Positions 1-64,000 of a stretch of DNA of 64,000 nt are shown here, piece by piece; the first letter of the stretch is position 1, and every line of letters starts with the position of its first letter. Under the pieces are notes generated by a model. The model was not told where the DNA came from and made no database searches. It saw only the letters and a list, made by a program, of their open reading frames with translations. The translations under genes were made by a program, and so were the position numbers. Source of the DNA: Gemmatimonadales bacterium (lineage in GTDB: Bacteria > Gemmatimonadota > Gemmatimonadetes > Gemmatimonadales > GWC2-71-9); assembly GCA_035997125.1 (NCBI GenBank), contig DASYIX010000115.1, positions 29-64,028 on the forward strand, given 5' to 3'.

Positions 1-26
1 TGGCGAGCTTCTAGGCCGGCACCCGG

Positions 27-491
27 ATGACTTCGCCGCTCCGCTTCTGCGTCCGCCGGACCTTGGCCTCGGAGGCGCGCGGTGCGGCAACGCTGGTGAC
101 TCTTCGGTTGCCCAGCGATGTAAACTGCATCGAAGAGGCCGTGGAGCTGGTCACCTTCCATTGTCTCGCCGGCCACGAAGCCACTCAGACCATCCGGTTC
201 CGCCTGCGAGTGATACTGTCGGAGGCGCTCAGCAATGCCATCGTGCGGGGAAACTGCGAAGACCGGACCAAGTGGGTCGATGTGCGCGTCGAGCTTGTGC
301 CCGATTCGATCAGTGTCAACGTGACCGATGAGGGACCCGGTTTCGACCCCACCACCGTGCCCGAGCCGATCCGGCCGGAGCAGCTCGACGAAGCCCGCGG
401 GCGGGGCCTCTTTCTGATTCGTAAGCTCGTCGACGCCGTGCAATTCAACCAGCAAGGAAACTCCATCTGCATGATACTGCGCCGTCCGTAG
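27..491 (+). CDS. anti-sigma regulatory factor / RsbW-SpoIIAB-like serine protein kinase (GHKL ATPase fold)
   Basis: 154-aa ORF with an N-box-like '[11 protein letters not shown]' and G-boxes '[10 protein letters not shown]' and '[11 protein letters not shown]'. A PP2C phosphatase gene follows, giving a partner-switching context. Confidence 0.75.
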
Positions 492-634
492 GACGGCTCG
501 ATCACGTCCTCCACGGGCTCGGCTCGCTCCTCGGCGGGCGACTGCGCCTGTGGCGCTCCGACGACCAGAATCTCCATCTGGCCGGCGGCACCGATGCGGC
601 CTGGTCCCTGCCGCTGCCCGGCGGGCCTGGACTT

Positions 635-2065
635 GTGGCCACACCGAGCGGGCCGGCCTGGTTGGAGCCGATGCCTGGCGCCAACGGGTTCTGGCTCGAG
701 ATAGCCAGTGAACGACCGGAGGAGTTGGGCCAGGCCGTGCCCCGGGTGCTACCCATTGTGGCGGCACTGTTGGAAGCCGAGCGGCAGCGCGCCTTAGTGG
801 CGGAGGAACTGGCCGGCCGCTACGAGGAGATCGACCTCCTCTATGCCATCAGCGAGATCCTGGGTCGCACCGTGCGGCTCGAAGAGGCAGCCCAGATCAT
901 TGTCCGCGAGGTGAGCGCCGTGGTCGGAGCCCGCCGGGCGTCGATCATGGTGTACGACGAGACCAGCCGCACGCTCCGCACCGTCGCCGCCCGGGGCTTC
1001 GCTCCCGAGGGATTGGTGCCGGTGAACGTGGATGACCCGAACTCGGTCGCCGCCCGGGTCTTTCGGGAACAGCGGATTCTGACTTTCGATCCGACGGCCG
1101 CCGGCGCAGTCCAATCCAGCGGCGACGAACGGGGCTACCGGGGCAGCTCCTTTATCAGCGTGCCCATTTGCTATGCGGCGCCGGGTACCGAGCTCCGCTG
1201 CGTCGGCGTGATCAATCTGACTGACCGAATCGGCGGCGATCGCTTTACCCTCGACGATCGGAAGCTGGTGAGCGCGGTCGCCAATCAGATCGGCGGGGCT
1301 ATAGAAAACGCCCGCCTGGTCGAACGCGATCTCCAGCAGCAGCGGCTGCAACGAGAGCTGGAGCTGGCCCACGATCTCCAGCTCAAGCTGTTGCCTTCGC
1401 CCACCGTGCTCCAGGGTGATGCCGAAGTGGCTGCCCGATGCTTGCCCGCCGACTCCGTCGGAGGCGACTTCTACACCTTTAGCCGCCTGGGGCGGGGACG
1501 AGTCGGTGTCATGCTGGGTGACGTCGCGTCGCACGGTTTCTCGGCGGCGCTGGTCATGGCGCTGGTCATGGCCGCCGCCGGTATCCACGCCGGCGCTTCT
1601 GCTACGCCGGACGAAGCTCTCACCGCGCTGCTCGACAGCCTCTCGAGCGAGCTGGCCAAGACCGAGATGCATTTCAGCGTCTTTTACGGGGTGCTCGATC
1701 CCATCGCCGGCCGGCTTTCGTACGCCAGCGCCGGACATCCTCACGCCTTCCGGGTGCCTCGCATTGGTCCGCCTCAACGGCTCGAAGCCACCGCACCTCC
1801 GCTGGGTCTCGCGGCCATGGGCAGCATCCAGCGGCGTCAGGTTCCCTGGGCCACCGGCACCGACCTGCTGGTCCTGTGGACCGACGGTCTGGTGGACGCG
1901 AAGAACGACGCGGGTGAGCCTTACGGCGAACAGCGGCTGCTCGAGGAGGTCAGCGCCCACCGGGGAGAGCCCCCCGAGGCAGTGGTGAAGGCGGTGCTGC
2001 AGAACGCCGAGGATTTCGGGTCCCGTCCGATCGACGATCGCACGCTGCTGGTGCTTCGGATTTAG
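635..2065 (+). CDS. GAF domain-containing PP2C/SpoIIE-family protein phosphatase (RsbU-like)
   Basis: 476-aa ORF. The N-terminal half is GAF-like. The C-terminal half carries PP2C/SpoIIE motifs 'SVGGDFY', 'GDVASHG', 'WTDGLVDA' and 'DDRTLLVLRI'. The start may instead be the ATG at 671. Confidence 0.85.
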   Translation: MATPSGPAWLEPMPGANGFWLEIASERPEELGQAVPRVLPIVAALLEAERQRALVAEELAGRYEEIDLLYAISEILGRTVRLEEAAQIIVREVSAVVGARRASIMVYDETSRTLRTVAARGFAPEGLVPVNVDDPNSVAARVFREQRILTFDPTAAGAVQSSGDERGYRGSSFISVPICYAAPGTELRCVGVINLTDRIGGDRFTLDDRKLVSAVANQIGGAIENARLVERDLQQQRLQRELELAHDLQLKLLPSPTVLQGDAEVAARCLPADSVGGDFYTFSRLGRGRVGVMLGDVASHGFSAALVMALVMAAAGIHAGASATPDEALTALLDSLSSELAKTEMHFSVFYGVLDPIAGRLSYASAGHPHAFRVPRIGPPQRLEATAPPLGLAAMGSIQRRQVPWATGTDLLVLWTDGLVDAKNDAGEPYGEQRLLEEVSAHRGEPPEAVVKAVLQNAEDFGSRPIDDRTLLVLRI

Positions 2066-2067
2066 CA

Positions 2068-2862
2068 GTGCCCCATGCCAAGCGCCGGCTGGGGCAGCAC
2101 TTTCTTACCGATCCCAGAATCCTGGCGCGGATTGCCGACGCGCTCGAGGCTGGACCGGACGACACCGTCCTGGAGATCGGACCCGGCCACGGCGGCCTCA
2201 CCGGCGCGCTGGTGGAGAGGGCAGGTCGGGTAGTTGCGATCGAGAAGGACCGCGAGCTGGTTCCCTCGCTTCGGACCCGATTCCCCGGCGTCGATGTGGT
2301 CGAAGGCGACGCCCTCGATCTCGATTGGCACGGCTTGGTTCCCGGCCCGTTTCTCCTCGCCGGCAACATTCCCTACAACATCACCTCACCGCTGTTGGAC
2401 AAGGCGCTGCTTCCGCCGCTTCCTCGCCGGATCGTGTTCCTGGTACAGAAGGAGGTGGCTGACCGGGTCACCGCGAGGCCGGGAACCTCGGAATACGGGG
2501 CGTTGAGCGTTGGACTTCAGTCGGTGGCCAGCGCCGAGCGGCTCTTTACCGTGGCGGCTGGAGCGTTCCAGCCGCGGCCCAAGGTCGACTCGGCCGTTCT
2601 CCGGCTGACGCCGCTGACGCATCCGCTGGTGAGCGATGCCGAGCGGGAGAGCTTTCGGGCGGCGGTCGTGGGTCTCTTCAGCTATCGGCGGAAGCAGCTG
2701 CTTCGGGGCGTTCGCGAGCTGACTGGATGGGAGGCTGCGCAAGCGAGCGAGCTGCTCGAGCGGGCCGCGGTCTCGCCAACCGTGCGGCCCGAGGTGCTCA
2801 GCCCTGCGGAGTTCGTGCAGTTCCATCGTGCACTCGTTGACGGAGGATGGCGGCCACGGTAG
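2068..2862 (+). CDS. rsmA: 16S rRNA (adenine1518/1519-N6)-dimethyltransferase
   Basis: 'KRRLGQHFLTD', SAM motif 'VLEIGPGHGGLT', 'GNIPYNITSP'. 264 aa. Confidence 0.92.
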   Translation: MPHAKRRLGQHFLTDPRILARIADALEAGPDDTVLEIGPGHGGLTGALVERAGRVVAIEKDRELVPSLRTRFPGVDVVEGDALDLDWHGLVPGPFLLAGNIPYNITSPLLDKALLPPLPRRIVFLVQKEVADRVTARPGTSEYGALSVGLQSVASAERLFTVAAGAFQPRPKVDSAVLRLTPLTHPLVSDAERESFRAAVVGLFSYRRKQLLRGVRELTGWEAAQASELLERAAVSPTVRPEVLSPAEFVQFHRALVDGGWRPR

Positions 2863-2864
2863 CT

Positions 2865-2881
2865 TTGTGAAACATTTCACA
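2865..2881. promoter_or_regulatory. Rex operator (TTGTGAA-ACAT-TTCACA palindrome)
   Basis: TTGTGAAACATTTCACA lies 14 nt upstream of the rex ATG. It matches the known Rex box consensus TTGTGAA-N4-TTCACAA at all but the last position. Confidence 0.75.
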
Positions 2882-2894
2882 TAAATCAGGAAGC

Positions 2895-3515
2895 ATGCGC
2901 AAAGTCGCCGAGTCCACCGTCCGTCGTCTATCTCTTTACCTGCGATTTCTGGAGGAGTTCGAGGGGCAGGGAATCGAGACCGTGAGCTCCGGTGCTCTCG
3001 CCTCCCGCGGCGGCACCACCTCGGCCCAGGTGCGGAAGGACCTCTCGTTCTTCGGGTCGTTCGGAAAGCGGGGCTTGGGCTATCCGGTGCCGGAGCTGGC
3101 CGACCGTCTCCGGGAAATCCTCGGCCTCAAGCGGCGGTACCGGGTGGGGATGATCGGGGCCGGCAAGATCGGCAGCGCGCTGGTGCAGTATCGGGGGTTC
3201 AAGCAGCGGGGCTTCGACATCGTGGCCATCTTCGACAGCGATCCGGGGAAGATCGGCCGGCAGTGGAATGGGCTCACGGTGCTCGACATCAGCACGCTGG
3301 AGAAGGAACTGGGCCACCGTCCGGTCGACATGGCAGTGCTAGTAGTGCCGGCAGAGGTCGCCCAGTCGGTTACCGACCGACTCATCACCCTCCGGGTCAA
3401 GGCCATCCTCAACTTCGCTCCGGTGCAGCTCGCGGTTCCGGATGATGTGGTGGTGAAGACGGTGAACCTGGCGCTGGAGCTGGAGACCCTGAGCTACGCG
3501 CTCGCGAGTCGATAG
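2895..3515 (+). CDS. rex: redox-sensing transcriptional repressor Rex
   Basis: N-terminal winged helix 'RLSLYLRFL' and Rossmann motif 'VGMIGAGKIGSAL'. 206 aa, the typical Rex length. Confidence 0.92.
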   Translation: MRKVAESTVRRLSLYLRFLEEFEGQGIETVSSGALASRGGTTSAQVRKDLSFFGSFGKRGLGYPVPELADRLREILGLKRRYRVGMIGAGKIGSALVQYRGFKQRGFDIVAIFDSDPGKIGRQWNGLTVLDISTLEKELGHRPVDMAVLVVPAEVAQSVTDRLITLRVKAILNFAPVQLAVPDDVVVKTVNLALELETLSYALASR

Positions 3516-3557
3516 ACCGGCCTACCACCCTCGCATTGAATCGGGTCCGATTGCTCC

Positions 3558-3929
3558 ATGAGTTCGAACCCGCGTCCACTCCGGTATTCACACTTGAACT
3601 CTGAGCTCATAGAGCACTTTCCAGAGCTATTCGGCGGTTACGCCGAGCTTCGAGCTATGTGGGATGGAGACGAACCGGGTCCTCACATTCTATATGGGGA
3701 TCTTCTGACCCCCTATCTAGTAACACTTCTTAATGCCGCGGGTTCTGAGATGCCCCTTCTGCGAGCCTTTGATTTTCTGGAGCAGATGGCGAGGAGCGAA
3801 GATCAGGCGATTCGAGATGTCCGGGGGGCCTCCGTTCTTGAAGGCATGGGCCCCGAATTGTTAGAGCGGGCAGAGGACTATATGGGCATCCGTACGAAGG
3901 AACTCGCAAGAGGCATCAAAGGAGCATGA
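3558..3929 (+). CDS. hypothetical protein (AT-richer ORF)
   Basis: 123-aa ORF that is visibly more AT-rich than its flanks and contains an in-frame TTA. Its stop overlaps the next ORF's ATG (ATGA). I recognise no motif with certainty. Confidence 0.55.
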   Translation: MSSNPRPLRYSHLNSELIEHFPELFGGYAELRAMWDGDEPGPHILYGDLLTPYLVTLLNAAGSEMPLLRAFDFLEQMARSEDQAIRDVRGASVLEGMGPELLERAEDYMGIRTKELARGIKGA

Positions 3930-5743
3930 AGTCAATGGCGCGAGATCTCAGAATTCCGATGTCCGGCGCGAACGGGGTGGGTTCTGCTCCGTCACAAAAG
4001 AACGCAGTGCCTTCGCAGAACCCACCCCGTTCGCGGACGAAGCTCCGTAAACCAAAGAGATGGGCCCATCGAGTTCTTTACCCGCTGGTTCTGACCTGGG
4101 CTCCGGTCATACTTCAAGCACAGGGGCAGCAGTACGATCTCATCATCCGCAACGGCCACATCATCGACGGCACCGGCTCGCCCTGGTATTCCGGCGACGT
4201 CGCGATTCGCGATGGTCGAATAGCGGCGGTAGGCGCGCTGAACGATGCTAAAGCGGCGAAAACGATCGACGCCGCCGGGATGGTGGTGGCCCCAGGCTTC
4301 ATCGACATGCTGGGTCAATCGGATCTGAGCATTCTGGTGAATCCCCACTTGCCGTCGAAGATCTTCCAAGGGGTCACGACCGAGATCACCGGTGAGGGCA
4401 GCAGCGCCGCCCCACTAAACGACAGCATCATCGCGGCCGATCGCGTGGCATACGATCATTACAAGATCACACCGGACTGGCGGACCCTGGGGGAGTACTT
4501 TGGCCGGCTGGAGCGACAGGGCATCGGGATCAACGTCGCGGACTACGTGGGGGCGACGCAGGTGCGCCGCATGGTGCTGGGCGACGTCGACCGGGCCCCG
4601 ATCCCGGCCGAGCTGGACAAGATGCGCGAGCTGGTGCGCCAGGCGATGCGGGATGGGGCAGTCGGGGTCTCCACCTCGCTGCAATATCCTCCAGCGCCCT
4701 ACGCCAAGACCGAAGAGCTCATTGCTCTCGCGAAGGAGGCCTCGCGCTACGGTGGGGTGTACGCCACCCACATGCGGTCGGAGTCGGACGACATCATCCC
4801 CGCGCTCGACGAGGCCATCCGGATCGGCCGGGAGGCGAAGATCCCGGTCGAGATCTGGCACTTGAAGGTCGCCGGCAAGCGCAACTGGGGTCGTATGCCG
4901 GAGATCGTGGCCAAGATCGAGTCGGCCCGCCGGAGTGGGGTCGACATCGCCGCGGATACCTACGCGTACACCGCCTGGTTCAACTCGCTCTCGGCCATGG
5001 TGCCCGACTGGGCCCACGACGGCGGCACCGCCAAACTACTCGAACGGCTTCGGGATCCCGCCGCCCGCCGACGCATCCGCAAGGACATGGAGACGCCCGG
5101 CTCGTGGGTGAACAACTCCTGGCAGGAGATCTCCGGACCGGAGGCAATTCTGATCGGTGCGGTCCAGAACCCGGCTCTGCTCGGGCTTCAGGGGAAGACG
5201 CTGGCCCAAGTGGCCAAGGAGAAGAAGGCCGATCCCATCGATGCCCTGCTGGACCTGCTGATCGAGGATCAGGGATACACCTCGGTGGCGGTGTTCGGTA
5301 TGGCCGAGAAGGACGTGGTGCTGGCGCTCAAGCAGCCGTGGGTCTCGATCAACAATGACTCGCAGGGCACCGCCCCCGACGGTATCCTGGGCCAGGAGCA
5401 CCCCCATCCTCGGGCGTACGGGACTTTTCCGCGAATCCTGCGGAAGTATGTGCGAGAGGAGAAGGCGCTGACGTTGGAGGACGCTATCCGGAAGTTCACC
5501 TCGCTGCCGGCCCAGCGCATGCGACTGGGCGATCGGGGGGTGCTCAAGGCGGGCGCCTGGGCCGACGTGGTGGTCTTCGATCCGGCCCAGGTTCGGGATC
5601 TGGCGACATTCGCCAAGCCGAACCAGCTGAGCGAGGGGATGCGCTGGGTGCTGGTGAACGGGGTGGCCGTCGTCGCGGACGGAAAGGCGACCGGGTCGCT
5701 ACCCGGCAAGGTCCTCCGGGGTCCCGGGACGTCTCTCCCGTAA
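3926..5743 (+). CDS. N-acyl-D-amino-acid deacylase (D-aminoacylase) family amidohydrolase, secreted
   Basis: 'YDLIIRNGHIIDGTGSPWYSGDVAIRDGRIAAVG...APGFIDMLGQSD' plus conservation along the length of the ORF. A signal-peptide-like 'KRWAHRVLYPLVLTWAPVILQAQG' appears only about 45 aa into the ORF. The start is uncertain (ATG at 3926, 3935 or 3959) because a 21-bp hairpin lies in this segment. The usual HxH after GFID reads 'MLGQ' here. Confidence 0.8.
   Translation: MKSMARDLRIPMSGANGVGSAPSQKNAVPSQNPPRSRTKLRKPKRWAHRVLYPLVLTWAPVILQAQGQQYDLIIRNGHIIDGTGSPWYSGDVAIRDGRIAAVGALNDAKAAKTIDAAGMVVAPGFIDMLGQSDLSILVNPHLPSKIFQGVTTEITGEGSSAAPLNDSIIAADRVAYDHYKITPDWRTLGEYFGRLERQGIGINVADYVGATQVRRMVLGDVDRAPIPAELDKMRELVRQAMRDGAVGVSTSLQYPPAPYAKTEELIALAKEASRYGGVYATHMRSESDDIIPALDEAIRIGREAKIPVEIWHLKVAGKRNWGRMPEIVAKIESARRSGVDIAADTYAYTAWFNSLSAMVPDWAHDGGTAKLLERLRDPAARRRIRKDMETPGSWVNNSWQEISGPEAILIGAVQNPALLGLQGKTLAQVAKEKKADPIDALLDLLIEDQGYTSVAVFGMAEKDVVLALKQPWVSINNDSQGTAPDGILGQEHPHPRAYGTFPRILRKYVREEKALTLEDAIRKFTSLPAQRMRLGDRGVLKAGAWADVVVFDPAQVRDLATFAKPNQLSEGMRWVLVNGVAVVADGKATGSLPGKVLRGPGTSLP
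3967..4035. repeat. perfect 21-bp inverted repeat (stem 3967-3987 / 4015-4035, 27-nt loop)
   Basis: CGCGAACGGGGTGGGTTCTGC ... GCAGAACCCACCCCGTTCGCG are exact reverse complements. The repeat lies 38 nt after the stop of the AT-rich ORF and inside the putative 5' end of the amidohydrolase ORF. Confidence 0.9.
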
Positions 5744-5762
5744 CCCACCTTCACTGGCTTTT

Positions 5763-5888
5763 GCGGAGCTTCGTCCCCCTCGCACTGGGCACCGGAGCCG
5801 GGCTACCCGAACTCCGGTGTTCCTGCGGCAGCGAGGGAGCCCGCAGTCGTTCGGCGAGGCCCCCTCGCCGCCCGCAACGAAGCTCCGC
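5763..5888. other. multi-hairpin palindromic element (12-bp closing helix enclosing three hairpins); candidate REP-like element or structured RNA
   Basis: GCGGAGCTTCGT (5763-5774) pairs with ACGAAGCTCCGC (5877-5888). Inside are three hairpins: CACCGGAG/CTCCGGTG (5790-5797/5812-5819), CTGCGG/CCGCAG (5823-5828/5841-5846) and CGGCGAGG/CCTCGCCG (5852-5859/5863-5870). The element is intergenic, between the amidohydrolase gene and arcA. Confidence 0.6.
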
Positions 5889-5941
5889 CAGGTGGCTGGA
5901 CTGGCCTAGCTCTTACTCTATGATCCCGAATAGTTTGTTGT

Positions 5942-7171
5942 ATGTCCGTTCACGTCACATCTGAGATCGGGGCACTCCAGTCCGTGCTCGTCCACACCCC
6001 GGGCCGCGAGCTCGAGGCGGTGACGCCGGGCAACCGGGAGGACTATCTCTACGACGACATCATCGACCTCGAGATCGCCCAGCGGGAGCATCGCCAGTTC
6101 GTCTCGGTGTTGAAGCGCTTTGCGCGGGTGCACCAGGTTCGAGACCTGCTCACCGAGATTCTGCAGCAACCGGACGCGCGCGACTACCTCATTACCAAGG
6201 CCATGGACGTGGTGCGCCAGGACGCACTGGCCCAGCGGCTCGACACGCTTCCGGCCGAACAGATCGTCACCATGCTCATCGAGGGAACGGAAGAGGAGAG
6301 CGGCCCGATCTCCCGCTCGCTCAACGAGGTGGGATTCGCCTTTCCGCCGCTGCCCAATCTGTTCTTCCCCCGGGATATCGGCATGGTCATCGGGGAGCAC
6401 GCTGTGGTCGGCTCGATGCGCTACGGCGTGCGCTGGACCGAAGAGCTGCTGATCAAGGCTCTGTTCCATTTCCATCCCGAGCTGGCCAACGCCGGATTCC
6501 TCTACGATGGCTCGGAGGAACGGCGCGACACCTACACCCTGGAAGGTGGCGACGTTCACTACCTGCGGCCGGACCTGCTGGTCGTCGGGTTCAGCGAGCG
6601 CACCTCGCCCGCCGCGCTGGATCAACTCTGCGAGACCGTGTTCGAGCGAGGCCAGGTCACCGACGTGCTGGTGGTTGTCATGCCCAAGGCGCCGACCGCC
6701 ATCCATCTGGACATGATCTTCAGCCATATCGACCAGGACCTCGGTGTCGTCTACCCTCCATTCTTCGTGGGCCCCGAGCGTTTGCCGGTATTGCACCGGC
6801 GGAAGGGGACCGAATCGGTGCAGGAGATGCCCAACTTTTTCGCCGCTCTCCGTGCGGTCGGCCTGCCGCTGGAGCCCATCTTTGCCGGCGGCGAACGCCG
6901 CATCACCCAGGAGCGGGAGCAGTGGAGCTCGGCCTGCAATTTCCTGGCGGTGCGGCCCGGCACCCTGGTCAGCTATCGCCGGAACGATGAGACCCTGTGT
7001 GAGCTGATGCGGGTGGGATTTCGAGTCGTACCGGCGGTGAACTTCCTTGCCTTCGACGACTGGAGCGAGGCCAAGCATCGCACCGTCATCACCATCGAGG
7101 GGAGCGAATTGGCTCGGGGCGGCGGCGGGCCCCGCTGTATGTCGCTCCCGCTCCGCCGGGCGGCATTGTGA
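5942..7171 (+). CDS. arcA: arginine deiminase
   Basis: 'SEIGALQSVLVHTPGRELE' at the N-terminus and the catalytic-Cys motif 'GGGGPRCMSLPL' at the C-terminus. 409 aa. Confidence 0.9.
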   Translation: MSVHVTSEIGALQSVLVHTPGRELEAVTPGNREDYLYDDIIDLEIAQREHRQFVSVLKRFARVHQVRDLLTEILQQPDARDYLITKAMDVVRQDALAQRLDTLPAEQIVTMLIEGTEEESGPISRSLNEVGFAFPPLPNLFFPRDIGMVIGEHAVVGSMRYGVRWTEELLIKALFHFHPELANAGFLYDGSEERRDTYTLEGGDVHYLRPDLLVVGFSERTSPAALDQLCETVFERGQVTDVLVVVMPKAPTAIHLDMIFSHIDQDLGVVYPPFFVGPERLPVLHRRKGTESVQEMPNFFAALRAVGLPLEPIFAGGERRITQEREQWSSACNFLAVRPGTLVSYRRNDETLCELMRVGFRVVPAVNFLAFDDWSEAKHRTVITIEGSELARGGGGPRCMSLPLRRAAL

Positions 7172-8049
7172 TGATCGGCACTGCGGCCTATCCGGAGAGC
7201 ACGCTCCTCGACCGGGTGTTGGGCCGGCTGCGTCTGGGGCCGCACACGCCCTCGAACCTCTGCCATGAAATCCTGGGACTCTTGGGTGCCCCCGCCGCGA
7301 TCTGCGACCGGGTGGCCTACGCACTCCTCGGCGCCGATCCCCGGGTACGCCTGCTGGAGGACGGACGCTGGTCGCTGGTCCCCGAGGCCCAAGGCTCACC
7401 TCTGCTGGACGACTGCGCCTTTGCTGTGGTGGACGTCGAGACCACCGGGATGCGGGCCGGATTCGGCGACCGGATCACCGAGATCGCGGTGGCGGTGGTG
7501 CACGGCGGCCGGTGCGAAGTCGTGTTCGATTCGCTGGTGAATCCCGAGCGCCACATCCCGCGGGCGATCTGCACCATCACCAACATCACCGACGAGATGG
7601 TACGTCATGCTCCCCGGTTCTGCGAGCTGGCGGAGCGTATCCTCGCTGCGCTCGCGGGCCGGGTATTCGTGGCGCACAACGCCCGCTTCGATTGGAATTT
7701 CGTGAGCGCGGAATTGCAGCGCTCTCGGGCGCTCACCCTGGGAGGAACCCGGCTGTGCACCGTGCGGCTGGCCCGCCGGCTGGTGCGAGGCGTGCGCTCC
7801 TGCGGACTGGACAGCCTGTGCCGATTCTTCGGTTTTCAAAACCGGGCCCGGCACCGGGCCGCAGGCGATGCCCTGGTCACCGCTGAGCTGTTGTGCCGCC
7901 TCCTGGGACTGGCGCGGGAAGAAGGAGCCCGGACCCTCCAGGATCTGACCACGATCGAGTCCCGCCGCCGAGCTCGATCGCGCCGGCGGAAACGGCAGGC
8001 CATGCCGACCGACCCCCGGGCGGACTCCTGCCCTGAGGAGCTGATGTGA
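7168..8049 (+). CDS. DEDD-family 3'-5' exonuclease (DNA polymerase III epsilon-like) with an N-terminal extension
   Basis: Exo I 'FAVVDVETTG', Exo II 'VAHNARFDWNF', Exo III 'HRAAGDALVTAEL'. The C-terminal tail is basic. Confidence 0.85.
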   Translation: MMIGTAAYPESTLLDRVLGRLRLGPHTPSNLCHEILGLLGAPAAICDRVAYALLGADPRVRLLEDGRWSLVPEAQGSPLLDDCAFAVVDVETTGMRAGFGDRITEIAVAVVHGGRCEVVFDSLVNPERHIPRAICTITNITDEMVRHAPRFCELAERILAALAGRVFVAHNARFDWNFVSAELQRSRALTLGGTRLCTVRLARRLVRGVRSCGLDSLCRFFGFQNRARHRAAGDALVTAELLCRLLGLAREEGARTLQDLTTIESRRRARSRRRKRQAMPTDPRADSCPEELM

Positions 8050-8966
8050 CCCTACAGCACACGTTTCAGGTCGGCGGCCTCCGCTGCCACACCCTCGAGG
8101 GAGGCCGGCAGCGACTCGACGGCGGGGCCATGTTCGGGGTGGTGCCCAAGACCCTGTGGAAGACGCGGATCGAGCCGGATGACAGGAACCGGATCCCGTT
8201 GGCCATGCGCTGCGTCTTGATCGAGCATTCCGACGGATTGGTGCTGATCGATACCGCCTTAGGCAATAAGGAGGATGCCAAGTTCCTGGACATCTACGGA
8301 GTGGAGAACCAGGGTCTGGAGGGCGCCACCCAGCTGGAAGATGCGCTGGCCTCGACCGGGTACCTCCCCCGCGATGTGAAGTGGGTGATCAATACCCACC
8401 TCCACTTCGATCACGCCGGCGGCAACACGACCATGGACCCCGACCTGGAAAACGATCCCCGGCGGCACATCCGGCCGACGTTTCCCAACGCCACCTACGT
8501 CGTGCAGCGGGGCGATCTGGAGTTCGCCCGGCACACCAACGAGCGCACCCGGGCCAGCTATCTGCCGCACAATTTCGAGCCCGTCGCCGCCGCCGACCGC
8601 TGGCGGCTGCTGGATGGAGACCAAGAGGTACTCCCCGGCATTTCGGTGCGGGTGACCCCGGGGCATGTTCCCTTTCATCAAGTCGTGATTCTCCGGGATC
8701 GGGGCGAGACGGCGGTGTTCGTGGGCGATCTCTTTCCCACCACCGCGCATCTGCCACTTCCCTGGATCATGGGCTACGATCTGGAGCCACTTCGCACCCT
8801 GGAGAGCAAGCGGGCGCTGCTGGCGGAGGCGGCGGCTGGCGGGTGGCGCCTGATCTTCGAGCATGATCCGAGGGTGGTGATGGGAACGCCGGTCCAGGCG
8901 GGGAGAAGTGTGCTGCTCGAGGACGTGACTCCGACTCCCGAGCCGGCGGCGCACTTTTCTGGTTGA
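8046..8966 (+). CDS. MBL-fold metallo-hydrolase
   Basis: 'HLHFDHAGG' (the HxHxDH motif) and a downstream 'TPGH'. 306 aa. Confidence 0.85.
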   Translation: MTLQHTFQVGGLRCHTLEGGRQRLDGGAMFGVVPKTLWKTRIEPDDRNRIPLAMRCVLIEHSDGLVLIDTALGNKEDAKFLDIYGVENQGLEGATQLEDALASTGYLPRDVKWVINTHLHFDHAGGNTTMDPDLENDPRRHIRPTFPNATYVVQRGDLEFARHTNERTRASYLPHNFEPVAAADRWRLLDGDQEVLPGISVRVTPGHVPFHQVVILRDRGETAVFVGDLFPTTAHLPLPWIMGYDLEPLRTLESKRALLAEAAAGGWRLIFEHDPRVVMGTPVQAGRSVLLEDVTPTPEPAAHFSG

Positions 8967-9114
8967 CTCTCGTCGGGCCGGTGACTAGCTTCCCGGCCTT
9001 GTGAAAGCGGGGAATTCACCTCCCCCACCCTGAGCCTGTCGGCCCGATGCCGCAGCGCAGCCGGGTCCTGGCTTCGAAGCTGTCGGTGGCAATCTGCCGC
9101 CGTGCTTCGGTCGT

Positions 9115-9151
9115 GGGCACCCGGTCATTGCCGGGTGCCTTGTTTTCTTTT
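9115..9151 (+). terminator. intrinsic terminator-like hairpin directly upstream of infC (candidate leader attenuator)
   Basis: Perfect 9-bp stem GGCACCCGG/CCGGGTGCC (9116-9124/9131-9139) followed by TTGTTTTCTTTT. The T-tract ends only 8 nt before the infC Shine-Dalgarno GGAGG. Confidence 0.7.
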
Positions 9152-9170
9152 AGCGCGTTGGAGGCACGAA

Positions 9171-9692
9171 CTGTCCACGAACGATCGTGAAAAGCGAATC
9201 CGCGTCAACCGCATGATCCGGATCAGCCCCGTGCGGGTCATCACCGCCGCCGGCGAGCAACTCGGGGTCCTGCCGATCGAGGAGGCCCTGGCGGCCGCAG
9301 TGGAACGCGGATTGGATCTCGTGGAAGTAGCGCCGACCGCTCGGCCCCCCGTAGTCAAGATCATGGACTACGGGAAGTACAAATTCGAAGAGGCCAAGGC
9401 TGCGCGGGCAGCCAAGAAAAAGCAGCACGTCATTCAGCTCAAGGAAGTGAAGTATCGCCCGGGCATCGATGACCATGACTTCGATTTCAAGACCCGCCAC
9501 GCCCGCGAGTTTCTGGGCGACGGCAACAAGGTCAAGGTCACCATGATGTTCCGCGGCCGGCAAATGGCCCACCTCGAGCTGGGCAAGGCCGTGCTCGATC
9601 GGGTGGCGGCCAGCCTGGCGGACGTCGGCAAGATCGAGTCCGAGGCCAAGCTCGAAGGCCGCAATATGACGATGGTGATCGCGCCGAAATAG
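9171..9692 (+). CDS. infC: translation initiation factor IF-3
   Basis: 'RVNRMIRISPVRVI...GEQLGVL...GLDLVEVAP...PPVVKIMDYGKYKFEE'. I propose the CTG at 9171, 6 nt after GGAGG, as the start. The ORF-track GTG at 9102 lies upstream of and through the terminator hairpin. ATC 9198 and ATG 9213 are alternatives. Confidence 0.88.
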   Translation: MSTNDREKRIRVNRMIRISPVRVITAAGEQLGVLPIEEALAAAVERGLDLVEVAPTARPPVVKIMDYGKYKFEEAKAARAAKKKQHVIQLKEVKYRPGIDDHDFDFKTRHAREFLGDGNKVKVTMMFRGRQMAHLELGKAVLDRVAASLADVGKIESEAKLEGRNMTMVIAPK

Positions 9693-9761
9693 GCGGTAGA
9701 TGAAGCGGCGGTAAATAGTGCGGCGGTAGATAAAGCGGCGGAAGCTACCGCCCCTACCGCC
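9690..9761 (+). repeat. four tandem 15-nt units (GCGGCGGTAGATGAA-like) followed by two CTACCGCC complements
   Basis: Units start at about 9690, 9705, 9720 and 9735. GGCGGTAG (9692, 9722) can pair with CTACCGCC (9745-9752, 9754-9761). The repeat lies in the infC-rpmI spacer. Confidence 0.8.
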
Positions 9762-9822
9762 CGAGGCGAGCGCCGCGAGGCGAGGATACCGCCCCGAGTC
9801 GCGCAGCGACGAGGAAATACAG

Positions 9823-10017
9823 ATGCCAAAGCAGAAAACCAAACGCGCCGCCATGAAGCGCTTCAAGATCACCGGCAGCGGGAAGCTCAAGCGCTGGCAC
9901 GCGAACCACAGTCACATCCTGACCAAGAAGACGCGGAAGCGGAAGAACCGGCTCAAGAAGGGCGACCTCGTCAGCTCGGCCGATTTTCCACGCGTCCGCC
10001 GTCTCCTTCAGGCGTAA
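9823..10017 (+). CDS. rpmI: 50S ribosomal protein L35
   Basis: 'MPKQKTKRAAMKRFKITGSGKLKR'. 64 aa. Confidence 0.95.
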   Translation: MPKQKTKRAAMKRFKITGSGKLKRWHANHSHILTKKTRKRKNRLKKGDLVSSADFPRVRRLLQA

Positions 10018-10026
10018 GGACAGCCC

Positions 10027-10386
10027 ATGCCCCGTGTTAAGAACGGCGTCGCCCACCACGCCCGGAAGAAGAAGATCATGCAGGCCGCTAAGGGCGCTCG
10101 AGGCGGCCGCAGCAAGCTGTACAAGGCGGCCAAGGAGACTGCCGAGCGCGCCATGCGCTACGCCTACCGCGATCGGCGGAAGAAGAAGGGCGAGTTCCGT
10201 TCGCTCTGGATCACCCGGATCAATGCCGCGGCGCGCACCCAGGGCATGAGCTACAGCCGCTTCATGGCGGGGCTTCGCAAGGCGGGTGTGGACATCAACC
10301 GGAAGATCCTGGCCGACCTCGCGGTGCACGATCTGGACGCCTTCGCCCGCATCGCCGAGATGGCAAAGGACGCCGATAGCAAATAA
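10027..10386 (+). CDS. rplT: 50S ribosomal protein L20
   Basis: '[17 protein letters not shown]...[22 protein letters not shown]'. 119 aa. Confidence 0.95.
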
Positions 10387-10500
10387 TGGCGGCCCCCCGG
10401 CGCCGCACCGCGGTGCCGCCCAATTCTGTAGCCCGCATGGGGCCGTTCGCACTGGGCGGGCGGCCCCATCAACGTAGTAACTGACTGGTACTCGAGCCCC

Positions 10501-11571
10501 ATGCCTGATTCGACCGGCTACCCTGACTTGGACGCCATGCTCCCCCGGCTCACCGCCGTTGCCCGGCTGGGCTCCGACGCGCTTGCCGCTGAGATCATCG
10601 CCGTCCTGGGCCGGAAGAACGGCGCGATCACCCTCGCGCTCAAGTCGGTGCCCTCGCGCCCTCCGGAGGAGCGCAAGGCGTACGGTGCCGCGGTCAACCA
10701 GCTCAAAGCCCGCTTTGAAGAGGCGTTTGCGCTCCGGGGAGAGACCCTCGAAGCCGAGCGGCGGGCCAGCGAGCAGGCCGGCGTGGACCTCACCATGCCG
10801 GCGCGGCACCGGTGGATCGGCGCGGAACATCCGGTCACCCGAGTGGTCGACGAGATCGTCGAGATCTTCCGGGGGCTGGGCTTCTCGGTGGCGGTCGGCC
10901 CCGAAGTGGAAACCGACTGGTACAACTTCACCGCGCTCAACTTTCCGGCGGACCACCCCGCCATGGACATGCACGACACGCTCTACCTCGATGCGCCACC
11001 GATCGCGGGGGAACAAGGCGGTCGCCTGCTGCTCCGAACCCACACCTCACCGGTACAGATCCGGACTCTGCTGGAGTCGCCGCCTCCGGTGCGGGTCGTG
11101 ATTCCTGGAATGGTGTACCGCAACGATCCGTTCGATCCGTCGCACGCTCCCGCTTTCTCCCAGATCGAGGGATTGGCCGTTGACGAAGGAATCTCGTTCG
11201 TGGATCTAAAAGCCACGCTGGTCCACTTTGCCCACCGGTTCTTCACGCCCACCACCAAGGTCCGGTTCCGGCCCTCGTTCTTTCCGTTCACCGAGCCGTC
11301 GGCCGAGATGGATGTCGAGTGCCAGCTCTGCCATGGCACCGGTTGTCCCGCCTGCAAGGGGACGGGGTGGATGGAGATCCTCGGCTGTGGGATGGTACAC
11401 CCCGCCGTCTTCGAGCATACCGGCGTGGATGCCGAGCGGTACACCGGCTGGGCGTTCGGGATGGGCCCGCATCGGATCACGATGCTGCGGTACGGCATTC
11501 CCGACATCCGGCTGTTGTATGACGGCGATATGAGGTTTCTGGAGCAGTTTGTAGCGGGGCGGAACGCATGA
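10501..11571 (+). CDS. pheS: phenylalanine--tRNA ligase alpha subunit
   Basis: Class II motifs 'LLRTHTSPVQIR', 'YRND.FDPSHAPAFSQIEG' and 'GWAFGMGPHRITMLRYGI'. Confidence 0.95.
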   Translation: MPDSTGYPDLDAMLPRLTAVARLGSDALAAEIIAVLGRKNGAITLALKSVPSRPPEERKAYGAAVNQLKARFEEAFALRGETLEAERRASEQAGVDLTMPARHRWIGAEHPVTRVVDEIVEIFRGLGFSVAVGPEVETDWYNFTALNFPADHPAMDMHDTLYLDAPPIAGEQGGRLLLRTHTSPVQIRTLLESPPPVRVVIPGMVYRNDPFDPSHAPAFSQIEGLAVDEGISFVDLKATLVHFAHRFFTPTTKVRFRPSFFPFTEPSAEMDVECQLCHGTGCPACKGTGWMEILGCGMVHPAVFEHTGVDAERYTGWAFGMGPHRITMLRYGIPDIRLLYDGDMRFLEQFVAGRNA

Positions 11572-13961
11572 ACGTCTCCCGCCGTTGGCTGGAAGACTTT
11601 CTCCGTCGGCCACTGGAGCCGCGGGACCTCGCCGAGCGACTCACCATGCTCGGGGCTCCGGTCGACTCGGTTCAGCCGCTTCATGCCGACCTGAGCGACG
11701 TGCTGGTCGGCCTGGTCGAGGAGGTCCGTCCCCATCCCAACGCCGACCGGCTGCGGCTCTGCGTGGTCAACCAGGGAGCCTCGGAGCGGCGGAACGTGGT
11801 CTGTGGGGCCAGCAACGTCACCGCGGGACACAAGTATCCCTTCGCGCCGGTGGGCGCCACGCTACCGGGTGGTCTCCAGATCGAAGAGCGGAAGCTCAGG
11901 GGCGAGACCTCTCAGGGAATGCTCTGTTCCGCGCGGGAGCTGGGGCTGGGGCAGGATGGGGAAGGGATCTGGGAGCTCCAGACCGATGCTGCGCCGGGCA
12001 CCCGCCTGCTCGACGCCTTGCCGATTGCCGATCATCGCCTGGTCATCGACGTGGGGCCCAACCGTCCCGACCTGCTGGGGCACAAGGGCATTGCCAGAGA
12101 GCTCTCGGCTTCCTACGGAGCGCCGTTCCGGCTGCCGGCCATTCCCAGTCCCGTGCTGACCGATGTGCCGCCGGCGCGGCGGGTGGGCAATACCACCGAG
12201 GTCGGCGGCGTGCGCGCGGGCATCGAAGATCCGGAAGGTTGTCCCCGTCTTTTGGGTGCAGTCTTGCGGGGGGTCAAGGTCGGACCGTCGCCCGCCTGGT
12301 TGACCTATCGGCTCGAGGCAGTGGGCGTCCGCTCCATCAACAACGTGGTTGACGCCACCAACTACGTCATGCTCGAGCTGAACCAGCCGATGCACGCGTA
12401 CGACATCGCCAAGCTCCAGGGATCCAGCGTGATCGCTCGCCGGGCGCGTGCGGGTGAGCTGGTGATGACGCTGGATGGTATCGTGCGCAAGGTTACGCCG
12501 GAGATGACCGTTATCGCGGACGCCGAGGGCCCGATCGGCATCGCGGGCGTTATGGGGAGCGCCGGCAGCGAGGTCGGCGCCGACACGGTGGATGTCTTTC
12601 TCGAATGCGCCTACTTCAATCCCACACTGGTCCGCCGCACCCGGCGGGCGCTGGGGCTGTCCACCGAGGCCAGCTATCGCTTCGAGCGGGGAATCGACCG
12701 CTGGGGCGGAGCCGAGGCCCTGCGCCGCTGCATCGAGATCATCAGTGCGACCGCAGGAGGTGAGTTGGTGGCCGCGCCGGTAGATCTCGGCCCCGGCCCG
12801 GCAAACCCGCCCCGGATCTTTCTCCGTCCAGCCCGGGTCAATCACGTGCTTGGCATCGAGCTGCCCTGGCATGCGGTGGAGAGCTATCTCGTGGCAGTCG
12901 GCGCCACCCTGGTGCCGAAGCCCGACGACGGAAGGATCGCGGTCGAAGCTCCCAGCTGGCGTCCCGACCTGACCCGGGAGATCGACCTGGTGGAAGAAGT
13001 CGCTCGGCTCCACGGGTATCAGAACTTTCCGGCGGAGCTGCGTCCCTTTCGGTCCAGCGTGCTTCCCGATGCCGCCATCGAGCGCATTACCAGCGAGGTG
13101 CGCCAGGGTCTCACCCGGCAAGGACTGATCGAGGTACTGCCCCTGCCCATGGCTCCCGCCGACGGCAAGGAGAGCGTGCCGCTGGCAAACCCGCTCTCCA
13201 GCACCGAAGGGTATCTCCGGCGGCGGCTGCTGCCCGGGCTGGTGCGGCTGGTCGAAGGCAACTGGGCCAAGCATGTGGCTGACGTCCGCCTGTTCGAGAT
13301 CGGCACGATATTCATAGCTGGCCCATCGGGCGAGCGCCCGCGGGAAGAGCGGCACGTGGCCGCCGTTCTCACCGGCCGGAGAGAACCGCCGCACTGGACC
13401 GGTTCCGGCGAGGCACGCATCGATCTCTGGGATCTCAAGGGGCAATTCGAGGCCGCGGTCGGTCTGGCGGTTCCGGGAGGCGTGGTGCAGGTTGAAGGGT
13501 CGGGTTGGATCGCCCAGGATTCTCGAGGGCGAACTGTTGGCCAGGCCGGTCCGATCGAGGCCGATGCGCTCCCGTGGGCGGCACCCCTCTTCGGCTTCGA
13601 GCTGGTGGTCGACCCCGCTCCGCGTCTCCCAGCTCGATTCGCCCCCCTCCCCTCGACGCCTTCGTCCGAGCGGGTGCTAGCGCTGTTGCTGGTGGAAGGG
13701 ACCTCGGTCCGGCAAGTGGAGGAGCTGCTTCGGCGGGTGGGCGGTTCCTTGCTCGAGTCTGTGGTTATTGAAAGCGACTATCGCGCGCCCGAGCTTCCCG
13801 CCGGGACTCGGAGCGTAGCCTTCCGGCTTTCGTTCCGGGCGCCTGACCGCACGCTGCGTGACGCGGAAGTCGATGCCGTCGAAGCTCGCATGCTCGCCGC
13901 CCTCAGCGGAGAGCTCGGGATCCAGCGCCGCGATGGCGGCGGCCCAGCAGGTGGAGAGTAA
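11568..13961 (+). CDS. pheT: phenylalanine--tRNA ligase beta subunit
   Basis: 797 aa with an N-terminal tRNA-binding domain 'HPNADRLRLCVV' and B3/4 and B5 regions. ATGA overlap with pheS. Confidence 0.95.
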   Translation: MNVSRRWLEDFLRRPLEPRDLAERLTMLGAPVDSVQPLHADLSDVLVGLVEEVRPHPNADRLRLCVVNQGASERRNVVCGASNVTAGHKYPFAPVGATLPGGLQIEERKLRGETSQGMLCSARELGLGQDGEGIWELQTDAAPGTRLLDALPIADHRLVIDVGPNRPDLLGHKGIARELSASYGAPFRLPAIPSPVLTDVPPARRVGNTTEVGGVRAGIEDPEGCPRLLGAVLRGVKVGPSPAWLTYRLEAVGVRSINNVVDATNYVMLELNQPMHAYDIAKLQGSSVIARRARAGELVMTLDGIVRKVTPEMTVIADAEGPIGIAGVMGSAGSEVGADTVDVFLECAYFNPTLVRRTRRALGLSTEASYRFERGIDRWGGAEALRRCIEIISATAGGELVAAPVDLGPGPANPPRIFLRPARVNHVLGIELPWHAVESYLVAVGATLVPKPDDGRIAVEAPSWRPDLTREIDLVEEVARLHGYQNFPAELRPFRSSVLPDAAIERITSEVRQGLTRQGLIEVLPLPMAPADGKESVPLANPLSSTEGYLRRRLLPGLVRLVEGNWAKHVADVRLFEIGTIFIAGPSGERPREERHVAAVLTGRREPPHWTGSGEARIDLWDLKGQFEAAVGLAVPGGVVQVEGSGWIAQDSRGRTVGQAGPIEADALPWAAPLFGFELVVDPAPRLPARFAPLPSTPSSERVLALLLVEGTSVRQVEELLRRVGGSLLESVVIESDYRAPELPAGTRSVAFRLSFRAPDRTLRDAEVDAVEARMLAALSGELGIQRRDGGGPAGGE

Positions 13962-13963
13962 CC

Positions 13964-14275
13964 GTGTCCTACCAATACGATCGTCCCGATGAGAAAGCAC
14001 TTACCGAGCTGGAGCATGTGGTGCACAGCCTGGCGGAGGAGCTGGCCGGGTGGCGGCGGCGCACCTTGAAGGCCGAGGGTGAGTTGCAGGAGGCGCGGGC
14101 CAATGGCGGCATCGTCGCCGGCCCGGAGCTGACCCAGGCTCGGCAGCGGGTGGTCGAGCTCGAGACCGAAAATCAGACGCTGCGGCAGCGGATCGACGCG
14201 GCCAAGGATCGGCTGCGCGTCCTGTCCGGCCGGCTCTCGTTTCTCGAACAGCATGGCGGAGGGAACGCGGCGTGA
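13964..14275 (+). CDS. coiled-coil protein (possible division-associated, ZapB-like); hypothetical
   Basis: 103-aa heptad-rich ORF immediately upstream of zapA and overlapping it (GTGA). Confidence 0.55.
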   Translation: MSYQYDRPDEKALTELEHVVHSLAEELAGWRRRTLKAEGELQEARANGGIVAGPELTQARQRVVELETENQTLRQRIDAAKDRLRVLSGRLSFLEQHGGGNAA

Positions 14276-14580
14276 ATACCACCAAGAACGCAGTCCGGGT
14301 TTTCATCGGTGGCGAGGAATACACCGTCCGGTCCGAGGTACCGCCCGAGTACACCCGGGAAGTCGCCGCATACCTCGACGCCGCGCTCAAGCGGGTGCGG
14401 GATACTCTGCCCATGGTTGAGTCGCACAAGGCCGCGATTCTGGCCGGTCTCTCCATCACCGACGAGCTCTTTCAGGCGCGCCGGGGCGACCGCGACATCG
14501 CCGACCGGCTCTCCGCCATGGCGGACGATCTGGCCCGGCTGCTTCCGCCCGCCAAACGTGGTCGTCGCGTAGCGTCCTGA
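14272..14580 (+). CDS. zapA: cell division protein ZapA
   Basis: 'VRVFIGGEEYTVRSEVPPEYTREVAAYLDAALKRV'. 102 aa, in the conserved position after pheT. Confidence 0.8.
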   Translation: MNTTKNAVRVFIGGEEYTVRSEVPPEYTREVAAYLDAALKRVRDTLPMVESHKAAILAGLSITDELFQARRGDRDIADRLSAMADDLARLLPPAKRGRRVAS

Positions 14581-14593
14581 GGAGCGCCCGTAA

Positions 14594-16174
14594 ATGCTGC
14601 AATCCCTCGTCCTGCCGATGCTCTCCGGGGTGGCGGCCGGGCTGGCCGCCGCGCTGGTGTTCATCCTGCTCTACACTCGCAATCAACGGCGAAGTGCCAC
14701 CAGCGTCCTCGGGGTGGCCCGCGCGGAGGCGGAGCGGCTCCGTGCCGAGAGCCAGCGGGAGGCCGAGTCCGCCAAATCGGACCTGCTTCTGACGGCGAAG
14801 ATGGAGACGCTCAAGCTGCGGGAGGAGCTCGATCGCGAGATCCAGCGGCGGCGGGAGGAATGGGACCGGCTGGAGCGCAGAGTGGATGAGCGGGGCCGCG
14901 TCCAGGAACGAAAGCTGGAAGAGATTGAAGCCCGCGAGCGGGGCGCCGTCCACCGGGAGGAGGCCCTGACTCAGCGGGAGGGGACACTGCGCAGCCGCGA
15001 GGGAGAGGCCGACCGTCTGGCCCAGGAACAGCGGCTCAAACTGGAGCGGATCGCGGGATTGACGGCGGAGGATGCCCGGCGCGAGATCCTCCAGCGGGTG
15101 GAGGACGAGGCTCGGGGACAAGCCGCCGCGCTGATCCGCGACATCAAAGAGCAGGCCCGCCGCACCGCCGACCGCGACGCCCGCCGCATCATCTCGATGG
15201 CGATTCAGCGCCTGGGCGCGGAGCATACCGCGGAAAGTACGGTGGCGGCGGTGGCTTTGCCGAACGACGAGATGAAGGGCCGCATCATCGGACGTGAGGG
15301 GCGAAACATTCGGGCCTTCGAGACCGCCACTGGGGTGGACGTCATCATCGATGACACCCCCGACACCGTCATCATCTCCTGCTTCGACCCCATCCGGCGC
15401 GAGGTGGCCCGCCGCTCGCTCGAGGCCTTGATCACCGACGGCCGGATCCACCCGGGCCGGATCGAGGAGATCGTGCAGAGGATCCAGCAGGAGCTGGAAT
15501 CTCAGCTGGTGGAGCTGGGCGAGCAGGCCGCGTACGACACCGGGGTGCACGGGCTCCACGCAGAGGTCATCAAGCTCATCGGGCGGATGCGCTACCGCAC
15601 TTCCTACGGCCAGAACATTCTGGACCACTCGAAGGAAGTGGCCTGGCTGGCCGGCATGATGGCGGCCGAGCTCCATCTGGATGTGGCTCTGGCCAAGCGC
15701 GGCGGCCTGCTGCACGACGTCGGCAAGGTGCTCACCCACAACAGTGAAGGCACCCATGTAGAGCTCGGCGTCGAGGTGGCCCGGAAGTACGGGGAGAGCG
15801 CCCCGGTGATCAACTGCATTCAGGCCCACCACGATGACGTCCCCCATGAGTCGGCCGAATCGGTACTGGTGCAGGCGGCCGACGCGATCAGCGGGTCGCG
15901 TCCGGGCGCCCGCCGCGAGGCGTTCGAGAGCTACGTCAAGCGGCTCACCCGGCTGGAGGAGATCGCCAATGGCTTTGCCGGGGTGGAGAAGAGCAACGTG
16001 ATTCAGGCCGGACGGGAGATCCGGGTGGTGGTCACCCCCGATCGGATCGATGACGGCGCCGCCGCGGTGCTCTCCGACTCCATCGCCCGGCGAATCGAGA
16101 GCGAGCTGCAGTACCCTGGCCAGATCAAGGTGGTGGTGATCCGGGAGACCCGCGCAGTGGATTTTGCCCGATGA
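14594..16174 (+). CDS. rny: ribonuclease Y
   Basis: N-terminal TM helix, a long charged coiled coil, KH motif '[15 protein letters not shown]', and an HD domain 'LLHDVGK'. Confidence 0.95.
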
Positions 16175-17058
16175 GCGCCCGGATTCTCGATGGTACGGTC
16201 ATCGGCAAGGCTATTCGGGATGAGGTCGCCGCCGAGGTCGCCCGGATGAATGGCAGCGGGCGGCGGCCCGGGCTGGCCGCCGTGCTGGTGGGAGAGGACC
16301 CAGCCAGCGCGGTCTATGTCCGCTCCAAGGGGAAGGCTTGCGAAGAGGCGGGAATGCATTCGGTCACCGTCCGCCTGCCGCCGGACACGCCTGAAGCCGA
16401 GCTGCTCGCCACAGTGGACCGGCTCAACGCCGATCCCGAAATCCACGGCATCCTGGTGCAGCTTCCTCTACCCAAGCACATCAACAGTGAGAAGGTGCTG
16501 CGGCGGATCGACCCCGCAAAAGACGTGGACGGCTTTCACCCGCTGAACGTCGGCAAGCTGGTCACCGGAGATAAGACGGCATTTCGGCCGGCGACGCCCT
16601 ACGGTGTCCAGCAGATGCTGATCCGTTCGGGGATCGAGACCAAGGGTGCCCACGCCGTGATCGTGGGGCGCTCCAACATCGTGGGCCGGCCCATGGCCAA
16701 TCTGCTGATCCAGCAGGGGCCGGGTGGCGACGCGACGGTCACGGTCTGCCATTCCCGAACCCGGGATCTGCCGGCGGTCACCCGCAGCGCGGATATCCTC
16801 ATCGCGGCCATCGGGAAGGCCGAGTTCGTGACCGCGGACATGGTGCGCCCCGGCGCCGTGGTGATCGATGTCGGGATCAACCGGGTGGACGACGCGTCCC
16901 GGCCGAAAGGCTACCGCCTGGTGGGCGACGTGGCCTACGAGCCCGTGGCTCAGATTGCATCCGCCATCACCCCGGTCCCCGGTGGCGTCGGCCCGATGAC
17001 GATTGCGATGCTGCTTCAGAATACCTTACAGGCAATGCAGCAGGCCCAGCTTGACTGA
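16171..17058 (+). CDS. folD: bifunctional methylenetetrahydrofolate dehydrogenase/cyclohydrolase
   Basis: '[21 protein letters not shown]', 'ILVQLPLP', '[17 protein letters not shown]', '[15 protein letters not shown]'. Confidence 0.95.
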
Positions 17059-17105
17059 TTGCAATCACGGCAACACGGAAAGCTTTTGCCGAAACTTCGC
17101 TTGCT

Positions 17106-18257
17106 ATGACCCTCCCGCTCACGTTCAGCACTCCATCTCCTACTGATCACGTCTGGTCCGTCGGCCAGCTCAGCGCATCGGTCAGGCGGCTCATCGAGAG
17201 CCATCCGATGCCGCTCTGGGTGCGCGGTGAAGTGGTGCAGGTGAAGGTATGGTCGAGCGGGCATTGGTACTTCACCCTGCGGGATAAGAAGAGCCAGGTG
17301 AAGTGCTGCATGTGGAAGATGTATGCCGAGCGGGGCGGAAGGCCGCCCGCGGACGGCACCGAAGTCTTCGTGCTTGCCAAGCCCGCTCTCTACGAGGAAA
17401 AGGGCGAGTTCCAGCTCTCCGTCACCCGGATCATCCCCACGTCGGCCATGGGCCGGCAGCAGCAGGAGCTGGAACGGGTGAAAAGCGTCCTGCAAAAGGA
17501 TGGTCTTTTCGATCTCTCGCGCAAACGCCAGGTTCCGAGCTACGCCAGCACCGTCGCGCTGGTCACCAGCCCCGATGGCGCCGCGATCCACGACGTCGTG
17601 ACGGTGACCCGGAAGCGCTGGCCCTGCGCCCGCATCCTGGTAGCGGGAGCCCGGGTGCAGGGAGAGGGTGCCGTCAGTGAGCTGGTCCGGGCGCTCTCCC
17701 TGGTGAACCGCATCCCAGGCCTTGATGTCTGTATCGTGGGCCGCGGCGGTGGTGGACGGGAAGATCTCGCTGCGTTCAACACTGAGGCGGTCTGTCGGGC
17801 CCTGGCCGCGGTCCGGGTGCCCACGATATCGGCCGTGGGACACGAGATCGATATCTCGCTGACCGACCTCGTCGCCGACGTTCGGGCCGCCACTCCGTCG
17901 GCGGCGGCGGAGTTGGCTGTCTCTGACCGGCGTGACGTGCTCCGGCTGGTGGACGACCTCTCGGTGCGGCTCGCCGCCGGACTCTCGGGCCGCACTCGAC
18001 TCGGCCGATCCCGGCTGGCGCGCACTGCCGACCGGCTCCACGCCGGGGTCGAGGCGGTGCTCGATTCCCGACGCAACCTGACCGATCGTCTGGCCGCGCA
18101 ACTCGACGCCCTGAGCCCGCTCAGAGTTCTGGGCCGGGGCTACGCCGTCCCGATGAGCGAGGCCGGGCGGGTGTTGAAGCGCCGGGCCGACTTCGTCCCC
18201 AGTGAGAGCTTCCGTCTGCGGGTGGCCGATGGCGATGTACGGGCCCGCGTGGAGTGA
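17106..18257 (+). CDS. xseA: exodeoxyribonuclease VII large subunit
   Basis: OB-fold N-terminus 'VWVRGEVVQVK...SGHWYFTLRD' and catalytic region 'IVGRGGGGREDL'. Confidence 0.92.
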   Translation: MTLPLTFSTPSPTDHVWSVGQLSASVRRLIESHPMPLWVRGEVVQVKVWSSGHWYFTLRDKKSQVKCCMWKMYAERGGRPPADGTEVFVLAKPALYEEKGEFQLSVTRIIPTSAMGRQQQELERVKSVLQKDGLFDLSRKRQVPSYASTVALVTSPDGAAIHDVVTVTRKRWPCARILVAGARVQGEGAVSELVRALSLVNRIPGLDVCIVGRGGGGREDLAAFNTEAVCRALAAVRVPTISAVGHEIDISLTDLVADVRAATPSAAAELAVSDRRDVLRLVDDLSVRLAAGLSGRTRLGRSRLARTADRLHAGVEAVLDSRRNLTDRLAAQLDALSPLRVLGRGYAVPMSEAGRVLKRRADFVPSESFRLRVADGDVRARVE

Positions 18258-18261
18258 GGTA

Positions 18262-18507
18262 ATGGCTAAGACCGGTACCGGACCATCATTGACCCCTCCC
18301 ATCGGCGACGAGCTAGCCCGGTTGGAGGAGATTGTCCGCAAGCTCGAGGCGGACGATGTGGAGCTCGACGCGGCGCTCGCGCTCTTCGAGGAAGGAGTTG
18401 CCCGGCTGCGCGCTGCTCGAGAGCGCCTGGTGGCCGCCGAGCTCAAAGTGCAGGTTGTCCTGGAAGAGGCCGACGGAGATATCAGGCTGACCGATCTCGA
18501 TGCCTGA
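18262..18507 (+). CDS. xseB: exodeoxyribonuclease VII small subunit
   Basis: 'LARLEEIVRKLEADDVELDAALALFEEGVARLR'. I take the start at the ATG 4 nt after the xseA stop rather than the ORF-track 18202. Confidence 0.88.
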   Translation: MAKTGTGPSLTPPIGDELARLEEIVRKLEADDVELDAALALFEEGVARLRAARERLVAAELKVQVVLEEADGDIRLTDLDA

Positions 18508-19417
18508 GGCCGCCTCCGGAGTGGGGGTTGCCACCGACCTGTTGATCGAGGCCCGAGAGGCTCTCGATATTCTTCTCGGGGATTGGGCCGAGCGGCTCCA
18601 GCGGGAGATCGGTGGGCGGCAAGGACAGGCGCTGGCCTACGCCCTCCGTACACCAGGGAAGAGAGTTCGTGCCGCGTTATTGTTGGCGGCGTACCGATCG
18701 CTGGGCGGACACTCTCCGGGTATTGCCGGGGTCGCGGCCGCGGTCGAGACGGTCCACGCCTATTCGTTGGTGCACGACGATCTGCCGTGCATGGACAACG
18801 ACGACCTCCGCCGGGGTCGCCCGACTACCCACTGCGCTTTCGATGTCCCCACCGCCACGCGGGTCGGTTTTCTTCTGGTGCCGGTGGCGGCCCGCCTTCT
18901 GGCCGTCGCCACCCGCGAGCTAGCTCTGCCCTCCTCGGTCCTGGGACGGATGGCGAGCGAGCTCTTTCAGGCTGGGGGAATCGAGGGGATGGTCGGAGGC
19001 CAGTGGCTGGACCTGGAGGCCGAGGGTCAGGCGCTCAAGTTGCCCGACCTGATCGAGGTGCACCGGGGCAAGACCGGGGCACTGATTCGGGCAGCCTGTA
19101 CTCTCGGGGGCCTGGCCGCCGAGGCCGGAGCGGCGGAGTTGGCAGCGCTTACCGCCTACGGGGAGGACATCGGCCTCGCCTTCCAGATCGCGGACGACGT
19201 CCTGGATGCCACCGGGACCAGCGACGAGTTGGGGAAAACCGCTGGCCGGGATGTCCAACTGGAAAAGTCCACCTACGTGGTCCTGCTGGGGATCGAGGGT
19301 GCCCGGGCGGAGGCGCAGCAACTGGCTCGGAGCGCTGTGGCTCACCTCGACCGCGCGGGCGTTCCATCGGGCACGCTGGGTGGTTTGGCCGGATATATTG
19401 TCAGCAGGACATCATGA
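18500..19417 (+). CDS. ispA: polyprenyl (farnesyl/geranylgeranyl) diphosphate synthase
   Basis: First Asp-rich motif 'LVHDDLPCMDNDDLRRGRPT' and second motif 'FQIADDVLD'. Confidence 0.9.
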   Translation: MPEAASGVGVATDLLIEAREALDILLGDWAERLQREIGGRQGQALAYALRTPGKRVRAALLLAAYRSLGGHSPGIAGVAAAVETVHAYSLVHDDLPCMDNDDLRRGRPTTHCAFDVPTATRVGFLLVPVAARLLAVATRELALPSSVLGRMASELFQAGGIEGMVGGQWLDLEAEGQALKLPDLIEVHRGKTGALIRAACTLGGLAAEAGAAELAALTAYGEDIGLAFQIADDVLDATGTSDELGKTAGRDVQLEKSTYVVLLGIEGARAEAQQLARSAVAHLDRAGVPSGTLGGLAGYIVSRTS

Positions 19418-21312
19418 CGACACTCCTTTCGACCATCCACGGACCCGAGGATCTCAAACGCCTCCGCAGGGATCAGCTTCCCGAGCTGGCCCAGGAGATC
19501 CGCGACCGGCTCATCGAGTGCTGCTCGATCACCGGCGGTCACATCGGCGCCAGTCTGGGTGTGGTCGAGCTGAGCATCGCCCTCCTCTATGAGTTTGACT
19601 CACCTGGGGACAAGATCGTTTGGGACGTCGGCCACCAGGCATACGCCTGGAAGCTGCTCACCGGCCGGAACGACCAGTTCCCCACCTTGCGGCAGGAGGG
19701 CGGAATCTCCGGATTCCTCAAACGAAGCGAGAGTCACCACGATCAGTTCGGGGCCGGCCACGCCGGCACCGCCATGTCGGCCGCGCTCGGGATGGCCACT
19801 GCGCGGGACCTCAAGGGTGAGCAGCACAAGGTCGTGGCGGTCGTCGGCGACGGCGCTCTGACCTGTGGGCTGTCCTACGAAGGCATGAACAACGCGGGCC
19901 ACTCCGAGCGGGACATCGTCCTGATCGTGAACGACAACGGCATGTCGATCTCACCCAACGTCGGGGCGATCAGCAAGACGCTGGGCCGGATCGTTGCCGA
20001 TCCGCGAACTAACCGGCTGCGGGAGCGGATCAAGGGGATGACCTTTGCGTTGCGCGGAGTCTTCGGGGAGGGCGTGGTCGACTTTGCCAAGAACGTGGAG
20101 GAGAGTGTCAAGAACCTCTTCTCCCCCGGCATGCTCTTCGAGGAGCTGGGCTTCCGCTATTTCGGGCCGATCGACGGCCACGATCTTCAGAAGCTCTGTG
20201 ACACCTTGCGATTCGTTCGCGGGATGACTGGCCCCCGGGTACTTCACGTGATGACCCAGAAGGGGAAGGGATTCTCCTTCGCCGAGTCCAACCAGGAGAA
20301 GTGGCACGGTCTGGCCGCCTATGACCCGGTCACCGGTGAAGCGCGCAAGAAATCCAGCGGCCCACCGACCTGGACCCAGGTGTTCGGCGCCGCGCTGACC
20401 GGCCTGGCGGCGGAGCATCCCGAGCTGGTGGCGATCACCGCCGCCATGCCGTCGGGCACCGGGACCAGCGTCTTTCAGGAGAAGTATCCCGAGCGCTTCT
20501 TCGATGTCGGGATCGCCGAAGGCCATGCGGTGACGTTCGCCGGGGGTCTGGCCACCCAGGGCATCCGGCCGGTGTGCGCCATCTACAGCACCTTCCTCCA
20601 GCGGGCATACGACAACGTCATCCACGACGTCGCAGTGCAACATCTTCCGGTGGTGTTCTCGATGGACCGGGCGGGTCTGGTCGGGGAGGACGGGCAGACC
20701 CACATGGGACTCTACGACATCGCGTATATGTTGGCCGTGCCGGGAATGACGGTGACCGCGCCCAAAGACGGCAATGAGCTGGTTGGGCTGCTGCGCACCG
20801 CCCTGACTCACGATGGGCCGTTCAGCACCCGGTATCCCCGAGACAAGGCACCCGCGGAGCTGAGCCCGGTGGCGGAAATCGCTCCCGTCCCCTACGGCAC
20901 CTGGGAGCAGCTCCGGCGAGGGAAAGACGTGGCCATTCTCGCGGTGGGCACCATGGTGTTGCCGGCGGTGGCGGCGGCCGAGCTGGTGGCCGCCGATGGG
21001 ATCGACTGCGCCGTGATAAACTGCCGCTTCCTCAAGCCGATGGATCTGGCGATGCTGGAATCGCTCACCCAGCGGCACCGGATTCTGGTGACGGTGGAAG
21101 AGGGCACCATCGTGAATGGGTTTGGCGCTTATCTGGCCGAGACCCTCCAGACCACCCACCCGGAGGTCCGGGTCGTAGCTCTGGGCGTCCCCGACCGCCT
21201 CATCGAACAGGCTCCCCGGGCTGAGCAACTGGAGAGCTTCGGGCTCACCGCCGCCGGAATCGCCCGGCGCATCGGGGCGCTGCAGCACGAGGAGACTCTC
21301 GAGGCCCGATGA
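19414..21312 (+). CDS. dxs: 1-deoxy-D-xylulose-5-phosphate synthase
   Basis: 'GGHIGASLGVVELSIALLY', 'WDVGHQAYAWKLLTGR', 'VVAVVGDGALTCG'. The start ATG at 19414 (ATGA overlap with ispA) gives 'MTTLLSTIHGPEDLK'. The 909-aa ORF-track start at 18583 is an out-of-frame shadow over ispA. Confidence 0.93.
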   Translation: MTTLLSTIHGPEDLKRLRRDQLPELAQEIRDRLIECCSITGGHIGASLGVVELSIALLYEFDSPGDKIVWDVGHQAYAWKLLTGRNDQFPTLRQEGGISGFLKRSESHHDQFGAGHAGTAMSAALGMATARDLKGEQHKVVAVVGDGALTCGLSYEGMNNAGHSERDIVLIVNDNGMSISPNVGAISKTLGRIVADPRTNRLRERIKGMTFALRGVFGEGVVDFAKNVEESVKNLFSPGMLFEELGFRYFGPIDGHDLQKLCDTLRFVRGMTGPRVLHVMTQKGKGFSFAESNQEKWHGLAAYDPVTGEARKKSSGPPTWTQVFGAALTGLAAEHPELVAITAAMPSGTGTSVFQEKYPERFFDVGIAEGHAVTFAGGLATQGIRPVCAIYSTFLQRAYDNVIHDVAVQHLPVVFSMDRAGLVGEDGQTHMGLYDIAYMLAVPGMTVTAPKDGNELVGLLRTALTHDGPFSTRYPRDKAPAELSPVAEIAPVPYGTWEQLRRGKDVAILAVGTMVLPAVAAAELVAADGIDCAVINCRFLKPMDLAMLESLTQRHRILVTVEEGTIVNGFGAYLAETLQTTHPEVRVVALGVPDRLIEQAPRAEQLESFGLTAAGIARRIGALQHEETLEAR

Positions 21313-22178
21313 AGGTCGGCGTCGTCGGCAACCCGCGGTACGCGGATCTCAAGGGCGTCCTGGAGCATGTGGCCATCGCGGCGCCGGAGCGGGGCATCTC
21401 CCTCTACAGCGAGCCGCGCCTCGAGCCGTTCTGGAATCGGAAGGTTCCCCCCTTCGAGTCGGTCCACCTCGACGCACTCATTACCTTCGGTGGCGACGGG
21501 ACCCTACTGCGGGGAGCCCGGCTTCTGGGCGCCCAGGAAATTCCCATTCTGGGCGTCAATCTGGGCCGGGTGGGCTTCCTCACTACCGCCACTCTGGACA
21601 CGGTGGATCCGGCGCTCGATGCCCTGGTGGCCGGACGGTACCAGATCGAGCGGCGCCAGGCGCTCCGGGCCGGTATTCGCGATGCCGAAGGCGAGACCCG
21701 CTCCACCCAGATGGCGGTGAATGACGTCGCTGTTCACAAGGGCGGCGTCGCCCGCGTCATCCGGGTCAACGTGTACATCCAGGGTGAGAACGTCGGGCCG
21801 TATAGCGCCGACGGCCTCATTGTCGCCACCCCTACGGGCTCCACGGCGTACAGCCTCAGCGCCGGCGGTCCCATCGTCGTGCCCGGAGTCGAAGCCATGG
21901 TGGTGACCCCCATCGCGGCTCACACGCTCGCAGTGCGGCCGCTCGTAGTCCCGGCCACCTATCGCATCGTGATCGAGCCGATCGCCGGGTGGTCCGACGA
22001 TCTCCTGGTGTCCTTTGACGGCCAGACGGGGACCACGCTCGCTCCGGGCGAGTCGGTGGAGGTCTGCCGGGCCGAGCACCGCGTCTGCCTCATCCGTCTG
22101 GGGGACGAAGGGTTCTTCGGCCGCATGCGACAGAAGCTCCACTGGGGCGATCTCTCGGGAAGAGAGTTGAAGGAATGA
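21309..22178 (+). CDS. nadK: NAD+ kinase
   Basis: 'ITFGGDGTLLRGARL', 'GVNLGRVGFL', 'ATPTGSTAYSLSAGGPIV'. Confidence 0.93.
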   Translation: MKVGVVGNPRYADLKGVLEHVAIAAPERGISLYSEPRLEPFWNRKVPPFESVHLDALITFGGDGTLLRGARLLGAQEIPILGVNLGRVGFLTTATLDTVDPALDALVAGRYQIERRQALRAGIRDAEGETRSTQMAVNDVAVHKGGVARVIRVNVYIQGENVGPYSADGLIVATPTGSTAYSLSAGGPIVVPGVEAMVVTPIAAHTLAVRPLVVPATYRIVIEPIAGWSDDLLVSFDGQTGTTLAPGESVEVCRAEHRVCLIRLGDEGFFGRMRQKLHWGDLSGRELKE

Positions 22179-23848
22179 TCGCCGAGCTGCGGGTCCGCGA
22201 CCTCGCCACCATCGCCGACGTCACCCTCCAGCTGGGTTCCGGGCTCAATGTGCTGACCGGGGAAACCGGGGCAGGGAAGTCGATGCTGGTGGACGCGCTT
22301 GCCCTCCTCCTGGGAGAGCGGGCCGCGAGTGGCAGCGTGCGACCCGGCGCTTTGAAGTCGGTGGTCGAGGGGGCCTTCGAGGGAATTGACCCCGCCACCC
22401 GCGGGCGGATCGAGGAGCTCGGCCTCGACGTCGAAGAGGGCAGGGTAGTGATCCGGCGGGAAGTCTCGGTGGAGGGACGCTCCCGCGCCTGGGTCAACGG
22501 CAGCCCGACGACGGCCGCGGTGCTGGCGGAGCTCGGCGCCCTCCTGGTGGATCTCCACGGACAGCACGAAACCCAGTCGCTACTGCACGCGGAGGCTCAG
22601 CGCGACATCCTCGACGCCTTTGCCCACGCTGAGCCTGACCGCGGTGCGGTGGCTGAAGCTTACGCTGCGGTGTCAGCGCTACGAGCAGAGGAGTCGTCCC
22701 TGGCGGCCCGGCGGGACGAGGTGCGCCGGCGGGCGGACTACTTGCGCCACGTGGTGGACGAGATCGACGCCGCGAAGGTCAAGCTGGGCGAAGAGGAGGC
22801 CTTGCAGGTGGAGGCCCGGCGACTGAGCCAGGCCGGCGCGCTGGTCGAACAGGCCCAGCGCATGATTGACGCCCTCGAAGGCGACGCGGGAAACGCCCTC
22901 GGCGCGCTCGGCGTTGCCAACCGCGCACTCGCCACGCTCGAGAAGGGCGACCCCGCTACCGGAGAATGGCGGGAGATGCTCGACTCGGCCTACGCTAATC
23001 TCTCCGAGCTGACGCGTCTGGCCACCGAGTATGCGGCAGCGGTGCAGGAAGACCCCGGCCGGCTGGCGGAAGTGGAGCGCCGGCGCGATCTGCTCTTCCG
23101 TCTGAGCGGTAAATACGGCGCCTCCCTGGAAGCGGTGCTGGCCACGCGGGACGAGGCGGCGGCCGAGCTCGACCTGCTGGACACTGCGGACACCGACCTG
23201 CGCGGCCTGGCTGCCCGACGCTCGGCGGCCGAGGCTGGCCTCGCGGCCGCCGCCGCTGCACTCGGAGCCAAGCGGCGCGAGGCCGCAGATCGGCTCGCCC
23301 GCGGAGTCAACCGGTTGCTGCCCCGGCTCGGTCTGCCCGGCGGGAAACTGTCAGCGGTGCTGTTGCCTCTCGCCGAGCCGGGCGCCCACGGACAGGAAAG
23401 TGCGCAGCTCAACGTGCAGCTCAACCAGGGCCTCGAGGCCAAGCCTCTGGCCAAGGTGGCTTCCGGCGGTGAGCTCTCCCGGCTGATGCTGGCGCTGAAG
23501 GTCGTTCTGGTCAAGCACGACGCCATCGCTACCCTGGTGTTCGATGAAGTAGACCAGGGAATCGGAGGAGAGGTGGGCGTGCAGGTCGGCTCGGCGCTGG
23601 CTGAGGTGGCGGAACGGCATCAGGTCCTGGTGATCACCCACCTGCCGCAGATCGCCGCGCGGGCGGACAGTCATCTGGTGGTGTCGAAGGAAGCCAAGCG
23701 GGGGATCGCTACCAGCGACGTGCAGGTGCTCCATGGGGAGGACCGGATCAACGAGATCGCGCGGATGCTGGGTGACAGCGAGGGAGACGCGGCGAGGCGG
23801 CACGCGCAGGCGATGTTACGGACCGCCGCGCCGGTGAAGCAGCGGTGA
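22175..23848 (+). CDS. recN: DNA repair protein RecN
   Basis: Walker A 'LTGETGAGKS', a long coiled coil, signature 'ASGGELSRLMLALK' and Walker B 'LVFDEVDQGIGG'. Confidence 0.95.
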   Translation: MIAELRVRDLATIADVTLQLGSGLNVLTGETGAGKSMLVDALALLLGERAASGSVRPGALKSVVEGAFEGIDPATRGRIEELGLDVEEGRVVIRREVSVEGRSRAWVNGSPTTAAVLAELGALLVDLHGQHETQSLLHAEAQRDILDAFAHAEPDRGAVAEAYAAVSALRAEESSLAARRDEVRRRADYLRHVVDEIDAAKVKLGEEEALQVEARRLSQAGALVEQAQRMIDALEGDAGNALGALGVANRALATLEKGDPATGEWREMLDSAYANLSELTRLATEYAAAVQEDPGRLAEVERRRDLLFRLSGKYGASLEAVLATRDEAAAELDLLDTADTDLRGLAARRSAAEAGLAAAAAALGAKRREAADRLARGVNRLLPRLGLPGGKLSAVLLPLAEPGAHGQESAQLNVQLNQGLEAKPLAKVASGGELSRLMLALKVVLVKHDAIATLVFDEVDQGIGGEVGVQVGSALAEVAERHQVLVITHLPQIAARADSHLVVSKEAKRGIATSDVQVLHGEDRINEIARMLGDSEGDAARRHAQAMLRTAAPVKQR

Positions 23849-23869
23849 GCTCACTGGTTTGAGACGAGG

Positions 23870-25396
23870 TTACCACACCCCGAAGTAGACCCGGAGCTGC
23901 CCCGACACTCGATGAGTGTCAGGCACCCGGCCCCCTCCCGCCCGCAAGATTCGGTCGTAGCTCCAGCGCGCGTCCACCGGCCAGCCGGTTCCTCCGGGTG
24001 TGCGTGCGCCGGGGTTCGAGTAGGTGATGCCGACCGAGAGCATGGTCGCGTTCGCCTCCGATTCTTCCGCCATGATGTTCGGATCGATGTTCAGCAGGGA
24101 ATCGGCGGGTGAGGGATACGAGTAGTGATCGGTGCTGCGTACCCAGTGCTCCACCCCGGCCTGCAGTGCGATGGTACGAGCCAGTCGGTAGAACGGGTGG
24201 ACACCAATGGACACGATGTCGCCCGGGTCCCACCGGACCAGCGTGAGGCGGTCGGGCCCCACGAACGGTTGGCTCGGACGGGTCACCCGGGCGAGGATGT
24301 TGCCGGGCAATTGCCGGACGTAGGTGCCGCTCAAGCGAGCGCCGAGGCGGCCCCCTCCGATATCGACGACCCCGTCAAACTGAAGATCGGTCTGCCCGTC
24401 TCCCGTGCCAATGGCGAGCGGTCGGTCGGGGCTGGCACGCTGACCGGTTGGGAAGCGAACCAGACCGGACACTGCGGCCCGAAACCCGCCGCGCTGGCGG
24501 CCCCGATCCCACGTGTCGATGAGAGTCAGCGCGGCACCCGCCTCCGCATCCCCCCTGAACGTGATCTTGGCCTCGTCCAGACGGAGGGCGATAGGACCGC
24601 CCGGTGCGGTCAGATACTGATCCAGCTCGGCCTCGGTCAGTGGCGCCGATGGCAGTGCCGGCGTGAGGGTGAAGCCGGGTACGTTGAGACTGGAAAAGGT
24701 GGTTTGCAGCGCGGCGATTCGTGTGTCCACCGCCGTCCCCGCGGGGCTGGAGGCGGTGGGAACGACGTCGGAAGCGGTGGTCGGGTCGGCGAGGAGGCCA
24801 AAGAGATCGGTCCTGACCGCGGTGGCATCGGCGAGAGTGGCCTGGGCCAGGGCCTTCTGGCTGGGATTGCTGTCGTAGTCGCCGGCAGCCAACTTGTTGC
24901 TCAGCGTCGTGAGGGCTGCGTCAAACTGACCGAAGAATGCGTTCTGACTGATTCCGCCGGGGTTGGGGCCGCCATCGGCCGCGGCAGAAGACAAGCGCCT
25001 GACGGATTGCACCCGGGTGCGCACCAGCGGAATCCGGCCGAAGACCGTGATCGGTCCGGTCAGTCCTAGACTAAGGCCCAGAAAACCGGTGCCGACGTCG
25101 GCGAAGGCATCGGTGGTCAGCGCCCCTAGATTGATGTGGTAGCCAGTATTGCCGATGATCCGGCCGACCCGGGCGTCGACGTCGGCCAGGAGCGGGATTC
25201 GATCGCTGCCCAGCGCGGGGCTGGAAAGATCGGCGCCGTAGCCCTCGCGGTGTCCTTCCCGGAATCGCTGGTCGAACGTCTCCAGCGCGCCGTCGAGCTC
25301 CACGCGAAGCACTCCGCCAGGCACACCGACGGGAGGGAGTTGCGCCCGGACCTGCAATGGAACAACCAGACAGGCAATTATTACGAGGCGCCGCAC
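23870..25396 (-). CDS. outer-membrane beta-barrel protein, function unknown
   Basis: Signal peptide 'RRLVIIACLVVPLQVRAQ' from the GTG at 25396, alternating beta-strand pattern and an aromatic C-terminus '...LRVYFGVW'. The ORF-track start at 25549 would overlap galK by more than 120 nt. Confidence 0.6.
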   Translation of the reverse strand: MRRLVIIACLVVPLQVRAQLPPVGVPGGVLRVELDGALETFDQRFREGHREGYGADLSSPALGSDRIPLLADVDARVGRIIGNTGYHINLGALTTDAFADVGTGFLGLSLGLTGPITVFGRIPLVRTRVQSVRRLSSAAADGGPNPGGISQNAFFGQFDAALTTLSNKLAAGDYDSNPSQKALAQATLADATAVRTDLFGLLADPTTASDVVPTASSPAGTAVDTRIAALQTTFSSLNVPGFTLTPALPSAPLTEAELDQYLTAPGGPIALRLDEAKITFRGDAEAGAALTLIDTWDRGRQRGGFRAAVSGLVRFPTGQRASPDRPLAIGTGDGQTDLQFDGVVDIGGGRLGARLSGTYVRQLPGNILARVTRPSQPFVGPDRLTLVRWDPGDIVSIGVHPFYRLARTIALQAGVEHWVRSTDHYSYPSPADSLLNIDPNIMAEESEANATMLSVGITYSNPGARTPGGTGWPVDARWSYDRILRAGGGRVPDTHRVSGQLRVYFGVW

Positions 25397-25423
25397 GCAA
25401 TGCCCCAAAGTCCCTCCCGAGAG

Positions 25424-26587
25424 ATGCCATCCCGCGTCAACCCTCTGTCCGCAGCAAGGCTGGCAAGTTCGCTGTTTAGGGCGAGCTTTGCCACCCGTCC
25501 CACAGTGGCCGCATCGGCGCCGGGGCGGGTCAATTTGATCGGGGAGCATACCGATTACAACGGCGGCCCGGTGTTACCGGTGGCCATTGAGCGGCGCACG
25601 GCGGCAGTAGCGAGACTGGCCGATGGATGGGCGCTGGTTTCGGATACCCAGCCTGGGGTTCGCCAGCTAGAAGTTGAAGCGCCGATGCGGCGGGAGTGGA
25701 GCGATTACATCGTGGGAGTGGTGCGCGAGCTGCGTGCGCTCAAGGCGGCGCCACCCGGGGCCGAGATCGCAATAGCCACAACGCTGCCGATCGGAGCGGG
25801 CCTGTCGTCATCGGCTGCGCTCACCGTGAGTACTGCCAAAGCGCTGAGCCTGCTTGCAGGAAAACGGCTCTCCCCCGGTCAGTTGGCCGAGGTGGCGTTT
25901 CGCGCCGAATATCACCAGGTAGGCGTGCGCTGCGGCCGGATGGATCAGACCATCGCGGCGCATGGCCAACGGGGCTCGGCGCTCCTGTTCGAGACCGCCA
26001 CCGGCAGCTTGCTGCGGGTGCCCTTCCCGAGCCGGCTCTGGATAGTGGAGACCGGATTGTCCCACCGGCTTACTGGCGGCTCCCTCAATCAGCGGCGCCG
26101 CGAGTGCGAGGAAGCGTTGGCATTCTGCCGGGACTGGCGCCCCGGCCTCAGCTATCTGGCCCAGCTCACGCTGGGAGATCTGCCCGAGGTGGAACGTCGC
26201 CTTCCGCCTCCGCTGGTGCCGCGGGCTCGCCACGTCATCACTGAGACGGCCCGCACCCGGGATGCCGCCGCGGCACTCGCTGCCGGCGACCTGGAACGGC
26301 TGGGCCGACTGCTGGTGGAAGGCCATGAGTCGCTCCGCCGCGACTATGAATCCACCGTCGCCGAAGCGGACCTGATCGTCGAGTCGGCAGTGAAGCATGG
26401 GGCCTACGGTGCGAGGCTCACCGGCGCGGGCTGGGGTGGGGCGGTCGTGGTGCTGGCACCGGCCAAGCGGGAGGCCCGCGTCGTGGCGGAGATCGCGGGC
26501 GACTTCGAGCGAGGTTTCGGTCGTTCACCGGCAACGTGGAGCACCCGGGCTTCGGCCGGCGCGCGGCGGGAGGCGATCACGCCGTGA
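25424..26587 (+). CDS. galK: galactokinase (GHMP kinase)
   Basis: Galactokinase signature 'APGRVNLIGEHTDYNGGPVLP' and GHMP motif 'PIGAGLSSSAAL'. The start is the ATG at 25424 or 25400. The ORF-track 25136 start is a shadow over the divergent gene. Confidence 0.88.
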   Translation: MPSRVNPLSAARLASSLFRASFATRPTVAASAPGRVNLIGEHTDYNGGPVLPVAIERRTAAVARLADGWALVSDTQPGVRQLEVEAPMRREWSDYIVGVVRELRALKAAPPGAEIAIATTLPIGAGLSSSAALTVSTAKALSLLAGKRLSPGQLAEVAFRAEYHQVGVRCGRMDQTIAAHGQRGSALLFETATGSLLRVPFPSRLWIVETGLSHRLTGGSLNQRRRECEEALAFCRDWRPGLSYLAQLTLGDLPEVERRLPPPLVPRARHVITETARTRDAAAALAAGDLERLGRLLVEGHESLRRDYESTVAEADLIVESAVKHGAYGARLTGAGWGGAVVVLAPAKREARVVAEIAGDFERGFGRSPATWSTRASAGARREAITP

Positions 26588-26609
26588 GACGGTATATTTC
26601 GTCACCCTG

Positions 26610-26693
26610 GCCCGGGTGGCGGAATCGGTAGACGCAAGGGACTTAAAATCCCTTGAGGGTAACCTCGTGCGAGTTCGAGTCTCGCCCCGGGCA
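26610..26693 (+). tRNA. tRNA-Leu (anticodon UAA)
   Basis: I folded it by hand. Acceptor GCCCGGG/CCCGGGC plus discriminator A; anticodon stem AGGGA/UCCCU with loop CUUAAAA; a long class-II variable arm; T arm GCGAG-UUCGAGU-CUCGC. Confidence 0.92.
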
Positions 26694-26723
26694 TTGACCT
26701 GCGACCTCAGCTCCGCCACGCAG

Positions 26724-27080
26724 CTACTGCGGCGGCACCGACCAGCTAATCTCGTCTCCCTGTTTTACCGGAAACTGCTCGCTCACCGCAGGCTCGCCGG
26801 ACCCTAGCGCAGGTCGGGCCTCGAACTGGATCCCGGCGCTGCCGGCGGTCAGCCCAGCGGGGAGCGCGAAGGTGGCGCTCTGATTGGCCGGCACGAAGCC
26901 CAGCCGGCTGACCCGCCCGTCGGTCCGGCGCACATAGATATCCATGTCCACCGAATTCTGATTCTCGATGCGGGCCCGGGTCTGGTCGGCGGGCACCGTG
27001 TCGCCCGGGGCCCCGGTGTGGCAGGCGGTTGCGAGAAGCAAGAAAAGGGCGGAGATTCGAAGCGAGGTCGACATAGCCAT
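26724..27080 (-). CDS. small lipoprotein, hypothetical
   Basis: Signal sequence plus lipobox 'LFLLLATAC'. 118 aa. Confidence 0.6.
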   Translation of the reverse strand: MAMSTSLRISALFLLLATACHTGAPGDTVPADQTRARIENQNSVDMDIYVRRTDGRVSRLGFVPANQSATFALPAGLTAGSAGIQFEARPALGSGEPAVSEQFPVKQGDEISWSVPPQ

Positions 27081-27101
27081 TCACCCCCAGCGCTGAAGGT
27101 A

Positions 27102-27172
27102 GGGCCTCATTTGCGACACCTGCCAGGCGCAGCGTGTCGCATTATCGCTTTATCGGGGCTCATTTGCGTCAC
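27102..27172. promoter_or_regulatory. repeated operator-like motif in a divergent promoter region
   Basis: GGGCCTCATTTGCGACAC (27102-27119) and GGGGCTCATTTGCGTCAC (27155-27172) share 16 of 18 positions. An inverted copy GTGTCGCAT (27134-27142) forms an 8-bp inverted repeat with the first. The motifs lie between two divergent lipoprotein genes. Confidence 0.45.
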
Positions 27173-27204
27173 TTTTGTCGTCCTGTGCCGGGTGAGGTCC
27201 AAGC

Positions 27205-27636
27205 GTGCGTCCGCGATATCTCACGGCAAGCCTGCTGCTTCTCGGTTGCGGTGCGGGGTCCACCGCCCGGTTGCCCGCCGATCTCGAGGCTCGAGTGGAA
27301 AGAGAAGGCGTGCTGCGGCGGGCGGCCGACCTGACCTTTCGCTACACCGAGGCGCCCGGACGCCGGAGCACGCGCTGGGAAGCCCGGCGCGCCTCCATCG
27401 TGGTCACCCCACTGACTATTCTGATACACAAGAATTCGAAAGTGGGACTGGAGGTCACACCTCGCACCCGTCGCGACGTGACCATCGAGCGGGATGGAAG
27501 ACGAGTGCGAGTGCGGGTAGGGAAGGGTCGGGCCGAAGTACTCTGGTCGTTCGAGCCACCCGACGGAGACGCCGAGGGCTGGACCCGGGATCTCCGAGCC
27601 GCAGTACAACAGATACCTCAAGAGCACGTGCCGTGA
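27205..27636 (+). CDS. lipoprotein, hypothetical
   Basis: GTG start and lipobox 'LLLLGC'. 143 aa. The next gene starts 2 nt after its stop. Confidence 0.6.
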   Translation: MRPRYLTASLLLLGCGAGSTARLPADLEARVEREGVLRRAADLTFRYTEAPGRRSTRWEARRASIVVTPLTILIHKNSKVGLEVTPRTRRDVTIERDGRRVRVRVGKGRAEVLWSFEPPDGDAEGWTRDLRAAVQQIPQEHVP

Positions 27637-27637
27637 C

Positions 27638-28372
27638 ATGGCCTCCACGCTGACCGCTATCGTTCTCACCGCTGTGCTCACCAGTGAGACTGATACCCTC
27701 ATGGCCCAACGAGCGTCGGTCCCGCCCACGGTGCGGATCCTCGACACCACCGTCGTACACCGGGTGAAGGCGCGCTATCAGATCTACCTACCGCCGGGAT
27801 ACCCGTCGGGCAAGCGGTGGCCACTGGTGTTGTTTCTCCACGGTGCAGGGGAGCGGGGAAGCGATTTTGCTGCCCTGTCCCACACTGGCCTAACTCAGCT
27901 TGCCGCAGGCCGGGCCTTTCCCTTTATCCTGGTGGCTCCCCAGGTACCGGCAGAGGAGATCTGGTCTATCCCGGCGCTGGCGGCCCTGCTCGATCGGGTG
28001 ACAACCGATTTTCGGGTGGATCCGGATCGGGTGTATCTCACCGGGCTGAGTATGGGGGCATTCGGCGGCTGGGACCTGGCCACCTCCTATCCCGATCGCT
28101 TCGCCGCCGTGGTGCTCATCAGCGGAGGAGGAAATCCAGTCTCCGCCTGCCGGCTGCGAGACGTGCCGGTCTGGCTGGTGCACGGCCGGAAAGATGATGT
28201 CATCCCGGTCGAGGAGAGCGAGCTGCTGGCTCGAGCGCTCCAGGGCTGCGGCGGATCGGTCCGGTTGACCGTGTATCCTGAGGCGGGGCACGATGCCTGG
28301 TCGCAGACGTACGAGGACCCTGAGTTTTTGAACTGGCTCCTGGCCCAGCAGCGAAAACCGCCCAGACGGTGA
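27638..28372 (+). CDS. alpha/beta hydrolase (carboxylesterase / phospholipase-type esterase)
   Basis: 'LVLFLHGAGERGSD', nucleophile elbow 'GLSMGAFG', and a C-terminal 'HGRKDDVIP...GH' catalytic Asp/His context. Confidence 0.8.
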   Translation: MASTLTAIVLTAVLTSETDTLMAQRASVPPTVRILDTTVVHRVKARYQIYLPPGYPSGKRWPLVLFLHGAGERGSDFAALSHTGLTQLAAGRAFPFILVAPQVPAEEIWSIPALAALLDRVTTDFRVDPDRVYLTGLSMGAFGGWDLATSYPDRFAAVVLISGGGNPVSACRLRDVPVWLVHGRKDDVIPVEESELLARALQGCGGSVRLTVYPEAGHDAWSQTYEDPEFLNWLLAQQRKPPRR

Positions 28373-28650
28373 GCGCTCCCCACAGGAGCGGGCACGTAGG
28401 CGGTCGAGATCATCCGGACAAATCCGCCGGACCAATGCTGGTTGCCGTGCAACAGGCTCTGTCAGACAAACGTGGCGGTGGGGTGAGGGGAATGGTTAAT
28501 TGCAGTGACGCAACCACAATCGCCTTCATGGTGCAGTCCGACTCCTATCACCTGGGGCAAGTGGCCTTCCCTCGGCGCCAACTGGGGACGCCTCCGATGT
28601 CTTACACGCGCTCGGATGCAGCGAGCGCGTCAGCCGCGCCGCTTGAATGA
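28369..28650 (+). pseudogene. possible remnant of a DinB-family gene (C-terminal helix only)
   Basis: Only the last ~45 codons, 'TIAFMVQSDSYHLGQVAFPRRQLG', resemble the DinB C-terminal 'H..YH.GQ' helix; compare 'HFAYHLGQLDYHRR' in the intact DinB gene at 43811. The rest of the ORF is not DinB-like. Confidence 0.3.
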
Positions 28651-28681
28651 CCCGATTGACTGTTGAAACAGGAGTGAACAT

Positions 28682-29083
28682 ATGACATGCGTTAGCAGCC
28701 TTACCATTCTTGTCGCACTCGCGCTCGGCTGCCGTAGCGGCACCTCACCGGATGCAACTCAGCACCCTGGCGGCGGAGTCGTGAGCTCAACTGGCCTGGA
28801 GGGGGTTACGCTCCGCGGTCCCACCCGGCCAGTTTGCCAGGTCGATCAGGCTTGCACCGCGCCCCTGGTAGCCGGCTTCGAGGTCCTTCAGGGGGGAAAG
28901 GTCGTCGCCCGTTTTCAGAGCGACTCCAAGGGACACTTCCTGGTCCATCTCCCGCCTGGAGCCTACACCGTGTCTCCCGATGAATCGGCGCCGCTGCTGA
29001 CCCGCGCCGACGCTCACGACGTGACCGTGGGCGCTTCGGGACTCACCCACGTCGAGCTCCAGTTCGACACCGGGATCCGCTGA
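28682..29083 (+). CDS. lipoprotein, hypothetical (beta-rich)
   Basis: AGGAG Shine-Dalgarno sequence and lipobox 'LALGC'. 133 aa. Confidence 0.6.
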   Translation: MTCVSSLTILVALALGCRSGTSPDATQHPGGGVVSSTGLEGVTLRGPTRPVCQVDQACTAPLVAGFEVLQGGKVVARFQSDSKGHFLVHLPPGAYTVSPDESAPLLTRADAHDVTVGASGLTHVELQFDTGIR

Positions 29084-29132
29084 AGCTACGGGGCCGCCGT
29101 CTGGAGTTCGGTCGAGCAGTGAATCAGATCCG

Positions 29133-29660
29133 GTGCGAGTAACCCGGGCCGACCGACAGGTCACCATCAGGGATCGAGCCGCAGCCCATTGGTTTCTCGG
29201 CCTTTTCCTGCTGGCCGGCGGCCTACTCTGTCTCGCGGCGCCCCTCGGCCTGGCCCACGACTCCGATCGTCTCCACTTCTGGCAGCGCGCAGCGAGCATA
29301 ACGGTTGGGTTGGGAGTCAGTCTCGGCGCGCTGTGGTGGTTAGGGCGGTCACCCGCTACCCGTGTCGTGCTCGATCCAGGGCGGCGTCGAATACACGTCG
29401 TCCGTCTGGGGTTGACCGGACGCAAGGTGCAGGAATTCCGCTTCGAGGACGTGGCCGAGGTGACCGTCGAGCAGGGCGAGGACAGCGATGGGGGTGTCGT
29501 TATTCGTCCGGTCGCCCGCCTCAGGAGCGGACCGACCATCCTGCTGTCGCAGCTGTGGAGTCACGACTCTGAGGGTGTGTTCGCGGCCGCAAGAGAATTC
29601 GCTCGCACCTGCGGCTTGACGTTGCCCCGGAACCTTGAAGGATCCAAGAACAAGTCATGA
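29133..29660 (+). CDS. membrane protein, hypothetical
   Basis: Two predicted TM helices ('HWFLGLFLLAGGLLCLAAPLGL', 'ITVGLGVSLGALWWL') followed by a soluble domain. ATGA overlap with the next gene. Confidence 0.55.
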   Translation: MRVTRADRQVTIRDRAAAHWFLGLFLLAGGLLCLAAPLGLAHDSDRLHFWQRAASITVGLGVSLGALWWLGRSPATRVVLDPGRRRIHVVRLGLTGRKVQEFRFEDVAEVTVEQGEDSDGGVVIRPVARLRSGPTILLSQLWSHDSEGVFAAAREFARTCGLTLPRNLEGSKNKS

Positions 29661-31072
29661 AGCGAGTGTGGCTCAGCGGCATGGCCTGGCTTTCCCTGCT
29701 CGGCCCAGCTCGGGGGCAGACTCCGACCCCGCTCGACTCCGTGAACCGCTACATAACCGCTGAGATGGAGCGCCAGCGCATCCCCGGCCTCTCGGTGGCG
29801 ATCCTACGGGGAGACCAGATGCTTCTCTCCCGCGGCTACGGTTTTGCCAACCTCGAGCTCAGGGTTCCGGCCAGCGACAGCACCATCTACCAGTCGGGAT
29901 CCCTGGGGAAACAGTTCACCGCCGCGGCCGTCGCGATGCTGGCCGAGAGAGGGCAACTGTCGCTGGACGACGGTATCGTCAAATGGCTGCCCGAGGGCGC
30001 CGGAGTGTGGAACGGGATCCGAGTGCGGCATTTGCTGACCCACACGTCCGGCATCGCGGAGTACACCGACTCGACCTTCGATTACCGGAAGGACTATACC
30101 GAAGACCAGCTGGTCCGATTCGCGGCATCCCGGCCACTGGATTTTCCCCCTGGAGAACGCTGGAGCTACAGCAACACCGGCTATGCGGTTCTCGGCGTCC
30201 TCGTCCATCGGGCCACCGGGCATTTCTATGGCGAGATCCTGCGCGACCTGATTTTCGCACCGGCGGGAATGCGCAGTACCCGGATCATCTCCGAGGCCGA
30301 CATCGTTCCCAACCGATCGGCAGGGTACCAGTTGCTGGACGGTGGGATCAAGAATCAGGACTGGGTCGCGCCTACGCTGAACACCACTGCGGATGGCTCC
30401 CTATACCTGAGCGTGAACGACCTGGCCCGCTGGGCGGTGGCCTTGAATCACCGGCAAACCCCGAGCGCCGCCGTGCTCGCTCGCGCCTGGACGCCGGTCC
30501 GGCTCAACAACGGCGGCGAGTATGCGTACGGCCTCGGGTGGGACCTGACCGAGCAGCGCGGGCATCCCCGTATCGGGCACACCGGCTCCTGGCAGGGCTT
30601 CAAGACCGCTTTATACCGATACCCGGAACCCGGGCTTACCGTGATTGTCCTTGCCAATCTGGCGCAGGCAGAGCCGGGCGCCATAGCAGAGGGCATCGCG
30701 GGCATCCTCGCACCGCCCCTTCAGCCTCCTCAGCTCCTCCCCGCTGCGCTGGCCGGCCCCCGTCCACCGACTCCGATTCCCGATCTACTGGCGCGAATCG
30801 CCGGCGGGACGGACTCCGGCGTGGTGACTCCTGGCCTGCGCAGCTTCCTGTCGGCCGCGGGCCGAAAGGAGTTGCGCGACCTCCTCTCGAACACCGGATC
30901 GTGGACCGACCTCGGATGCGACCGGGTGGGCGGCCGGAAAATCACCCGTCTGCGTGCGGGCATCGAGCGCATCTGCTACGCGCGCGGAGTCCGCGAGAAG
31001 TCGGGAGTCGTGGCGTCGGTCTATTACACGAGGGACTGGCGGGCCGCGAACTTCGACACGGGCTGGTTCTGA
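29657..31072 (+). CDS. serine hydrolase, beta-lactamase/PBP4* (class C-related) family
   Basis: Signal peptide, S-x-x-K 'SGSLGKQF', Y-x-N 'YSNTGY' and the 'HTGSWQG' triad. 471 aa. Confidence 0.85.
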   Translation: MKRVWLSGMAWLSLLGPARGQTPTPLDSVNRYITAEMERQRIPGLSVAILRGDQMLLSRGYGFANLELRVPASDSTIYQSGSLGKQFTAAAVAMLAERGQLSLDDGIVKWLPEGAGVWNGIRVRHLLTHTSGIAEYTDSTFDYRKDYTEDQLVRFAASRPLDFPPGERWSYSNTGYAVLGVLVHRATGHFYGEILRDLIFAPAGMRSTRIISEADIVPNRSAGYQLLDGGIKNQDWVAPTLNTTADGSLYLSVNDLARWAVALNHRQTPSAAVLARAWTPVRLNNGGEYAYGLGWDLTEQRGHPRIGHTGSWQGFKTALYRYPEPGLTVIVLANLAQAEPGAIAEGIAGILAPPLQPPQLLPAALAGPRPPTPIPDLLARIAGGTDSGVVTPGLRSFLSAAGRKELRDLLSNTGSWTDLGCDRVGGRKITRLRAGIERICYARGVREKSGVVASVYYTRDWRAANFDTGWF

Positions 31073-31225
31073 CACAAGGGCCGTCGCATTTGACCCGGTT
31101 GCACAACCGGAACGAGTGTCCCACATTCGCTCTGTTTCCGAGGGATTGGGCTGCGCAGTATCGGAGGTACCGTGGAACCCGAGCGGTCATGCACCGCGTC
31201 GAGGGCGAGATCGCCGAGTACCAGG

Positions 31226-31553
31226 CGCAGGGGACGGCCCGGCTCGGGGAGTTCGGAAGGAGGACTATGCCCGGCGGGATTATTTCGATCTGTGGCTCCC
31301 CGATCTTGCCCCCACTGCGCCACTGGTGTCGTAGGCTCTCTCCCAGCCATTCACCGACCAGCGCTGGAAGAGCTACGCGCGCCGCTACCGGGCCGAGATG
31401 CGCAAGCCGGCGGCACGGCGGCTGATTTCGTTGTTGGCCACTTTGTCCGCTGTCACCGATTTTTCAGTCGGCTGCTACTGCGCCGATGAGTCCCGCCGTC
31501 ATCGGTCCTTGCTGCGGGAGCTATTGGTCGAGGCGGGGGCGACGTTGGCGTGA
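31226..31553 (+). pseudogene. DUF488-family gene with an in-frame TAG and a degenerate N-terminus
   Basis: In one frame it reads 'ARGVRKEDYARRDYFDLWLPDLAPTAPLVS*ALSQPFTDQRWKSYARRYRAEM...FSVGCYCADESRRHRSLLRELL'. This follows the DUF488/YeaO pattern (PRG..K......W.K.LAPS...... F...Y..EL...C.C....CHR) but is interrupted by TAG at 31332-31334. The expected 'LVDRLWP' segment is absent upstream. Confidence 0.55.
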
Positions 31554-32047
31554 GCGAGCGCCGGTGGCGCGCGGCTCTCACTGTGATCCTCGCGATCTAT
31601 GGATGGGTCTGCCTTCGCTTTCCCGGCGACTACCGCTGGCTGGACAGTCTGGACCTGGCGATTCACGAGACCGGCCATCTGGTGTTCGCATTTGGCGGGG
31701 AGACGCTCACCTTGCTTGGTGGCACGCTGATGCAGCTCATCGTGCCGGCCGCGTTCGTCATCGCTCTGTGGCGCGCCGGCGACCGGCACGGAGCGACGGT
31801 GCCCCTCTGGTGGTTAGGGCAGAACTGTTGGAACATCTCCGTGTACGTCAGGGACGCCCGCACTCAGGCGCTACCTCTGGTCGGCGGTGGAGAGCACGAC
31901 TGGGCAGTGCTGTTGGATCAATGGGGATGGCTGGAGCGGGATCAGGCTCTCGGTGGGGCCATATATCTCCTGGGTGTGCTGCTGTACCTGGCGGCAATCA
32001 TCGGCGGCTGGCTGCTGCTGGTCACGCCTCGGCCGTCGTCTGAGTGA
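31550..32047 (+). CDS. membrane protein with HExxH motif (M50B-like putative zinc metalloprotease)
   Basis: 'LAIHETGHLVFAFGGETLTLLGGTLMQLIVP' lies within a protein of about 5 TM helices. 165 aa. Confidence 0.55.
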   Translation: MSERRWRAALTVILAIYGWVCLRFPGDYRWLDSLDLAIHETGHLVFAFGGETLTLLGGTLMQLIVPAAFVIALWRAGDRHGATVPLWWLGQNCWNISVYVRDARTQALPLVGGGEHDWAVLLDQWGWLERDQALGGAIYLLGVLLYLAAIIGGWLLLVTPRPSSE

Positions 32048-32188
32048 CCCGGGGTTTGTTGCGTCCGTGAAGCATCCGAAGAGTGGCGCGGGCCAGGTAT
32101 CCTTTCGGTATAATGCCAGATCAATCACTATCCCGGGGAGATGTGGGAGGTCATGTGACCTTCAGCACCCAATGCAAGGAGCCTCGAA

Positions 32189-32341
32189 ATGATTCGGAAA
32201 CTGGCTTCCGGTGGGTATCGGCTTTATTCCAGAAAAAAGGACCCCAAGACCGGGAAGCGCCGCAACCTGGGCACCTTCAAGACCAGGGCCGCTGCTGAGA
32301 AGCACGAGCGGGCCGTGCAGTACTTCAAGCGCGGCGGTTGA
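32189..32341 (+). CDS. small basic protein (50 aa), hypothetical
   Basis: AAGGAG lies 7 nt upstream of the ATG. The product is 'MIRKLASGGYRLYSRKKDPKTGKRRNLGTFKTRAAAEKHERAVQYFKRGG'. It is below the ORF-track size cut-off, and its stop overlaps the next ORF. Confidence 0.6.
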   Translation: MIRKLASGGYRLYSRKKDPKTGKRRNLGTFKTRAAAEKHERAVQYFKRGG

Positions 32342-32658
32342 GCATGCGCGCCCTTTTCCTGCTGGTTGTCATCGCCGCCGGCTTGGTCGGAGCTTCGTAT
32401 GCCGGCGCGCGTTTTACCGCCGGCCGCCTGATGGGACCGGACGCGAACCAGATGGCATCGCCAACGGCTCGTTTCGCCTTCGCCGGAATCCAGACCCTCC
32501 GCGCCAAGCCGCGTGGGTGGATCCTGTCATACCCATCTGCCACGGAATTCGGACCGCATGGCGCCGAGATTTACGTCAGCCCCGTCGGCCGCCTCCTCGG
32601 CACTCGGCCGGCCGACCTCGCCCGTCGAGTAGAGGCACGCCAGGCTGCCGAACCCTGA
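32338..32658 (+). CDS. membrane-anchored hypothetical protein
   Basis: N-terminal TM/signal segment 'ALFLLVVIAAGLVGASYAG'. 106 aa (TTG at 32338 or ATG at 32344). Confidence 0.5.
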   Translation: MSMRALFLLVVIAAGLVGASYAGARFTAGRLMGPDANQMASPTARFAFAGIQTLRAKPRGWILSYPSATEFGPHGAEIYVSPVGRLLGTRPADLARRVEARQAAEP

Positions 32659-32676
32659 TTTGATATGGAGGACTCA

Positions 32677-32910
32677 ATGGCTCGCTGCGAGATCTGCGGA
32701 AACGACTACTACCTGTCATTTCAGGTCGTCGCCGCCGGGCAAACCCATACCTTCGACAGCTTCGAATGTGCCATTCACAAGCTGGCGCCGGCATGCGATC
32801 ACTGCGGCTGCAAGATTATAGGTCATGGCATAGAGGCGAAGGGCACGTTCTTCTGCTGTGCCCATTGTGCTCGGGAGCGGGGAGTGAAGGCCGCGGTGGA
32901 TCACGTCTGA
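32677..32910 (+). CDS. small Cys/His-rich metal-binding protein (zinc-ribbon/metallothionein-like)
   Basis: 'MARCEICGNDY...FDSFECAIHKLAPACDHCGCKIIGHGIEAKGTFFCCAHCARE' has 9 Cys and 5 His in 77 aa. GGAGG lies 5 nt upstream of the ATG at 32677, inside the longer ORF-track call that starts at 32665. Confidence 0.6.
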   Translation: MARCEICGNDYYLSFQVVAAGQTHTFDSFECAIHKLAPACDHCGCKIIGHGIEAKGTFFCCAHCARERGVKAAVDHV

Positions 32911-32929
32911 GACGGCAGGATGAAAGCCT

Positions 32930-32957
32930 GAGGGCCCGGTGGGATCACCGGGCCCTC
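32930..32957. terminator. perfect 12-bp hairpin between convergent genes (bidirectional terminator candidate)
   Basis: GAGGGCCCGGTG-ggat-CACCGGGCCCTC. The minus-strand reading is followed by AGGCTTTCAT. Confidence 0.55.
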
Positions 32958-32977
32958 CGTGCACTATGGGCGATGGC

Positions 32978-34039
32978 CTACTGTCGGCAGGATGTCTTGG
33001 CGTGAGCCTTGGCTTTGTTCGACAGGTCGGTCATGGCGCTCTTGATGTCAGCCCGAGCGTAGTAGGTCTTCCCATACTGGTAGGTCCACAGGAAGAAGCC
33101 ACAGCCATAGGTGTTGTTCAGCAAGGCGTTTCCATAGGTGCGGAGTTCGGTCGCGCTCATGGCAGAGAGTCCGCTCGTGTACCCCCGGATCCCGCTGGAT
33201 CCGTTCCCACCGTCGAGGACGTTCATGCTCACGACCACCCCGAGTCCCTTACTCCTGGCTGACGCGACCTCGGAGGCGAGCCACTTTGCGGCGTCGCCCT
33301 TGCGGGAGGTGTACTGCGTCCACCCAGCATCGAGATAGGTGTAGGTGACCGGACTTGCCGCCAGCCAACTCGGCACTACCCGCACAACGGTAGGTACGGT
33401 CGGCCATAGCTGCTTACTGTACTTGGCCATTGCCTCCAGCGTCGCTTGGGAGATGATCTTCCCGCCCCACTTGGAAGCCCGATTGGGCTCATCGATCAGG
33501 ATGTGGGCGAGGACGGTCCCGTCGGCGATGTAGGAACCAAAATCAATCGCTTTGAAGCGGGCGACCATCGATTGCCACTTAGTCAGACTGAAGGTTCCAT
33601 CCCCGTTTTTTACCCAGGAGTCGGAGCCTCCAACAAGCTTGACTACCAGGCGGGCACCGCGCGCGCGCGCCGTGGAGAGCTCGATGAGCAGCATGTTAGG
33701 GCTGGGGACGCGTAACGCGCCGGTATGCAAAGGACCCAGCAGGGAAATGTCCAAGTCGTACGAACCAAAGACTATCCCGGGGGCTGCGGAGCCGGACAAC
33801 GCAATACCTGCGGCGCCCATCGTGTCTCCCGAAGGAACGGGAACCAAGGTGGAATCCACTGGAATGGCGGAGTCAGGAGCAACCGTCGAGTCCGTCGGAA
33901 CTGGCGCGGCGGCGGTAGGAGACTCGGTCGTCGGACCAACCCCATCGCTGCCGCTGCACGCCGCCAGAAACGCCATCAGTCCGATCGTGCTCGCCTGAAA
34001 CCAGGCCCTGCCATACAAGCGATTCTTATGGTAGATCAT
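32978..34039 (-). CDS. lipoprotein, hypothetical (possible glycoside-hydrolase-like barrel)
   Basis: The start at ATG 34039 gives 'MIYHKNRLYGRAWFQASTIGLMAFLAACSG' with a lipobox. A Thr/Pro/Ser-rich linker precedes a domain of about 270 aa. The gene is visibly more AT-rich than its neighbours. Confidence 0.6.
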   Translation of the reverse strand: MIYHKNRLYGRAWFQASTIGLMAFLAACSGSDGVGPTTESPTAAAPVPTDSTVAPDSAIPVDSTLVPVPSGDTMGAAGIALSGSAAPGIVFGSYDLDISLLGPLHTGALRVPSPNMLLIELSTARARGARLVVKLVGGSDSWVKNGDGTFSLTKWQSMVARFKAIDFGSYIADGTVLAHILIDEPNRASKWGGKIISQATLEAMAKYSKQLWPTVPTVVRVVPSWLAASPVTYTYLDAGWTQYTSRKGDAAKWLASEVASARSKGLGVVVSMNVLDGGNGSSGIRGYTSGLSAMSATELRTYGNALLNNTYGCGFFLWTYQYGKTYYARADIKSAMTDLSNKAKAHAKTSCRQ

Positions 34040-34540
34040 GAACGCACACACTTTCTCTCCCTCTGATGGGGAGGGCATGACCGCACACCGTTCGCTCCGG
34101 AGCGCGCTGCGGTCAGGGCAAGGCCGAGACGGTAGCAGGCCGACCAATTGGTCGCTGGGGCGAGAGCGTTTCCGGCCTTCGAATCAGCCGGAGGTCTGTT
34201 GATTTAAGTGGTGTTCGCCGAGCCGCTTACGGCTACAGTTCGCGACGAATGGACGCCTGCGTGGCGCCATCTCTTCTTTCCCCCGAGAGGGTGGGCTCGC
34301 GACGGGGACATTATACCCCCATGGGGTAGTCTTGTCAACCCACCAAATCAAGGGCTTCCGCGCTGCAAGCCGTCCGTTATCTCGTTGTCCTGATCACCGG
34401 GTTCATTGCGGGAAGCCGGTCGGTTGATGCGATCCGATCCTGGCGGGAATGGCATGCCTGGGCTATCCGCAACCCCTCGGGGGCCGACGCCTACCGCACC
34501 TTCTTTATGGGGAATGCAGCCGTTGCTCTGGTGAGCCTTC

Positions 34541-35446
34541 TCATTGCGGGTCTGGTGTGGTGGCTGCTGCGACCCGGGCGTTCCCTCCATCGGTAAGAAA
34601 GCGGACTCGGCCGGCAGGACTCCGGATCCAGACCGTGAGATACTTGCCATAGTCCGGGTCGCCGTCTTTGGGCGCGATGATCGCCTCGCCAATCGTCCAG
34701 CCCAGGTCGCCGCTCTTACCGGCGCCTGCCGCCACCGGATGCCAGCGCCACACCGCCGGGCCGGCCACCGCGCTTCCGATCGCTGCCGCTCCCCGGGTCA
34801 TCAGCCCGCCGCCGCCAAGGGTGAAGGACTCGGGCGCGGCCCAATGCCGAAAGGCCACTTCGGCGCCGCGCTTGCCGGCCAGTCGAGCAAAAGCAAGATC
34901 GGCGGCCACAAATGGCGCCACTGCGCCGGAAGCACGGGCCGGCTCCTTCGTGAGGGGCAATCCTGGTGGCAGAGCACCGGGCGGTATGGGTGCTACCCCG
35001 GTTACGAGGAGCGCGGCAATGGTCCAGCGTCCTTCGTCCCGGCGCCAGGTGGTGGTGTAGCGCCCAATTCGGGGCGGCGAATCGCCCCCGCGAGTGCTGG
35101 CGACGGCGATGCCCCAGGTCACTCCGAGCGTCGAGTCTCGGGCCAGCTTCAGTCCGAGGGGTTGCCAGGTGAGACGGAGCGAGTCGCGGTGGGGCAGGGC
35201 ATCGAGCACCTTCCGCAGCTCTTCGGTGCCGGCTCCGACCGGAGCGCCGGGCCAGAGCAGCACCGCCTCGCGATGCGCGTTTCCCAGTAGCGCCACAGCG
35301 AACCCCGAATCACTGCTCAGCTGCGACGCCGCGCGATCGGCCGCAACGAGTGCTGTTCGCTGGTCTTGAGCAAAGAGAGGGACGGAGAGGGTCAGCAGCA
35401 GGGCCGCCAGGGTAGCTGGCAATGGAGGTCGCATCAGGAGTGTCAT
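34541..35446 (-). CDS. secreted protein with two SnoaL/DUF4440-like repeats, hypothetical
   Basis: Signal peptide 'LAALLLTLSVPLFAQD'. Two similar halves each end in a 'W.R..G.W.I' / 'YLTVW' type motif. Confidence 0.5.
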   Translation of the reverse strand: MTLLMRPPLPATLAALLLTLSVPLFAQDQRTALVAADRAASQLSSDSGFAVALLGNAHREAVLLWPGAPVGAGTEELRKVLDALPHRDSLRLTWQPLGLKLARDSTLGVTWGIAVASTRGGDSPPRIGRYTTTWRRDEGRWTIAALLVTGVAPIPPGALPPGLPLTKEPARASGAVAPFVAADLAFARLAGKRGAEVAFRHWAAPESFTLGGGGLMTRGAAAIGSAVAGPAVWRWHPVAAGAGKSGDLGWTIGEAIIAPKDGDPDYGKYLTVWIRSPAGRVRFLTDGGNARVAAATTPDPQ

Positions 35447-35488
35447 TCCCCCCGTACGTTGGACGAGCCCTTCCGAGATTCAGCCGAC

Positions 35489-35875
35489 TTAGGAGAGCTC
35501 CTCAGGAGTGGCCGGCCGGAACAGGAGATCGAAAGCCAGAAACAGGGTCTTGGAGAACGGGTAGAGGAGGAACGGCGCCAGCACCATGAGCGCGATGCCC
35601 CCATACTGAAGCAACGTCCAAGGGGGATCGGGCCAGGAGATGACTAGGACTAGGACAAAAAGAATCGCAAAGATCAACTCCGATGCAATGATGTTGAACA
35701 TGTAGGAACCGACCTGGTAGCCGGACTCATGTCGCTCGAGAGGAATTCCGCAGACCGGGCAGTACTCCCGCATCCGGAACCAGGAGCGGAAAATCGGTCG
35801 CCCTCCGCAATTGGGGCAGCGCAGGCGCAGGGCTCGCCCAAAGAGGCGGAGGGCATATCCTACCATACGCTTCAT
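35489..35875 (-). CDS. DUF983 domain-containing membrane protein
   Basis: Zinc-ribbon 'RCPNCGGRPIFRSWFRMREYCPVCG' followed by two TM helices. Confidence 0.75.
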   Translation of the reverse strand: MKRMVGYALRLFGRALRLRCPNCGGRPIFRSWFRMREYCPVCGIPLERHESGYQVGSYMFNIIASELIFAILFVLVLVISWPDPPWTLLQYGGIALMVLAPFLLYPFSKTLFLAFDLLFRPATPEELS

Positions 35876-35913
35876 GAGTCAAACCTACACGCTGTGTCCT
35901 GAGAGGCGATGGC

Positions 35914-36429
35914 ATGCGGCGGCCAGTCATCGGAGTCATGGGGGCGGGTGAGCCGAGCCCGGGCTGCAGGACGGCAGCGCGTGAGCTCGGCCGTCTGCTG
36001 GCGGAACGGGGCTGGATCGTGCTCACCGGCGGTCGCCCGGAGGGAGTCATGGCCGCGGCGTCCGCCGGGGCCAAGCAAGTTCCCGGCAGTCTGACGCTGG
36101 GCATCCTCCCGGGAGTCTCCGGCGCCGGTCCCGATGTGGATGTGGCCGTGTTCACCGGTATGGGCGAAGCCCGCAACGCGATCAATGTGCTCACCAGTGA
36201 TGTGATCGTGGCCTGCGGGGTGGAAGGTCCGGGAACGCTCTCTGAAGTTGCCCTGGCGCTCAGGGCGGATAAGATCGTCATCCTACTGCAGGCGTCGGAG
36301 CCGGCCCGCTCGTTATTCAGGAGCCTCCCAACCGGTGGCAGGCTACTCGAAGCGGCCGCGCCGGTGGACGCGGTGCGCATTCTCGAGGAGAAGCTCGCGA
36401 TTCCTCGCGGAGCGCCGTGGCTCGGCTAG
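35914..36429 (+). CDS. TIGR00725 / LOG-SLOG family protein
   Basis: 'VIGVMGAGE...ARELGRLLAERGWIVLTGGRPEGVMAAASAGAK...GILPG...GMGEARNAINV'. Confidence 0.75.
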   Translation: MRRPVIGVMGAGEPSPGCRTAARELGRLLAERGWIVLTGGRPEGVMAAASAGAKQVPGSLTLGILPGVSGAGPDVDVAVFTGMGEARNAINVLTSDVIVACGVEGPGTLSEVALALRADKIVILLQASEPARSLFRSLPTGGRLLEAAAPVDAVRILEEKLAIPRGAPWLG

Positions 36430-36476
36430 TTTCGGTTCGGATGTAGTCCTCCCGAGATGAAGATACGGAGTGCACC

Positions 36477-36797
36477 ATGCTCATCTGCCAGTGGCATCTC
36501 GACATTGTCTACGGGAAACAGGCAGAAGCCCTGCGGGTCATGCGGGCTTGGGGGGCGGAGAAGTTCGCCAGCTCCGAATTTCGGAGGGCCCGCAACGCCC
36601 GCCTACTCGCGGGGCTGGTGGGGGCTTCTGCATCGCACCTGATTGACGAGTACACGTTCGAGTCGCTCGCCGACTTCGAGGCCGCGCTTGCCGGGATGGC
36701 CGGGCCCCAATTCAAAGCCCACTCTGACTCGCTGGCTCCGTTCATCGTTCCCGGATCCCAACATTGGGTGGTCTACCGGGTGCTGGAACAACCCTAA
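36477..36797 (+). CDS. hypothetical protein (ferredoxin-like alpha+beta fold suspected)
   Basis: 106-aa ORF with high-GC codon usage and no motif I recognise. Confidence 0.45.
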   Translation: MLICQWHLDIVYGKQAEALRVMRAWGAEKFASSEFRRARNARLLAGLVGASASHLIDEYTFESLADFEAALAGMAGPQFKAHSDSLAPFIVPGSQHWVVYRVLEQP

Positions 36798-36828
36798 GCA
36801 GCGGATCTCCATCGACTAGCGGCGGGTG

Positions 36829-36975
36829 GTGCCGCTGACGCTCTTTGTGCTGGGCTGGATCTTCCAGTTTGTAGGTCACGCGATTGAGGGAAAGCCTCCC
36901 GAATACCTCCACGACTGGCGCTTTCTGTTCGTGGGAGTCCGCTGGTGGGCGGCGAAGATTCGGGGACGAGCCTGA
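36829..36975 (+). pseudogene. C-terminal remnant of a DUF962 (Mpo1-like) membrane protein gene
   Basis: The 49 codons 'VPLTLFVLGWIFQFVGHAIEGKPPEYLHDWRFLFVGVRWWAAKIRG' match the conserved 'FQF.GH..EG.KPA' core and tail. Stops in the upstream sequence leave no N-terminal half. Confidence 0.45.
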
Positions 36976-36987
36976 CCGACCGCCCTC

Positions 36988-38904
36988 CTACCCCGTCCCC
37001 GAAGACTCGACGACATAGGCTTCCATCGCGAAGTACTCGGCCAGTCCCAGACGGTCGAGCTCCGCGGCCGTTCCCTTGTTGCGGGCCTCGACCCGCTGCC
37101 AGAACTCTCGTTCATCCGGTCCCGGGAAGGGCGCGGTGTCCTTCTGGGACTGGTGTTTGAAGATCGCCTGGATCTTGAGCCGCAGCTCCTCCTGCGACAG
37201 CGGCACCAGCCAGGTGGCTTCGGTGACCGGCCACTCCTGCCACGCGCCCCGGTAGAGCCAGACCTCCGGCCGTGGGTTCCCCGTACAGACGTAGTGCTCC
37301 AGCGCCTGCTCGACCGCCTCTTTGCAAACCCGGTGAGTTCCATGGGGGTCCGACAGGTCGCCGGCCACGAATACGAGATCGGGCCGGACCTCGTCGAGCA
37401 GGCTGCGCACGATGGCGATATCGTCCGCCCCGATGGGATCCTTCCGGACCTTGCCGGTGCGATAGAACGGAAGATTGAGAAACCGTGCGGCGCGGTCGTC
37501 GAGTCCGAGGGTGCGGATGCCGGCCACTGCCTCCGACTCCCGAATGATCCGCTTGGCGTCCTGCACCTCGGCAATGTCGACATCGCCGGGCCGTTTGCCG
37601 GCGAGGAAGTCAGTGACCCGGCGCCCCAGATCGGCAGCCGCGGCCTCGGGCAGGTGACGTTCCGCCGCCAGGCGGTGAATGAAATCGAGATGCCGGCGGA
37701 CGTCGTGATCGAAGACCGCCAGATTGCCGCTCGTCATGTAGGCGACGGTGATCTCATTGGCATTCGCGGCCAGCTTGTGCAGGATCCCCCCCATCGAGAT
37801 GACGTCGTCGTCCGGATGCGGCGAGAAACAAATCACCCGCTTGCCTCGGGGCAGCTTGGAGCGGCCCCGGATCTTGGCCCCGAGGGCGTTGAACACCTCT
37901 CCGTTCAGCGCGCCGGGGGAGCCGTATCGGGCGACCAGCGCGGAGAGCCGGTGTTCGGCATAATCCCGCTGAGTGAGCTTCAGGACGGCCTTGCCGGTCT
38001 GGTGAGACAGCCAGGTGACCGCGCGCACTACCAGGCTGCTGGTCCATTCGACCGATCCGAGCAGCCACGGCGTGGCTATCCGGGTGAGCGCCGCCGCGGC
38101 GGGGCGATCGAGATAAAACGTGGTGTTTGGGTGACGCTGCAAGAAAGTTGCGGCCACTTCATGATCCACCTCTCCTTCGACCGCCCGGCGCACGATGTCG
38201 GCTTTGTGCTCTCCGGTGGCCAGGATGAGAATCTCCCGTGCCTCGAAGATGGTCTCGACCCCCATGGTGATAGCTTCGCGGGGAACATTCTCCTCGCCGA
38301 AGAAGTCGGCTGCCGTATCCTTCCGCGTCACCAGGTCGAGCGTGATTACTCGAGTGCGACTTTCCGCGCCGGAGCCGGGCTCGTTGAATCCGATGTGCCC
38401 GGTCCGCCCAATCCCCAACAGCTGGAGATCGATTCCCCCCGCCGCCTGGATGGCGTGCTCATACCGCCGGCACTCTTCCTCCACCTGGTCCCGGCGAACG
38501 TCACCGCGAGGGAGATGGATGTTTGCTGGAACGATATCGAGCTGATCGAACAAGTTCTCCCGCATGAACCGGTGGTACGAGTGGATGCTCGCCGGATCCA
38601 TCGGGTAGTACTCATCCAGGTTAAAGGTGACCACGTCGGCAAAGCTGAATCCGTCTTCCTGGTGCATCCGGATGAGCTCGCGATAGACTCCGATGGGCGT
38701 AGACCCGGTGGCCAGGCCGAGCACGGCGCGTTGTCCGCCGGCTCGCTTGGCCCGGATGACGTCGGCGATGCGCTGGGCCACCAGCCGGCCAAGATGGTCG
38801 TGATCGTCCACGATCACCGTGCGAATGCGCTCGAGACCGGGGGATCCACTGGCAGGAGAGGCTGGAGTGCTCACGACTCCACGACCACGCAATCCATGGG
38901 CCAT
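36988..38904 (-). CDS. nagB: glucosamine-6-phosphate deaminase, long form fused to a PIG-L/LmbE-type deacetylase domain
   Basis: N-terminal 'LGLATGSTPIGVYRELI...FNLDEYYP...LLGIGRTGHIGFNEPGS'. C-terminal 'VICFSPHPDDDVISMGG' (the LmbE motif). 638 aa. Confidence 0.88.
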   Translation of the reverse strand: MAHGLRGRGVVSTPASPASGSPGLERIRTVIVDDHDHLGRLVAQRIADVIRAKRAGGQRAVLGLATGSTPIGVYRELIRMHQEDGFSFADVVTFNLDEYYPMDPASIHSYHRFMRENLFDQLDIVPANIHLPRGDVRRDQVEEECRRYEHAIQAAGGIDLQLLGIGRTGHIGFNEPGSGAESRTRVITLDLVTRKDTAADFFGEENVPREAITMGVETIFEAREILILATGEHKADIVRRAVEGEVDHEVAATFLQRHPNTTFYLDRPAAAALTRIATPWLLGSVEWTSSLVVRAVTWLSHQTGKAVLKLTQRDYAEHRLSALVARYGSPGALNGEVFNALGAKIRGRSKLPRGKRVICFSPHPDDDVISMGGILHKLAANANEITVAYMTSGNLAVFDHDVRRHLDFIHRLAAERHLPEAAAADLGRRVTDFLAGKRPGDVDIAEVQDAKRIIRESEAVAGIRTLGLDDRAARFLNLPFYRTGKVRKDPIGADDIAIVRSLLDEVRPDLVFVAGDLSDPHGTHRVCKEAVEQALEHYVCTGNPRPEVWLYRGAWQEWPVTEATWLVPLSQEELRLKIQAIFKHQSQKDTAPFPGPDEREFWQRVEARNKGTAAELDRLGLAEYFAMEAYVVESSGTG

Positions 38905-39113
38905 GCAGGGCCCCGATCATGTCCCCGGAGACCAGGGGTAGGCCGGGTGGGTCTCCCAGGCGCAGCCGTTGGTAGCTGAGTCTCTCAAATCGCCCCCCAT
39001 CGTGTCATTCTTCGGGCCAGGCCCAGCGTGCTCGCGTTGCCGCCCGGCCGTCTGCCCGTTCCCGAAGTGGCGGAACTGGCGTAGAATGAAGCGGGCTTGA
39101 TGAGCGAGGCTGA

Positions 39114-39560
39114 GTGTACCGAGAACCGACCCTACCGACCGCAGAGGACGCTTCCCCGCGAGAGCTGTGGCGGGCTAGCTGGAAGCTGCTTCTCATGCTG
39201 GCGGCCCTGTGCCTGCTGGTTGTGCCACTGGTTCGCGAGCTGCCCCTGGGGCAGAGTAGCCGAACCGGCATCGTGGCCTGGGTGCTGGTCGGCCTGGCCT
39301 TGTACTGGCTCTATGCCGGCATGGGATATCGTCCGCTCCTGCTGCTCCAGCTTTTGCTCTTTTCGGCGGCGGCAGCGCTCCTGAGCGCCAAGCTGCTGCT
39401 GGTCGCGGTGGACGTCAAAGAGCTCACCGTGCTCCGCTATTTCGCGCGGGGGATGATCCTGGTTGGAGCCGGTCTGGCAGGGGCAAATCTCGGCGCCATG
39501 CTGCTCACGCTCTGGCGACGATCGCGGGGCAACGCCCCGGTGAGGGAGAATCGTCCTTGA
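39114..39560 (+). CDS. membrane protein, hypothetical
   Basis: 148 aa with four hydrophobic helices. Its stop overlaps the TTG start of the next ORF. Confidence 0.5.
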   Translation: MYREPTLPTAEDASPRELWRASWKLLLMLAALCLLVVPLVRELPLGQSSRTGIVAWVLVGLALYWLYAGMGYRPLLLLQLLLFSAAAALLSAKLLLVAVDVKELTVLRYFARGMILVGAGLAGANLGAMLLTLWRRSRGNAPVRENRP

Positions 39561-39823
39561 TCTGCCGGATCTGGCATGGCTGGACCACGCCAGAGAATGC
39601 CGATGCATATGACTCCCTCCTCCGCAAGGAAATCTTCCAGGGCAATTCCGCGCGCAAGATCGCTGGCTACCTCGGCATTGATCTGCTCCGGCGGGATCTC
39701 GACGGCTCCCATGAGTCTTCACCGGCAAAGGCGCGCACGGCGTCGAGCGACTCGAGCCACATGACGGTGATAAACTTCTCCGTGGGGCCTAGCTCTCTCG
39801 TCCATACGGAGCGCCGTCCATGA
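39557..39823 (+). CDS. ABM-like (dimeric alpha+beta barrel) protein gene carrying an inverted 84-bp internal segment; probably inactivated
   Basis: The N-terminus 'MICRIWHGWTTPENADAYDSLLRKEIF...GIDLLRRDLDG' is family-typical. The expected continuation 'GPTEKFITVMWLESLDAVRAFAGEDSWE' is encoded on the opposite strand at 39788->39705. The ORF stays open through the inverted part. It has a TTGA overlap upstream and an ATGA overlap downstream. Confidence 0.6.
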   Translation: MICRIWHGWTTPENADAYDSLLRKEIFQGNSARKIAGYLGIDLLRRDLDGSHESSPAKARTASSDSSHMTVINFSVGPSSLVHTERRP

Positions 39824-40269
39824 TGCTCCGTTGGCTGCTCGCCTCGTTCCATCTGCTGGCACTCGGCCTGGGGCTGGGCGCCGTCTGGGTGCGCGGCCGC
39901 GCGCTCCGGGGCCCGCTCGACCCTGCGGGATTTCGGCGGGTCTTCCTTGCCGACGCGGTGTGGGGATTGGCCGCTCTGCTCTGGATCGGCACCGGTCTCT
40001 GGCGCCTGCTCGGCGGAACCGAGAAGCCAACCGACTATTACCTGCACAGCCACGTGTTCATGACGAAGATGGCTCTGCTTCTCCTGATTCTGGTCCTGGA
40101 GCTCCGGCCGATGATCACGCTCATCCGCTGGCGCACGCTCGTGGGGCGGGGAGAGCTGCCCGACACCCGGGTGGCGCCGCTCCTGGCCCGCATCAGCTTT
40201 ATCCAGGCGGGGATCGTCGTCCTTATGGTGTTCGCTGCCACCGCAACGGCCCGAGGACTCCATGGCTAG
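39820..40269 (+). CDS. DUF2214 family membrane protein
   Basis: 149 aa, four TM helices, 'LRWLLASFHLLALGLGLGAV...YYLHSHVFMTKMALLLLILVLE'. Confidence 0.6.
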   Translation: MMLRWLLASFHLLALGLGLGAVWVRGRALRGPLDPAGFRRVFLADAVWGLAALLWIGTGLWRLLGGTEKPTDYYLHSHVFMTKMALLLLILVLELRPMITLIRWRTLVGRGELPDTRVAPLLARISFIQAGIVVLMVFAATATARGLHG

Positions 40270-40588
40270 ACTCTCGATCCGGTTTGCTCTCGTCCCGCTC
40301 CTGTTGGCGCGGGTCGCTCCTGGCTATGCACAGTCCACCGACTCTCCCGACGGGGGAACGCTCCTGGTGGCGATCTTGATTCCGTCGGTCAAGTAGGGGC
40401 TCATGTGGACCAGGTTGTGGCGCTGGATGCCAGACCAAGTGGCGCAGTAGTGGTCTACTACGACAAGGCCGCCAAATAGCGACCGCCTTCTAAAGTAAGT
40501 TGTTCACCGCAGGCCGTATCGATTTATGCCAGCAATAGATAGACACTTGTCATCCAGTCATCGTTGAGGTATTTACCCGGAGCGCATT

Positions 40589-40882
40589 ATGCCGGCGTAC
40601 GTGGTTTTGAACGTGACGGTGCGGGAGCGGGAAGCCTACGACCGGTACAAGCCGTTGGCTGCTCAGTCCGTGGCTCTGTACGGCGGCCGCTACCTCGCGC
40701 GCGGCGGAGCTACCGAAACGCTGGAAGGGGAATGGCACCCCAGCCGATTCGTTATCCTTGAGTTTCCCACGGTAGAACGGGGCCGCGCGTGGTGGACGTC
40801 GCCGGAGTACGGTCCGGCCAAGGCGCTGCGGCAGAGCTGCGCCGACGCCGAGATGGTGCTGGTCGAGGGTGTGCCCGGCTGA
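40589..40882 (+). CDS. DUF1330 domain-containing protein
   Basis: 'MPAYVVLNVTVREREAYDRYKP...YGGRYLARGG...VILEFPTVERGRAWWTSPEY'. 97 aa. Confidence 0.8.
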   Translation: MPAYVVLNVTVREREAYDRYKPLAAQSVALYGGRYLARGGATETLEGEWHPSRFVILEFPTVERGRAWWTSPEYGPAKALRQSCADAEMVLVEGVPG

Positions 40883-40886
40883 CTCA

Positions 40887-40920
40887 CCCTTGCCCCTATC
40901 CAAGCGCAGGGATTTTTTTC
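40887..40920 (+). terminator. possible intrinsic terminator after the DUF1330 gene
   Basis: Imperfect stem CCTTGCCC../..GCGCAGGG followed by ATTTTTTTCTC. A T7 run is rare in this GC-rich sequence. Confidence 0.4.
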
Positions 40921-40939
40921 TCGCACGTGTGGAGGAGGG

Positions 40940-41287
40940 ATGGGGGAGCCGAATTTTGCGAATCTCATCGCCACTCTGAACTCGACGCTTCAGAACGTGG
41001 AAGCACGACTGGCCGGGAACCACGAGCCGGTCGAAGGGCTGGAAGACTTCAAGAGTGCGCTGGACGACATGCGGCTCCGGCTCTGGGGACTTCTTAGCGC
41101 CGCAGGTGCGGACGACTTCAAGGGTTTTCAGGAGCGGTTCCGCATCCGCCGGGCCACCGAGATGTGTCACGGCTTGAGCGGCGATCTGGGGACGGGGTCG
41201 CTCGGCCGGCGACACGCCGAGCTCACTGGCCTACGCGAGGCCGCGCTGGAGCTGAGTCGCAGCGTGGAGCGAGCCCAGCAGCATTGA
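40940..41287 (+). CDS. hypothetical protein (helical)
   Basis: 115-aa ORF with GGAGGAGGG upstream. Confidence 0.5.
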   Translation: MGEPNFANLIATLNSTLQNVEARLAGNHEPVEGLEDFKSALDDMRLRLWGLLSAAGADDFKGFQERFRIRRATEMCHGLSGDLGTGSLGRRHAELTGLREAALELSRSVERAQQH

Positions 41288-41305
41288 ACCGCAACTGGAG
41301 GAGTG

Positions 41306-41482
41306 ATGTCCAAACGTGACGATGCCCGGATTGCGGCGCTGGCCAAGAAGAACGCCGAAAAGGCAGTGCGGCCGAAACGCGACCGCGCGGCCCAGTTCGA
41401 TCCTACGTTGCGCCAGCGCCCTGCCGAAGAAGAACCCGAGACCGAGCGCCTTTTCAAGGAAATGAAACGCCGGGAATTCTGA
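41306..41482 (+). CDS. small charged protein (58 aa), hypothetical
   Basis: GGAGGAG lies 3 nt upstream of the ATG. The product is 'MSKRDDARIAALAKKNAEKAVRPKRDRAAQFDPTLRQRPAEEEPETERLFKEMKRREF'. It is below the ORF-track cut-off. Confidence 0.5.
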   Translation: MSKRDDARIAALAKKNAEKAVRPKRDRAAQFDPTLRQRPAEEEPETERLFKEMKRREF

Positions 41483-41490
41483 AGGGCGCC

Positions 41491-42129
41491 ATGACTCACT
41501 CGCCCCCTCGCCGGCCCGTCACCGCTGTTTTTGTCGCCCTCCTGCTCTTGGCCGGGGCCTTCCTCCTCATCACTGTCGCCCTTCGCCACCTCGCGCCCCG
41601 CGCTCGCGACCTGTTCCCGGGCCGAGGCGAGACCACGGTCAGCCACGGCGTGGTGGTGGAGCAGATGCAGGCGGTGGCCAAGCTGGTCAGCAGCGAGACG
41701 ACGCTGCGGGACGTGGTGGTCTACCAGAATCGGCGCCTTGGGTCCACCAAGCGATCGCTCGTGGTGGTGACGGGAAAGGTCCTCGCCGGCCTCGATCTCG
41801 ATGCCGGTACCGAGGTGAACATCGACCATCAAGCCCGGCGCATCGCCATCATGCTTCCGCGAGCCAAGGTGCTGGGTGTGGAAGTGACCAAGCTCCAGAC
41901 CTATGATGAGCGCAATGGCCTGTGGAATGTCTTCCGGCCGGAGGATCGCGACACGATTTATCAGCTCGCGCGGGACCAGCTGGTTGCGGCCGCCGGCGAA
42001 CTGGCGGTGACCGCGCACGCGGAGGAGAGTGCCCGCCGGCTGCTGGGAGCGCTCATCCACGCGGAGGGGTATAGCGTGGACGTCACCTTCGCCGGTCCCA
42101 AAGAGCTCCGAGCCAGCGACAGCACCTGA
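41491..42129 (+). CDS. DUF4230 domain-containing membrane-anchored protein
   Basis: N-terminal TM 'VTAVFVALLLLAGAFLLITVAL', then 'VAKLVSSETTLRDVVVYQNRR...LVVVTGKVLAGLDLD...ARRIAIMLPRAKVLGVEV'. Confidence 0.7.
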   Translation: MTHSPPRRPVTAVFVALLLLAGAFLLITVALRHLAPRARDLFPGRGETTVSHGVVVEQMQAVAKLVSSETTLRDVVVYQNRRLGSTKRSLVVVTGKVLAGLDLDAGTEVNIDHQARRIAIMLPRAKVLGVEVTKLQTYDERNGLWNVFRPEDRDTIYQLARDQLVAAAGELAVTAHAEESARRLLGALIHAEGYSVDVTFAGPKELRASDST

Positions 42130-42185
42130 GCCTCGAGCCCGCCGGCCGAACTGAACGCCAACGCACCGGCCATCCTGGGGTGTAC

Positions 42186-42422
42186 ATGAAGAAGAAGACT
42201 TTGGATCGGGTGACGCTGGACTATCGGGGTAAGCAGATCACCGCCGCCTTGAATCCGGGCGAGCCTCCGATGTGGTACGTCACCATCGGGGCCACCGCCC
42301 TCACCCGTTTTCCGGCGACACCGTCGGACGGCGAGGCCTCGGTGCGCGGCCGGGTGCTCGCCTGGCTGAAGGACCATCCCGATATGCTCGATCGGGATCA
42401 AATCGTACTCGGAGGCGGCTGA
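42186..42422 (+). CDS. hypothetical small protein, PPMWY-motif family (paralog 1)
   Basis: 78 aa: '...LDYRGKQITAALNPGEPPMWYVTIG...FPATPSDGE...RVLAWLKDH'. It is homologous to the next ORF. Confidence 0.55.
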   Translation: MKKKTLDRVTLDYRGKQITAALNPGEPPMWYVTIGATALTRFPATPSDGEASVRGRVLAWLKDHPDMLDRDQIVLGGG

Positions 42423-42525
42423 GCGGTTAGATTTCCCCCGCGCGGCTTTCACCCGCGCCCGGTGGCGAGCTTTTGCGCGCGGGGCCCCCGGATCTCGCGC
42501 GCCCGTTCACTCCAACGAGTCTTCC

Positions 42526-42798
42526 GTGAGCACCCATAAAGTCGAGCAACGTCGTTTACACCACCGCGGCCGCGAGTTTCACTTCGTATCCTACGATGCG
42601 CAGGTAGCCAACGAGCGCCGGGGCGAAGCCGCCATCCCGCCCATGTGGTATCTCATGAATGAGGGCAAGCGCCGCCCGGTCCTGCCGCACACCCCGGGTC
42701 AGGAGCTGATGGAGCTCGATGGCGCGCTCCTCCGTTGGGTTGACGAGCAGGTCTTCGGCGCCAGCGTCCTGCCCCTGGCCCGCCAGCGCCGGAAGTGA
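42526..42798 (+). CDS. hypothetical small protein, PPMWY-motif family (paralog 2)
   Basis: 90 aa: '...LHHRGREFHFVSYD...AAIPPMWYLMNEG...LPHTPGQE...ALLRWVDEQ'. Confidence 0.55.
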   Translation: MSTHKVEQRRLHHRGREFHFVSYDAQVANERRGEAAIPPMWYLMNEGKRRPVLPHTPGQELMELDGALLRWVDEQVFGASVLPLARQRRK

Positions 42799-42811
42799 TC
42801 CCGGCGGAGCC

Positions 42812-43300
42812 ATGACCCCGTCCTTCGACCCGCTCGATCCCGACACTCAGGTCTTCTGGCTCCGGCTGGGCACCGCAATTCTTTGCGGCGGGATCATCGG
42901 GCTCGAGCGGCAGCTCCGGGGCAAGGCCGCCGGTATCCGCACCAGCATCCTCATCTGTCTCGGCACCCAGCTGTTTGTCTCCCTCGGCTCCTCGTTCGGG
43001 GGGGAGCGGGTCGATCCCACCCGGGTGTTAGGACAGGTGGTGACCGGTATCGGGTTCCTGGGCGGCGGAGTGATCCTGGCGCGGGAAGGCGCGGTTATCG
43101 GGGTGACGTCGGCGGCCGTGATCTGGGTGCTCGCCGCGCTGGGATCGCTGATCGGCCTGGGCCATCTGGTGGCCGCCATGGTCCTCAGCCTCGTAACCGT
43201 CGGCCTGCTTACCGGGGTGGAGCTGCTGGAATCGGTTTTTCGCCGGCTCCGTGAGGGGGCCACGGACCGCGAGCTGGAACAAATCGACCTCCAGGAGTGA
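42812..43300 (+). CDS. MgtC/SapB family membrane protein
   Basis: 'LRLGTAILCGGIIGLERQLRGKAAGIRTSILICLG...GQVVTGIGFLGGGVIL'. I take the start at ATG 42812. Confidence 0.85.
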   Translation: MTPSFDPLDPDTQVFWLRLGTAILCGGIIGLERQLRGKAAGIRTSILICLGTQLFVSLGSSFGGERVDPTRVLGQVVTGIGFLGGGVILAREGAVIGVTSAAVIWVLAALGSLIGLGHLVAAMVLSLVTVGLLTGVELLESVFRRLREGATDRELEQIDLQE

Positions 43301-43313
43301 AGCGGGAGCGTCC

Positions 43314-43811
43314 ATGTCTCGCGTGCTGCTGATGCTCTTGAGCGTCCTTACGGCCTGCGGCGACCGGCCAGCACCAGATTCCCTGGCCCGCAACTCCGCC
43401 GACAGCGCCTTCGGCCTGGTCCAATCTCGGGGACACGTGGCGATGGGCGTGGACCAGTACACGTCCTCCCATCGCTTCGAGCCGCTCCCCGATGGCGGGC
43501 GGATCACGCTCGAGCGCAACGGAAACGACTCCGTCGGCACCGCGCAGATTCGAAGCCACATGCGCACGATTGCTCTGGCCTTCGAGCGGGGGGATTTCGC
43601 CCTGCCGGGCTTCGTGCACGACCGCGAGGTGCCCGGCACCGCGGTCATGAGGCAGCGGCGATCGCACATCTCCTACACCACCGATAGCCTTCCTCGGGGC
43701 GCCCAGCTCCGAATTCATTCCGACGACCCAGCCGCGGTCAACGCGATCCACCAGTTCCTCGCCTTCCAGCGCCAGGATCATCGGGTGGGGGTAGGCGGAG
43801 CCGCGCACTAG
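43314..43811 (+). CDS. lipoprotein, hypothetical
   Basis: 'MSRVLLMLLSVLTAC' lipobox. 165 aa. Its stop overlaps the next GTG. Confidence 0.6.
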   Translation: MSRVLLMLLSVLTACGDRPAPDSLARNSADSAFGLVQSRGHVAMGVDQYTSSHRFEPLPDGGRITLERNGNDSVGTAQIRSHMRTIALAFERGDFALPGFVHDREVPGTAVMRQRRSHISYTTDSLPRGAQLRIHSDDPAAVNAIHQFLAFQRQDHRVGVGGAAH

Positions 43812-44341
43812 TGGCGCAGTCCGGTGTAGTGCCGGCCGGCATTGCCGCCATTCTCGATCGTGACCTGCGGGCCCTCCGGCGCGAGGTCGAGGCCTATCCA
43901 GACGACCGCTCGCTCTGGCAGGGAGTGCCCGGAATCATCAACACCGGCGGCACCCTGGTGCTTCATCTCACCGGCAATCTTCAGCACTACCTGGGGGCCC
44001 TGTTCGCCGGGACCGGCTACGTTCGCGATCGGCCTGCGGAATTCGCCCGTCGCGACGTCCCTCGAGCAGAGTTGCTGCGTGAGATCGACGCCGCCCGTTC
44101 CGCGGTCAGGGCTGGCTTGGGGCGTCTTTCGGAGGCGCAGCTTGCAGCCGATTTCCCGGAGGCCATCGCCGGAGCCCGAGTCGCCACCAGCGACTATCTC
44201 GTCCACCTGACCACGCACTTCGCCTATCACCTCGGTCAGCTGGACTACCACCGCCGAGTCGTCACCCGCAACGAGAGCGGGGTCGGTGCCGTGCGGCCGG
44301 CGGAGCTGAGCTCGGCCCGTCCGCTGGAGGCAGGGGCATGA
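43811..44341 (+). CDS. DinB family protein
   Basis: Four-helix-bundle His triad context 'LVLHLTGNLQHYLG' ... 'HLTTHFAYHLGQLDYHRR'. 176 aa. Confidence 0.75.
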   Translation: MAQSGVVPAGIAAILDRDLRALRREVEAYPDDRSLWQGVPGIINTGGTLVLHLTGNLQHYLGALFAGTGYVRDRPAEFARRDVPRAELLREIDAARSAVRAGLGRLSEAQLAADFPEAIAGARVATSDYLVHLTTHFAYHLGQLDYHRRVVTRNESGVGAVRPAELSSARPLEAGA

Positions 44342-44535
44342 AGCCGGTGGCGCGCGAAGCGTTGCTGCTGGTGGGACTGGTTCTGTTGGTGGATGCTGTC
44401 TTCGTGGCCGCTTACTTCCTGGGTCATCTCCGAACCGTCTCGGATCCAGCAAAAGTGGCATTTACCGGGGTCTGGACGCTGGTGACGCTCGCGGTGGTGA
44501 TCCGGGGACTCTTGCGAGTCAGGAAGGCGCGCTGA
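44338..44535 (+). CDS. small two-TM membrane protein, hypothetical
   Basis: 65 aa with an ATGA overlap upstream. Its TGA overlaps the proposed glgX CTG. Confidence 0.5.
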   Translation: MKPVAREALLLVGLVLLVDAVFVAAYFLGHLRTVSDPAKVAFTGVWTLVTLAVVIRGLLRVRKAR

Positions 44536-46622
44536 AGAACCCACCTGCAGCGGCACCGCTCGGCGCCTTCTGGGACGGTCAGGGCACCAGCTTTGCCATT
44601 TACTCCGAGCATGGCACGAGGGTAGAGCTCTGCCTCTATGCCCAGCCAGGCGATGCCACCGATTCGAAGCGGATCGAGTTACCCCAGCGCCCCGACGGGG
44701 TCTGGCAGACTCATGTCTCGGATGTCCGGCCGGGGCAGGCGTACGGGTATCGAGTGCATGGACCCTACGCGCCGGACCAGGGTCACCGCTTTAATCCAGC
44801 CAAGCTGCTCCTCGATCCCTATGCGAGGGCGATCAGCGGATCGATCGCGTGGAACGAGGCGCTCTCGGGATCACCACCTCAGCTGCCGCAGATCGAACGT
44901 GACCTGATCGCCGATCCCGTCGACAGTGCCGCGGCCATGGCCAAGGCTCTGGTCATCGATCCGGCTTTCGCCTGGAACGGTGACCAGCCCCTGCGCACTC
45001 CGTGGGATCAGACCGTGATTTACGAGTGCCACGTCAAGGCAATGACCATGCTGCACCCCGGTGTGCCGGACGAGCTCCGGGGTACCTACCTGGGCCTTGC
45101 CAGTGATCCCATCATCGATCACCTGAAGCGTCTCGGTGTGACGGCGGTGGAGCTCCTGCCGGTGCACCACATGGTCACCGAGCGCCGCCTTGCCGCGTTG
45201 GAACTGACCAACTACTGGGGCTACAGCTCGATCGGATTCTTTGCTCCCGATACCCGTTTTGCCAGCCGCGCAGGGCCGGCCGGCCGCCAGGTGAAGGAGT
45301 TCAAGGCGATGGTCCAGCGGTTTCATGCGGCTGGTCTGGAGGTCATTCTGGATGTGGTGTACAACCACACGGCCGAAGGGAACCAGCTGGGGCCGACCCT
45401 GTCGTTTCGCGGGATCGACAACGCCCGGTACTATCGGCCTCATCCGGACGGACCTCGCTTCTATGCCGACTTCACCGGCTGTGGAAACACGGTGGATCTG
45501 CAGCATTCGCGGGTGCGGCAAATGGTCACGGACAGCCTCCGCTACTGGATCACGGAGATGCACGTCGATGGCTTCCGTTTCGATATTGCGCCGGTACTCG
45601 CCCGGGAGGGCGGCGGCGTCAACATGGCCGGCGAGTTCATGAACGAAGTCCGGCGCGACCCGATCGTTGGTCAGGCAAAGCTCATCGCCGAACCGTGGGA
45701 TTTGGGTCCCGACGGTTACCAGACCGGACGGTTCCCCGTGGGCTGGAGCGAGTGGAACGACAAGTATCGCAACAGCGTGCGGCAATTCTGGCGGGGCGAC
45801 CCGGGCCAGGTAGGCAATGTCGCCTCGCGCCTGTCCGGAAGCAGCGACCTGTACGAGGCGAGCGGGCGCCCGCCTCAGGCCAGCGTGAACTTCGTGACCT
45901 GCCACGACGGCTTCACCCTACAGGACCTGGTCAGCTATGAGACCAAACACAACCTGGCCAACGGGGAGGACAACCGGGACGGGACCGATTACAACCTGAG
46001 CCGAAACTGGGGTATCGAGGGTCCCGCCGAGTCGCCCCGCGTCCTCCACGTCCGCGAGCGGATGAAGCGGAACTTTCTCGCGACCCTGGCCTTCTCCCAG
46101 GGAGTGCCGATGGTCTCCCATGGGGATGAGGTAGGCCGCACGCAGTCCGGCAACAACAACGCCTATTGCCACGATGGTCCGCTGACCTGGGTGGACTGGC
46201 GGCTGACGCGGGAGCAGCAAGATCTGCTCGAGTTCACCCAAAACATCTTTGCCATCCGGGCGGCCACGCCGCTGCTGCGCCGAAGCAGCTTCTTCCGCCG
46301 CGCGCCCGAGGGTCCGGATCAGCTCAAGGATCTCACCTGGCTTCGATCCGACGGGAAGGAAATGACGGTCGCGGAATGGACCGATCCCGCCAACCACGTC
46401 CTCGGCATGTTGATTCACAGCGATCGTGCGGAGACTGAAGACTTATTGCTGCTGCTGAACTCGGGCGGTCGCTCCAAGCCCTTCACCTTGCCGCCGCCGA
46501 GTCATCCAGGGATCTGGACCGAAGTGGTGAACACCTCCAATGCCCCTCATCGTCGAGTATCCGAAGGGCTAGTGAACCTGGGGCCTCGCACGCTGATCCT
46601 GTTGAAATACGAGCGGGAATGA
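44532..46622 (+). CDS. glgX: glycogen debranching enzyme GlgX
   Basis: 'YGYRVHGPYAPDQGHRFNPAKLLLDPYA', 'DVVYNHT', 'GFRFDIA', 'EPWD', 'FVTCHDGFTL'. The conserved N-terminal domain 'PLGAFWDGQGTSFAIYSEHGTRVELCLY' lies upstream of the first canonical start (GTG 44754), so I propose the CTG at 44532. Confidence 0.88.
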   Translation: MKNPPAAAPLGAFWDGQGTSFAIYSEHGTRVELCLYAQPGDATDSKRIELPQRPDGVWQTHVSDVRPGQAYGYRVHGPYAPDQGHRFNPAKLLLDPYARAISGSIAWNEALSGSPPQLPQIERDLIADPVDSAAAMAKALVIDPAFAWNGDQPLRTPWDQTVIYECHVKAMTMLHPGVPDELRGTYLGLASDPIIDHLKRLGVTAVELLPVHHMVTERRLAALELTNYWGYSSIGFFAPDTRFASRAGPAGRQVKEFKAMVQRFHAAGLEVILDVVYNHTAEGNQLGPTLSFRGIDNARYYRPHPDGPRFYADFTGCGNTVDLQHSRVRQMVTDSLRYWITEMHVDGFRFDIAPVLAREGGGVNMAGEFMNEVRRDPIVGQAKLIAEPWDLGPDGYQTGRFPVGWSEWNDKYRNSVRQFWRGDPGQVGNVASRLSGSSDLYEASGRPPQASVNFVTCHDGFTLQDLVSYETKHNLANGEDNRDGTDYNLSRNWGIEGPAESPRVLHVRERMKRNFLATLAFSQGVPMVSHGDEVGRTQSGNNNAYCHDGPLTWVDWRLTREQQDLLEFTQNIFAIRAATPLLRRSSFFRRAPEGPDQLKDLTWLRSDGKEMTVAEWTDPANHVLGMLIHSDRAETEDLLLLLNSGGRSKPFTLPPPSHPGIWTEVVNTSNAPHRRVSEGLVNLGPRTLILLKYERE

Positions 46623-46630
46623 CTCGCCCG

Positions 46631-47038
46631 CTACCCGTCCAACCGCTTGCCTTGCAACGCAAGCTGAACCTGCTCCGGAAAGCCGCGGACGTCGATCGGC
46701 TTGGTGATGTACCCGTCGAAGCCGGCCTGCAGCGCGCGCTCGCGATCGCCGGTCATGGCATGGGCCGTCAGCGCAACCACGCGCACTGTTCCATACGGGG
46801 AGCTCCGGATCTCCCGGAGTAGTGCGAAGCCGTCCTTGCCCGGCAGCTGGATGTCCATCAGAACCAGATCGGGGGTTCCGCCCTCGATGGCGTCGAGGAG
46901 TCCCTCGCCGCCGGCGAGGCCGGTCACCGCATGACCCTTGAGGGTCAGCAGTGTCCGGAACAGCTTCATGTTGTCCGGGCTGTCTTCCACGATCAGAATC
47001 TTGGCCACGCGCGCGGTTTCCGTTGAGAATGGGGTCAC
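46631..47038 (-). CDS. response regulator, receiver domain only (CheY-like)
   Basis: 'KILIVEDSPDN...PDLVLMDIQLPGKDGF...ALTAHAM...GFDGYITKP'. 135 aa. Confidence 0.9.
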   Translation of the reverse strand: MTPFSTETARVAKILIVEDSPDNMKLFRTLLTLKGHAVTGLAGGEGLLDAIEGGTPDLVLMDIQLPGKDGFALLREIRSSPYGTVRVVALTAHAMTGDRERALQAGFDGYITKPIDVRGFPEQVQLALQGKRLDG

Positions 47039-47139
47039 ATATCAGTACAATCTTGGCTGTCCTCCGGCAACAACGACACAGTCGCACCCGCTTCCCCCGG
47101 CCATCGGATGCGTTTCTTAGACTCTCGCCCTAGCGGCAC

Positions 47140-47988
47140 GTGCGCCCGTCTTCGCTGGCAGTGATCGGCCTGGGAGCGATCGGGGGATCGCTCGCCTGGC
47201 AGTCGCGCCTGGCCGGGGTGGCCCGAGTCGTCGGATACTCGCCGGAGCCGGCCGAAGGCGTGCGGGCGCTCAAGGCCGCGGCGATTACCGAGCTGGCCGA
47301 TACCCCTGCCCGCGCAGTACGGGGGGCTGAGCTGGTGGTGCTGGCGGTGCCGCCACGTCCCACCCTGGAGTTGATCGCGGGACTGGCCGCCGCCCTAGAG
47401 GCCAAGGCGCTCCTCACCGACGTATGCAGCGTGAAGCTGCCCGTCGTCAAGCAGGCTGTAGCCTCCGGCCTTGGCGACCGGTTTGCCGGTGGCCACCCTC
47501 TCGCCGGCACCCACGAGACCGGCTTCGGTTCCGCCCGTCCCGATCGATTCCGCGGCTGTGTGGTATACATCTGTGAGAGCGGAACCTCGGCGGGACATCG
47601 AGCGGCTGATGCCGTCGCCAGCTTTTGGGAGCGCACCCTGGAAGCGGCGCCGGTCCGGATAGACGCCGAGGCGCATGACCGGCAGCTTGCCTGGACCAGT
47701 CATCTGCCCCAAGCCATCGCCTCTGCGCTGGCCAAGAGTCTGGCCGACCGGGGACTCAGCGCGGTCTCGTTCGGCAGCGGGGCCAAGGACACCACCCGGC
47801 TCGCTGCCAGCAATCCGGAGATGTGGGTCGACATCCTGCTCCACAATCAGACCGCGGTGAGCGAGGCTCTGGAACAAACCGAGGGGGAGATCGCGGAGCT
47901 GCGGCGACTGCTGGCCGGCCGGGACGGGGCCGGACTCCGCCGGTTTCTCGAAGCGGCAAAGGCTTTCCGCGAAGGGATCGAACGGTGA
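47140..47988 (+). CDS. tyrA: prephenate (arogenate) dehydrogenase
   Basis: 'LAVIGLGAIGGSLA' Rossmann motif, 'DVCSVK' and 'FAGGHPLAGTHETG'. 282 aa. Confidence 0.88.
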   Translation: MRPSSLAVIGLGAIGGSLAWQSRLAGVARVVGYSPEPAEGVRALKAAAITELADTPARAVRGAELVVLAVPPRPTLELIAGLAAALEAKALLTDVCSVKLPVVKQAVASGLGDRFAGGHPLAGTHETGFGSARPDRFRGCVVYICESGTSAGHRAADAVASFWERTLEAAPVRIDAEAHDRQLAWTSHLPQAIASALAKSLADRGLSAVSFGSGAKDTTRLAASNPEMWVDILLHNQTAVSEALEQTEGEIAELRRLLAGRDGAGLRRFLEAAKAFREGIER

Positions 47989-49256
47989 GGGTCGCAGGTA
48001 CCGTCAGGGTTCCAGGAGACAAGAGCATTACCCATCGGGTGCTGCTGTTGGCGGCTCTGGCGCGGGGAACCAGCCGGATCGGCGGTGCACTCACATCGCT
48101 GGATGCGCGTAGCACCGCGCGGGTCTTGCGGCAGCTCGGCGCCGGACTTTCACCGCTCCGGACGGGGGCGACCACGACGGTGCAGGGGAGGGGGCGCTTT
48201 CGCCGTCCCATCGAGTCGCTGAATTGTGGAAACTCGGGCACCACCACCCGGCTCCTGCTGGGTCTCCTCTCCGCTCACCAGTTCTCCGCCACGCTCACCG
48301 GCGACAGCTCGCTTCGCCGCCGGCCGATTCGCCGGGTCACCGGTCCTCTCTCGGAGATGGGAGCGCGGTTCATCGAACGGAATGGAGACGGACTGCCACT
48401 CACCGTCGAAGGTGCCCGGCTCAAGGCGTTGATCTACGACATGCCGGTCTCCAGTGCGCAGATCAAGAGCGCGCTCCTGTTGGCCGGAGTGGCGGGGGAG
48501 GCCGAAGTGACGCTGCGTGAGCCACACGGTCGCTCCCGCGATCACACCGAGCGGCTGCTGCGCGCCTTCGGGTACGGGATCCGGGAAAGCGAGGGCTGGA
48601 TTCACTTCTCGCCGAGCGGCCAAGTCGAGCCGTTTGAGATCGAAGTACCGGGCGACCCGTCCTCGGCCGCCTTTCTCGTCGGCGCGGCAACCCTGGCCGA
48701 AGGTGGTGAGCTGCGCATCGCCGGAGTCGGCGTCAATCCCACCCGGATCGGCTTCCTCGAGGTTTTGCGCCGGATGGGAGGACAGGTTCGGATCGAGAGC
48801 CAGGCGACCCAGTTCGGCGAGCCGGTGGGAGACCTGGTGGTCAAACCGGGCGCGTTGCGCGGGACTGAGGTACACGCGCGCGAGATCCCTGGCCTGATTG
48901 ATGAGATCCCCATTCTGGCCGTCCTCGCCTCCCGGGCGGAGGGCAGCACCACCTTTAGAGAAGTGGGAGAGCTTCGGGTCAAGGAAAGCGACCGGCTCGC
49001 GCTCATGGCCGAGAATCTGCGCGCCGTCGGAGCACGCGCCGAGGTGATTGGGGAGGATCTGGTGGTCGAGGGAAGCGATACTGTGCCTGAGGGCAGAGTC
49101 CGAACTGCGGCAGATCATCGCCTCGCCATGGCCTTTGCCGTCCTGGGCACCTTGCCCAAAGCCCGGGTCCGAATCGACAACCTGGCGTCCGCCGCTGTCA
49201 GTTTTCCAAACTTTCCCAAGACGCTCCGGAAAATCGGGAAGCGAGCTCGGAAATGA
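47985..49256 (+). CDS. aroA: 3-phosphoshikimate 1-carboxyvinyltransferase
   Basis: 'VRVPGDKSITHRVLLLAAL', 'LNCGNSGTTTRLLLG', 'LRVKESDRL'. The GTG start overlaps the tyrA stop (GTGA). Confidence 0.93.
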   Translation: MRVAGTVRVPGDKSITHRVLLLAALARGTSRIGGALTSLDARSTARVLRQLGAGLSPLRTGATTTVQGRGRFRRPIESLNCGNSGTTTRLLLGLLSAHQFSATLTGDSSLRRRPIRRVTGPLSEMGARFIERNGDGLPLTVEGARLKALIYDMPVSSAQIKSALLLAGVAGEAEVTLREPHGRSRDHTERLLRAFGYGIRESEGWIHFSPSGQVEPFEIEVPGDPSSAAFLVGAATLAEGGELRIAGVGVNPTRIGFLEVLRRMGGQVRIESQATQFGEPVGDLVVKPGALRGTEVHAREIPGLIDEIPILAVLASRAEGSTTFREVGELRVKESDRLALMAENLRAVGARAEVIGEDLVVEGSDTVPEGRVRTAADHRLAMAFAVLGTLPKARVRIDNLASAAVSFPNFPKTLRKIGKRARK

Positions 49257-49963
49257 ACGGCGGCGTGATCGCGATCGACGGGCCATCCGCCTCGGGCAAG
49301 TCCAGCACCGCGCGGGCGGTAGCGGAGGCCCTCGGCTTAGCCCATCTCGACTCGGGCTCCCTGTACCGCGGAGTCACCCTGGTGGCGCTGCGCGAGTGGG
49401 CCCGACGAGGTCGTCAGGGCGATGATCCGGTCAGAGACCTGGCACCGGAGATCATCCTGCGGGCGGCCGAGGACCGCGGTCTCATGTTACAGTCTGATGG
49501 AGCCGGGTTTGTCGCTTACCTGGAGGGCGAGCCCGTCGAGGACGCCCTCCGGAGCGTCGAGGTGACGGCGCATGTGTCGGCCATCGCGGCCATCCCGGTG
49601 GTCCGCGAGTGGGTCAACACCCGGCTCCGCGCGATGGTCCGCGCCGGCCAGAATGTAGTGGTGGATGGAAGGGACATCGGCACCGTGGTGTTTCCCGATG
49701 CCGAGCTGAAGATCTTTCTCACTGCTTCCCCCGAGGCCCGGGCCGGTCGCCGGATCAGCCAACGGGGGGCGGCCATCGAGCAGGATCACCTCGATGCCGA
49801 GACTGCGGCGCTGGCCGCCCGCGACCACGCCGATTCCACCCGCGCCATAGCCCCGCTGCGCCCGGCCGCCGATGCCGTCCACCTCGATACCACGGCGATG
49901 GGCTTCGCCGAGCAGGTGCGGTTCATCGTGGACCGAGCTCTGCCGATCTTCTCCCGCCGCTGA
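49253..49963 (+). CDS. cmk: (d)CMP kinase
   Basis: 'VIAIDGPSASGKSSTARAVA...LDSGSLYR' and 'VVDGRDIGTVVFPDA'. Confidence 0.93.
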   Translation: MNGGVIAIDGPSASGKSSTARAVAEALGLAHLDSGSLYRGVTLVALREWARRGRQGDDPVRDLAPEIILRAAEDRGLMLQSDGAGFVAYLEGEPVEDALRSVEVTAHVSAIAAIPVVREWVNTRLRAMVRAGQNVVVDGRDIGTVVFPDAELKIFLTASPEARAGRRISQRGAAIEQDHLDAETAALAARDHADSTRAIAPLRPAADAVHLDTTAMGFAEQVRFIVDRALPIFSRR

Positions 49964-50128
49964 CCTGACCGCTTTTCTCAACAGGCAACCGATTGATGGG
50001 CCTTGCGTTGTGGGGCGTCGCGCCTTATCCTCATTGGCTCTCGACCTTGGCGCTTCCGCCGGGGGCGCGGCTCTACTCTTACCCGTGGCCTCAGGGGCAC
50101 GGCTTTCTAAAGGACGGCACAGCTTCGC

Positions 50129-51838
50129 ATGCTCGATCAACTCCATCCTACCAGCGACCAATTCATCTCTCCCACCGGCCTCCGCGTTCGCCAGGATTTA
50201 TACGACGAGGACTATAGCGACGAAGACTACGAGCAGATGCTCTCGATGTACGAGGGCACCATGTCGCAGATCGTCGAAGGCGAGATCGTCAAGTCCAAAG
50301 TCCTTCGGGTCACCGACAACGCGGTCATCCTCGATGTCGGCTTCAAATCCGAGGGCTCGGTTCCGCTGGATGAGTTCAAGGATCCCCATTCCCTCAAAGA
50401 GGGCGATGAGGTCGAAGTCTTTCTTGAGCATCTGGAAGACCAGGAAGGCGCCGTCGTTTTATCGAAGAAGAAGGCCGACTTCATGCGGGTCTGGGAGAAG
50501 ATCCGCGTGGCCCACGAGAGTGATCAGCCGGTCGAGGGCACCCTGGTCAAGAAGATCAAGGGCGGCGTGGTGGTGAACCTGATGGGAGTGGACGCCTTCC
50601 TCCCCGGCAGCCAGATCGCCCTCCGGCGGGTGCCCAACATCGACGAGCTGCTGGGCCAGACCTACGAGTTCAAGATCATCAAGCTCAACAAGCGGCGGCG
50701 GAACATCGTGGTCAGCCGCCGGGTAATTCTGGAGAACGAGCGGGCCCACAAGCGCGAGCACCTGATGAAGGAGCTGGCGGTTGGCCAGGTGCGGAAGGGC
50801 GTGGTCAAGAACATCACCGACTTCGGCGCGTTCATCGATCTGGGCGGTGTGGACGGCCTGCTGCACATCACCGACATGTCGTACGGCAGGGTCTCCCACC
50901 CCACGGAAATGGTGGCGATCGGCAAGGAAGTCGAAGTCAAGATCCTCGACATCGACTGGCAGCGCGAACGCATCAGTCTCGGCATGAAGCAGCTGCAGTC
51001 CTATCCCTGGCAGAACGTAGCCGCTAAGTACCCGGTCGGCACCCGGGTGCAAGGCAAGGTGGTTTCGATCACGAATTACGGCGCCTTCGTCGAGATCGAG
51101 CCCGGCATCGAAGGGCTGGTTCACATCTCGGAGATGAGCTGGACCCGCAACGTCCGTCATCCCTCCAAGATCGTGAGCATTGGCGAGAGCATCGAGGCGG
51201 TCGTGCTCAAGGTGGACGAGGCCGAGGAGAAGATCTCGCTGGGCATGAAGCAGACGGAGCAGGATCCCTGGATGGTCCTTCCGCTCAAGTACCCGGTGGG
51301 CACCCGGATCAATGGCAAGGTGCGGAACCTGACCAGCTTCGGCGCCTTCGTCGAGATCGAGCCCGGGATCGACGGCCTGATCCACATCTCCGATATGTCC
51401 TGGACCAAGCGGGTCCAACACCCGTCGGAAGTGGTCAAGAAGGGCGACGCGGTGGACGTGGTGATCCTCAACATCGACGCCGAGAACAAGCGGATCTCGC
51501 TGGGCCTCAAACAGGCCGAGGAAGATCCCTGGCTCAAGATCGGCGAGACCTATCCCATCGGCATGGAGCTCAGGGGCCGGTCGGTGCGGTTGATGGACAA
51601 GGGTGTGGTGGTGGATCTGGGCAATGACATCGAAGGCTTCGTACCGATGTCGCAGTTGGGCGTGCCCAACATCGAGAACCCGGGGGAGGCGGTGAAGGAA
51701 GGCCAGGCTTTGGACCTCAAGGTCCTGGAGGTCGATCCCATTCATCACCGGATCGTGTTGGCCGTCATCGGCTATCCCGATGAGCCGATCATTCCGCCAG
51801 TGAAGCCGGCATTCGAGGAGACCACGGCGACAGAGTGA
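50129..51838 (+). CDS. rpsA: 30S ribosomal protein S1
   Basis: Six S1 repeats, for example 'GVVKNITDFGAFIDLGGVDGLLHITDMS'. 569 aa. Confidence 0.95.
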   Translation: MLDQLHPTSDQFISPTGLRVRQDLYDEDYSDEDYEQMLSMYEGTMSQIVEGEIVKSKVLRVTDNAVILDVGFKSEGSVPLDEFKDPHSLKEGDEVEVFLEHLEDQEGAVVLSKKKADFMRVWEKIRVAHESDQPVEGTLVKKIKGGVVVNLMGVDAFLPGSQIALRRVPNIDELLGQTYEFKIIKLNKRRRNIVVSRRVILENERAHKREHLMKELAVGQVRKGVVKNITDFGAFIDLGGVDGLLHITDMSYGRVSHPTEMVAIGKEVEVKILDIDWQRERISLGMKQLQSYPWQNVAAKYPVGTRVQGKVVSITNYGAFVEIEPGIEGLVHISEMSWTRNVRHPSKIVSIGESIEAVVLKVDEAEEKISLGMKQTEQDPWMVLPLKYPVGTRINGKVRNLTSFGAFVEIEPGIDGLIHISDMSWTKRVQHPSEVVKKGDAVDVVILNIDAENKRISLGLKQAEEDPWLKIGETYPIGMELRGRSVRLMDKGVVVDLGNDIEGFVPMSQLGVPNIENPGEAVKEGQALDLKVLEVDPIHHRIVLAVIGYPDEPIIPPVKPAFEETTATE

Positions 51839-51869
51839 GGCTGCCCCGAGCGTAACGAGGCGTCGGAGA

Positions 51870-51908
51870 GGGCGGATGGATCGGAAGATCTGCCGCCCTT
51901 TTTCATTT
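51870..51908 (+). terminator. intrinsic terminator after rpsA
   Basis: GGGCGG..GATC-ggaa-GATC..CCGCCC stem followed by TTTTTCATTT. Confidence 0.65.
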
Positions 51909-51936
51909 CCAGCGGTTCCATCCTGCGGAGGTTGAG

Positions 51937-52713
51937 GTGGTTTTCACCTTCCTTGCACTGGTGCTTGCAGGGCTTCTGTTCCTCAGCATGCTCGTCCTGA
52001 TGGAGGCAGGCCGTGTGGTCGGCTCCCGGCAGCGTGCGCGTGATGCCGAGGGCTCCCACGCCGGAGTTGGGGTGGTCGAAGGGTCCGTCTTCGGCCTGCT
52101 GGGCTTGTTGATGGCGTTTACCTTTTCGGGGGCAGCCGCGCGCTTCAGTGAACGGAAGCACCTGATCGTGGAAGAGGTCAACGCAATCGGCACGGCCTGG
52201 AAGCGAATCGACCTGCTGCCACCGGACGCCCAACCCGGGATCCGTGACGGATTCCGGCGTTACCTCGATGCCAGAATTGCGGCCTACGGGAAGCTGTCTG
52301 ATCTGAAGGCGGCGGCTGAGGAATTCACCAAGGCGGAGCTTGCTGGAAAGGAGACTTGGGCGAAGGCGGCGGCGGCGACCCGGCCGGAGACCGTTACACC
52401 CGCGCGGGCGCTGATCCTGCCTGCCATGAACCAGATGTTCGACATCGCGGAGACTCGAAGGCTCGCCACCTGGATGCATCCACCGCTCATTATCTATGTC
52501 ATGCTGGCCGTCCTTGCGCTGTCCGGCGCCTTACTCGCAGGGTACGGGATGGCCGGCGGTCGGAGCCGCAACTGGATCCACATGGTTGCCTTTTCGCTGA
52601 CCATCGCCTTCGCGGCGTATGTCATCATCGATCTCGAGTACCCCCGGTTGGGGGTGATCCGGGTGGACTATTTCGACCGTGCCCTGGTTGAGCTTCGGGC
52701 CACAATGCAATGA
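51937..52713 (+). CDS. DUF4239 (bestrophin-like) membrane protein
   Basis: 'GSVFGLLGLLMAFTFSGAAARFSERKHLIVEEVNAIGTAWKRIDLLP' plus C-terminal TM helices. Confidence 0.65.
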   Translation: MVFTFLALVLAGLLFLSMLVLMEAGRVVGSRQRARDAEGSHAGVGVVEGSVFGLLGLLMAFTFSGAAARFSERKHLIVEEVNAIGTAWKRIDLLPPDAQPGIRDGFRRYLDARIAAYGKLSDLKAAAEEFTKAELAGKETWAKAAAATRPETVTPARALILPAMNQMFDIAETRRLATWMHPPLIIYVMLAVLALSGALLAGYGMAGGRSRNWIHMVAFSLTIAFAAYVIIDLEYPRLGVIRVDYFDRALVELRATMQ

Positions 52714-52932
52714 CAGACGCCCTCCGGCTCCGAACCAAGATCTCCAGCGTCGCCAATCGCTCGCCGAAGAGACGAGGGCGACGGAGTAAGATAGGAGGCC
52801 GAAGAGGACTGGCTCAGCCCCCTTGCGGCCAGCCCTAATCTGCTCTGGGAGGTTCCGTTCAAGCTGAACCTTTGGCTAGGTTGCGCCGCCGCGCTGGCGG
52901 GGCCAAGTTGTGGCCCAAAGGAACTCCCCACC

Positions 52933-54381
52933 ATGAGACCGATCGTGCGACGTCCCCGGTTGCTCACACAGCTCAGGCTAGTCCTGCTCTGGCTCGGCGG
53001 TGTGTGCCACGTCTTGGGCGGCGCGGCGTTCGCCGGTGCGCAGGACACGGCCAAGGCCAAGGCCGCCCCTCCCGCTGTGGCCCAGGATTCGGCGAAGAAG
53101 GCCCAGGGCAGTGGCCTGCAGCAGGGTTCGGCCCAGAAGACCGTGGCCACCGCCAGCGCGGACTCGTCGAAGCCGCGCTCGCCCGATCAGCTGGATGCGC
53201 TGGTGGCGCCGATCGCGCTCTACCCCGATGACCTGCTGGCCCAGAGCCTCGTGGCCTCCACCTATCCCCTCGAGATCGTCCAACTCCAGCAGTGGCTCGC
53301 CAAGAACCCGAAGCTCAAGGACAAGGCACTGGCCGATTCGGTTGCGAAGCAGCCCTGGGACCCCAGTATCCAGTCGATGGCCGCCATACCCGAGGTCGTG
53401 AAGCGGCTCGCCGACGACATCCAGTGGACCACCGAGCTCGGCAACGCCTTCCTCGCGCAACAGAGCGAGGTGATGGCTGCCGTCCAGCGGATGCGCAAGA
53501 AGGCCAAGGACAAGGGTGCGCTGGAGACCAACGAGCAGCAGAAAGTCGAGACCAAGGTCGTCGAGAAGCAGACGGTGATCGTGGTCGAGTCCCAGAATCC
53601 CGAAGTCGTCTACGTCCCGTCCTACAGCCCGACCGTGGTTTACGGTCCTCCGGTCTACGCCTACCCGCCGATCTATTATCCGTACTATCCTCCCGGTGCA
53701 GCGTTCGTTTCGTTCGGTGTCGGGATGATGTGGGGGGCCGCGATGTGGGGTGGTGCCTGCTGTCATGCCGGTTGGGGCGGCGGCAACGTCTACATCAACA
53801 ACAGCAACCACTTCAATAGCGTTGGCGGTGTCGGTGGCGTTGGCGGCGCAGGCGGTGTCGGTGGTGTCGGCGGCGCAGGTGGCGTTGGCGGCGCAGGCGG
53901 TGTTGGCGGCGCAGGCGGTGCTGGCAGGCCGGGTGGTGCCCAGCCCAAGGGGGCTGGCGGCGCGTGGTCTCACAACCCTTCGCATCGAGGCGGTGCCCCC
54001 TACGCCGACCAGCGGACCGCCGACAAGTTCGGTGGGCAGCGAGGGGCCGGAGTCAGCGACAGGGCCGCCGGCGGCCGGCAGGGGCAAGGCGGCGCCGGCG
54101 CGAGCAACCGGGCTTCCGCCGGCGGTCAGGGACAGCGCGGGGGTGCCGGCGGGAGCGACCGGGTACCCAATGCAAGTGGTGGCCGGTCAGGAGGTGGGGA
54201 TCAGATTGGCAACCGCAGCATCCCTTCAGACGGGGGGTCGAGGGGGAGCAGCGGATTCAGCGGCGGGTCGGGCGGGTACGATGGTGGAAGCGCACGGGCG
54301 AGCAGCTCGCGCGGTACGTCGAGCATGGGCTCGCGGGGCGGGGGCGGGATGTCCCGGGGCGGGGGCGGCCGCCGCAGGTGA
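52933..54381 (+). CDS. DUF3300 domain-containing secreted protein with a Gly-rich C-terminal tail
   Basis: Signal peptide, then 'LDALVAPIALYPDDLLAQSLVASTYPLEIVQLQQW...WDPSIQSMAAIPEVV...DIQWTTELGNAF'. About 200 aa of G/S/R-rich low complexity follows. Confidence 0.85.
   Translation: MRPIVRRPRLLTQLRLVLLWLGGVCHVLGGAAFAGAQDTAKAKAAPPAVAQDSAKKAQGSGLQQGSAQKTVATASADSSKPRSPDQLDALVAPIALYPDDLLAQSLVASTYPLEIVQLQQWLAKNPKLKDKALADSVAKQPWDPSIQSMAAIPEVVKRLADDIQWTTELGNAFLAQQSEVMAAVQRMRKKAKDKGALETNEQQKVETKVVEKQTVIVVESQNPEVVYVPSYSPTVVYGPPVYAYPPIYYPYYPPGAAFVSFGVGMMWGAAMWGGACCHAGWGGGNVYINNSNHFNSVGGVGGVGGAGGVGGVGGAGGVGGAGGVGGAGGAGRPGGAQPKGAGGAWSHNPSHRGGAPYADQRTADKFGGQRGAGVSDRAAGGRQGQGGAGASNRASAGGQGQRGGAGGSDRVPNASGGRSGGGDQIGNRSIPSDGGSRGSSGFSGGSGGYDGGSARASSSRGTSSMGSRGGGGMSRGGGGRRR
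53821..53925 (+). repeat. tandem GGC-GGT-GTY / GGC-GCA-GGY coding repeats (poly-GGVGGAGG)
   Basis: Encodes 'VGGVGGVGGAGGVGGVGGAGGVGGAGGVGGAGGAG' inside the DUF3300 gene. The near-identical 15-18 nt units could be prone to slippage. Confidence 0.85.
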
Positions 54382-55304
54382 GTACGTCGATCTGCGAGCG
54401 AGCCGCACGGCTCGGACGCGTCGCGGTCCTGCTGCTCGCGCTGGGTGCGTGCACTAAAGAGGTACAGCCGCGTCGGTTCAGCTCGCCCGAGGAGGCCGGG
54501 GCCGCCCTCACTCAAGCCGCTGAGCGCTTTGATCAGCGGGCGCTGGTGGAGATCCTGGGGAAGGAGGGCAAGTCCCTGGTCTCGTCCAAAGACTCGGTGC
54601 AGGACCGGCAGCGCGCTCTCGCGTTCGCCTCGGAGGCGCGGAAGGGGCACAGGATAGAGCTGGATTCATCGGGCACCGTCGCCACCCTTTCGGTTGGCCC
54701 CAGCGACTGGCCCCTCCCTATCCCCATCGTCAAGGACAGTAACGCCTGGCACTTCGACGCGGAGGCTGGAGCGAATGAGATTCTGATCCGCCGCATCGGC
54801 GAGAACGAGCTCGATGCCATCCAGGTGTGTCGCGGGTTCGTGGAGGCTCAGCGTCAATACGCCACCTCCCTGCACGACAGTTCCCCGGTAAATCAGTACG
54901 CCCAGCGCATCGTCAGCACACCCGGCAAGCAGGATGGCCTCGCGTGGAGAGCCCCGGATGGCAGCTGGAAGGGGCCCATCGGGGAGGGGATCGCCCGGGT
55001 CATCGCGGAGGGCTACAGCGATCGCATTGAGCCGTACCACGGTTACCACTTCAAGATCCTGAAAGGGCAGGGCCCCGCCGCGCCGCTGGGAACGATGGAT
55101 TTCCTGGTGAAGGGCGCGATGATCGGCGGTTTCGCCCTGGTTGCCGCCCCAGCCGAATACCTGGTGACCGGCGTGAAGACCTTCATCGTCAGCCACGACG
55201 GCATCGTCTACGAGCACGACTTCGGGCCCGAGACGCTCGAGCGTTTCCGCACGATGGAGCGTTACAACCCGGACTCGACCTGGACTCCCGTCGCCACCAA
55301 CTAA
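54378..55304 (+). CDS. DUF2950 domain-containing lipoprotein/secreted protein
   Basis: GTGA overlap with the DUF3300 gene, lipobox 'LLLALGAC', and 'WPLPIPIVKDSNAWHFDAEAGANEILIRRIGENELDAIQV...PYHGYHFKILKGQG...GGFALVAAPAEY...TFIVSHDGIVYEHDFG'. Confidence 0.85.
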   Translation: MSTSICERAARLGRVAVLLLALGACTKEVQPRRFSSPEEAGAALTQAAERFDQRALVEILGKEGKSLVSSKDSVQDRQRALAFASEARKGHRIELDSSGTVATLSVGPSDWPLPIPIVKDSNAWHFDAEAGANEILIRRIGENELDAIQVCRGFVEAQRQYATSLHDSSPVNQYAQRIVSTPGKQDGLAWRAPDGSWKGPIGEGIARVIAEGYSDRIEPYHGYHFKILKGQGPAAPLGTMDFLVKGAMIGGFALVAAPAEYLVTGVKTFIVSHDGIVYEHDFGPETLERFRTMERYNPDSTWTPVATN

Positions 55305-55423
55305 CGAACAACCGCGGTAGCCGCTCAGCCGGCGTCACGGGTCTCGGGTCCAACCCGGGCGGGTAGCCGGTGGGCTCGAGCGGCGTTGTGACCCCGGTCG
55401 CGCCGGCGCTATCTTCATCCCCC

Positions 55424-56977
55424 ATGCCCGAACCCAGAGAGCTCCTGGAGCAGCTCCATCACCGCCAGTCGCTCGCCGAGCAGGGCGGGGGTTCCGATCG
55501 AATCGCCCAGCAGCACAAGAAGGGCAAGCTCACCGCGCGGGAGCGTCTCGACCTCCTGTTGGATGAGGGGAGCTTCATCGAGCTCGACCGCTTTGTCACC
55601 CACCGCTCCACCGATTTCGGTCTCGAGAACCAGATCTTCCTTGGCGACGGGGTCGTTACCGGCTCGGGCCGGATCGACGGCCGTTTGGTCTATGTGTTCT
55701 CTCAGGACTTCACCGTCTTCGGCGGGTCCCTATCCGAGGCCCACGCGGAGAAGATCTGCAAGATCATGGATCTGGCGCTCAAGACCGGGGCGCCGGTCAT
55801 CGGGCTCAACGACTCGGGCGGCGCCCGGATTCAGGAAGGCGTCGCCTCGCTCGGCGGCTACGCCGACATCTTTCTCCGGAATACCCTCGCCTCCGGGGTA
55901 ATTCCTCAGATCTCCGCCATCCTCGGACCCTGCGCCGGCGGGGCGGTGTACAGCCCTGCCATCACCGATTTCATCTTCATGGTGCGCGGGGTGAGCTACA
56001 TGTTCGTGACCGGCCCCAGCGTGGTGAAGACCGTCACTCACGAGGAGGTCAGCTTCGACGACCTGGGTGGGGCTGACACCCATGGCGAGACGTCGGGAGT
56101 CGCCCACTTCGTTCACGACTCGGAGCCCGAGTGCATCCAGGCGGTGCGCGAGCTGATCGGATTCCTTCCGCTCAACAACCTGGACGAGCCACCTCACCGT
56201 CCCACCGGAGATCCGGTCGAACGGCGGGACGAGGCGCTGCTGGAGCTGATCCCGGATAGCGCCAACAAGCCCTACGACATGCACGGCGTCATCGGCCGGG
56301 TGGTGGACGACGGGGTGTTCCTGGAAGTGCAGCCGGGTCATGCAGACAATATCGTGGTCGGCTTTGGCCGATTGGGCGGCGCCCCGGTGGGCATCGTGGC
56401 CAATCAGCCCGCGGTGCTGGCCGGCGTGCTCGACATCAATGGGTCGATCAAAGCGGCCCGGTTCATCCGCTTCTGCGACTGCTTCAATCTGCCGATCGTG
56501 ACCTTCGTGGATGTGCCGGGATTCCTACCCGGTGTAGCGCAGGAGCACGGTGGGATCATCAAACACGGGGCCAAGCTCCTCTATGCCTACTGCGAGGCCA
56601 CCGTCCCCAAACTCACCTTGATCACCCGGAAGGCGTACGGCGGCGCCTACGACGTGATGAGCTCGAAGCACATCCGGGGAGACGTGAACCTGGCCTGGCC
56701 GTCTGCCGAGATCGCCGTGATGGGGCCGAAGGGCGCCGTCGAGATCCTGTTCAAGGACGAGATCGCCAAGGCGAAAGACCCGGCAGGCGCGACCGAGCGC
56801 CTGATCGAGGAGTACACCGAGAAGTTTGCCCATCCCTACGCGGCCGCCGCCCGAGGTTATATCGACGACGTGATCGACCCCCGGGACACCCGTCCCCGTC
56901 TGATCGAGGCGCTGCGGATGCTGAAGGGCAAGCGGGACCGGAACCCGCCCAAGAAGCACGGCAATATTCCGCTGTGA
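55424..56977 (+). CDS. acyl-CoA carboxylase carboxyltransferase (beta) subunit (propionyl-/methylmalonyl-CoA type)
   Basis: '[26 protein letters not shown]', '[20 protein letters not shown]', '[16 protein letters not shown]', '[11 protein letters not shown]'. Confidence 0.92.
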
Positions 56978-57028
56978 GCCGGGTGGTGTCCCCCCCAATA
57001 GAGCCCGGCGTCTCCTACTAGCCAAGTC

Positions 57029-58075
57029 GTGGCTCTCTCGCCATTTTTGTCACACATGTGTCACGGCAGTCCGGACCCAATTCGAGCCCGATCCCACCTG
57101 GCGCAGCGGCTTTTGCGCCGGGGATTCCTCGTGCTGGCCACGGCTTCGGTGGTCGGCACCGGGGGATTGCACGCCCAGGCGGCCATCGACCCCAACGTGG
57201 CGCCGCGGGCCGCCGCACTGGAGCGGTCGGGCGAGCGGCAGATGGCGATCGACATGCTCGGCCGTTACCTCGCTATGGCTCCGGACGACGGTCGCGCGTG
57301 GTTCCAGCTCGGCCGCTTCTACCTTCTCGACGCGCGTGACTGGCACCTCCAAGGCCATCGGGGCGATCCTGATGGCCTTCTCTATTTGGATTTCGCCGCC
57401 ACCGCGTTCGATCAGGCCGTGCGGCTGTCAGTGGATTCCGGGGTGGTGTACCGCGGCCTCGCCGAGTTGGAGCGGTCGGTCGTGTTCGTGGAAGACTCCG
57501 GGTGGAGTATCGGGGGTCCCGCCCGCACGCGTCCCAACACACCGGAGATGCCCGGATTCATTCTGGAGCTCGGCGCCAACCTGCTGAGCTCCTGCCCGGC
57601 CGGTGGCGTGCTCTTGCTGGGGAGCGATCTCGAGGCGCTCTCGGTCTGGTATGACAACCTCGATCTCCGGACCCGGGAGATCCTCCCCATTCGGCCCGAT
57701 CGCTATGCCACCGATTCCGTCTACCGCCGCCGGATGGCGGAAGCCATGGGCATCGATCCGACGCTCCCGGTGCGCAGTGCTTTGGAAGACGTCGCCGGCC
57801 GGCGTCCGCTCTGCCTCACTCCGACCGCCGACAGCGCCGCCGCCCCCGCGCTTACTTGGAGCCCGTTCCGGCTCACCCGGGTAAGCCGGTCGGTCGAGGC
57901 CGGTCCCGAGGCTCTCTCGGTGACCGAGCTGCTTCAGGCGTCCCGCCAGGGAGGGTCGGTCTGGATCCGCGATGTCCGCGGCATCTACGACAGCGCTGCC
58001 CGAATCAATTCGCTTCTGTGTAGCAGCTTCCTCCCGGCCTTCGGAGACTCCCCGCCGCCGGCATGCCGGCCGTAA
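57029..58075 (+). CDS. hypothetical secreted protein with a TPR-like N-terminal region
   Basis: Signal-like 'RRGFLVLATASVVGTGGLHAQA' and TPR-like 'AIDMLGRYLAMAPDDGRAWFQLGRFYL'. The start may be GTG 57029 or ATG 57056. The ORF overlaps the next gene by 13 nt. Confidence 0.5.
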   Translation: MALSPFLSHMCHGSPDPIRARSHLAQRLLRRGFLVLATASVVGTGGLHAQAAIDPNVAPRAAALERSGERQMAIDMLGRYLAMAPDDGRAWFQLGRFYLLDARDWHLQGHRGDPDGLLYLDFAATAFDQAVRLSVDSGVVYRGLAELERSVVFVEDSGWSIGGPARTRPNTPEMPGFILELGANLLSSCPAGGVLLLGSDLEALSVWYDNLDLRTREILPIRPDRYATDSVYRRRMAEAMGIDPTLPVRSALEDVAGRRPLCLTPTADSAAAPALTWSPFRLTRVSRSVEAGPEALSVTELLQASRQGGSVWIRDVRGIYDSAARINSLLCSSFLPAFGDSPPPACRP

Positions 58076-59562
58076 AACGCGTCCTCATCGCCAACCGCGG
58101 CGAAATTGCTCTCCGAATCATCCGTGCGTGTCATGAAGAGGGTATCGAAGCGATCGCGGTGTACTCTGCCGCCGACCGGGGAGCTGCTCATGTCCGAGCA
58201 GCCGATCGGGCCGTGGCCATCGGGCCCGCTGTTCCATCGCAGAGCTACCTCTCGATCGATCGGCTGATCTCGGCTGCCGGGGAATCGGGAGCCGATGCCG
58301 TCCATCCGGGATACGGGTTTCTGGCGGAACGGGCGGCGTTTGCGGAAGCCGTGGAGCGCGCGGGACTCATCTTTATCGGCCCTCCAGCCACGGCTATCCG
58401 TGCGATGGGGGACAAGACCGAAGCCAGACGCCGGATGCAGGCTGCCGGCGTGCCGGTGGTCCCAGGCGGCGGCCCCATCGAGAATCTCGAGGCCGCGCTC
58501 TCTGCCGCGGAGCGACTCGGCTATCCCATCATGGTCAAGGCGGCGGCTGGTGGGGGCGGCAAGGGAATGCGCCTGGTGCGGGAGCCGGCCGCGCTCTCGG
58601 CGGCCCTCGACACCGCTCGCTCGGAGGCGCTCAAATCCTTCGGTGATGCCAGCGTCTACTTGGAGAAGTTCATCGAGCGACCCCGCCACATCGAGATCCA
58701 GGTATTGGCCGACGCAGAACGCACCATCCATTTAGGTGAGCGGGAGTGCTCCATCCAGCGGCGGCATCAGAAGCTGGTCGAAGAGGCACCCTCGACTGCG
58801 GTATCCCCGGAATTGCGGGCGCGCATGGGAGACGCCGCGGTCTCCGCCGCCCGGGCCGTCGGCTATCGCAGCGCGGGGACCTGCGAGTTTCTGCTGACGG
58901 CGGACAGCTCCTTCTACTTCCTGGAGATGAACACCCGCATTCAGGTCGAGCACCCGGTCACGGAGTTGGTCTACGGGATCGATCTGGTCAGGCAGCAGCT
59001 CCGAATTGCCGGCGGGCTGTCAATGCAGGTCCCTCCCGGCCCCCTTCAACCCCGCGGCTGGGCCATCGAATGCCGCATCACCAGCGAGGACCCTGGTAAC
59101 GGCTTTCTCCCATCCACCGGTCGCATCCAGTACCTCCGTGCTCCGGCCGGGCCCGGCATTCGGTGGGACAGCGGGATCGAGACCGGCGATGAGGTCACCC
59201 TGTACTACGACTCGCTGCTCGCCAAACTGATTGCGTGGGCGCCGGACCGGGCCCAGGCGCTAGGACGGATGAAGCAGGGGCTGGACGAGCTGGTGATCGT
59301 CGGAGTGGCCACCAACCAGGCCTTTCACCGGCGGTTGATGTCGGACCCGTCCTTCCGGGAAGGAGCCATCGACATCCAGTTTCTGGAGCGGCGAACCGAC
59401 CTCCTGAGCCCGGGTACCAGCCCGGAGCGGATCCGCGACATGGCGGTCGCCGCCGCGCTCGCGGAGGACGAGGCTCGACAAAGCCGGCGTCCGGCCAGCA
59501 TTACCGATGGGGCAGCTGGGGGTGAATGGGCCAGGCAAGCGCGGAGCGAAGGCCTCAGATGA
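58063..59562 (+). CDS. accC: biotin carboxylase subunit of acetyl/propionyl-CoA carboxylase
   Basis: 'KRVLIANRGEIALRIIRAC', 'HPGYGFLAE', 'GYPIMVKAAAGGGGKGMR', 'EMNTRIQVEHPVTE'. Confidence 0.93.
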   Translation: MPAVKRVLIANRGEIALRIIRACHEEGIEAIAVYSAADRGAAHVRAADRAVAIGPAVPSQSYLSIDRLISAAGESGADAVHPGYGFLAERAAFAEAVERAGLIFIGPPATAIRAMGDKTEARRRMQAAGVPVVPGGGPIENLEAALSAAERLGYPIMVKAAAGGGGKGMRLVREPAALSAALDTARSEALKSFGDASVYLEKFIERPRHIEIQVLADAERTIHLGERECSIQRRHQKLVEEAPSTAVSPELRARMGDAAVSAARAVGYRSAGTCEFLLTADSSFYFLEMNTRIQVEHPVTELVYGIDLVRQQLRIAGGLSMQVPPGPLQPRGWAIECRITSEDPGNGFLPSTGRIQYLRAPAGPGIRWDSGIETGDEVTLYYDSLLAKLIAWAPDRAQALGRMKQGLDELVIVGVATNQAFHRRLMSDPSFREGAIDIQFLERRTDLLSPGTSPERIRDMAVAAALAEDEARQSRRPASITDGAAGGEWARQARSEGLR

Positions 59563-60779
59563 CGCCGGTCCGCATCCTGCGCCTCGCAGCGGGCGGGGAT
59601 GGCGTGGGTAAGCTGCCCGACGGAAGAACCGTATTTGTCCCCCGAACCGCTCCCGGTGATCTGGTCGAGGTAACCGGGCTCCGCGAACACAAACGCTATG
59701 CCCGGGCTCGGCTCGCCCGCGTGGTCGAGCCCTCGTCTCACCGGGTGGAACCCCGCTGTCCCCATTACGTGCATGACGAGTGCGGGGGCTGCCAGCTGCA
59801 ACACGTAGACAACGAGACTCAGCTGGCCAGCCGGCGCTCGTTTGTGGGGGACGCGCTCCGCCGGATCGCCAAGCGCGATGTGCCCGACCCGTCCATCGTT
59901 CCGGCCGAGAAGACCTATGACTACCGGACCAAGCTCACGCTCCACGTCCGGGAGGACGGCCGCCGAATCGGCCTGTACCGGTATGATCGGGCCGATCAGA
60001 TCTTCGATCTGAAGTGGTGCCACATCACCGTACCCGAGCTGATGCAGCTATGGCAGTCGGTCCGGAAGCTTCGGACGCTGCTGCCGCCCCAGCTGGCGCA
60101 GGTCGTTCTCCGGCTGGATCGCCGCGGTGGGCGGCATCTGTTGGTTCGTGTTGGGCCAGGGGAGGTCTGGTCTGGGGCGGACCGCCTCTATCGTGAGCTG
60201 GGGCGCAACGGCACCCCAGCCACCATATGGTGGCAGCCCGAAGGCGGGGCTCCCCGCGCCATGGCCGGCTCGGGCGAGGCGTTTCCCGCCACCGTGTTCG
60301 AGCAAGTGAACCCTGAGATGGGCGACCGCGTGCGGCAGTTCGCGGTAGAACAGCTGGGTGACGTGTCCGGCCGGAAAGTGTGGGATCTCTATGCCGGAAT
60401 AGGCGAGACCACGGCTTTGCTCGCGGCCCGGGGAGCGGTCGTCGAAAGCGTGGAGCTCGATCGGCGCGCCGTGGCGGAGGCCGAGGCCAGAGGTCCGGAA
60501 GCTCGCCGGCTCGCGGGGCGAGCGGAGGATCTGATGCGCAAGCTGGGACCGCCCGAGTTGGTAATCGTGAATCCGCCGCGAACCGGCATGGATGAGCGGG
60601 TGACAGCCGAGCTGGAACGAGTCCGGCCCGAGCGGCTGGTCTACATCTCCTGTGATCCTGCGACTCTCGCCCGAGATCTCCTGAGACTGGAGCACTTCCA
60701 GCTGGTCCGGGTGCAAGCGTTCGACCTGTTTCCCCAGACGACCCACGTAGAGACGGTCGCCGTGGCTGAGCCGGCGTGA
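59559..60779 (+). CDS. TRAM-domain 23S rRNA (uracil-C5)-methyltransferase, RlmD/RumA family
   Basis: TRAM N-terminus 'GGDGVGKLPDGRTVFVPRTAPGDLVEV', Fe-S Cys cluster 'CPHYVHDECGGCQLQH', SAM motif 'DLYAGIGETT' and 'YISCDPATLARD'. ATGA overlap with accC. Confidence 0.85.
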   Translation: MTPVRILRLAAGGDGVGKLPDGRTVFVPRTAPGDLVEVTGLREHKRYARARLARVVEPSSHRVEPRCPHYVHDECGGCQLQHVDNETQLASRRSFVGDALRRIAKRDVPDPSIVPAEKTYDYRTKLTLHVREDGRRIGLYRYDRADQIFDLKWCHITVPELMQLWQSVRKLRTLLPPQLAQVVLRLDRRGGRHLLVRVGPGEVWSGADRLYRELGRNGTPATIWWQPEGGAPRAMAGSGEAFPATVFEQVNPEMGDRVRQFAVEQLGDVSGRKVWDLYAGIGETTALLAARGAVVESVELDRRAVAEAEARGPEARRLAGRAEDLMRKLGPPELVIVNPPRTGMDERVTAELERVRPERLVYISCDPATLARDLLRLEHFQLVRVQAFDLFPQTTHVETVAVAEPA

Positions 60780-61285
60780 AGTACGTCGTGCTGATCGATG
60801 GCCAGGCAATCGAGGTCGAGGTGGACGGCGAGCGCGTCACCATTGCCGGCGAGACCCATAACGCGACCTTGAACGCCATTCCTGGCACACCCCTTCGCCA
60901 AATGCTGCTGGATGGCCGGCCCTTGACCCTGTCGGTCGAGCAGCTCGGCCGCGGCCGCTGGGCGATTGCTCCGGGAGGCGAGCGCATAGAGGTGGAAGTG
61001 CTGGACGAGCGCACCCGGCACATCCGAAGCTTGACCGGCGGCGGCGATCAGCGCCGCGCCGCCGCGGTGCTCAAGGCTCCCATGCCTGGGCTGGTGGTGC
61101 GAGTGCAGGCCAAGCCGGGCGATACGGTGACTGCCGGTGCCGGGCTCATTGTATTGGAGGCCATGAAAATGGAGAACGAGCTCAAGGCGGCGGCCCCTGG
61201 TGTGGTGAAGTCAGTGCGGGTGGCGCCCGGAGAAGCGGTAGAGAAGGGACAGGTGCTGGTAGAATTTGCCGAGCCGCACACTTGA
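60776..61285 (+). CDS. biotin carboxyl carrier protein (biotin/lipoyl attachment domain)
   Basis: C-terminal 'GLIVLEAMKMENELKAAAPGVVKSVRV' carries the biotinyl-Lys motif AMKM. GTGA overlap with the methyltransferase gene. Confidence 0.88.
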   Translation: MKYVVLIDGQAIEVEVDGERVTIAGETHNATLNAIPGTPLRQMLLDGRPLTLSVEQLGRGRWAIAPGGERIEVEVLDERTRHIRSLTGGGDQRRAAAVLKAPMPGLVVRVQAKPGDTVTAGAGLIVLEAMKMENELKAAAPGVVKSVRVAPGEAVEKGQVLVEFAEPHT

Positions 61286-61360
61286 CCCAAACGTCGGCCA
61301 CCCGCTATCTTGTGAGTCTGTTTCATTTTGGCCCGTTCACCGCCCAAGGCAGCGGAGTAG

Positions 61361-61813
61361 ATGAAGACATTCACCGCCACACCGGCGGACATCAGCCACG
61401 ACTGGCATTTGGTCGATGCGGAAGATGTTCCCCTCGGACGGCTCGCCAGCCGGGTGGCTCAGCTCATTCGCGGCAAGCACAAGCCGACCTACACGCCCCA
61501 CATGGACGGGGGCGATTTCGTGGTGGTCATCAACGCCTCCAAGGTGAAGCTGACCGGCCGGAAAGAGACCAATAAGGTCTACTTCCGGCATACCGGGTAC
61601 ATGGGCCACGAGCGCTTCACCGCGGCTCGCGACCTGCTCGCCAAACATCCCGACCGGGTCATCGAGAAGGCCGTGTTCGGCATGTTGCCGAAGACCTCGC
61701 TCGCCAAGCAGAAGCTACGGGGCAAGCTCAAGGTGTACGCCGGTGCCGAGCACCCCCATGTAGCCCAGCAGCCTAAACCGTTCTCCGTTGCCAAACCGAA
61801 GGCAAGCGCATGA
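61361..61813 (+). CDS. rplM: 50S ribosomal protein L13
   Basis: 'WHLVDAEDVPLGRLASRVAQLIRGKHKPTYTPH.D.GDFVVVINA'. Confidence 0.95.
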   Translation: MKTFTATPADISHDWHLVDAEDVPLGRLASRVAQLIRGKHKPTYTPHMDGGDFVVVINASKVKLTGRKETNKVYFRHTGYMGHERFTAARDLLAKHPDRVIEKAVFGMLPKTSLAKQKLRGKLKVYAGAEHPHVAQQPKPFSVAKPKASA

Positions 61814-62211
61814 CAGCAACACCCCAGTTCCGGTGGCAGGCGGTCGGCCGGCGCAAGACCAGCGTGGCCCGAGTGTATCTCACGCCGGGCACCGGCAAGT
61901 GGGACATCAACGGGCGCACGCTCGGTGACTACTTCCCCCGGCCCTCGTTGGTACAGCATATCCAGCAGTCCTTTACCGCGACGGATACGCTGGGCGCGTT
62001 CGATGTGAAGGCCCACGTGAACGGTGGCGGGCAGGCCGGTCAGGCCGGCGCGCTGCGGCACGCCATCGCCCGGGCACTGGTGGAAGCCGACAGCCAGCAC
62101 CGGACCAAGCTCCGGGCCGCGGGTCTCATGACTCGAGACCCCCGGGCGGTCGAGCGGAAGAAGCCGGGCCGCCCTGGTGCCCGGAAGCGGTTCCAGTTCA
62201 GCAAGCGGTAG
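61810..62211 (+). CDS. rpsI: 30S ribosomal protein S9
   Basis: 'GRRKTSVARVYL.PGTG...GGGQAGQAGALRHAIARAL' with the C-terminal 'KRFQFSKR'. Confidence 0.95.
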   Translation: MTATPQFRWQAVGRRKTSVARVYLTPGTGKWDINGRTLGDYFPRPSLVQHIQQSFTATDTLGAFDVKAHVNGGGQAGQAGALRHAIARALVEADSQHRTKLRAAGLMTRDPRAVERKKPGRPGARKRFQFSKR

Positions 62212-62323
62212 CAGTTCACCTCGCACACCGCTGGATCTGTCTGTGGGTGCCCCTGCGGGGGTCGCAGCCGGAGATGAACGCGGTGGACGCCTAACCCTAA
62301 ATAGACGGGAAGTCAGTCACCGC

Positions 62324-63223
62324 ATGGCACAGCCCCAACTGCAGGACCTGCTCGAAGCCGGTGTGCATTTCGGCCACCAGACCCGCCGGTGGAATCCGAA
62401 AATGCGGCGCTTCATTTTCGCCGAGCGCTCGGGCATCTACATCATCGATCTGCAGAAGACCCTCCGCCAGATCAACAAAGCCCAGGAGCTCTTGAAGAGC
62501 GTGGTGCTCAAGGGTGAGGGGGTCCTCTTCGTCTGCACCAAGAAGCAGCTCAAAGCCATCGTCCAGGCCGAGGCGCAGACTTGCAACGCGTTCTACGTGA
62601 CCGAGCGCTGGCTCGGCGGCATGCTGACCAACTTCCAGACCCTGAAGAAGCAGATCCGTCGGCTGAGAGAGCTGGAGCAGGGCGCCGCTGAGGGCGATTT
62701 CGAGAACTACACCAAGAAGGAAAAGCTGCTGTTCGAGCGGGAGCAGGTGAAGCTGAGCCGGAACCTGGAAGGCATCAAGGGCATGGGCCGACTGCCCGGC
62801 GCCCTTTTTGTGGTCGATGCCAAGAAGGAAAAGATCGCAGTCGCCGAAGCCAACAAGCTGGGCATCCCGGTGGTGGCCATCGTCGACACCAACGCCGATC
62901 CCGATGTGATCACCGTGCCGGTGCCGGGCAACGACGACGCCATCCGGTCGGTCTCCCTGATCACGGCCGCGCTGTCCGATGTGATCAAGGAGGCCCGCGC
63001 TCAGATGCCGATGCGCGAGGTGACCGAGGATCTGGAGGCGGAGACCTACAGCACCGACGCCGGCAGTGAGGGCGATGCGGATGCAGACCGGAAGCGGCGC
63101 CGGCCCCGGCGCAAGCGGCGGCCCAAGCCCGAAGCCATCGCCGCGCGCCTCAAGACCGACGCCGACGCCGAGGCAGTTCCCGAGGCGGCGGCCCCGAGCG
63201 CGGCGAGCGACACCGGCGCGTAA
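62324..63223 (+). CDS. rpsB: 30S ribosomal protein S2 with a basic/acidic C-terminal extension
   Basis: 'LLEAGVHFGHQTRRWNPKM..FIF', 'TERWLGGMLTN', 'VVAIVDTNADPD'. About 50 aa of tail follows, including 'DADRKRRRPRRKRRPKPE'. The start ATG at 62324 gives 'MAQPQLQDLLEAG'. Confidence 0.93.
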   Translation: MAQPQLQDLLEAGVHFGHQTRRWNPKMRRFIFAERSGIYIIDLQKTLRQINKAQELLKSVVLKGEGVLFVCTKKQLKAIVQAEAQTCNAFYVTERWLGGMLTNFQTLKKQIRRLRELEQGAAEGDFENYTKKEKLLFEREQVKLSRNLEGIKGMGRLPGALFVVDAKKEKIAVAEANKLGIPVVAIVDTNADPDVITVPVPGNDDAIRSVSLITAALSDVIKEARAQMPMREVTEDLEAETYSTDAGSEGDADADRKRRRPRRKRRPKPEAIAARLKTDADAEAVPEAAAPSAASDTGA

Positions 63224-63247
63224 CCCGCCGCTGCCCGCTGGCGTTCT

Positions 63248-63283
63248 CCGCCGCTCCAGGCCTGTGCGTGCCGGGAGCGGCGG
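63248..63283 (+). terminator. rpsB-tsf intercistronic hairpin (attenuator/partial terminator candidate)
   Basis: 10-bp stem CCGCCGCTCC/GGAGCGGCGG followed by CTTTACTATT. Confidence 0.45.
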
Positions 63284-63322
63284 CTTTACTATTCACCCCT
63301 GAGTCGACCTGGTTTGGAGATT

Positions 63323-63928
63323 ATGGCAAGCACGACGGTATCGCCCAAGAATGTGAGTGATCTGAGAGCCCGCACCGGCGCGGGGATGATGGACTGCAAA
63401 CGCGCCCTGGAGGAGTCGGGCGGTGACATGGATAGGGCCTCGGAAATCCTCCGAAAGAAGGGGATCGCCAAGGCGGAAAAGCGCACGGGGAAGGTGGCCT
63501 CGCAGGGGGTGGTGGTGAGCTACCTTCATCACAACAACCAGGTGGGAGCACTGGTGGAGCTCAATTGCGAGACCGACTTTGTGGCCCGCACGGACGACTT
63601 TCAACAGCTGGCCCGGGACATCGCGCTCCATGTGGCCTCCGCCGATCCGATCGCGGTGAACCCGGAGGACGTGCCCGCCGAGCTGCTGGAGCGGGAGCGC
63701 CGGATCGCGGAGGATCAGGTGGCGCAGGAGGGCAAGCCGGAGAACATCCGGGGCAAGATCGTGGACGGGAAGCTCAAGAAGTTTGTGGCTGAGCGCACCC
63801 TGACCGAGCAGCCCTTCGTGCGCGACGACAAGAAGACCGTCGGTCAGCTCATCAAGGAGGCGTCAGGCAAGCTGGGGGAAGCGATCTCGGTGCGCCGCTT
63901 CGCCCGGTTTAAAATCGGGGAAGCTTGA
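63323..63928 (+). CDS. tsf: translation elongation factor Ts (short form)
   Basis: 'VSDLRARTGAGMMDCKRALEESGGDMDRASEILRKKG' and 'ALVELNCETDFVARTDDF'. An ATG at 63323 follows GGAG; TTG 63314 is an alternative start. Confidence 0.93.
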   Translation: MASTTVSPKNVSDLRARTGAGMMDCKRALEESGGDMDRASEILRKKGIAKAEKRTGKVASQGVVVSYLHHNNQVGALVELNCETDFVARTDDFQQLARDIALHVASADPIAVNPEDVPAELLERERRIAEDQVAQEGKPENIRGKIVDGKLKKFVAERTLTEQPFVRDDKKTVGQLIKEASGKLGEAISVRRFARFKIGEA

Positions 63929-64000
63929 TGGCTCTCGCCTACACCCGCGCCCTGCTCAAGATTTCGGGCGAGGCGCTGGGGGGCGATAAGGGCTTTGGCC
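63928..64000 (+). CDS. pyrH: UMP kinase (5' end only; runs off the window)
   Basis: 'MALAYTRALLKISGEALGGDKGFG' matches the PyrH N-terminus. ATGA-type overlap with tsf, in the conserved rpsB-tsf-pyrH order. Confidence 0.8.
   Translation, partial: MALAYTRALLKISGEALGGDKGFG

Follow-up and report, generated by a model that had tools for sequence, protein, structure and literature searches.

Proteins of the ABM/IsdG-like group (PF03992; IsdG, IsdI, MhuD and the ActVA-Orf6 type) are dimeric alpha+beta barrels, and the characterised subfamilies form homodimeric barrels carrying catalytic or ligand residues, such as the Asn-Trp-His triad of IsdG. Here we describe a rearranged gene from a divergent family with this fold, whose central portion lies in the inverted orientation.

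Several described kinds of rearrangement are relevant to its history. Events of microhomology-mediated break-induced replication or fork stalling and template switching are usually of kilobase to megabase size and are known mostly from eukaryotes and stressed Escherichia coli, and error-prone repair synthesis is reported to leave clusters of substitutions beside the junctions. Short-range template-switch mutations were described for bacteria in Ripley's quasi-palindrome model, later generalised by Loytynoja and Goldman (2017) as the four-point model (PMC5453318), in which the type '3-1-2-4' has the mirror type '1-3-4-2' (PMC5453318). An intragenic inverton (Chanin et al., bioRxiv 10.1101/2023.03.11.532203) depends on an invertase and on paired inverted repeats; both of its orientations occur in a population, and it alternates between two usable states.

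The ABM-fold family and its locus

The gene lies in an uncultured, soil-type, Gemmatimonadota-like bacterium, in the window (the whole stretch of DNA that was analysed, 64,000 nt), and is packed between two other genes:

39114..39560, + strand: upstream gene, 148 aa, hydrophobic, with no Pfam match; its stop overlaps the ABM start (TTGA)
39557..39823, + strand: the ORF as it stands, 88 aa with a TTG start; a pseudogene remnant that gene callers list as an intact hypothetical protein
39820..40269, + strand: downstream DUF2214 membrane-protein gene (PF09980, E 4.6e-31); its start overlaps the ABM stop (ATGA)

Orthologous loci have the same gene order and both overlaps (148-aa gene, ABM-fold gene, DUF2214 gene). 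A first, sequence-only reading of this region quoted the 88-aa plus-strand ORF correctly, and the overlaps that it noted are also present: TTGA at 39557-39560 is shared with the stop of the 148-aa ORF, and ATGA at 39820-39823 with the start of the DUF2214 gene. Both 4-nt overlaps are intact at the window locus and conserved in the sister lineage.

Intact members of the family are proteins of ~104 aa (gene length 315 nt) with the fold pattern strand-helix-strand-strand-helix-strand. The predicted structure of an intact orthologue (pLDDT 95.3) has a ferredoxin-like, IsdG/ABM-like fold, and its top structure matches in the PDB (Foldseek) are to IsdG, IsdI, MhuD and ABM, with TM scores of 0.6-0.73. 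PF03992 matches at E<=1 are found in 44 of 45 family members, all weak (the best is 7.9e-07); the orthologue P0002 scores 21.9 bits where the gathering cutoff is 23.1, and the family profile searched by sequence against the PDB gives no match. JGI annotates family members as HmoA/ABM. The label 'ABM-like' holds for the family only by way of these near-threshold PF03992 matches and the similarity of the predicted fold. The ferredoxin-like fold is common to the intact orthologues and to the known ABM/IsdG-like proteins, but compared with the latter this family is a divergent and uncharacterised branch, known mainly from Gemmatimonadales MAGs, in which most members score under the Pfam gathering threshold; in the closest relatives the gene is coupled to that for a DUF2214 membrane protein. 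The window copy itself no longer qualifies as ABM/IsdG-like at all, and the full-length ABM match expected of a re-inverted protein did not materialise: neither the protein as it stands nor its re-inverted form has a Pfam or NCBIfam match (Pfam E<=10), and these searches do not distinguish between the two forms.

Anatomy of the rearranged gene

The earlier proposal was that an 84-nt in-frame inversion had placed the expected family continuation on the opposite strand, and significant similarity of that strand to the family had been set beforehand as the test. The similarity is far beyond chance. The minus strand of the block encodes GPTEKFITVMWLESLDAVRAFAGEDSWE, to which P0002 aligns by tblastn over aa 46-73 at 39798->39715 (86% identity, E 2e-11), and blastn with the orthologous locus returns an inverted 82-nt match at 39795->39714 (86.6% identity, E 8e-22). 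GC contents at the three codon positions (GC1/2/3) are.64/.43/.79 when the block is read in its minus frame and.43/.64/.79 for the frame as it stands, where measured coding sequences have.60-.72/.43-.52/.75-.84; the coding signature of the minus strand thus agrees with its family resemblance. The gene is composed of the following parts:

39557..39715, + strand: retained forward part, codons 1-53, with strand 1, helix 1, strand 2 and the loop to the invariant Glu53 (tblastn of P0002 aa 1-53, 77% identity, E 3e-25)
39695..39715, + strand: forward native copy of loop codons 47-53 (DLDGSHE), the left arm of a weak inverted repeat; 16/21 nt identical to the loop of locus L169
39713..39717: left junction (switch 1->2), from the breakpoint fit, with equal-scoring breakpoints 39713 to 39716
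39715..39774, - strand: inverted core, codons 54-73 (FITVMWLESLDAVRAFAGED), with strand 3 and helix 2; 55/60 nt identical to loci L001, L167 and L169
39775..39798, - strand: inverted second copy of loop codons 46-53 (RELGPTEK), the right arm; the minus-strand tblastn HSP starts at aa 46
39796..39808: filler of 11-13 nt (TCTCGTCCATACG) and right junction; contains CGTCCAT, which repeats 39814-39820 directly (7 nt)
39809..39823, + strand: retained 3' end (GAGCGCCGTCCATGA, reading ..ERRP stop) with the ATGA overlap onto the DUF2214 gene; 15/15 nt identical to L001

In orthologue coordinates the present sequence runs forward through nt 1-~160, continues as the reverse complement of nt ~137-218, passes through the 11-13 nt of filler and ends with forward nt 301-315. 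The best fit without indels is forward to 39713-39716, inverted over 39714-39797 as the reverse complement of nt 137-220, and then the tail; because the nearest intact relatives are only ~90% identical in DNA, the breakpoints carry an uncertainty of a few bases. Within the retained forward part, 122/138 nt are identical to orthologues over nt 1-138, and the five differences between the inverted core and L001 comprise four synonymous changes and one non-synonymous change. Family residues 74-100 are lost (~82 nt, the short helix and the last two strands), including the invariant A83, L87 and H96, and tblastn finds no match to family aa 74-104 in the window locus. Residues 46-53 are covered twice, by overlapping plus-strand and minus-strand HSPs, reflecting an inverted duplication of ~23 nt in which the loop codons 46-53 occur in both orientations. 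The net change in length is -48 nt, which is in frame.

The inversion first proposed is therefore real but is not a clean flip, since the ~82-nt deletion, the ~23-nt duplication and the filler accompany it. The inverted piece had been taken for the C-terminal half of the protein, and it is instead the family middle, residues 46-73; the codons assigned to 39788->39705 lie one base away, at 39789->39706, with the homology itself at 39798->39715. The family break also falls later than supposed, 'SHE' (residues 51-53) still being family sequence and 'SWE' being non-family sequence of the junction. Flipping the segment back does restore an ORF, but with codons 74-100 deleted and the loop codons duplicated it cannot restore the gene. 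It was anticipated correctly that homologues of the protein as it stands would fail to align through residues 51-78: alignments end at residue ~53, only 9 of 181 pass residue 60, and no more than 6 identities fall within residues 54-84.

The left block is a forward copy of the loop (local alignment p=0.0003) and does not correspond to orthologue nt 213-260 in reverse complement (p>=0.83); it was the L169 locus that revealed it as forward loop. The right-arm copy is 15/21 nt identical to the L001 loop (local alignment p=0.02-0.04). The imperfect inverted repeat reported at the junctions is thus present, consisting of the forward and inverted copies of the same loop codons, but it is weak: in sense terms the two copies are only 11/21 identical, with several unique changes in each, and the core next to them shows no excess divergence. 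A 3-nt microhomology, AGT, is possible at the left junction as read off the sequence. For the filler, no significant template match was found on either strand of four orthologous genes.

Authenticity and origin of the arrangement

Identical junctions and the same 88-aa product are present in three assemblies, the NCBI MAG contig, JGI 3300035671 and Logan SRR11678566. Among 170 sequences searched (169 loci and the window), the family appears as a single, full-length, same-strand HSP in 163, and the split into plus-strand and minus-strand matches is found only in the window and L006; two loci fetched later, L170 and L171, carry the same allele. The block is also the only inverted HSP in 20 kb compared with the sister lineage. 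The allele is authentic, and the arrangement is derived and unique to it. Its best homologue is 85% identical and an intact allele of this population is not on record. Scans of genome and metagenome contigs for a closer intact relative gave 160 loci, all with <=73% protein identity and none nearer than L001-L005, and the DNA of the P0001, P0006 and P0010 loci provided no nearer relative.

Local misassembly had been offered as one explanation, and it is very improbable that the inverted block is a chimeric join, whether a graph mis-join or an amplification chimera, and not the sequence of the organism. The same junctions emerge from the NCBI MAG, JGI and Logan pipelines, and the window haplotype is distinct from that of the JGI contig: across 19.8 kb they differ by 14 SNPs and 1 indel, and one of the SNPs is a synonymous change within the gene. 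The inverted repeats near the block (longest arm 18 nt, 72% complementarity) are too short for a k-mer graph mis-join, the gene is altered at positions that are invariant elsewhere in the family, as a genuine pseudogene undergoing decay should be, and the want of any recorded intact allele in this population also speaks against an artefact. What can be said for one is that multiple-displacement amplification yields inverted chimeras with adjacent deletions, that every sequence is a consensus from metagenome assembly, and that L170 and L171, with 1 mismatch in 13.3 kb, probably come from the same sample. The allele is apparently fixed, judging from these consensus assemblies, of which two probably represent one sample.

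We consider it probable that a single complex template-switch rearrangement of the '3-1-2-4' type made a pseudogene out of an ABM-fold gene. The ancestor would have been a 104-aa ABM-fold gene, translationally coupled between the 148-aa gene and the DUF2214 gene. During replication or break-induced repair, the nascent strand would have come off its template near nt 160, been extended backwards along the complementary strand from ~218 to ~137, and rejoined the first template near nt 301, perhaps with one more short slip on the way. The resulting order of switch points, 3 < 1 < 2 < 4, is that of the '3-1-2-4' type in the four-point model. A model built in this way from L001, a proxy ancestor only ~90% identical and with 11 nt of filler borrowed, matches the window gene at 232/267 nt with no gaps, and its peptide is nearly identical to the nonsense peptide of the window. 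The anatomy, the authenticity of the allele, the loss of structural elements and the recency of the event are shown directly; the template-switch mechanism, the single-event origin and any benefit from the kept coupling are inferred. Among the explanations in the sequence-only reading, a fixed micro-inversion that killed the gene comes closest and is supported, although it lacks the duplication, the deletion and the filler.

The locus shares with four-point template switches the order 3<1<2<4 that gives an inverted repeat around an inverted spacer, the small or absent need for a pre-existing repeat, and an outcome misread by linear alignment and annotation. A reverse-complemented fragment 2->3 of a nearby reference is present (82 nt, 86.6%), as is the stretch 3..1 in both orientations around an inverted spacer (forward 1-157..160 and the reverse complement of nt 137-220). 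The near-perfect complementary arms of a recent event are not seen, with 11/21 in the arms against 55/60 in the core. The window event also differs in its 11-13 nt of untemplated filler, in a return point ~82 nt downstream and hence a large deletion beside the inversion, in its setting, a bacterial coding gene from an environmental MAG, and in being apparently fixed. Similar combinations, in which inversion of a segment, deletion and a short insertion coincide at one site, are seen in microhomology-mediated break-induced replication or fork stalling and template switching, and the possible microhomology of only ~3 nt and the substitution cluster next to the window junctions are further likenesses, although the whole window event spans only about 160 nt.

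Arms made by a single switch should be perfectly complementary at birth, yet these are not, which suggests error-prone synthesis near the junctions, more micro-switches, another template molecule or another history. The filler for which no template was found and the shortness of the putative microhomology at the left junction likewise tell against template switching. Together, the diverged arms and untemplated filler are a small puzzle for a simple copying model.

Other sources for the arrangement were considered and rejected. A pure inversion with an adjacent deletion (type 1-3-2-4) would require the left block to be downstream sequence in inverted form, which the alignment rejects (p>=0.83), and an inversion at the 9-nt inverted repeat of L169-type ancestors (CCGGCGGGA/TCCCGCCGG) predicts junctions that do not match. 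A paralogous donor was sought in the 104-aa gene at 32344-32658, which is unrelated, and in a weak match at 60168-60269, which falls within a 417-aa ORF that does not resemble the ABM family; neither the family nor the segment occurs a second time anywhere in the 64 kb window.

A history of several steps, in which a double-strand break or illegitimate recombination inverts a fragment that is then end-joined, and later deletions, insertions and point mutations produce the loss, the filler and the diverged loops, is unlikely. In its favour, the loop copies, with their unique changes, sit uneasily with a single clean round of copying, no template could be found for the filler, and the 9-nt repeat of the L169-type ancestor, which is perfect (nt 133-141 and nt 235-243), could promote rearrangement. 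An inversion at that repeat, however, predicts a left junction that is not observed (p>=0.83), and plain inversion leaves codons 46-53 in both orientations unexplained. At least three independent events would also be required within 110 nt, with lengths summing to a multiple of three, and the core, with four of its five changes synonymous, has not undergone the neutral decay that would allow time for many later mutations. It is extremely improbable that the segment is an intragenic inverton, flipped reversibly by a site-specific recombinase between an ABM protein and a recoded one as in phase variation, and the reversible switch raised by the sequence-only reading is not supported. The likeness lies in a short inversion wholly inside a gene, recoding part of it and keeping the ORF: recoding inversions of similar size exist (57 bp in BT0375; bioRxiv 10.1101/2023.03.11.532203), the window inversion is in frame with its ORF left open, and locking in one orientation is possible through mutation of a repeat or loss of the invertase (bioRxiv 10.1101/2023.03.11.532203). 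But the deletion of codons 74-100 makes the change irreversible, and the flanking arms do not amount to a significant inverted repeat; a repeat search (seed 6, minimum 8 nt) found no inverted-repeat pair flanking 39714-39797. An invertase is often encoded nearby, although it may act in trans, and no recombinase Pfam domain occurs among the called genes of window positions 29558-49370 (about 10 kb each way). All three assemblies have one orientation, and neither the re-inverted 88-aa product nor an opposite-orientation allele is present among 5.8 billion proteins. An open frame, moreover, is expected by chance (104/105; see below).

Inactivation and the open reading frame

The structural elements encoded by the deleted codons are absent from the protein, which modelled by AF2 with the family alignment has a mean pLDDT of 51.9, with residues 49-88 below 50, and is not predicted to fold, in contrast to the intact orthologue. 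Of 29 columns with >=98% conservation, the window copy is off-consensus at 2-3, where 106 of 118 family members are off-consensus at none, and its pN/pS is 0.13-0.21 compared with 0.05-0.16 among orthologues. From the identity of the core and these pN/pS values, the event is recent, or fairly so. Our verdict is that the gene is a fairly recent pseudogene, apparently fixed.

The frame remains open only because the segment is free of stop codons in this particular antisense frame and the change in length happens to be divisible by three. When the same rearrangement was simulated on 105 intact orthologues the ORF stayed open in 104, so that an open 'hypothetical protein' is to be expected; of random '3-1-2-4' events, 17% leave the frame open as far as the native stop. 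Automatic annotation does report an intact protein here, as the sequence-only reading predicted: the NCBI, JGI/IMG and Logan gene calls all list the 88-aa product.

With the frame open, ribosomes can still reach the ATGA overlap with the DUF2214 gene, and selection might accordingly have preserved the rearranged ORF, either as a translational bridge that brings ribosomes to the coupled start of DUF2214 or as a functional chimera of half an ABM protein with antisense-encoded sequence. We regard this as improbable. As a bridge, the rearrangement surviving in this population would be one that still lets ribosomes pass from the upstream gene along 88 codons, of which some 31 no longer encode family sequence, to the ATGA restart of the DUF2214 gene, a role that is itself doubtful to the same degree; a chimera with a new function of its own is a less likely variant. 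The intact and conserved overlaps and the in-frame length change are as selection would have them, as is the ACGGAG that precedes the DUF2214 ATG by 8 nt, in a place where orthologues have GCGAG; if the bridge were real, the junction would also have improved this Shine-Dalgarno-like motif. Openness, though, needs no selection, given the simulations and a prior of about 1/3 for remaining in frame, and the lack of a predicted fold, the changes at invariant positions and a new C-terminal half common to no homologue all weigh against a selected product.

The locus provides a well-resolved natural case of a known kind of mutation, a short-range rearrangement of template-switch type that inverts a strand and a helix (82 nt), leaving an ORF that is open and correctly overlapped and that three gene-calling sources record as an ordinary protein. 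The understanding of any pathway is unchanged by it. Pseudogenes of this sort are invisible to ORF-based annotation, inflate the counts of 'hypothetical protein' families and can be mistaken for phase-variable intragenic invertons. Split plus-strand and minus-strand matches to one family offer a route to their systematic detection.

The rearranged gene and its inverted segment

The ORF at 39557..39823 is a divergent ABM-fold gene turned into a pseudogene by a rearrangement that is genuine, apparently fixed, fairly recent and of a known mutational type. The sequence-only reading of a fixed micro-inversion that killed the gene is right in that the event is real and pseudogenising, but incomplete in that a duplication, a ~82-nt deletion and filler are present besides. 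The case is a useful warning for annotation and a clean example from nature, and it leaves a small puzzle at the junctions. The ORF reads exactly as first described, and the coupling overlaps proposed with both neighbours are present:

39114..39560, upstream ORF of 148 aa, stop overlapped by TTGA at 39557-39560
39557..39823, + strand, ORF as encoded (as-is), TTG start, 88 aa
39820..40269, DUF2214 gene (PF09980, E 4.6e-31), start overlapped by ATGA at 39820-39823

The minus strand codes for GPTEKFITVMWLESLDAVRAFAGEDSWE, the peptide reported there, although the range first assigned is one base off and the codons run 39789->39706. Used as a query against 5.8 billion proteins, the re-inverted sequence (the block flipped back) recovers 1074 homologues, most of 103-107 aa, the best with 85% identity across residues 1-74. 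With the as-is query the same proteins align to residues 1-53 alone (coverage 52-60%), and the score against P0001, one of these homologues, drops from 134 to 94 bits; 9 of 181 BLASTP alignments of the as-is protein extend beyond residue 60, and none of these has more than 6 identities within residues 54-84. In tblastn against the window, residues 1-53 of P0002, an intact orthologue, match the + strand at 39557-39715 (E 3e-25), residues 46-73 match the - strand at 39798->39715 (86% identity, E 2e-11), and residues 74-104 have no counterpart. The DNA of L001, a sister-lineage locus, matches forward to 39727, inverted at 39795->39714 (82 nt, 86.6% identity, E 8e-22) and, from 39809 on, in forward orientation once more. 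Codon-position GC of the block is.64/.43/.79 in the minus frame, resembling other measured coding sequences, and.43/.64/.79 in the as-is frame. The alignments, the DNA match and the codon-position GC therefore favour the claim of an inverted family segment on two counts: homologues of the as-is protein stop aligning at residue 53 instead of continuing through residues 51-78, and the minus-strand segment has significant family similarity. By these comparisons it is evidently genuine family sequence.

Anatomy and origin of the rearrangement

The inverted family piece is real, but the event is not the clean flip first proposed, as in the family alignment some 27 residues (Y74-R100 of P0002) are still missing from the re-inverted protein, which keeps the terminal ..ERRP, and loop codons are doubled. 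Four pieces can be distinguished.

Pieces of the rearranged gene
First: orthologue nt 1-~160, forward
Second: orthologue nt ~137-218, reverse complement
Third: window 39796-39808, filler of 11-13 nt
Fourth: orthologue nt 301-315, forward

The balance is 23 nt duplicated, 11 nt of filler gained and 82 nt deleted, a net -48 nt (315 to 267 nt). Loop codons 46-53 occur twice:

39695-39715, forward loop copy, DLDGSHE
39798->39775, inverted loop copy, RELGPTEK

The forward copy is genuine: local alignment places it with the loop of L169, a further orthologous locus (16/21 nt identical, p=0.0003), and finds no match to the reverse complement of sequence downstream of the core (p>=0.83). A pure inversion with adjacent deletion is thus ruled out, since the left block is a forward loop copy and not inverted downstream sequence.

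Ordered along the template, the switch points are 3 (~nt 137) < 1 (~160) < 2 (~218) < 4 (~301). The four-point model was offered by its authors as a generalised bacterial quasi-palindrome mechanism (PMC5453318), and here a single replication- or repair-associated strand switch with late return would account for the order. The fit to a clean single copy is imperfect. The junction inverted repeat described initially corresponds to the two loop copies, but these arms are just 11/21 identical although the core is undecayed, and a repeat search of the block (seed 6) did not report the pair. The left junction offers no more than ~3 nt of possible microhomology, and a search for a template of the filler found none; the filler repeats 7 nt of the gene's end (CGTCCAT). 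These misfits could reflect error-prone synthesis close to the junctions, extra micro-switches or a multi-step history. Some orthologues, such as L169 (913-1230), carry a perfect 9-nt inverted repeat in the gene (nt 133-141 / 235-243), with arms CCGGCGGGA in LLRRE codons and TCCCGCCGG in VVPPA codons; this repeat roughly flanks the stretch that is rearranged in the window and could make strand switching there more likely.

Two other readings of the inverted block are disfavoured. A reversible intragenic inverton (bioRxiv 10.1101/2023.03.11.532203), an option raised from the sequence, conflicts with a deletion that renders the change irreversible, with the failure to find a significant flanking repeat, with the absence of a recombinase domain among the genes of 29558-49370, and with the single orientation on record. 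An assembly artefact, also raised, is at odds with the same 88-aa product in three sources.

Contigs carrying the rearranged allele
NCBI MAG contig (the window's own), 64,266 nt
Logan assembly of SRR11678566, 13.4 kb (L006/L170)
JGI/IMG contig of metagenome 3300035671, 20 kb (L171)

With a single mismatch over 13.3 kb, L170 and L171 are probably from one sample. Between the window and L171 there are 14 SNPs and 1 indel across 19.8 kb; one of the SNPs, a synonymous A/G at 39607, lies within the gene. Identical junctions are thus common to three assemblers and at least two haplotypes, and the longest inverted-repeat arm near the block (18 nt, 72% complementarity) lacks the length and the fidelity needed to confuse a k-mer graph, so that misassembly is unlikely, judging from the assemblies alone. 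At ~31183 the window differs by a 1-nt indel from both L170 and L171, which is a true polymorphism or else an error in the consensus of one assembly.

A further proposal, selection as a translational bridge or as a chimera with new function, is not needed. Its sole positive support is the intact overlaps and ACGGAG in the right junction/filler (39806-39811), 8 nt upstream of the DUF2214 ATG; with it the rearrangement created a slightly better Shine-Dalgarno-like motif than the GCGAG of orthologues. It is superfluous, since 104 of 105 intact orthologues given the same rearrangement in correct register still read open as far as the native stop, L001 giving a nearly identical nonsense peptide (..ESSPAKARTASSDSNHMTVMNSSVSPSSLVHTERRP*), and 17% of random 3-1-2-4 events are open to the native stop (about a third in frame). 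The open frame and kept overlaps therefore need no special explanation.

The ancestral protein and its loss

PF03992 (ABM) is matched by 44 of 45 family members at E<=1, mostly under the gathering score (P0002, 21.9 bits against 23.1). No solved structure matches by sequence. The AlphaFold2 model of P0002 (pLDDT 95.3) has predicted strands at residues 2-10, 38-48, 51-60, 87-90 and 95-98 and helices at 12-32, 63-70 and 81-86, and is closest to IsdG, IsdI, MhuD and other ABM structures (Foldseek, TM 0.6-0.73). The description 'ABM-like' thus holds for the family through weak PF03992 matches and fold likeness, but not for the window's proteins, neither of which (as-is or re-inverted) matches Pfam or NCBIfam even at E<=10. 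In the window's gene, strand 3 and helix 2 are inverted, and the 81-86 helix and both C-terminal strands, with invariant A83, L87 and H96, are deleted. Modelled on the same family alignment, the as-is protein reaches pLDDT 51.9 and pTM 0.39, with residues 49-88 below 50, and the gene is best regarded as a pseudogene.

Distribution, age and the surrounding region

Among 170 sequences (169 loci and the window), the family is a single full-length same-strand match in 163, and the plus/minus split occurs in the window and L006 only; L170 and L171, which were added later, carry the window's allele. Gene order and 4-nt overlaps are shared by the sister lineage (L001-L005, ~90% DNA identity), in which the 104-aa gene is intact. 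This is the sole inverted segment in 20 kb of window-sister comparison, and there is no second copy of the gene or segment within the 64-kb window. The core is identical to orthologues at 55/60 positions (L001 differences are 4 synonymous and 1 non-synonymous) and pN/pS is 0.13-0.21 for surviving codons versus 0.05-0.16 among orthologue pairs, so that purifying selection acted on the gene during most of the period since the sister split (pS ~0.27). The window copy departs from consensus at 2-3 of 29 columns conserved at >=98% (I30N, MWF->MWL, and Glu53->Lys in the inverted loop copy); 106 of 118 family members deviate at none and 2 at two or more, a modest sign suggesting relaxed constraint. 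The rearrangement is later than ~10% DNA divergence and earlier than the ~0.08% divergence of sampled haplotypes.

Two other family members are frameshifted in their MAG assemblies, L037:1501-1830 (Gemmatimonadales) after ..AGTDYE and L076:1501-1830 (Thermoleophilia) after ..EFSTMM; these could be real pseudogenes or sequencing errors. A 608-aa ORF (37153..38979, +) is wholly antisense to a 638-aa ORF (36988..38904, -), and the gene called at 36988-38979 in independent contigs has PIG-L and glucosamine-6-phosphate isomerase domains; an antisense ORF of such length is a trap for ORF-based calls. Downstream of DUF2214, a DUF1330 gene (40589-40882; PF07045, E 4e-32) is present in the window and in L170/L171. 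The interval 40277-40824 varies by lineage, with a 100-aa gene call in sister contigs L002-L004 and none in L001, and DNA identity between lineages falls to ~81% at 40396-40693. The window also has ~3.9 kb (27632-31554) without counterpart in a ~90%-identical sister contig (L172 2107->2232), which includes a beta-lactamase-family gene (PF00144; roughly 29657-31072).
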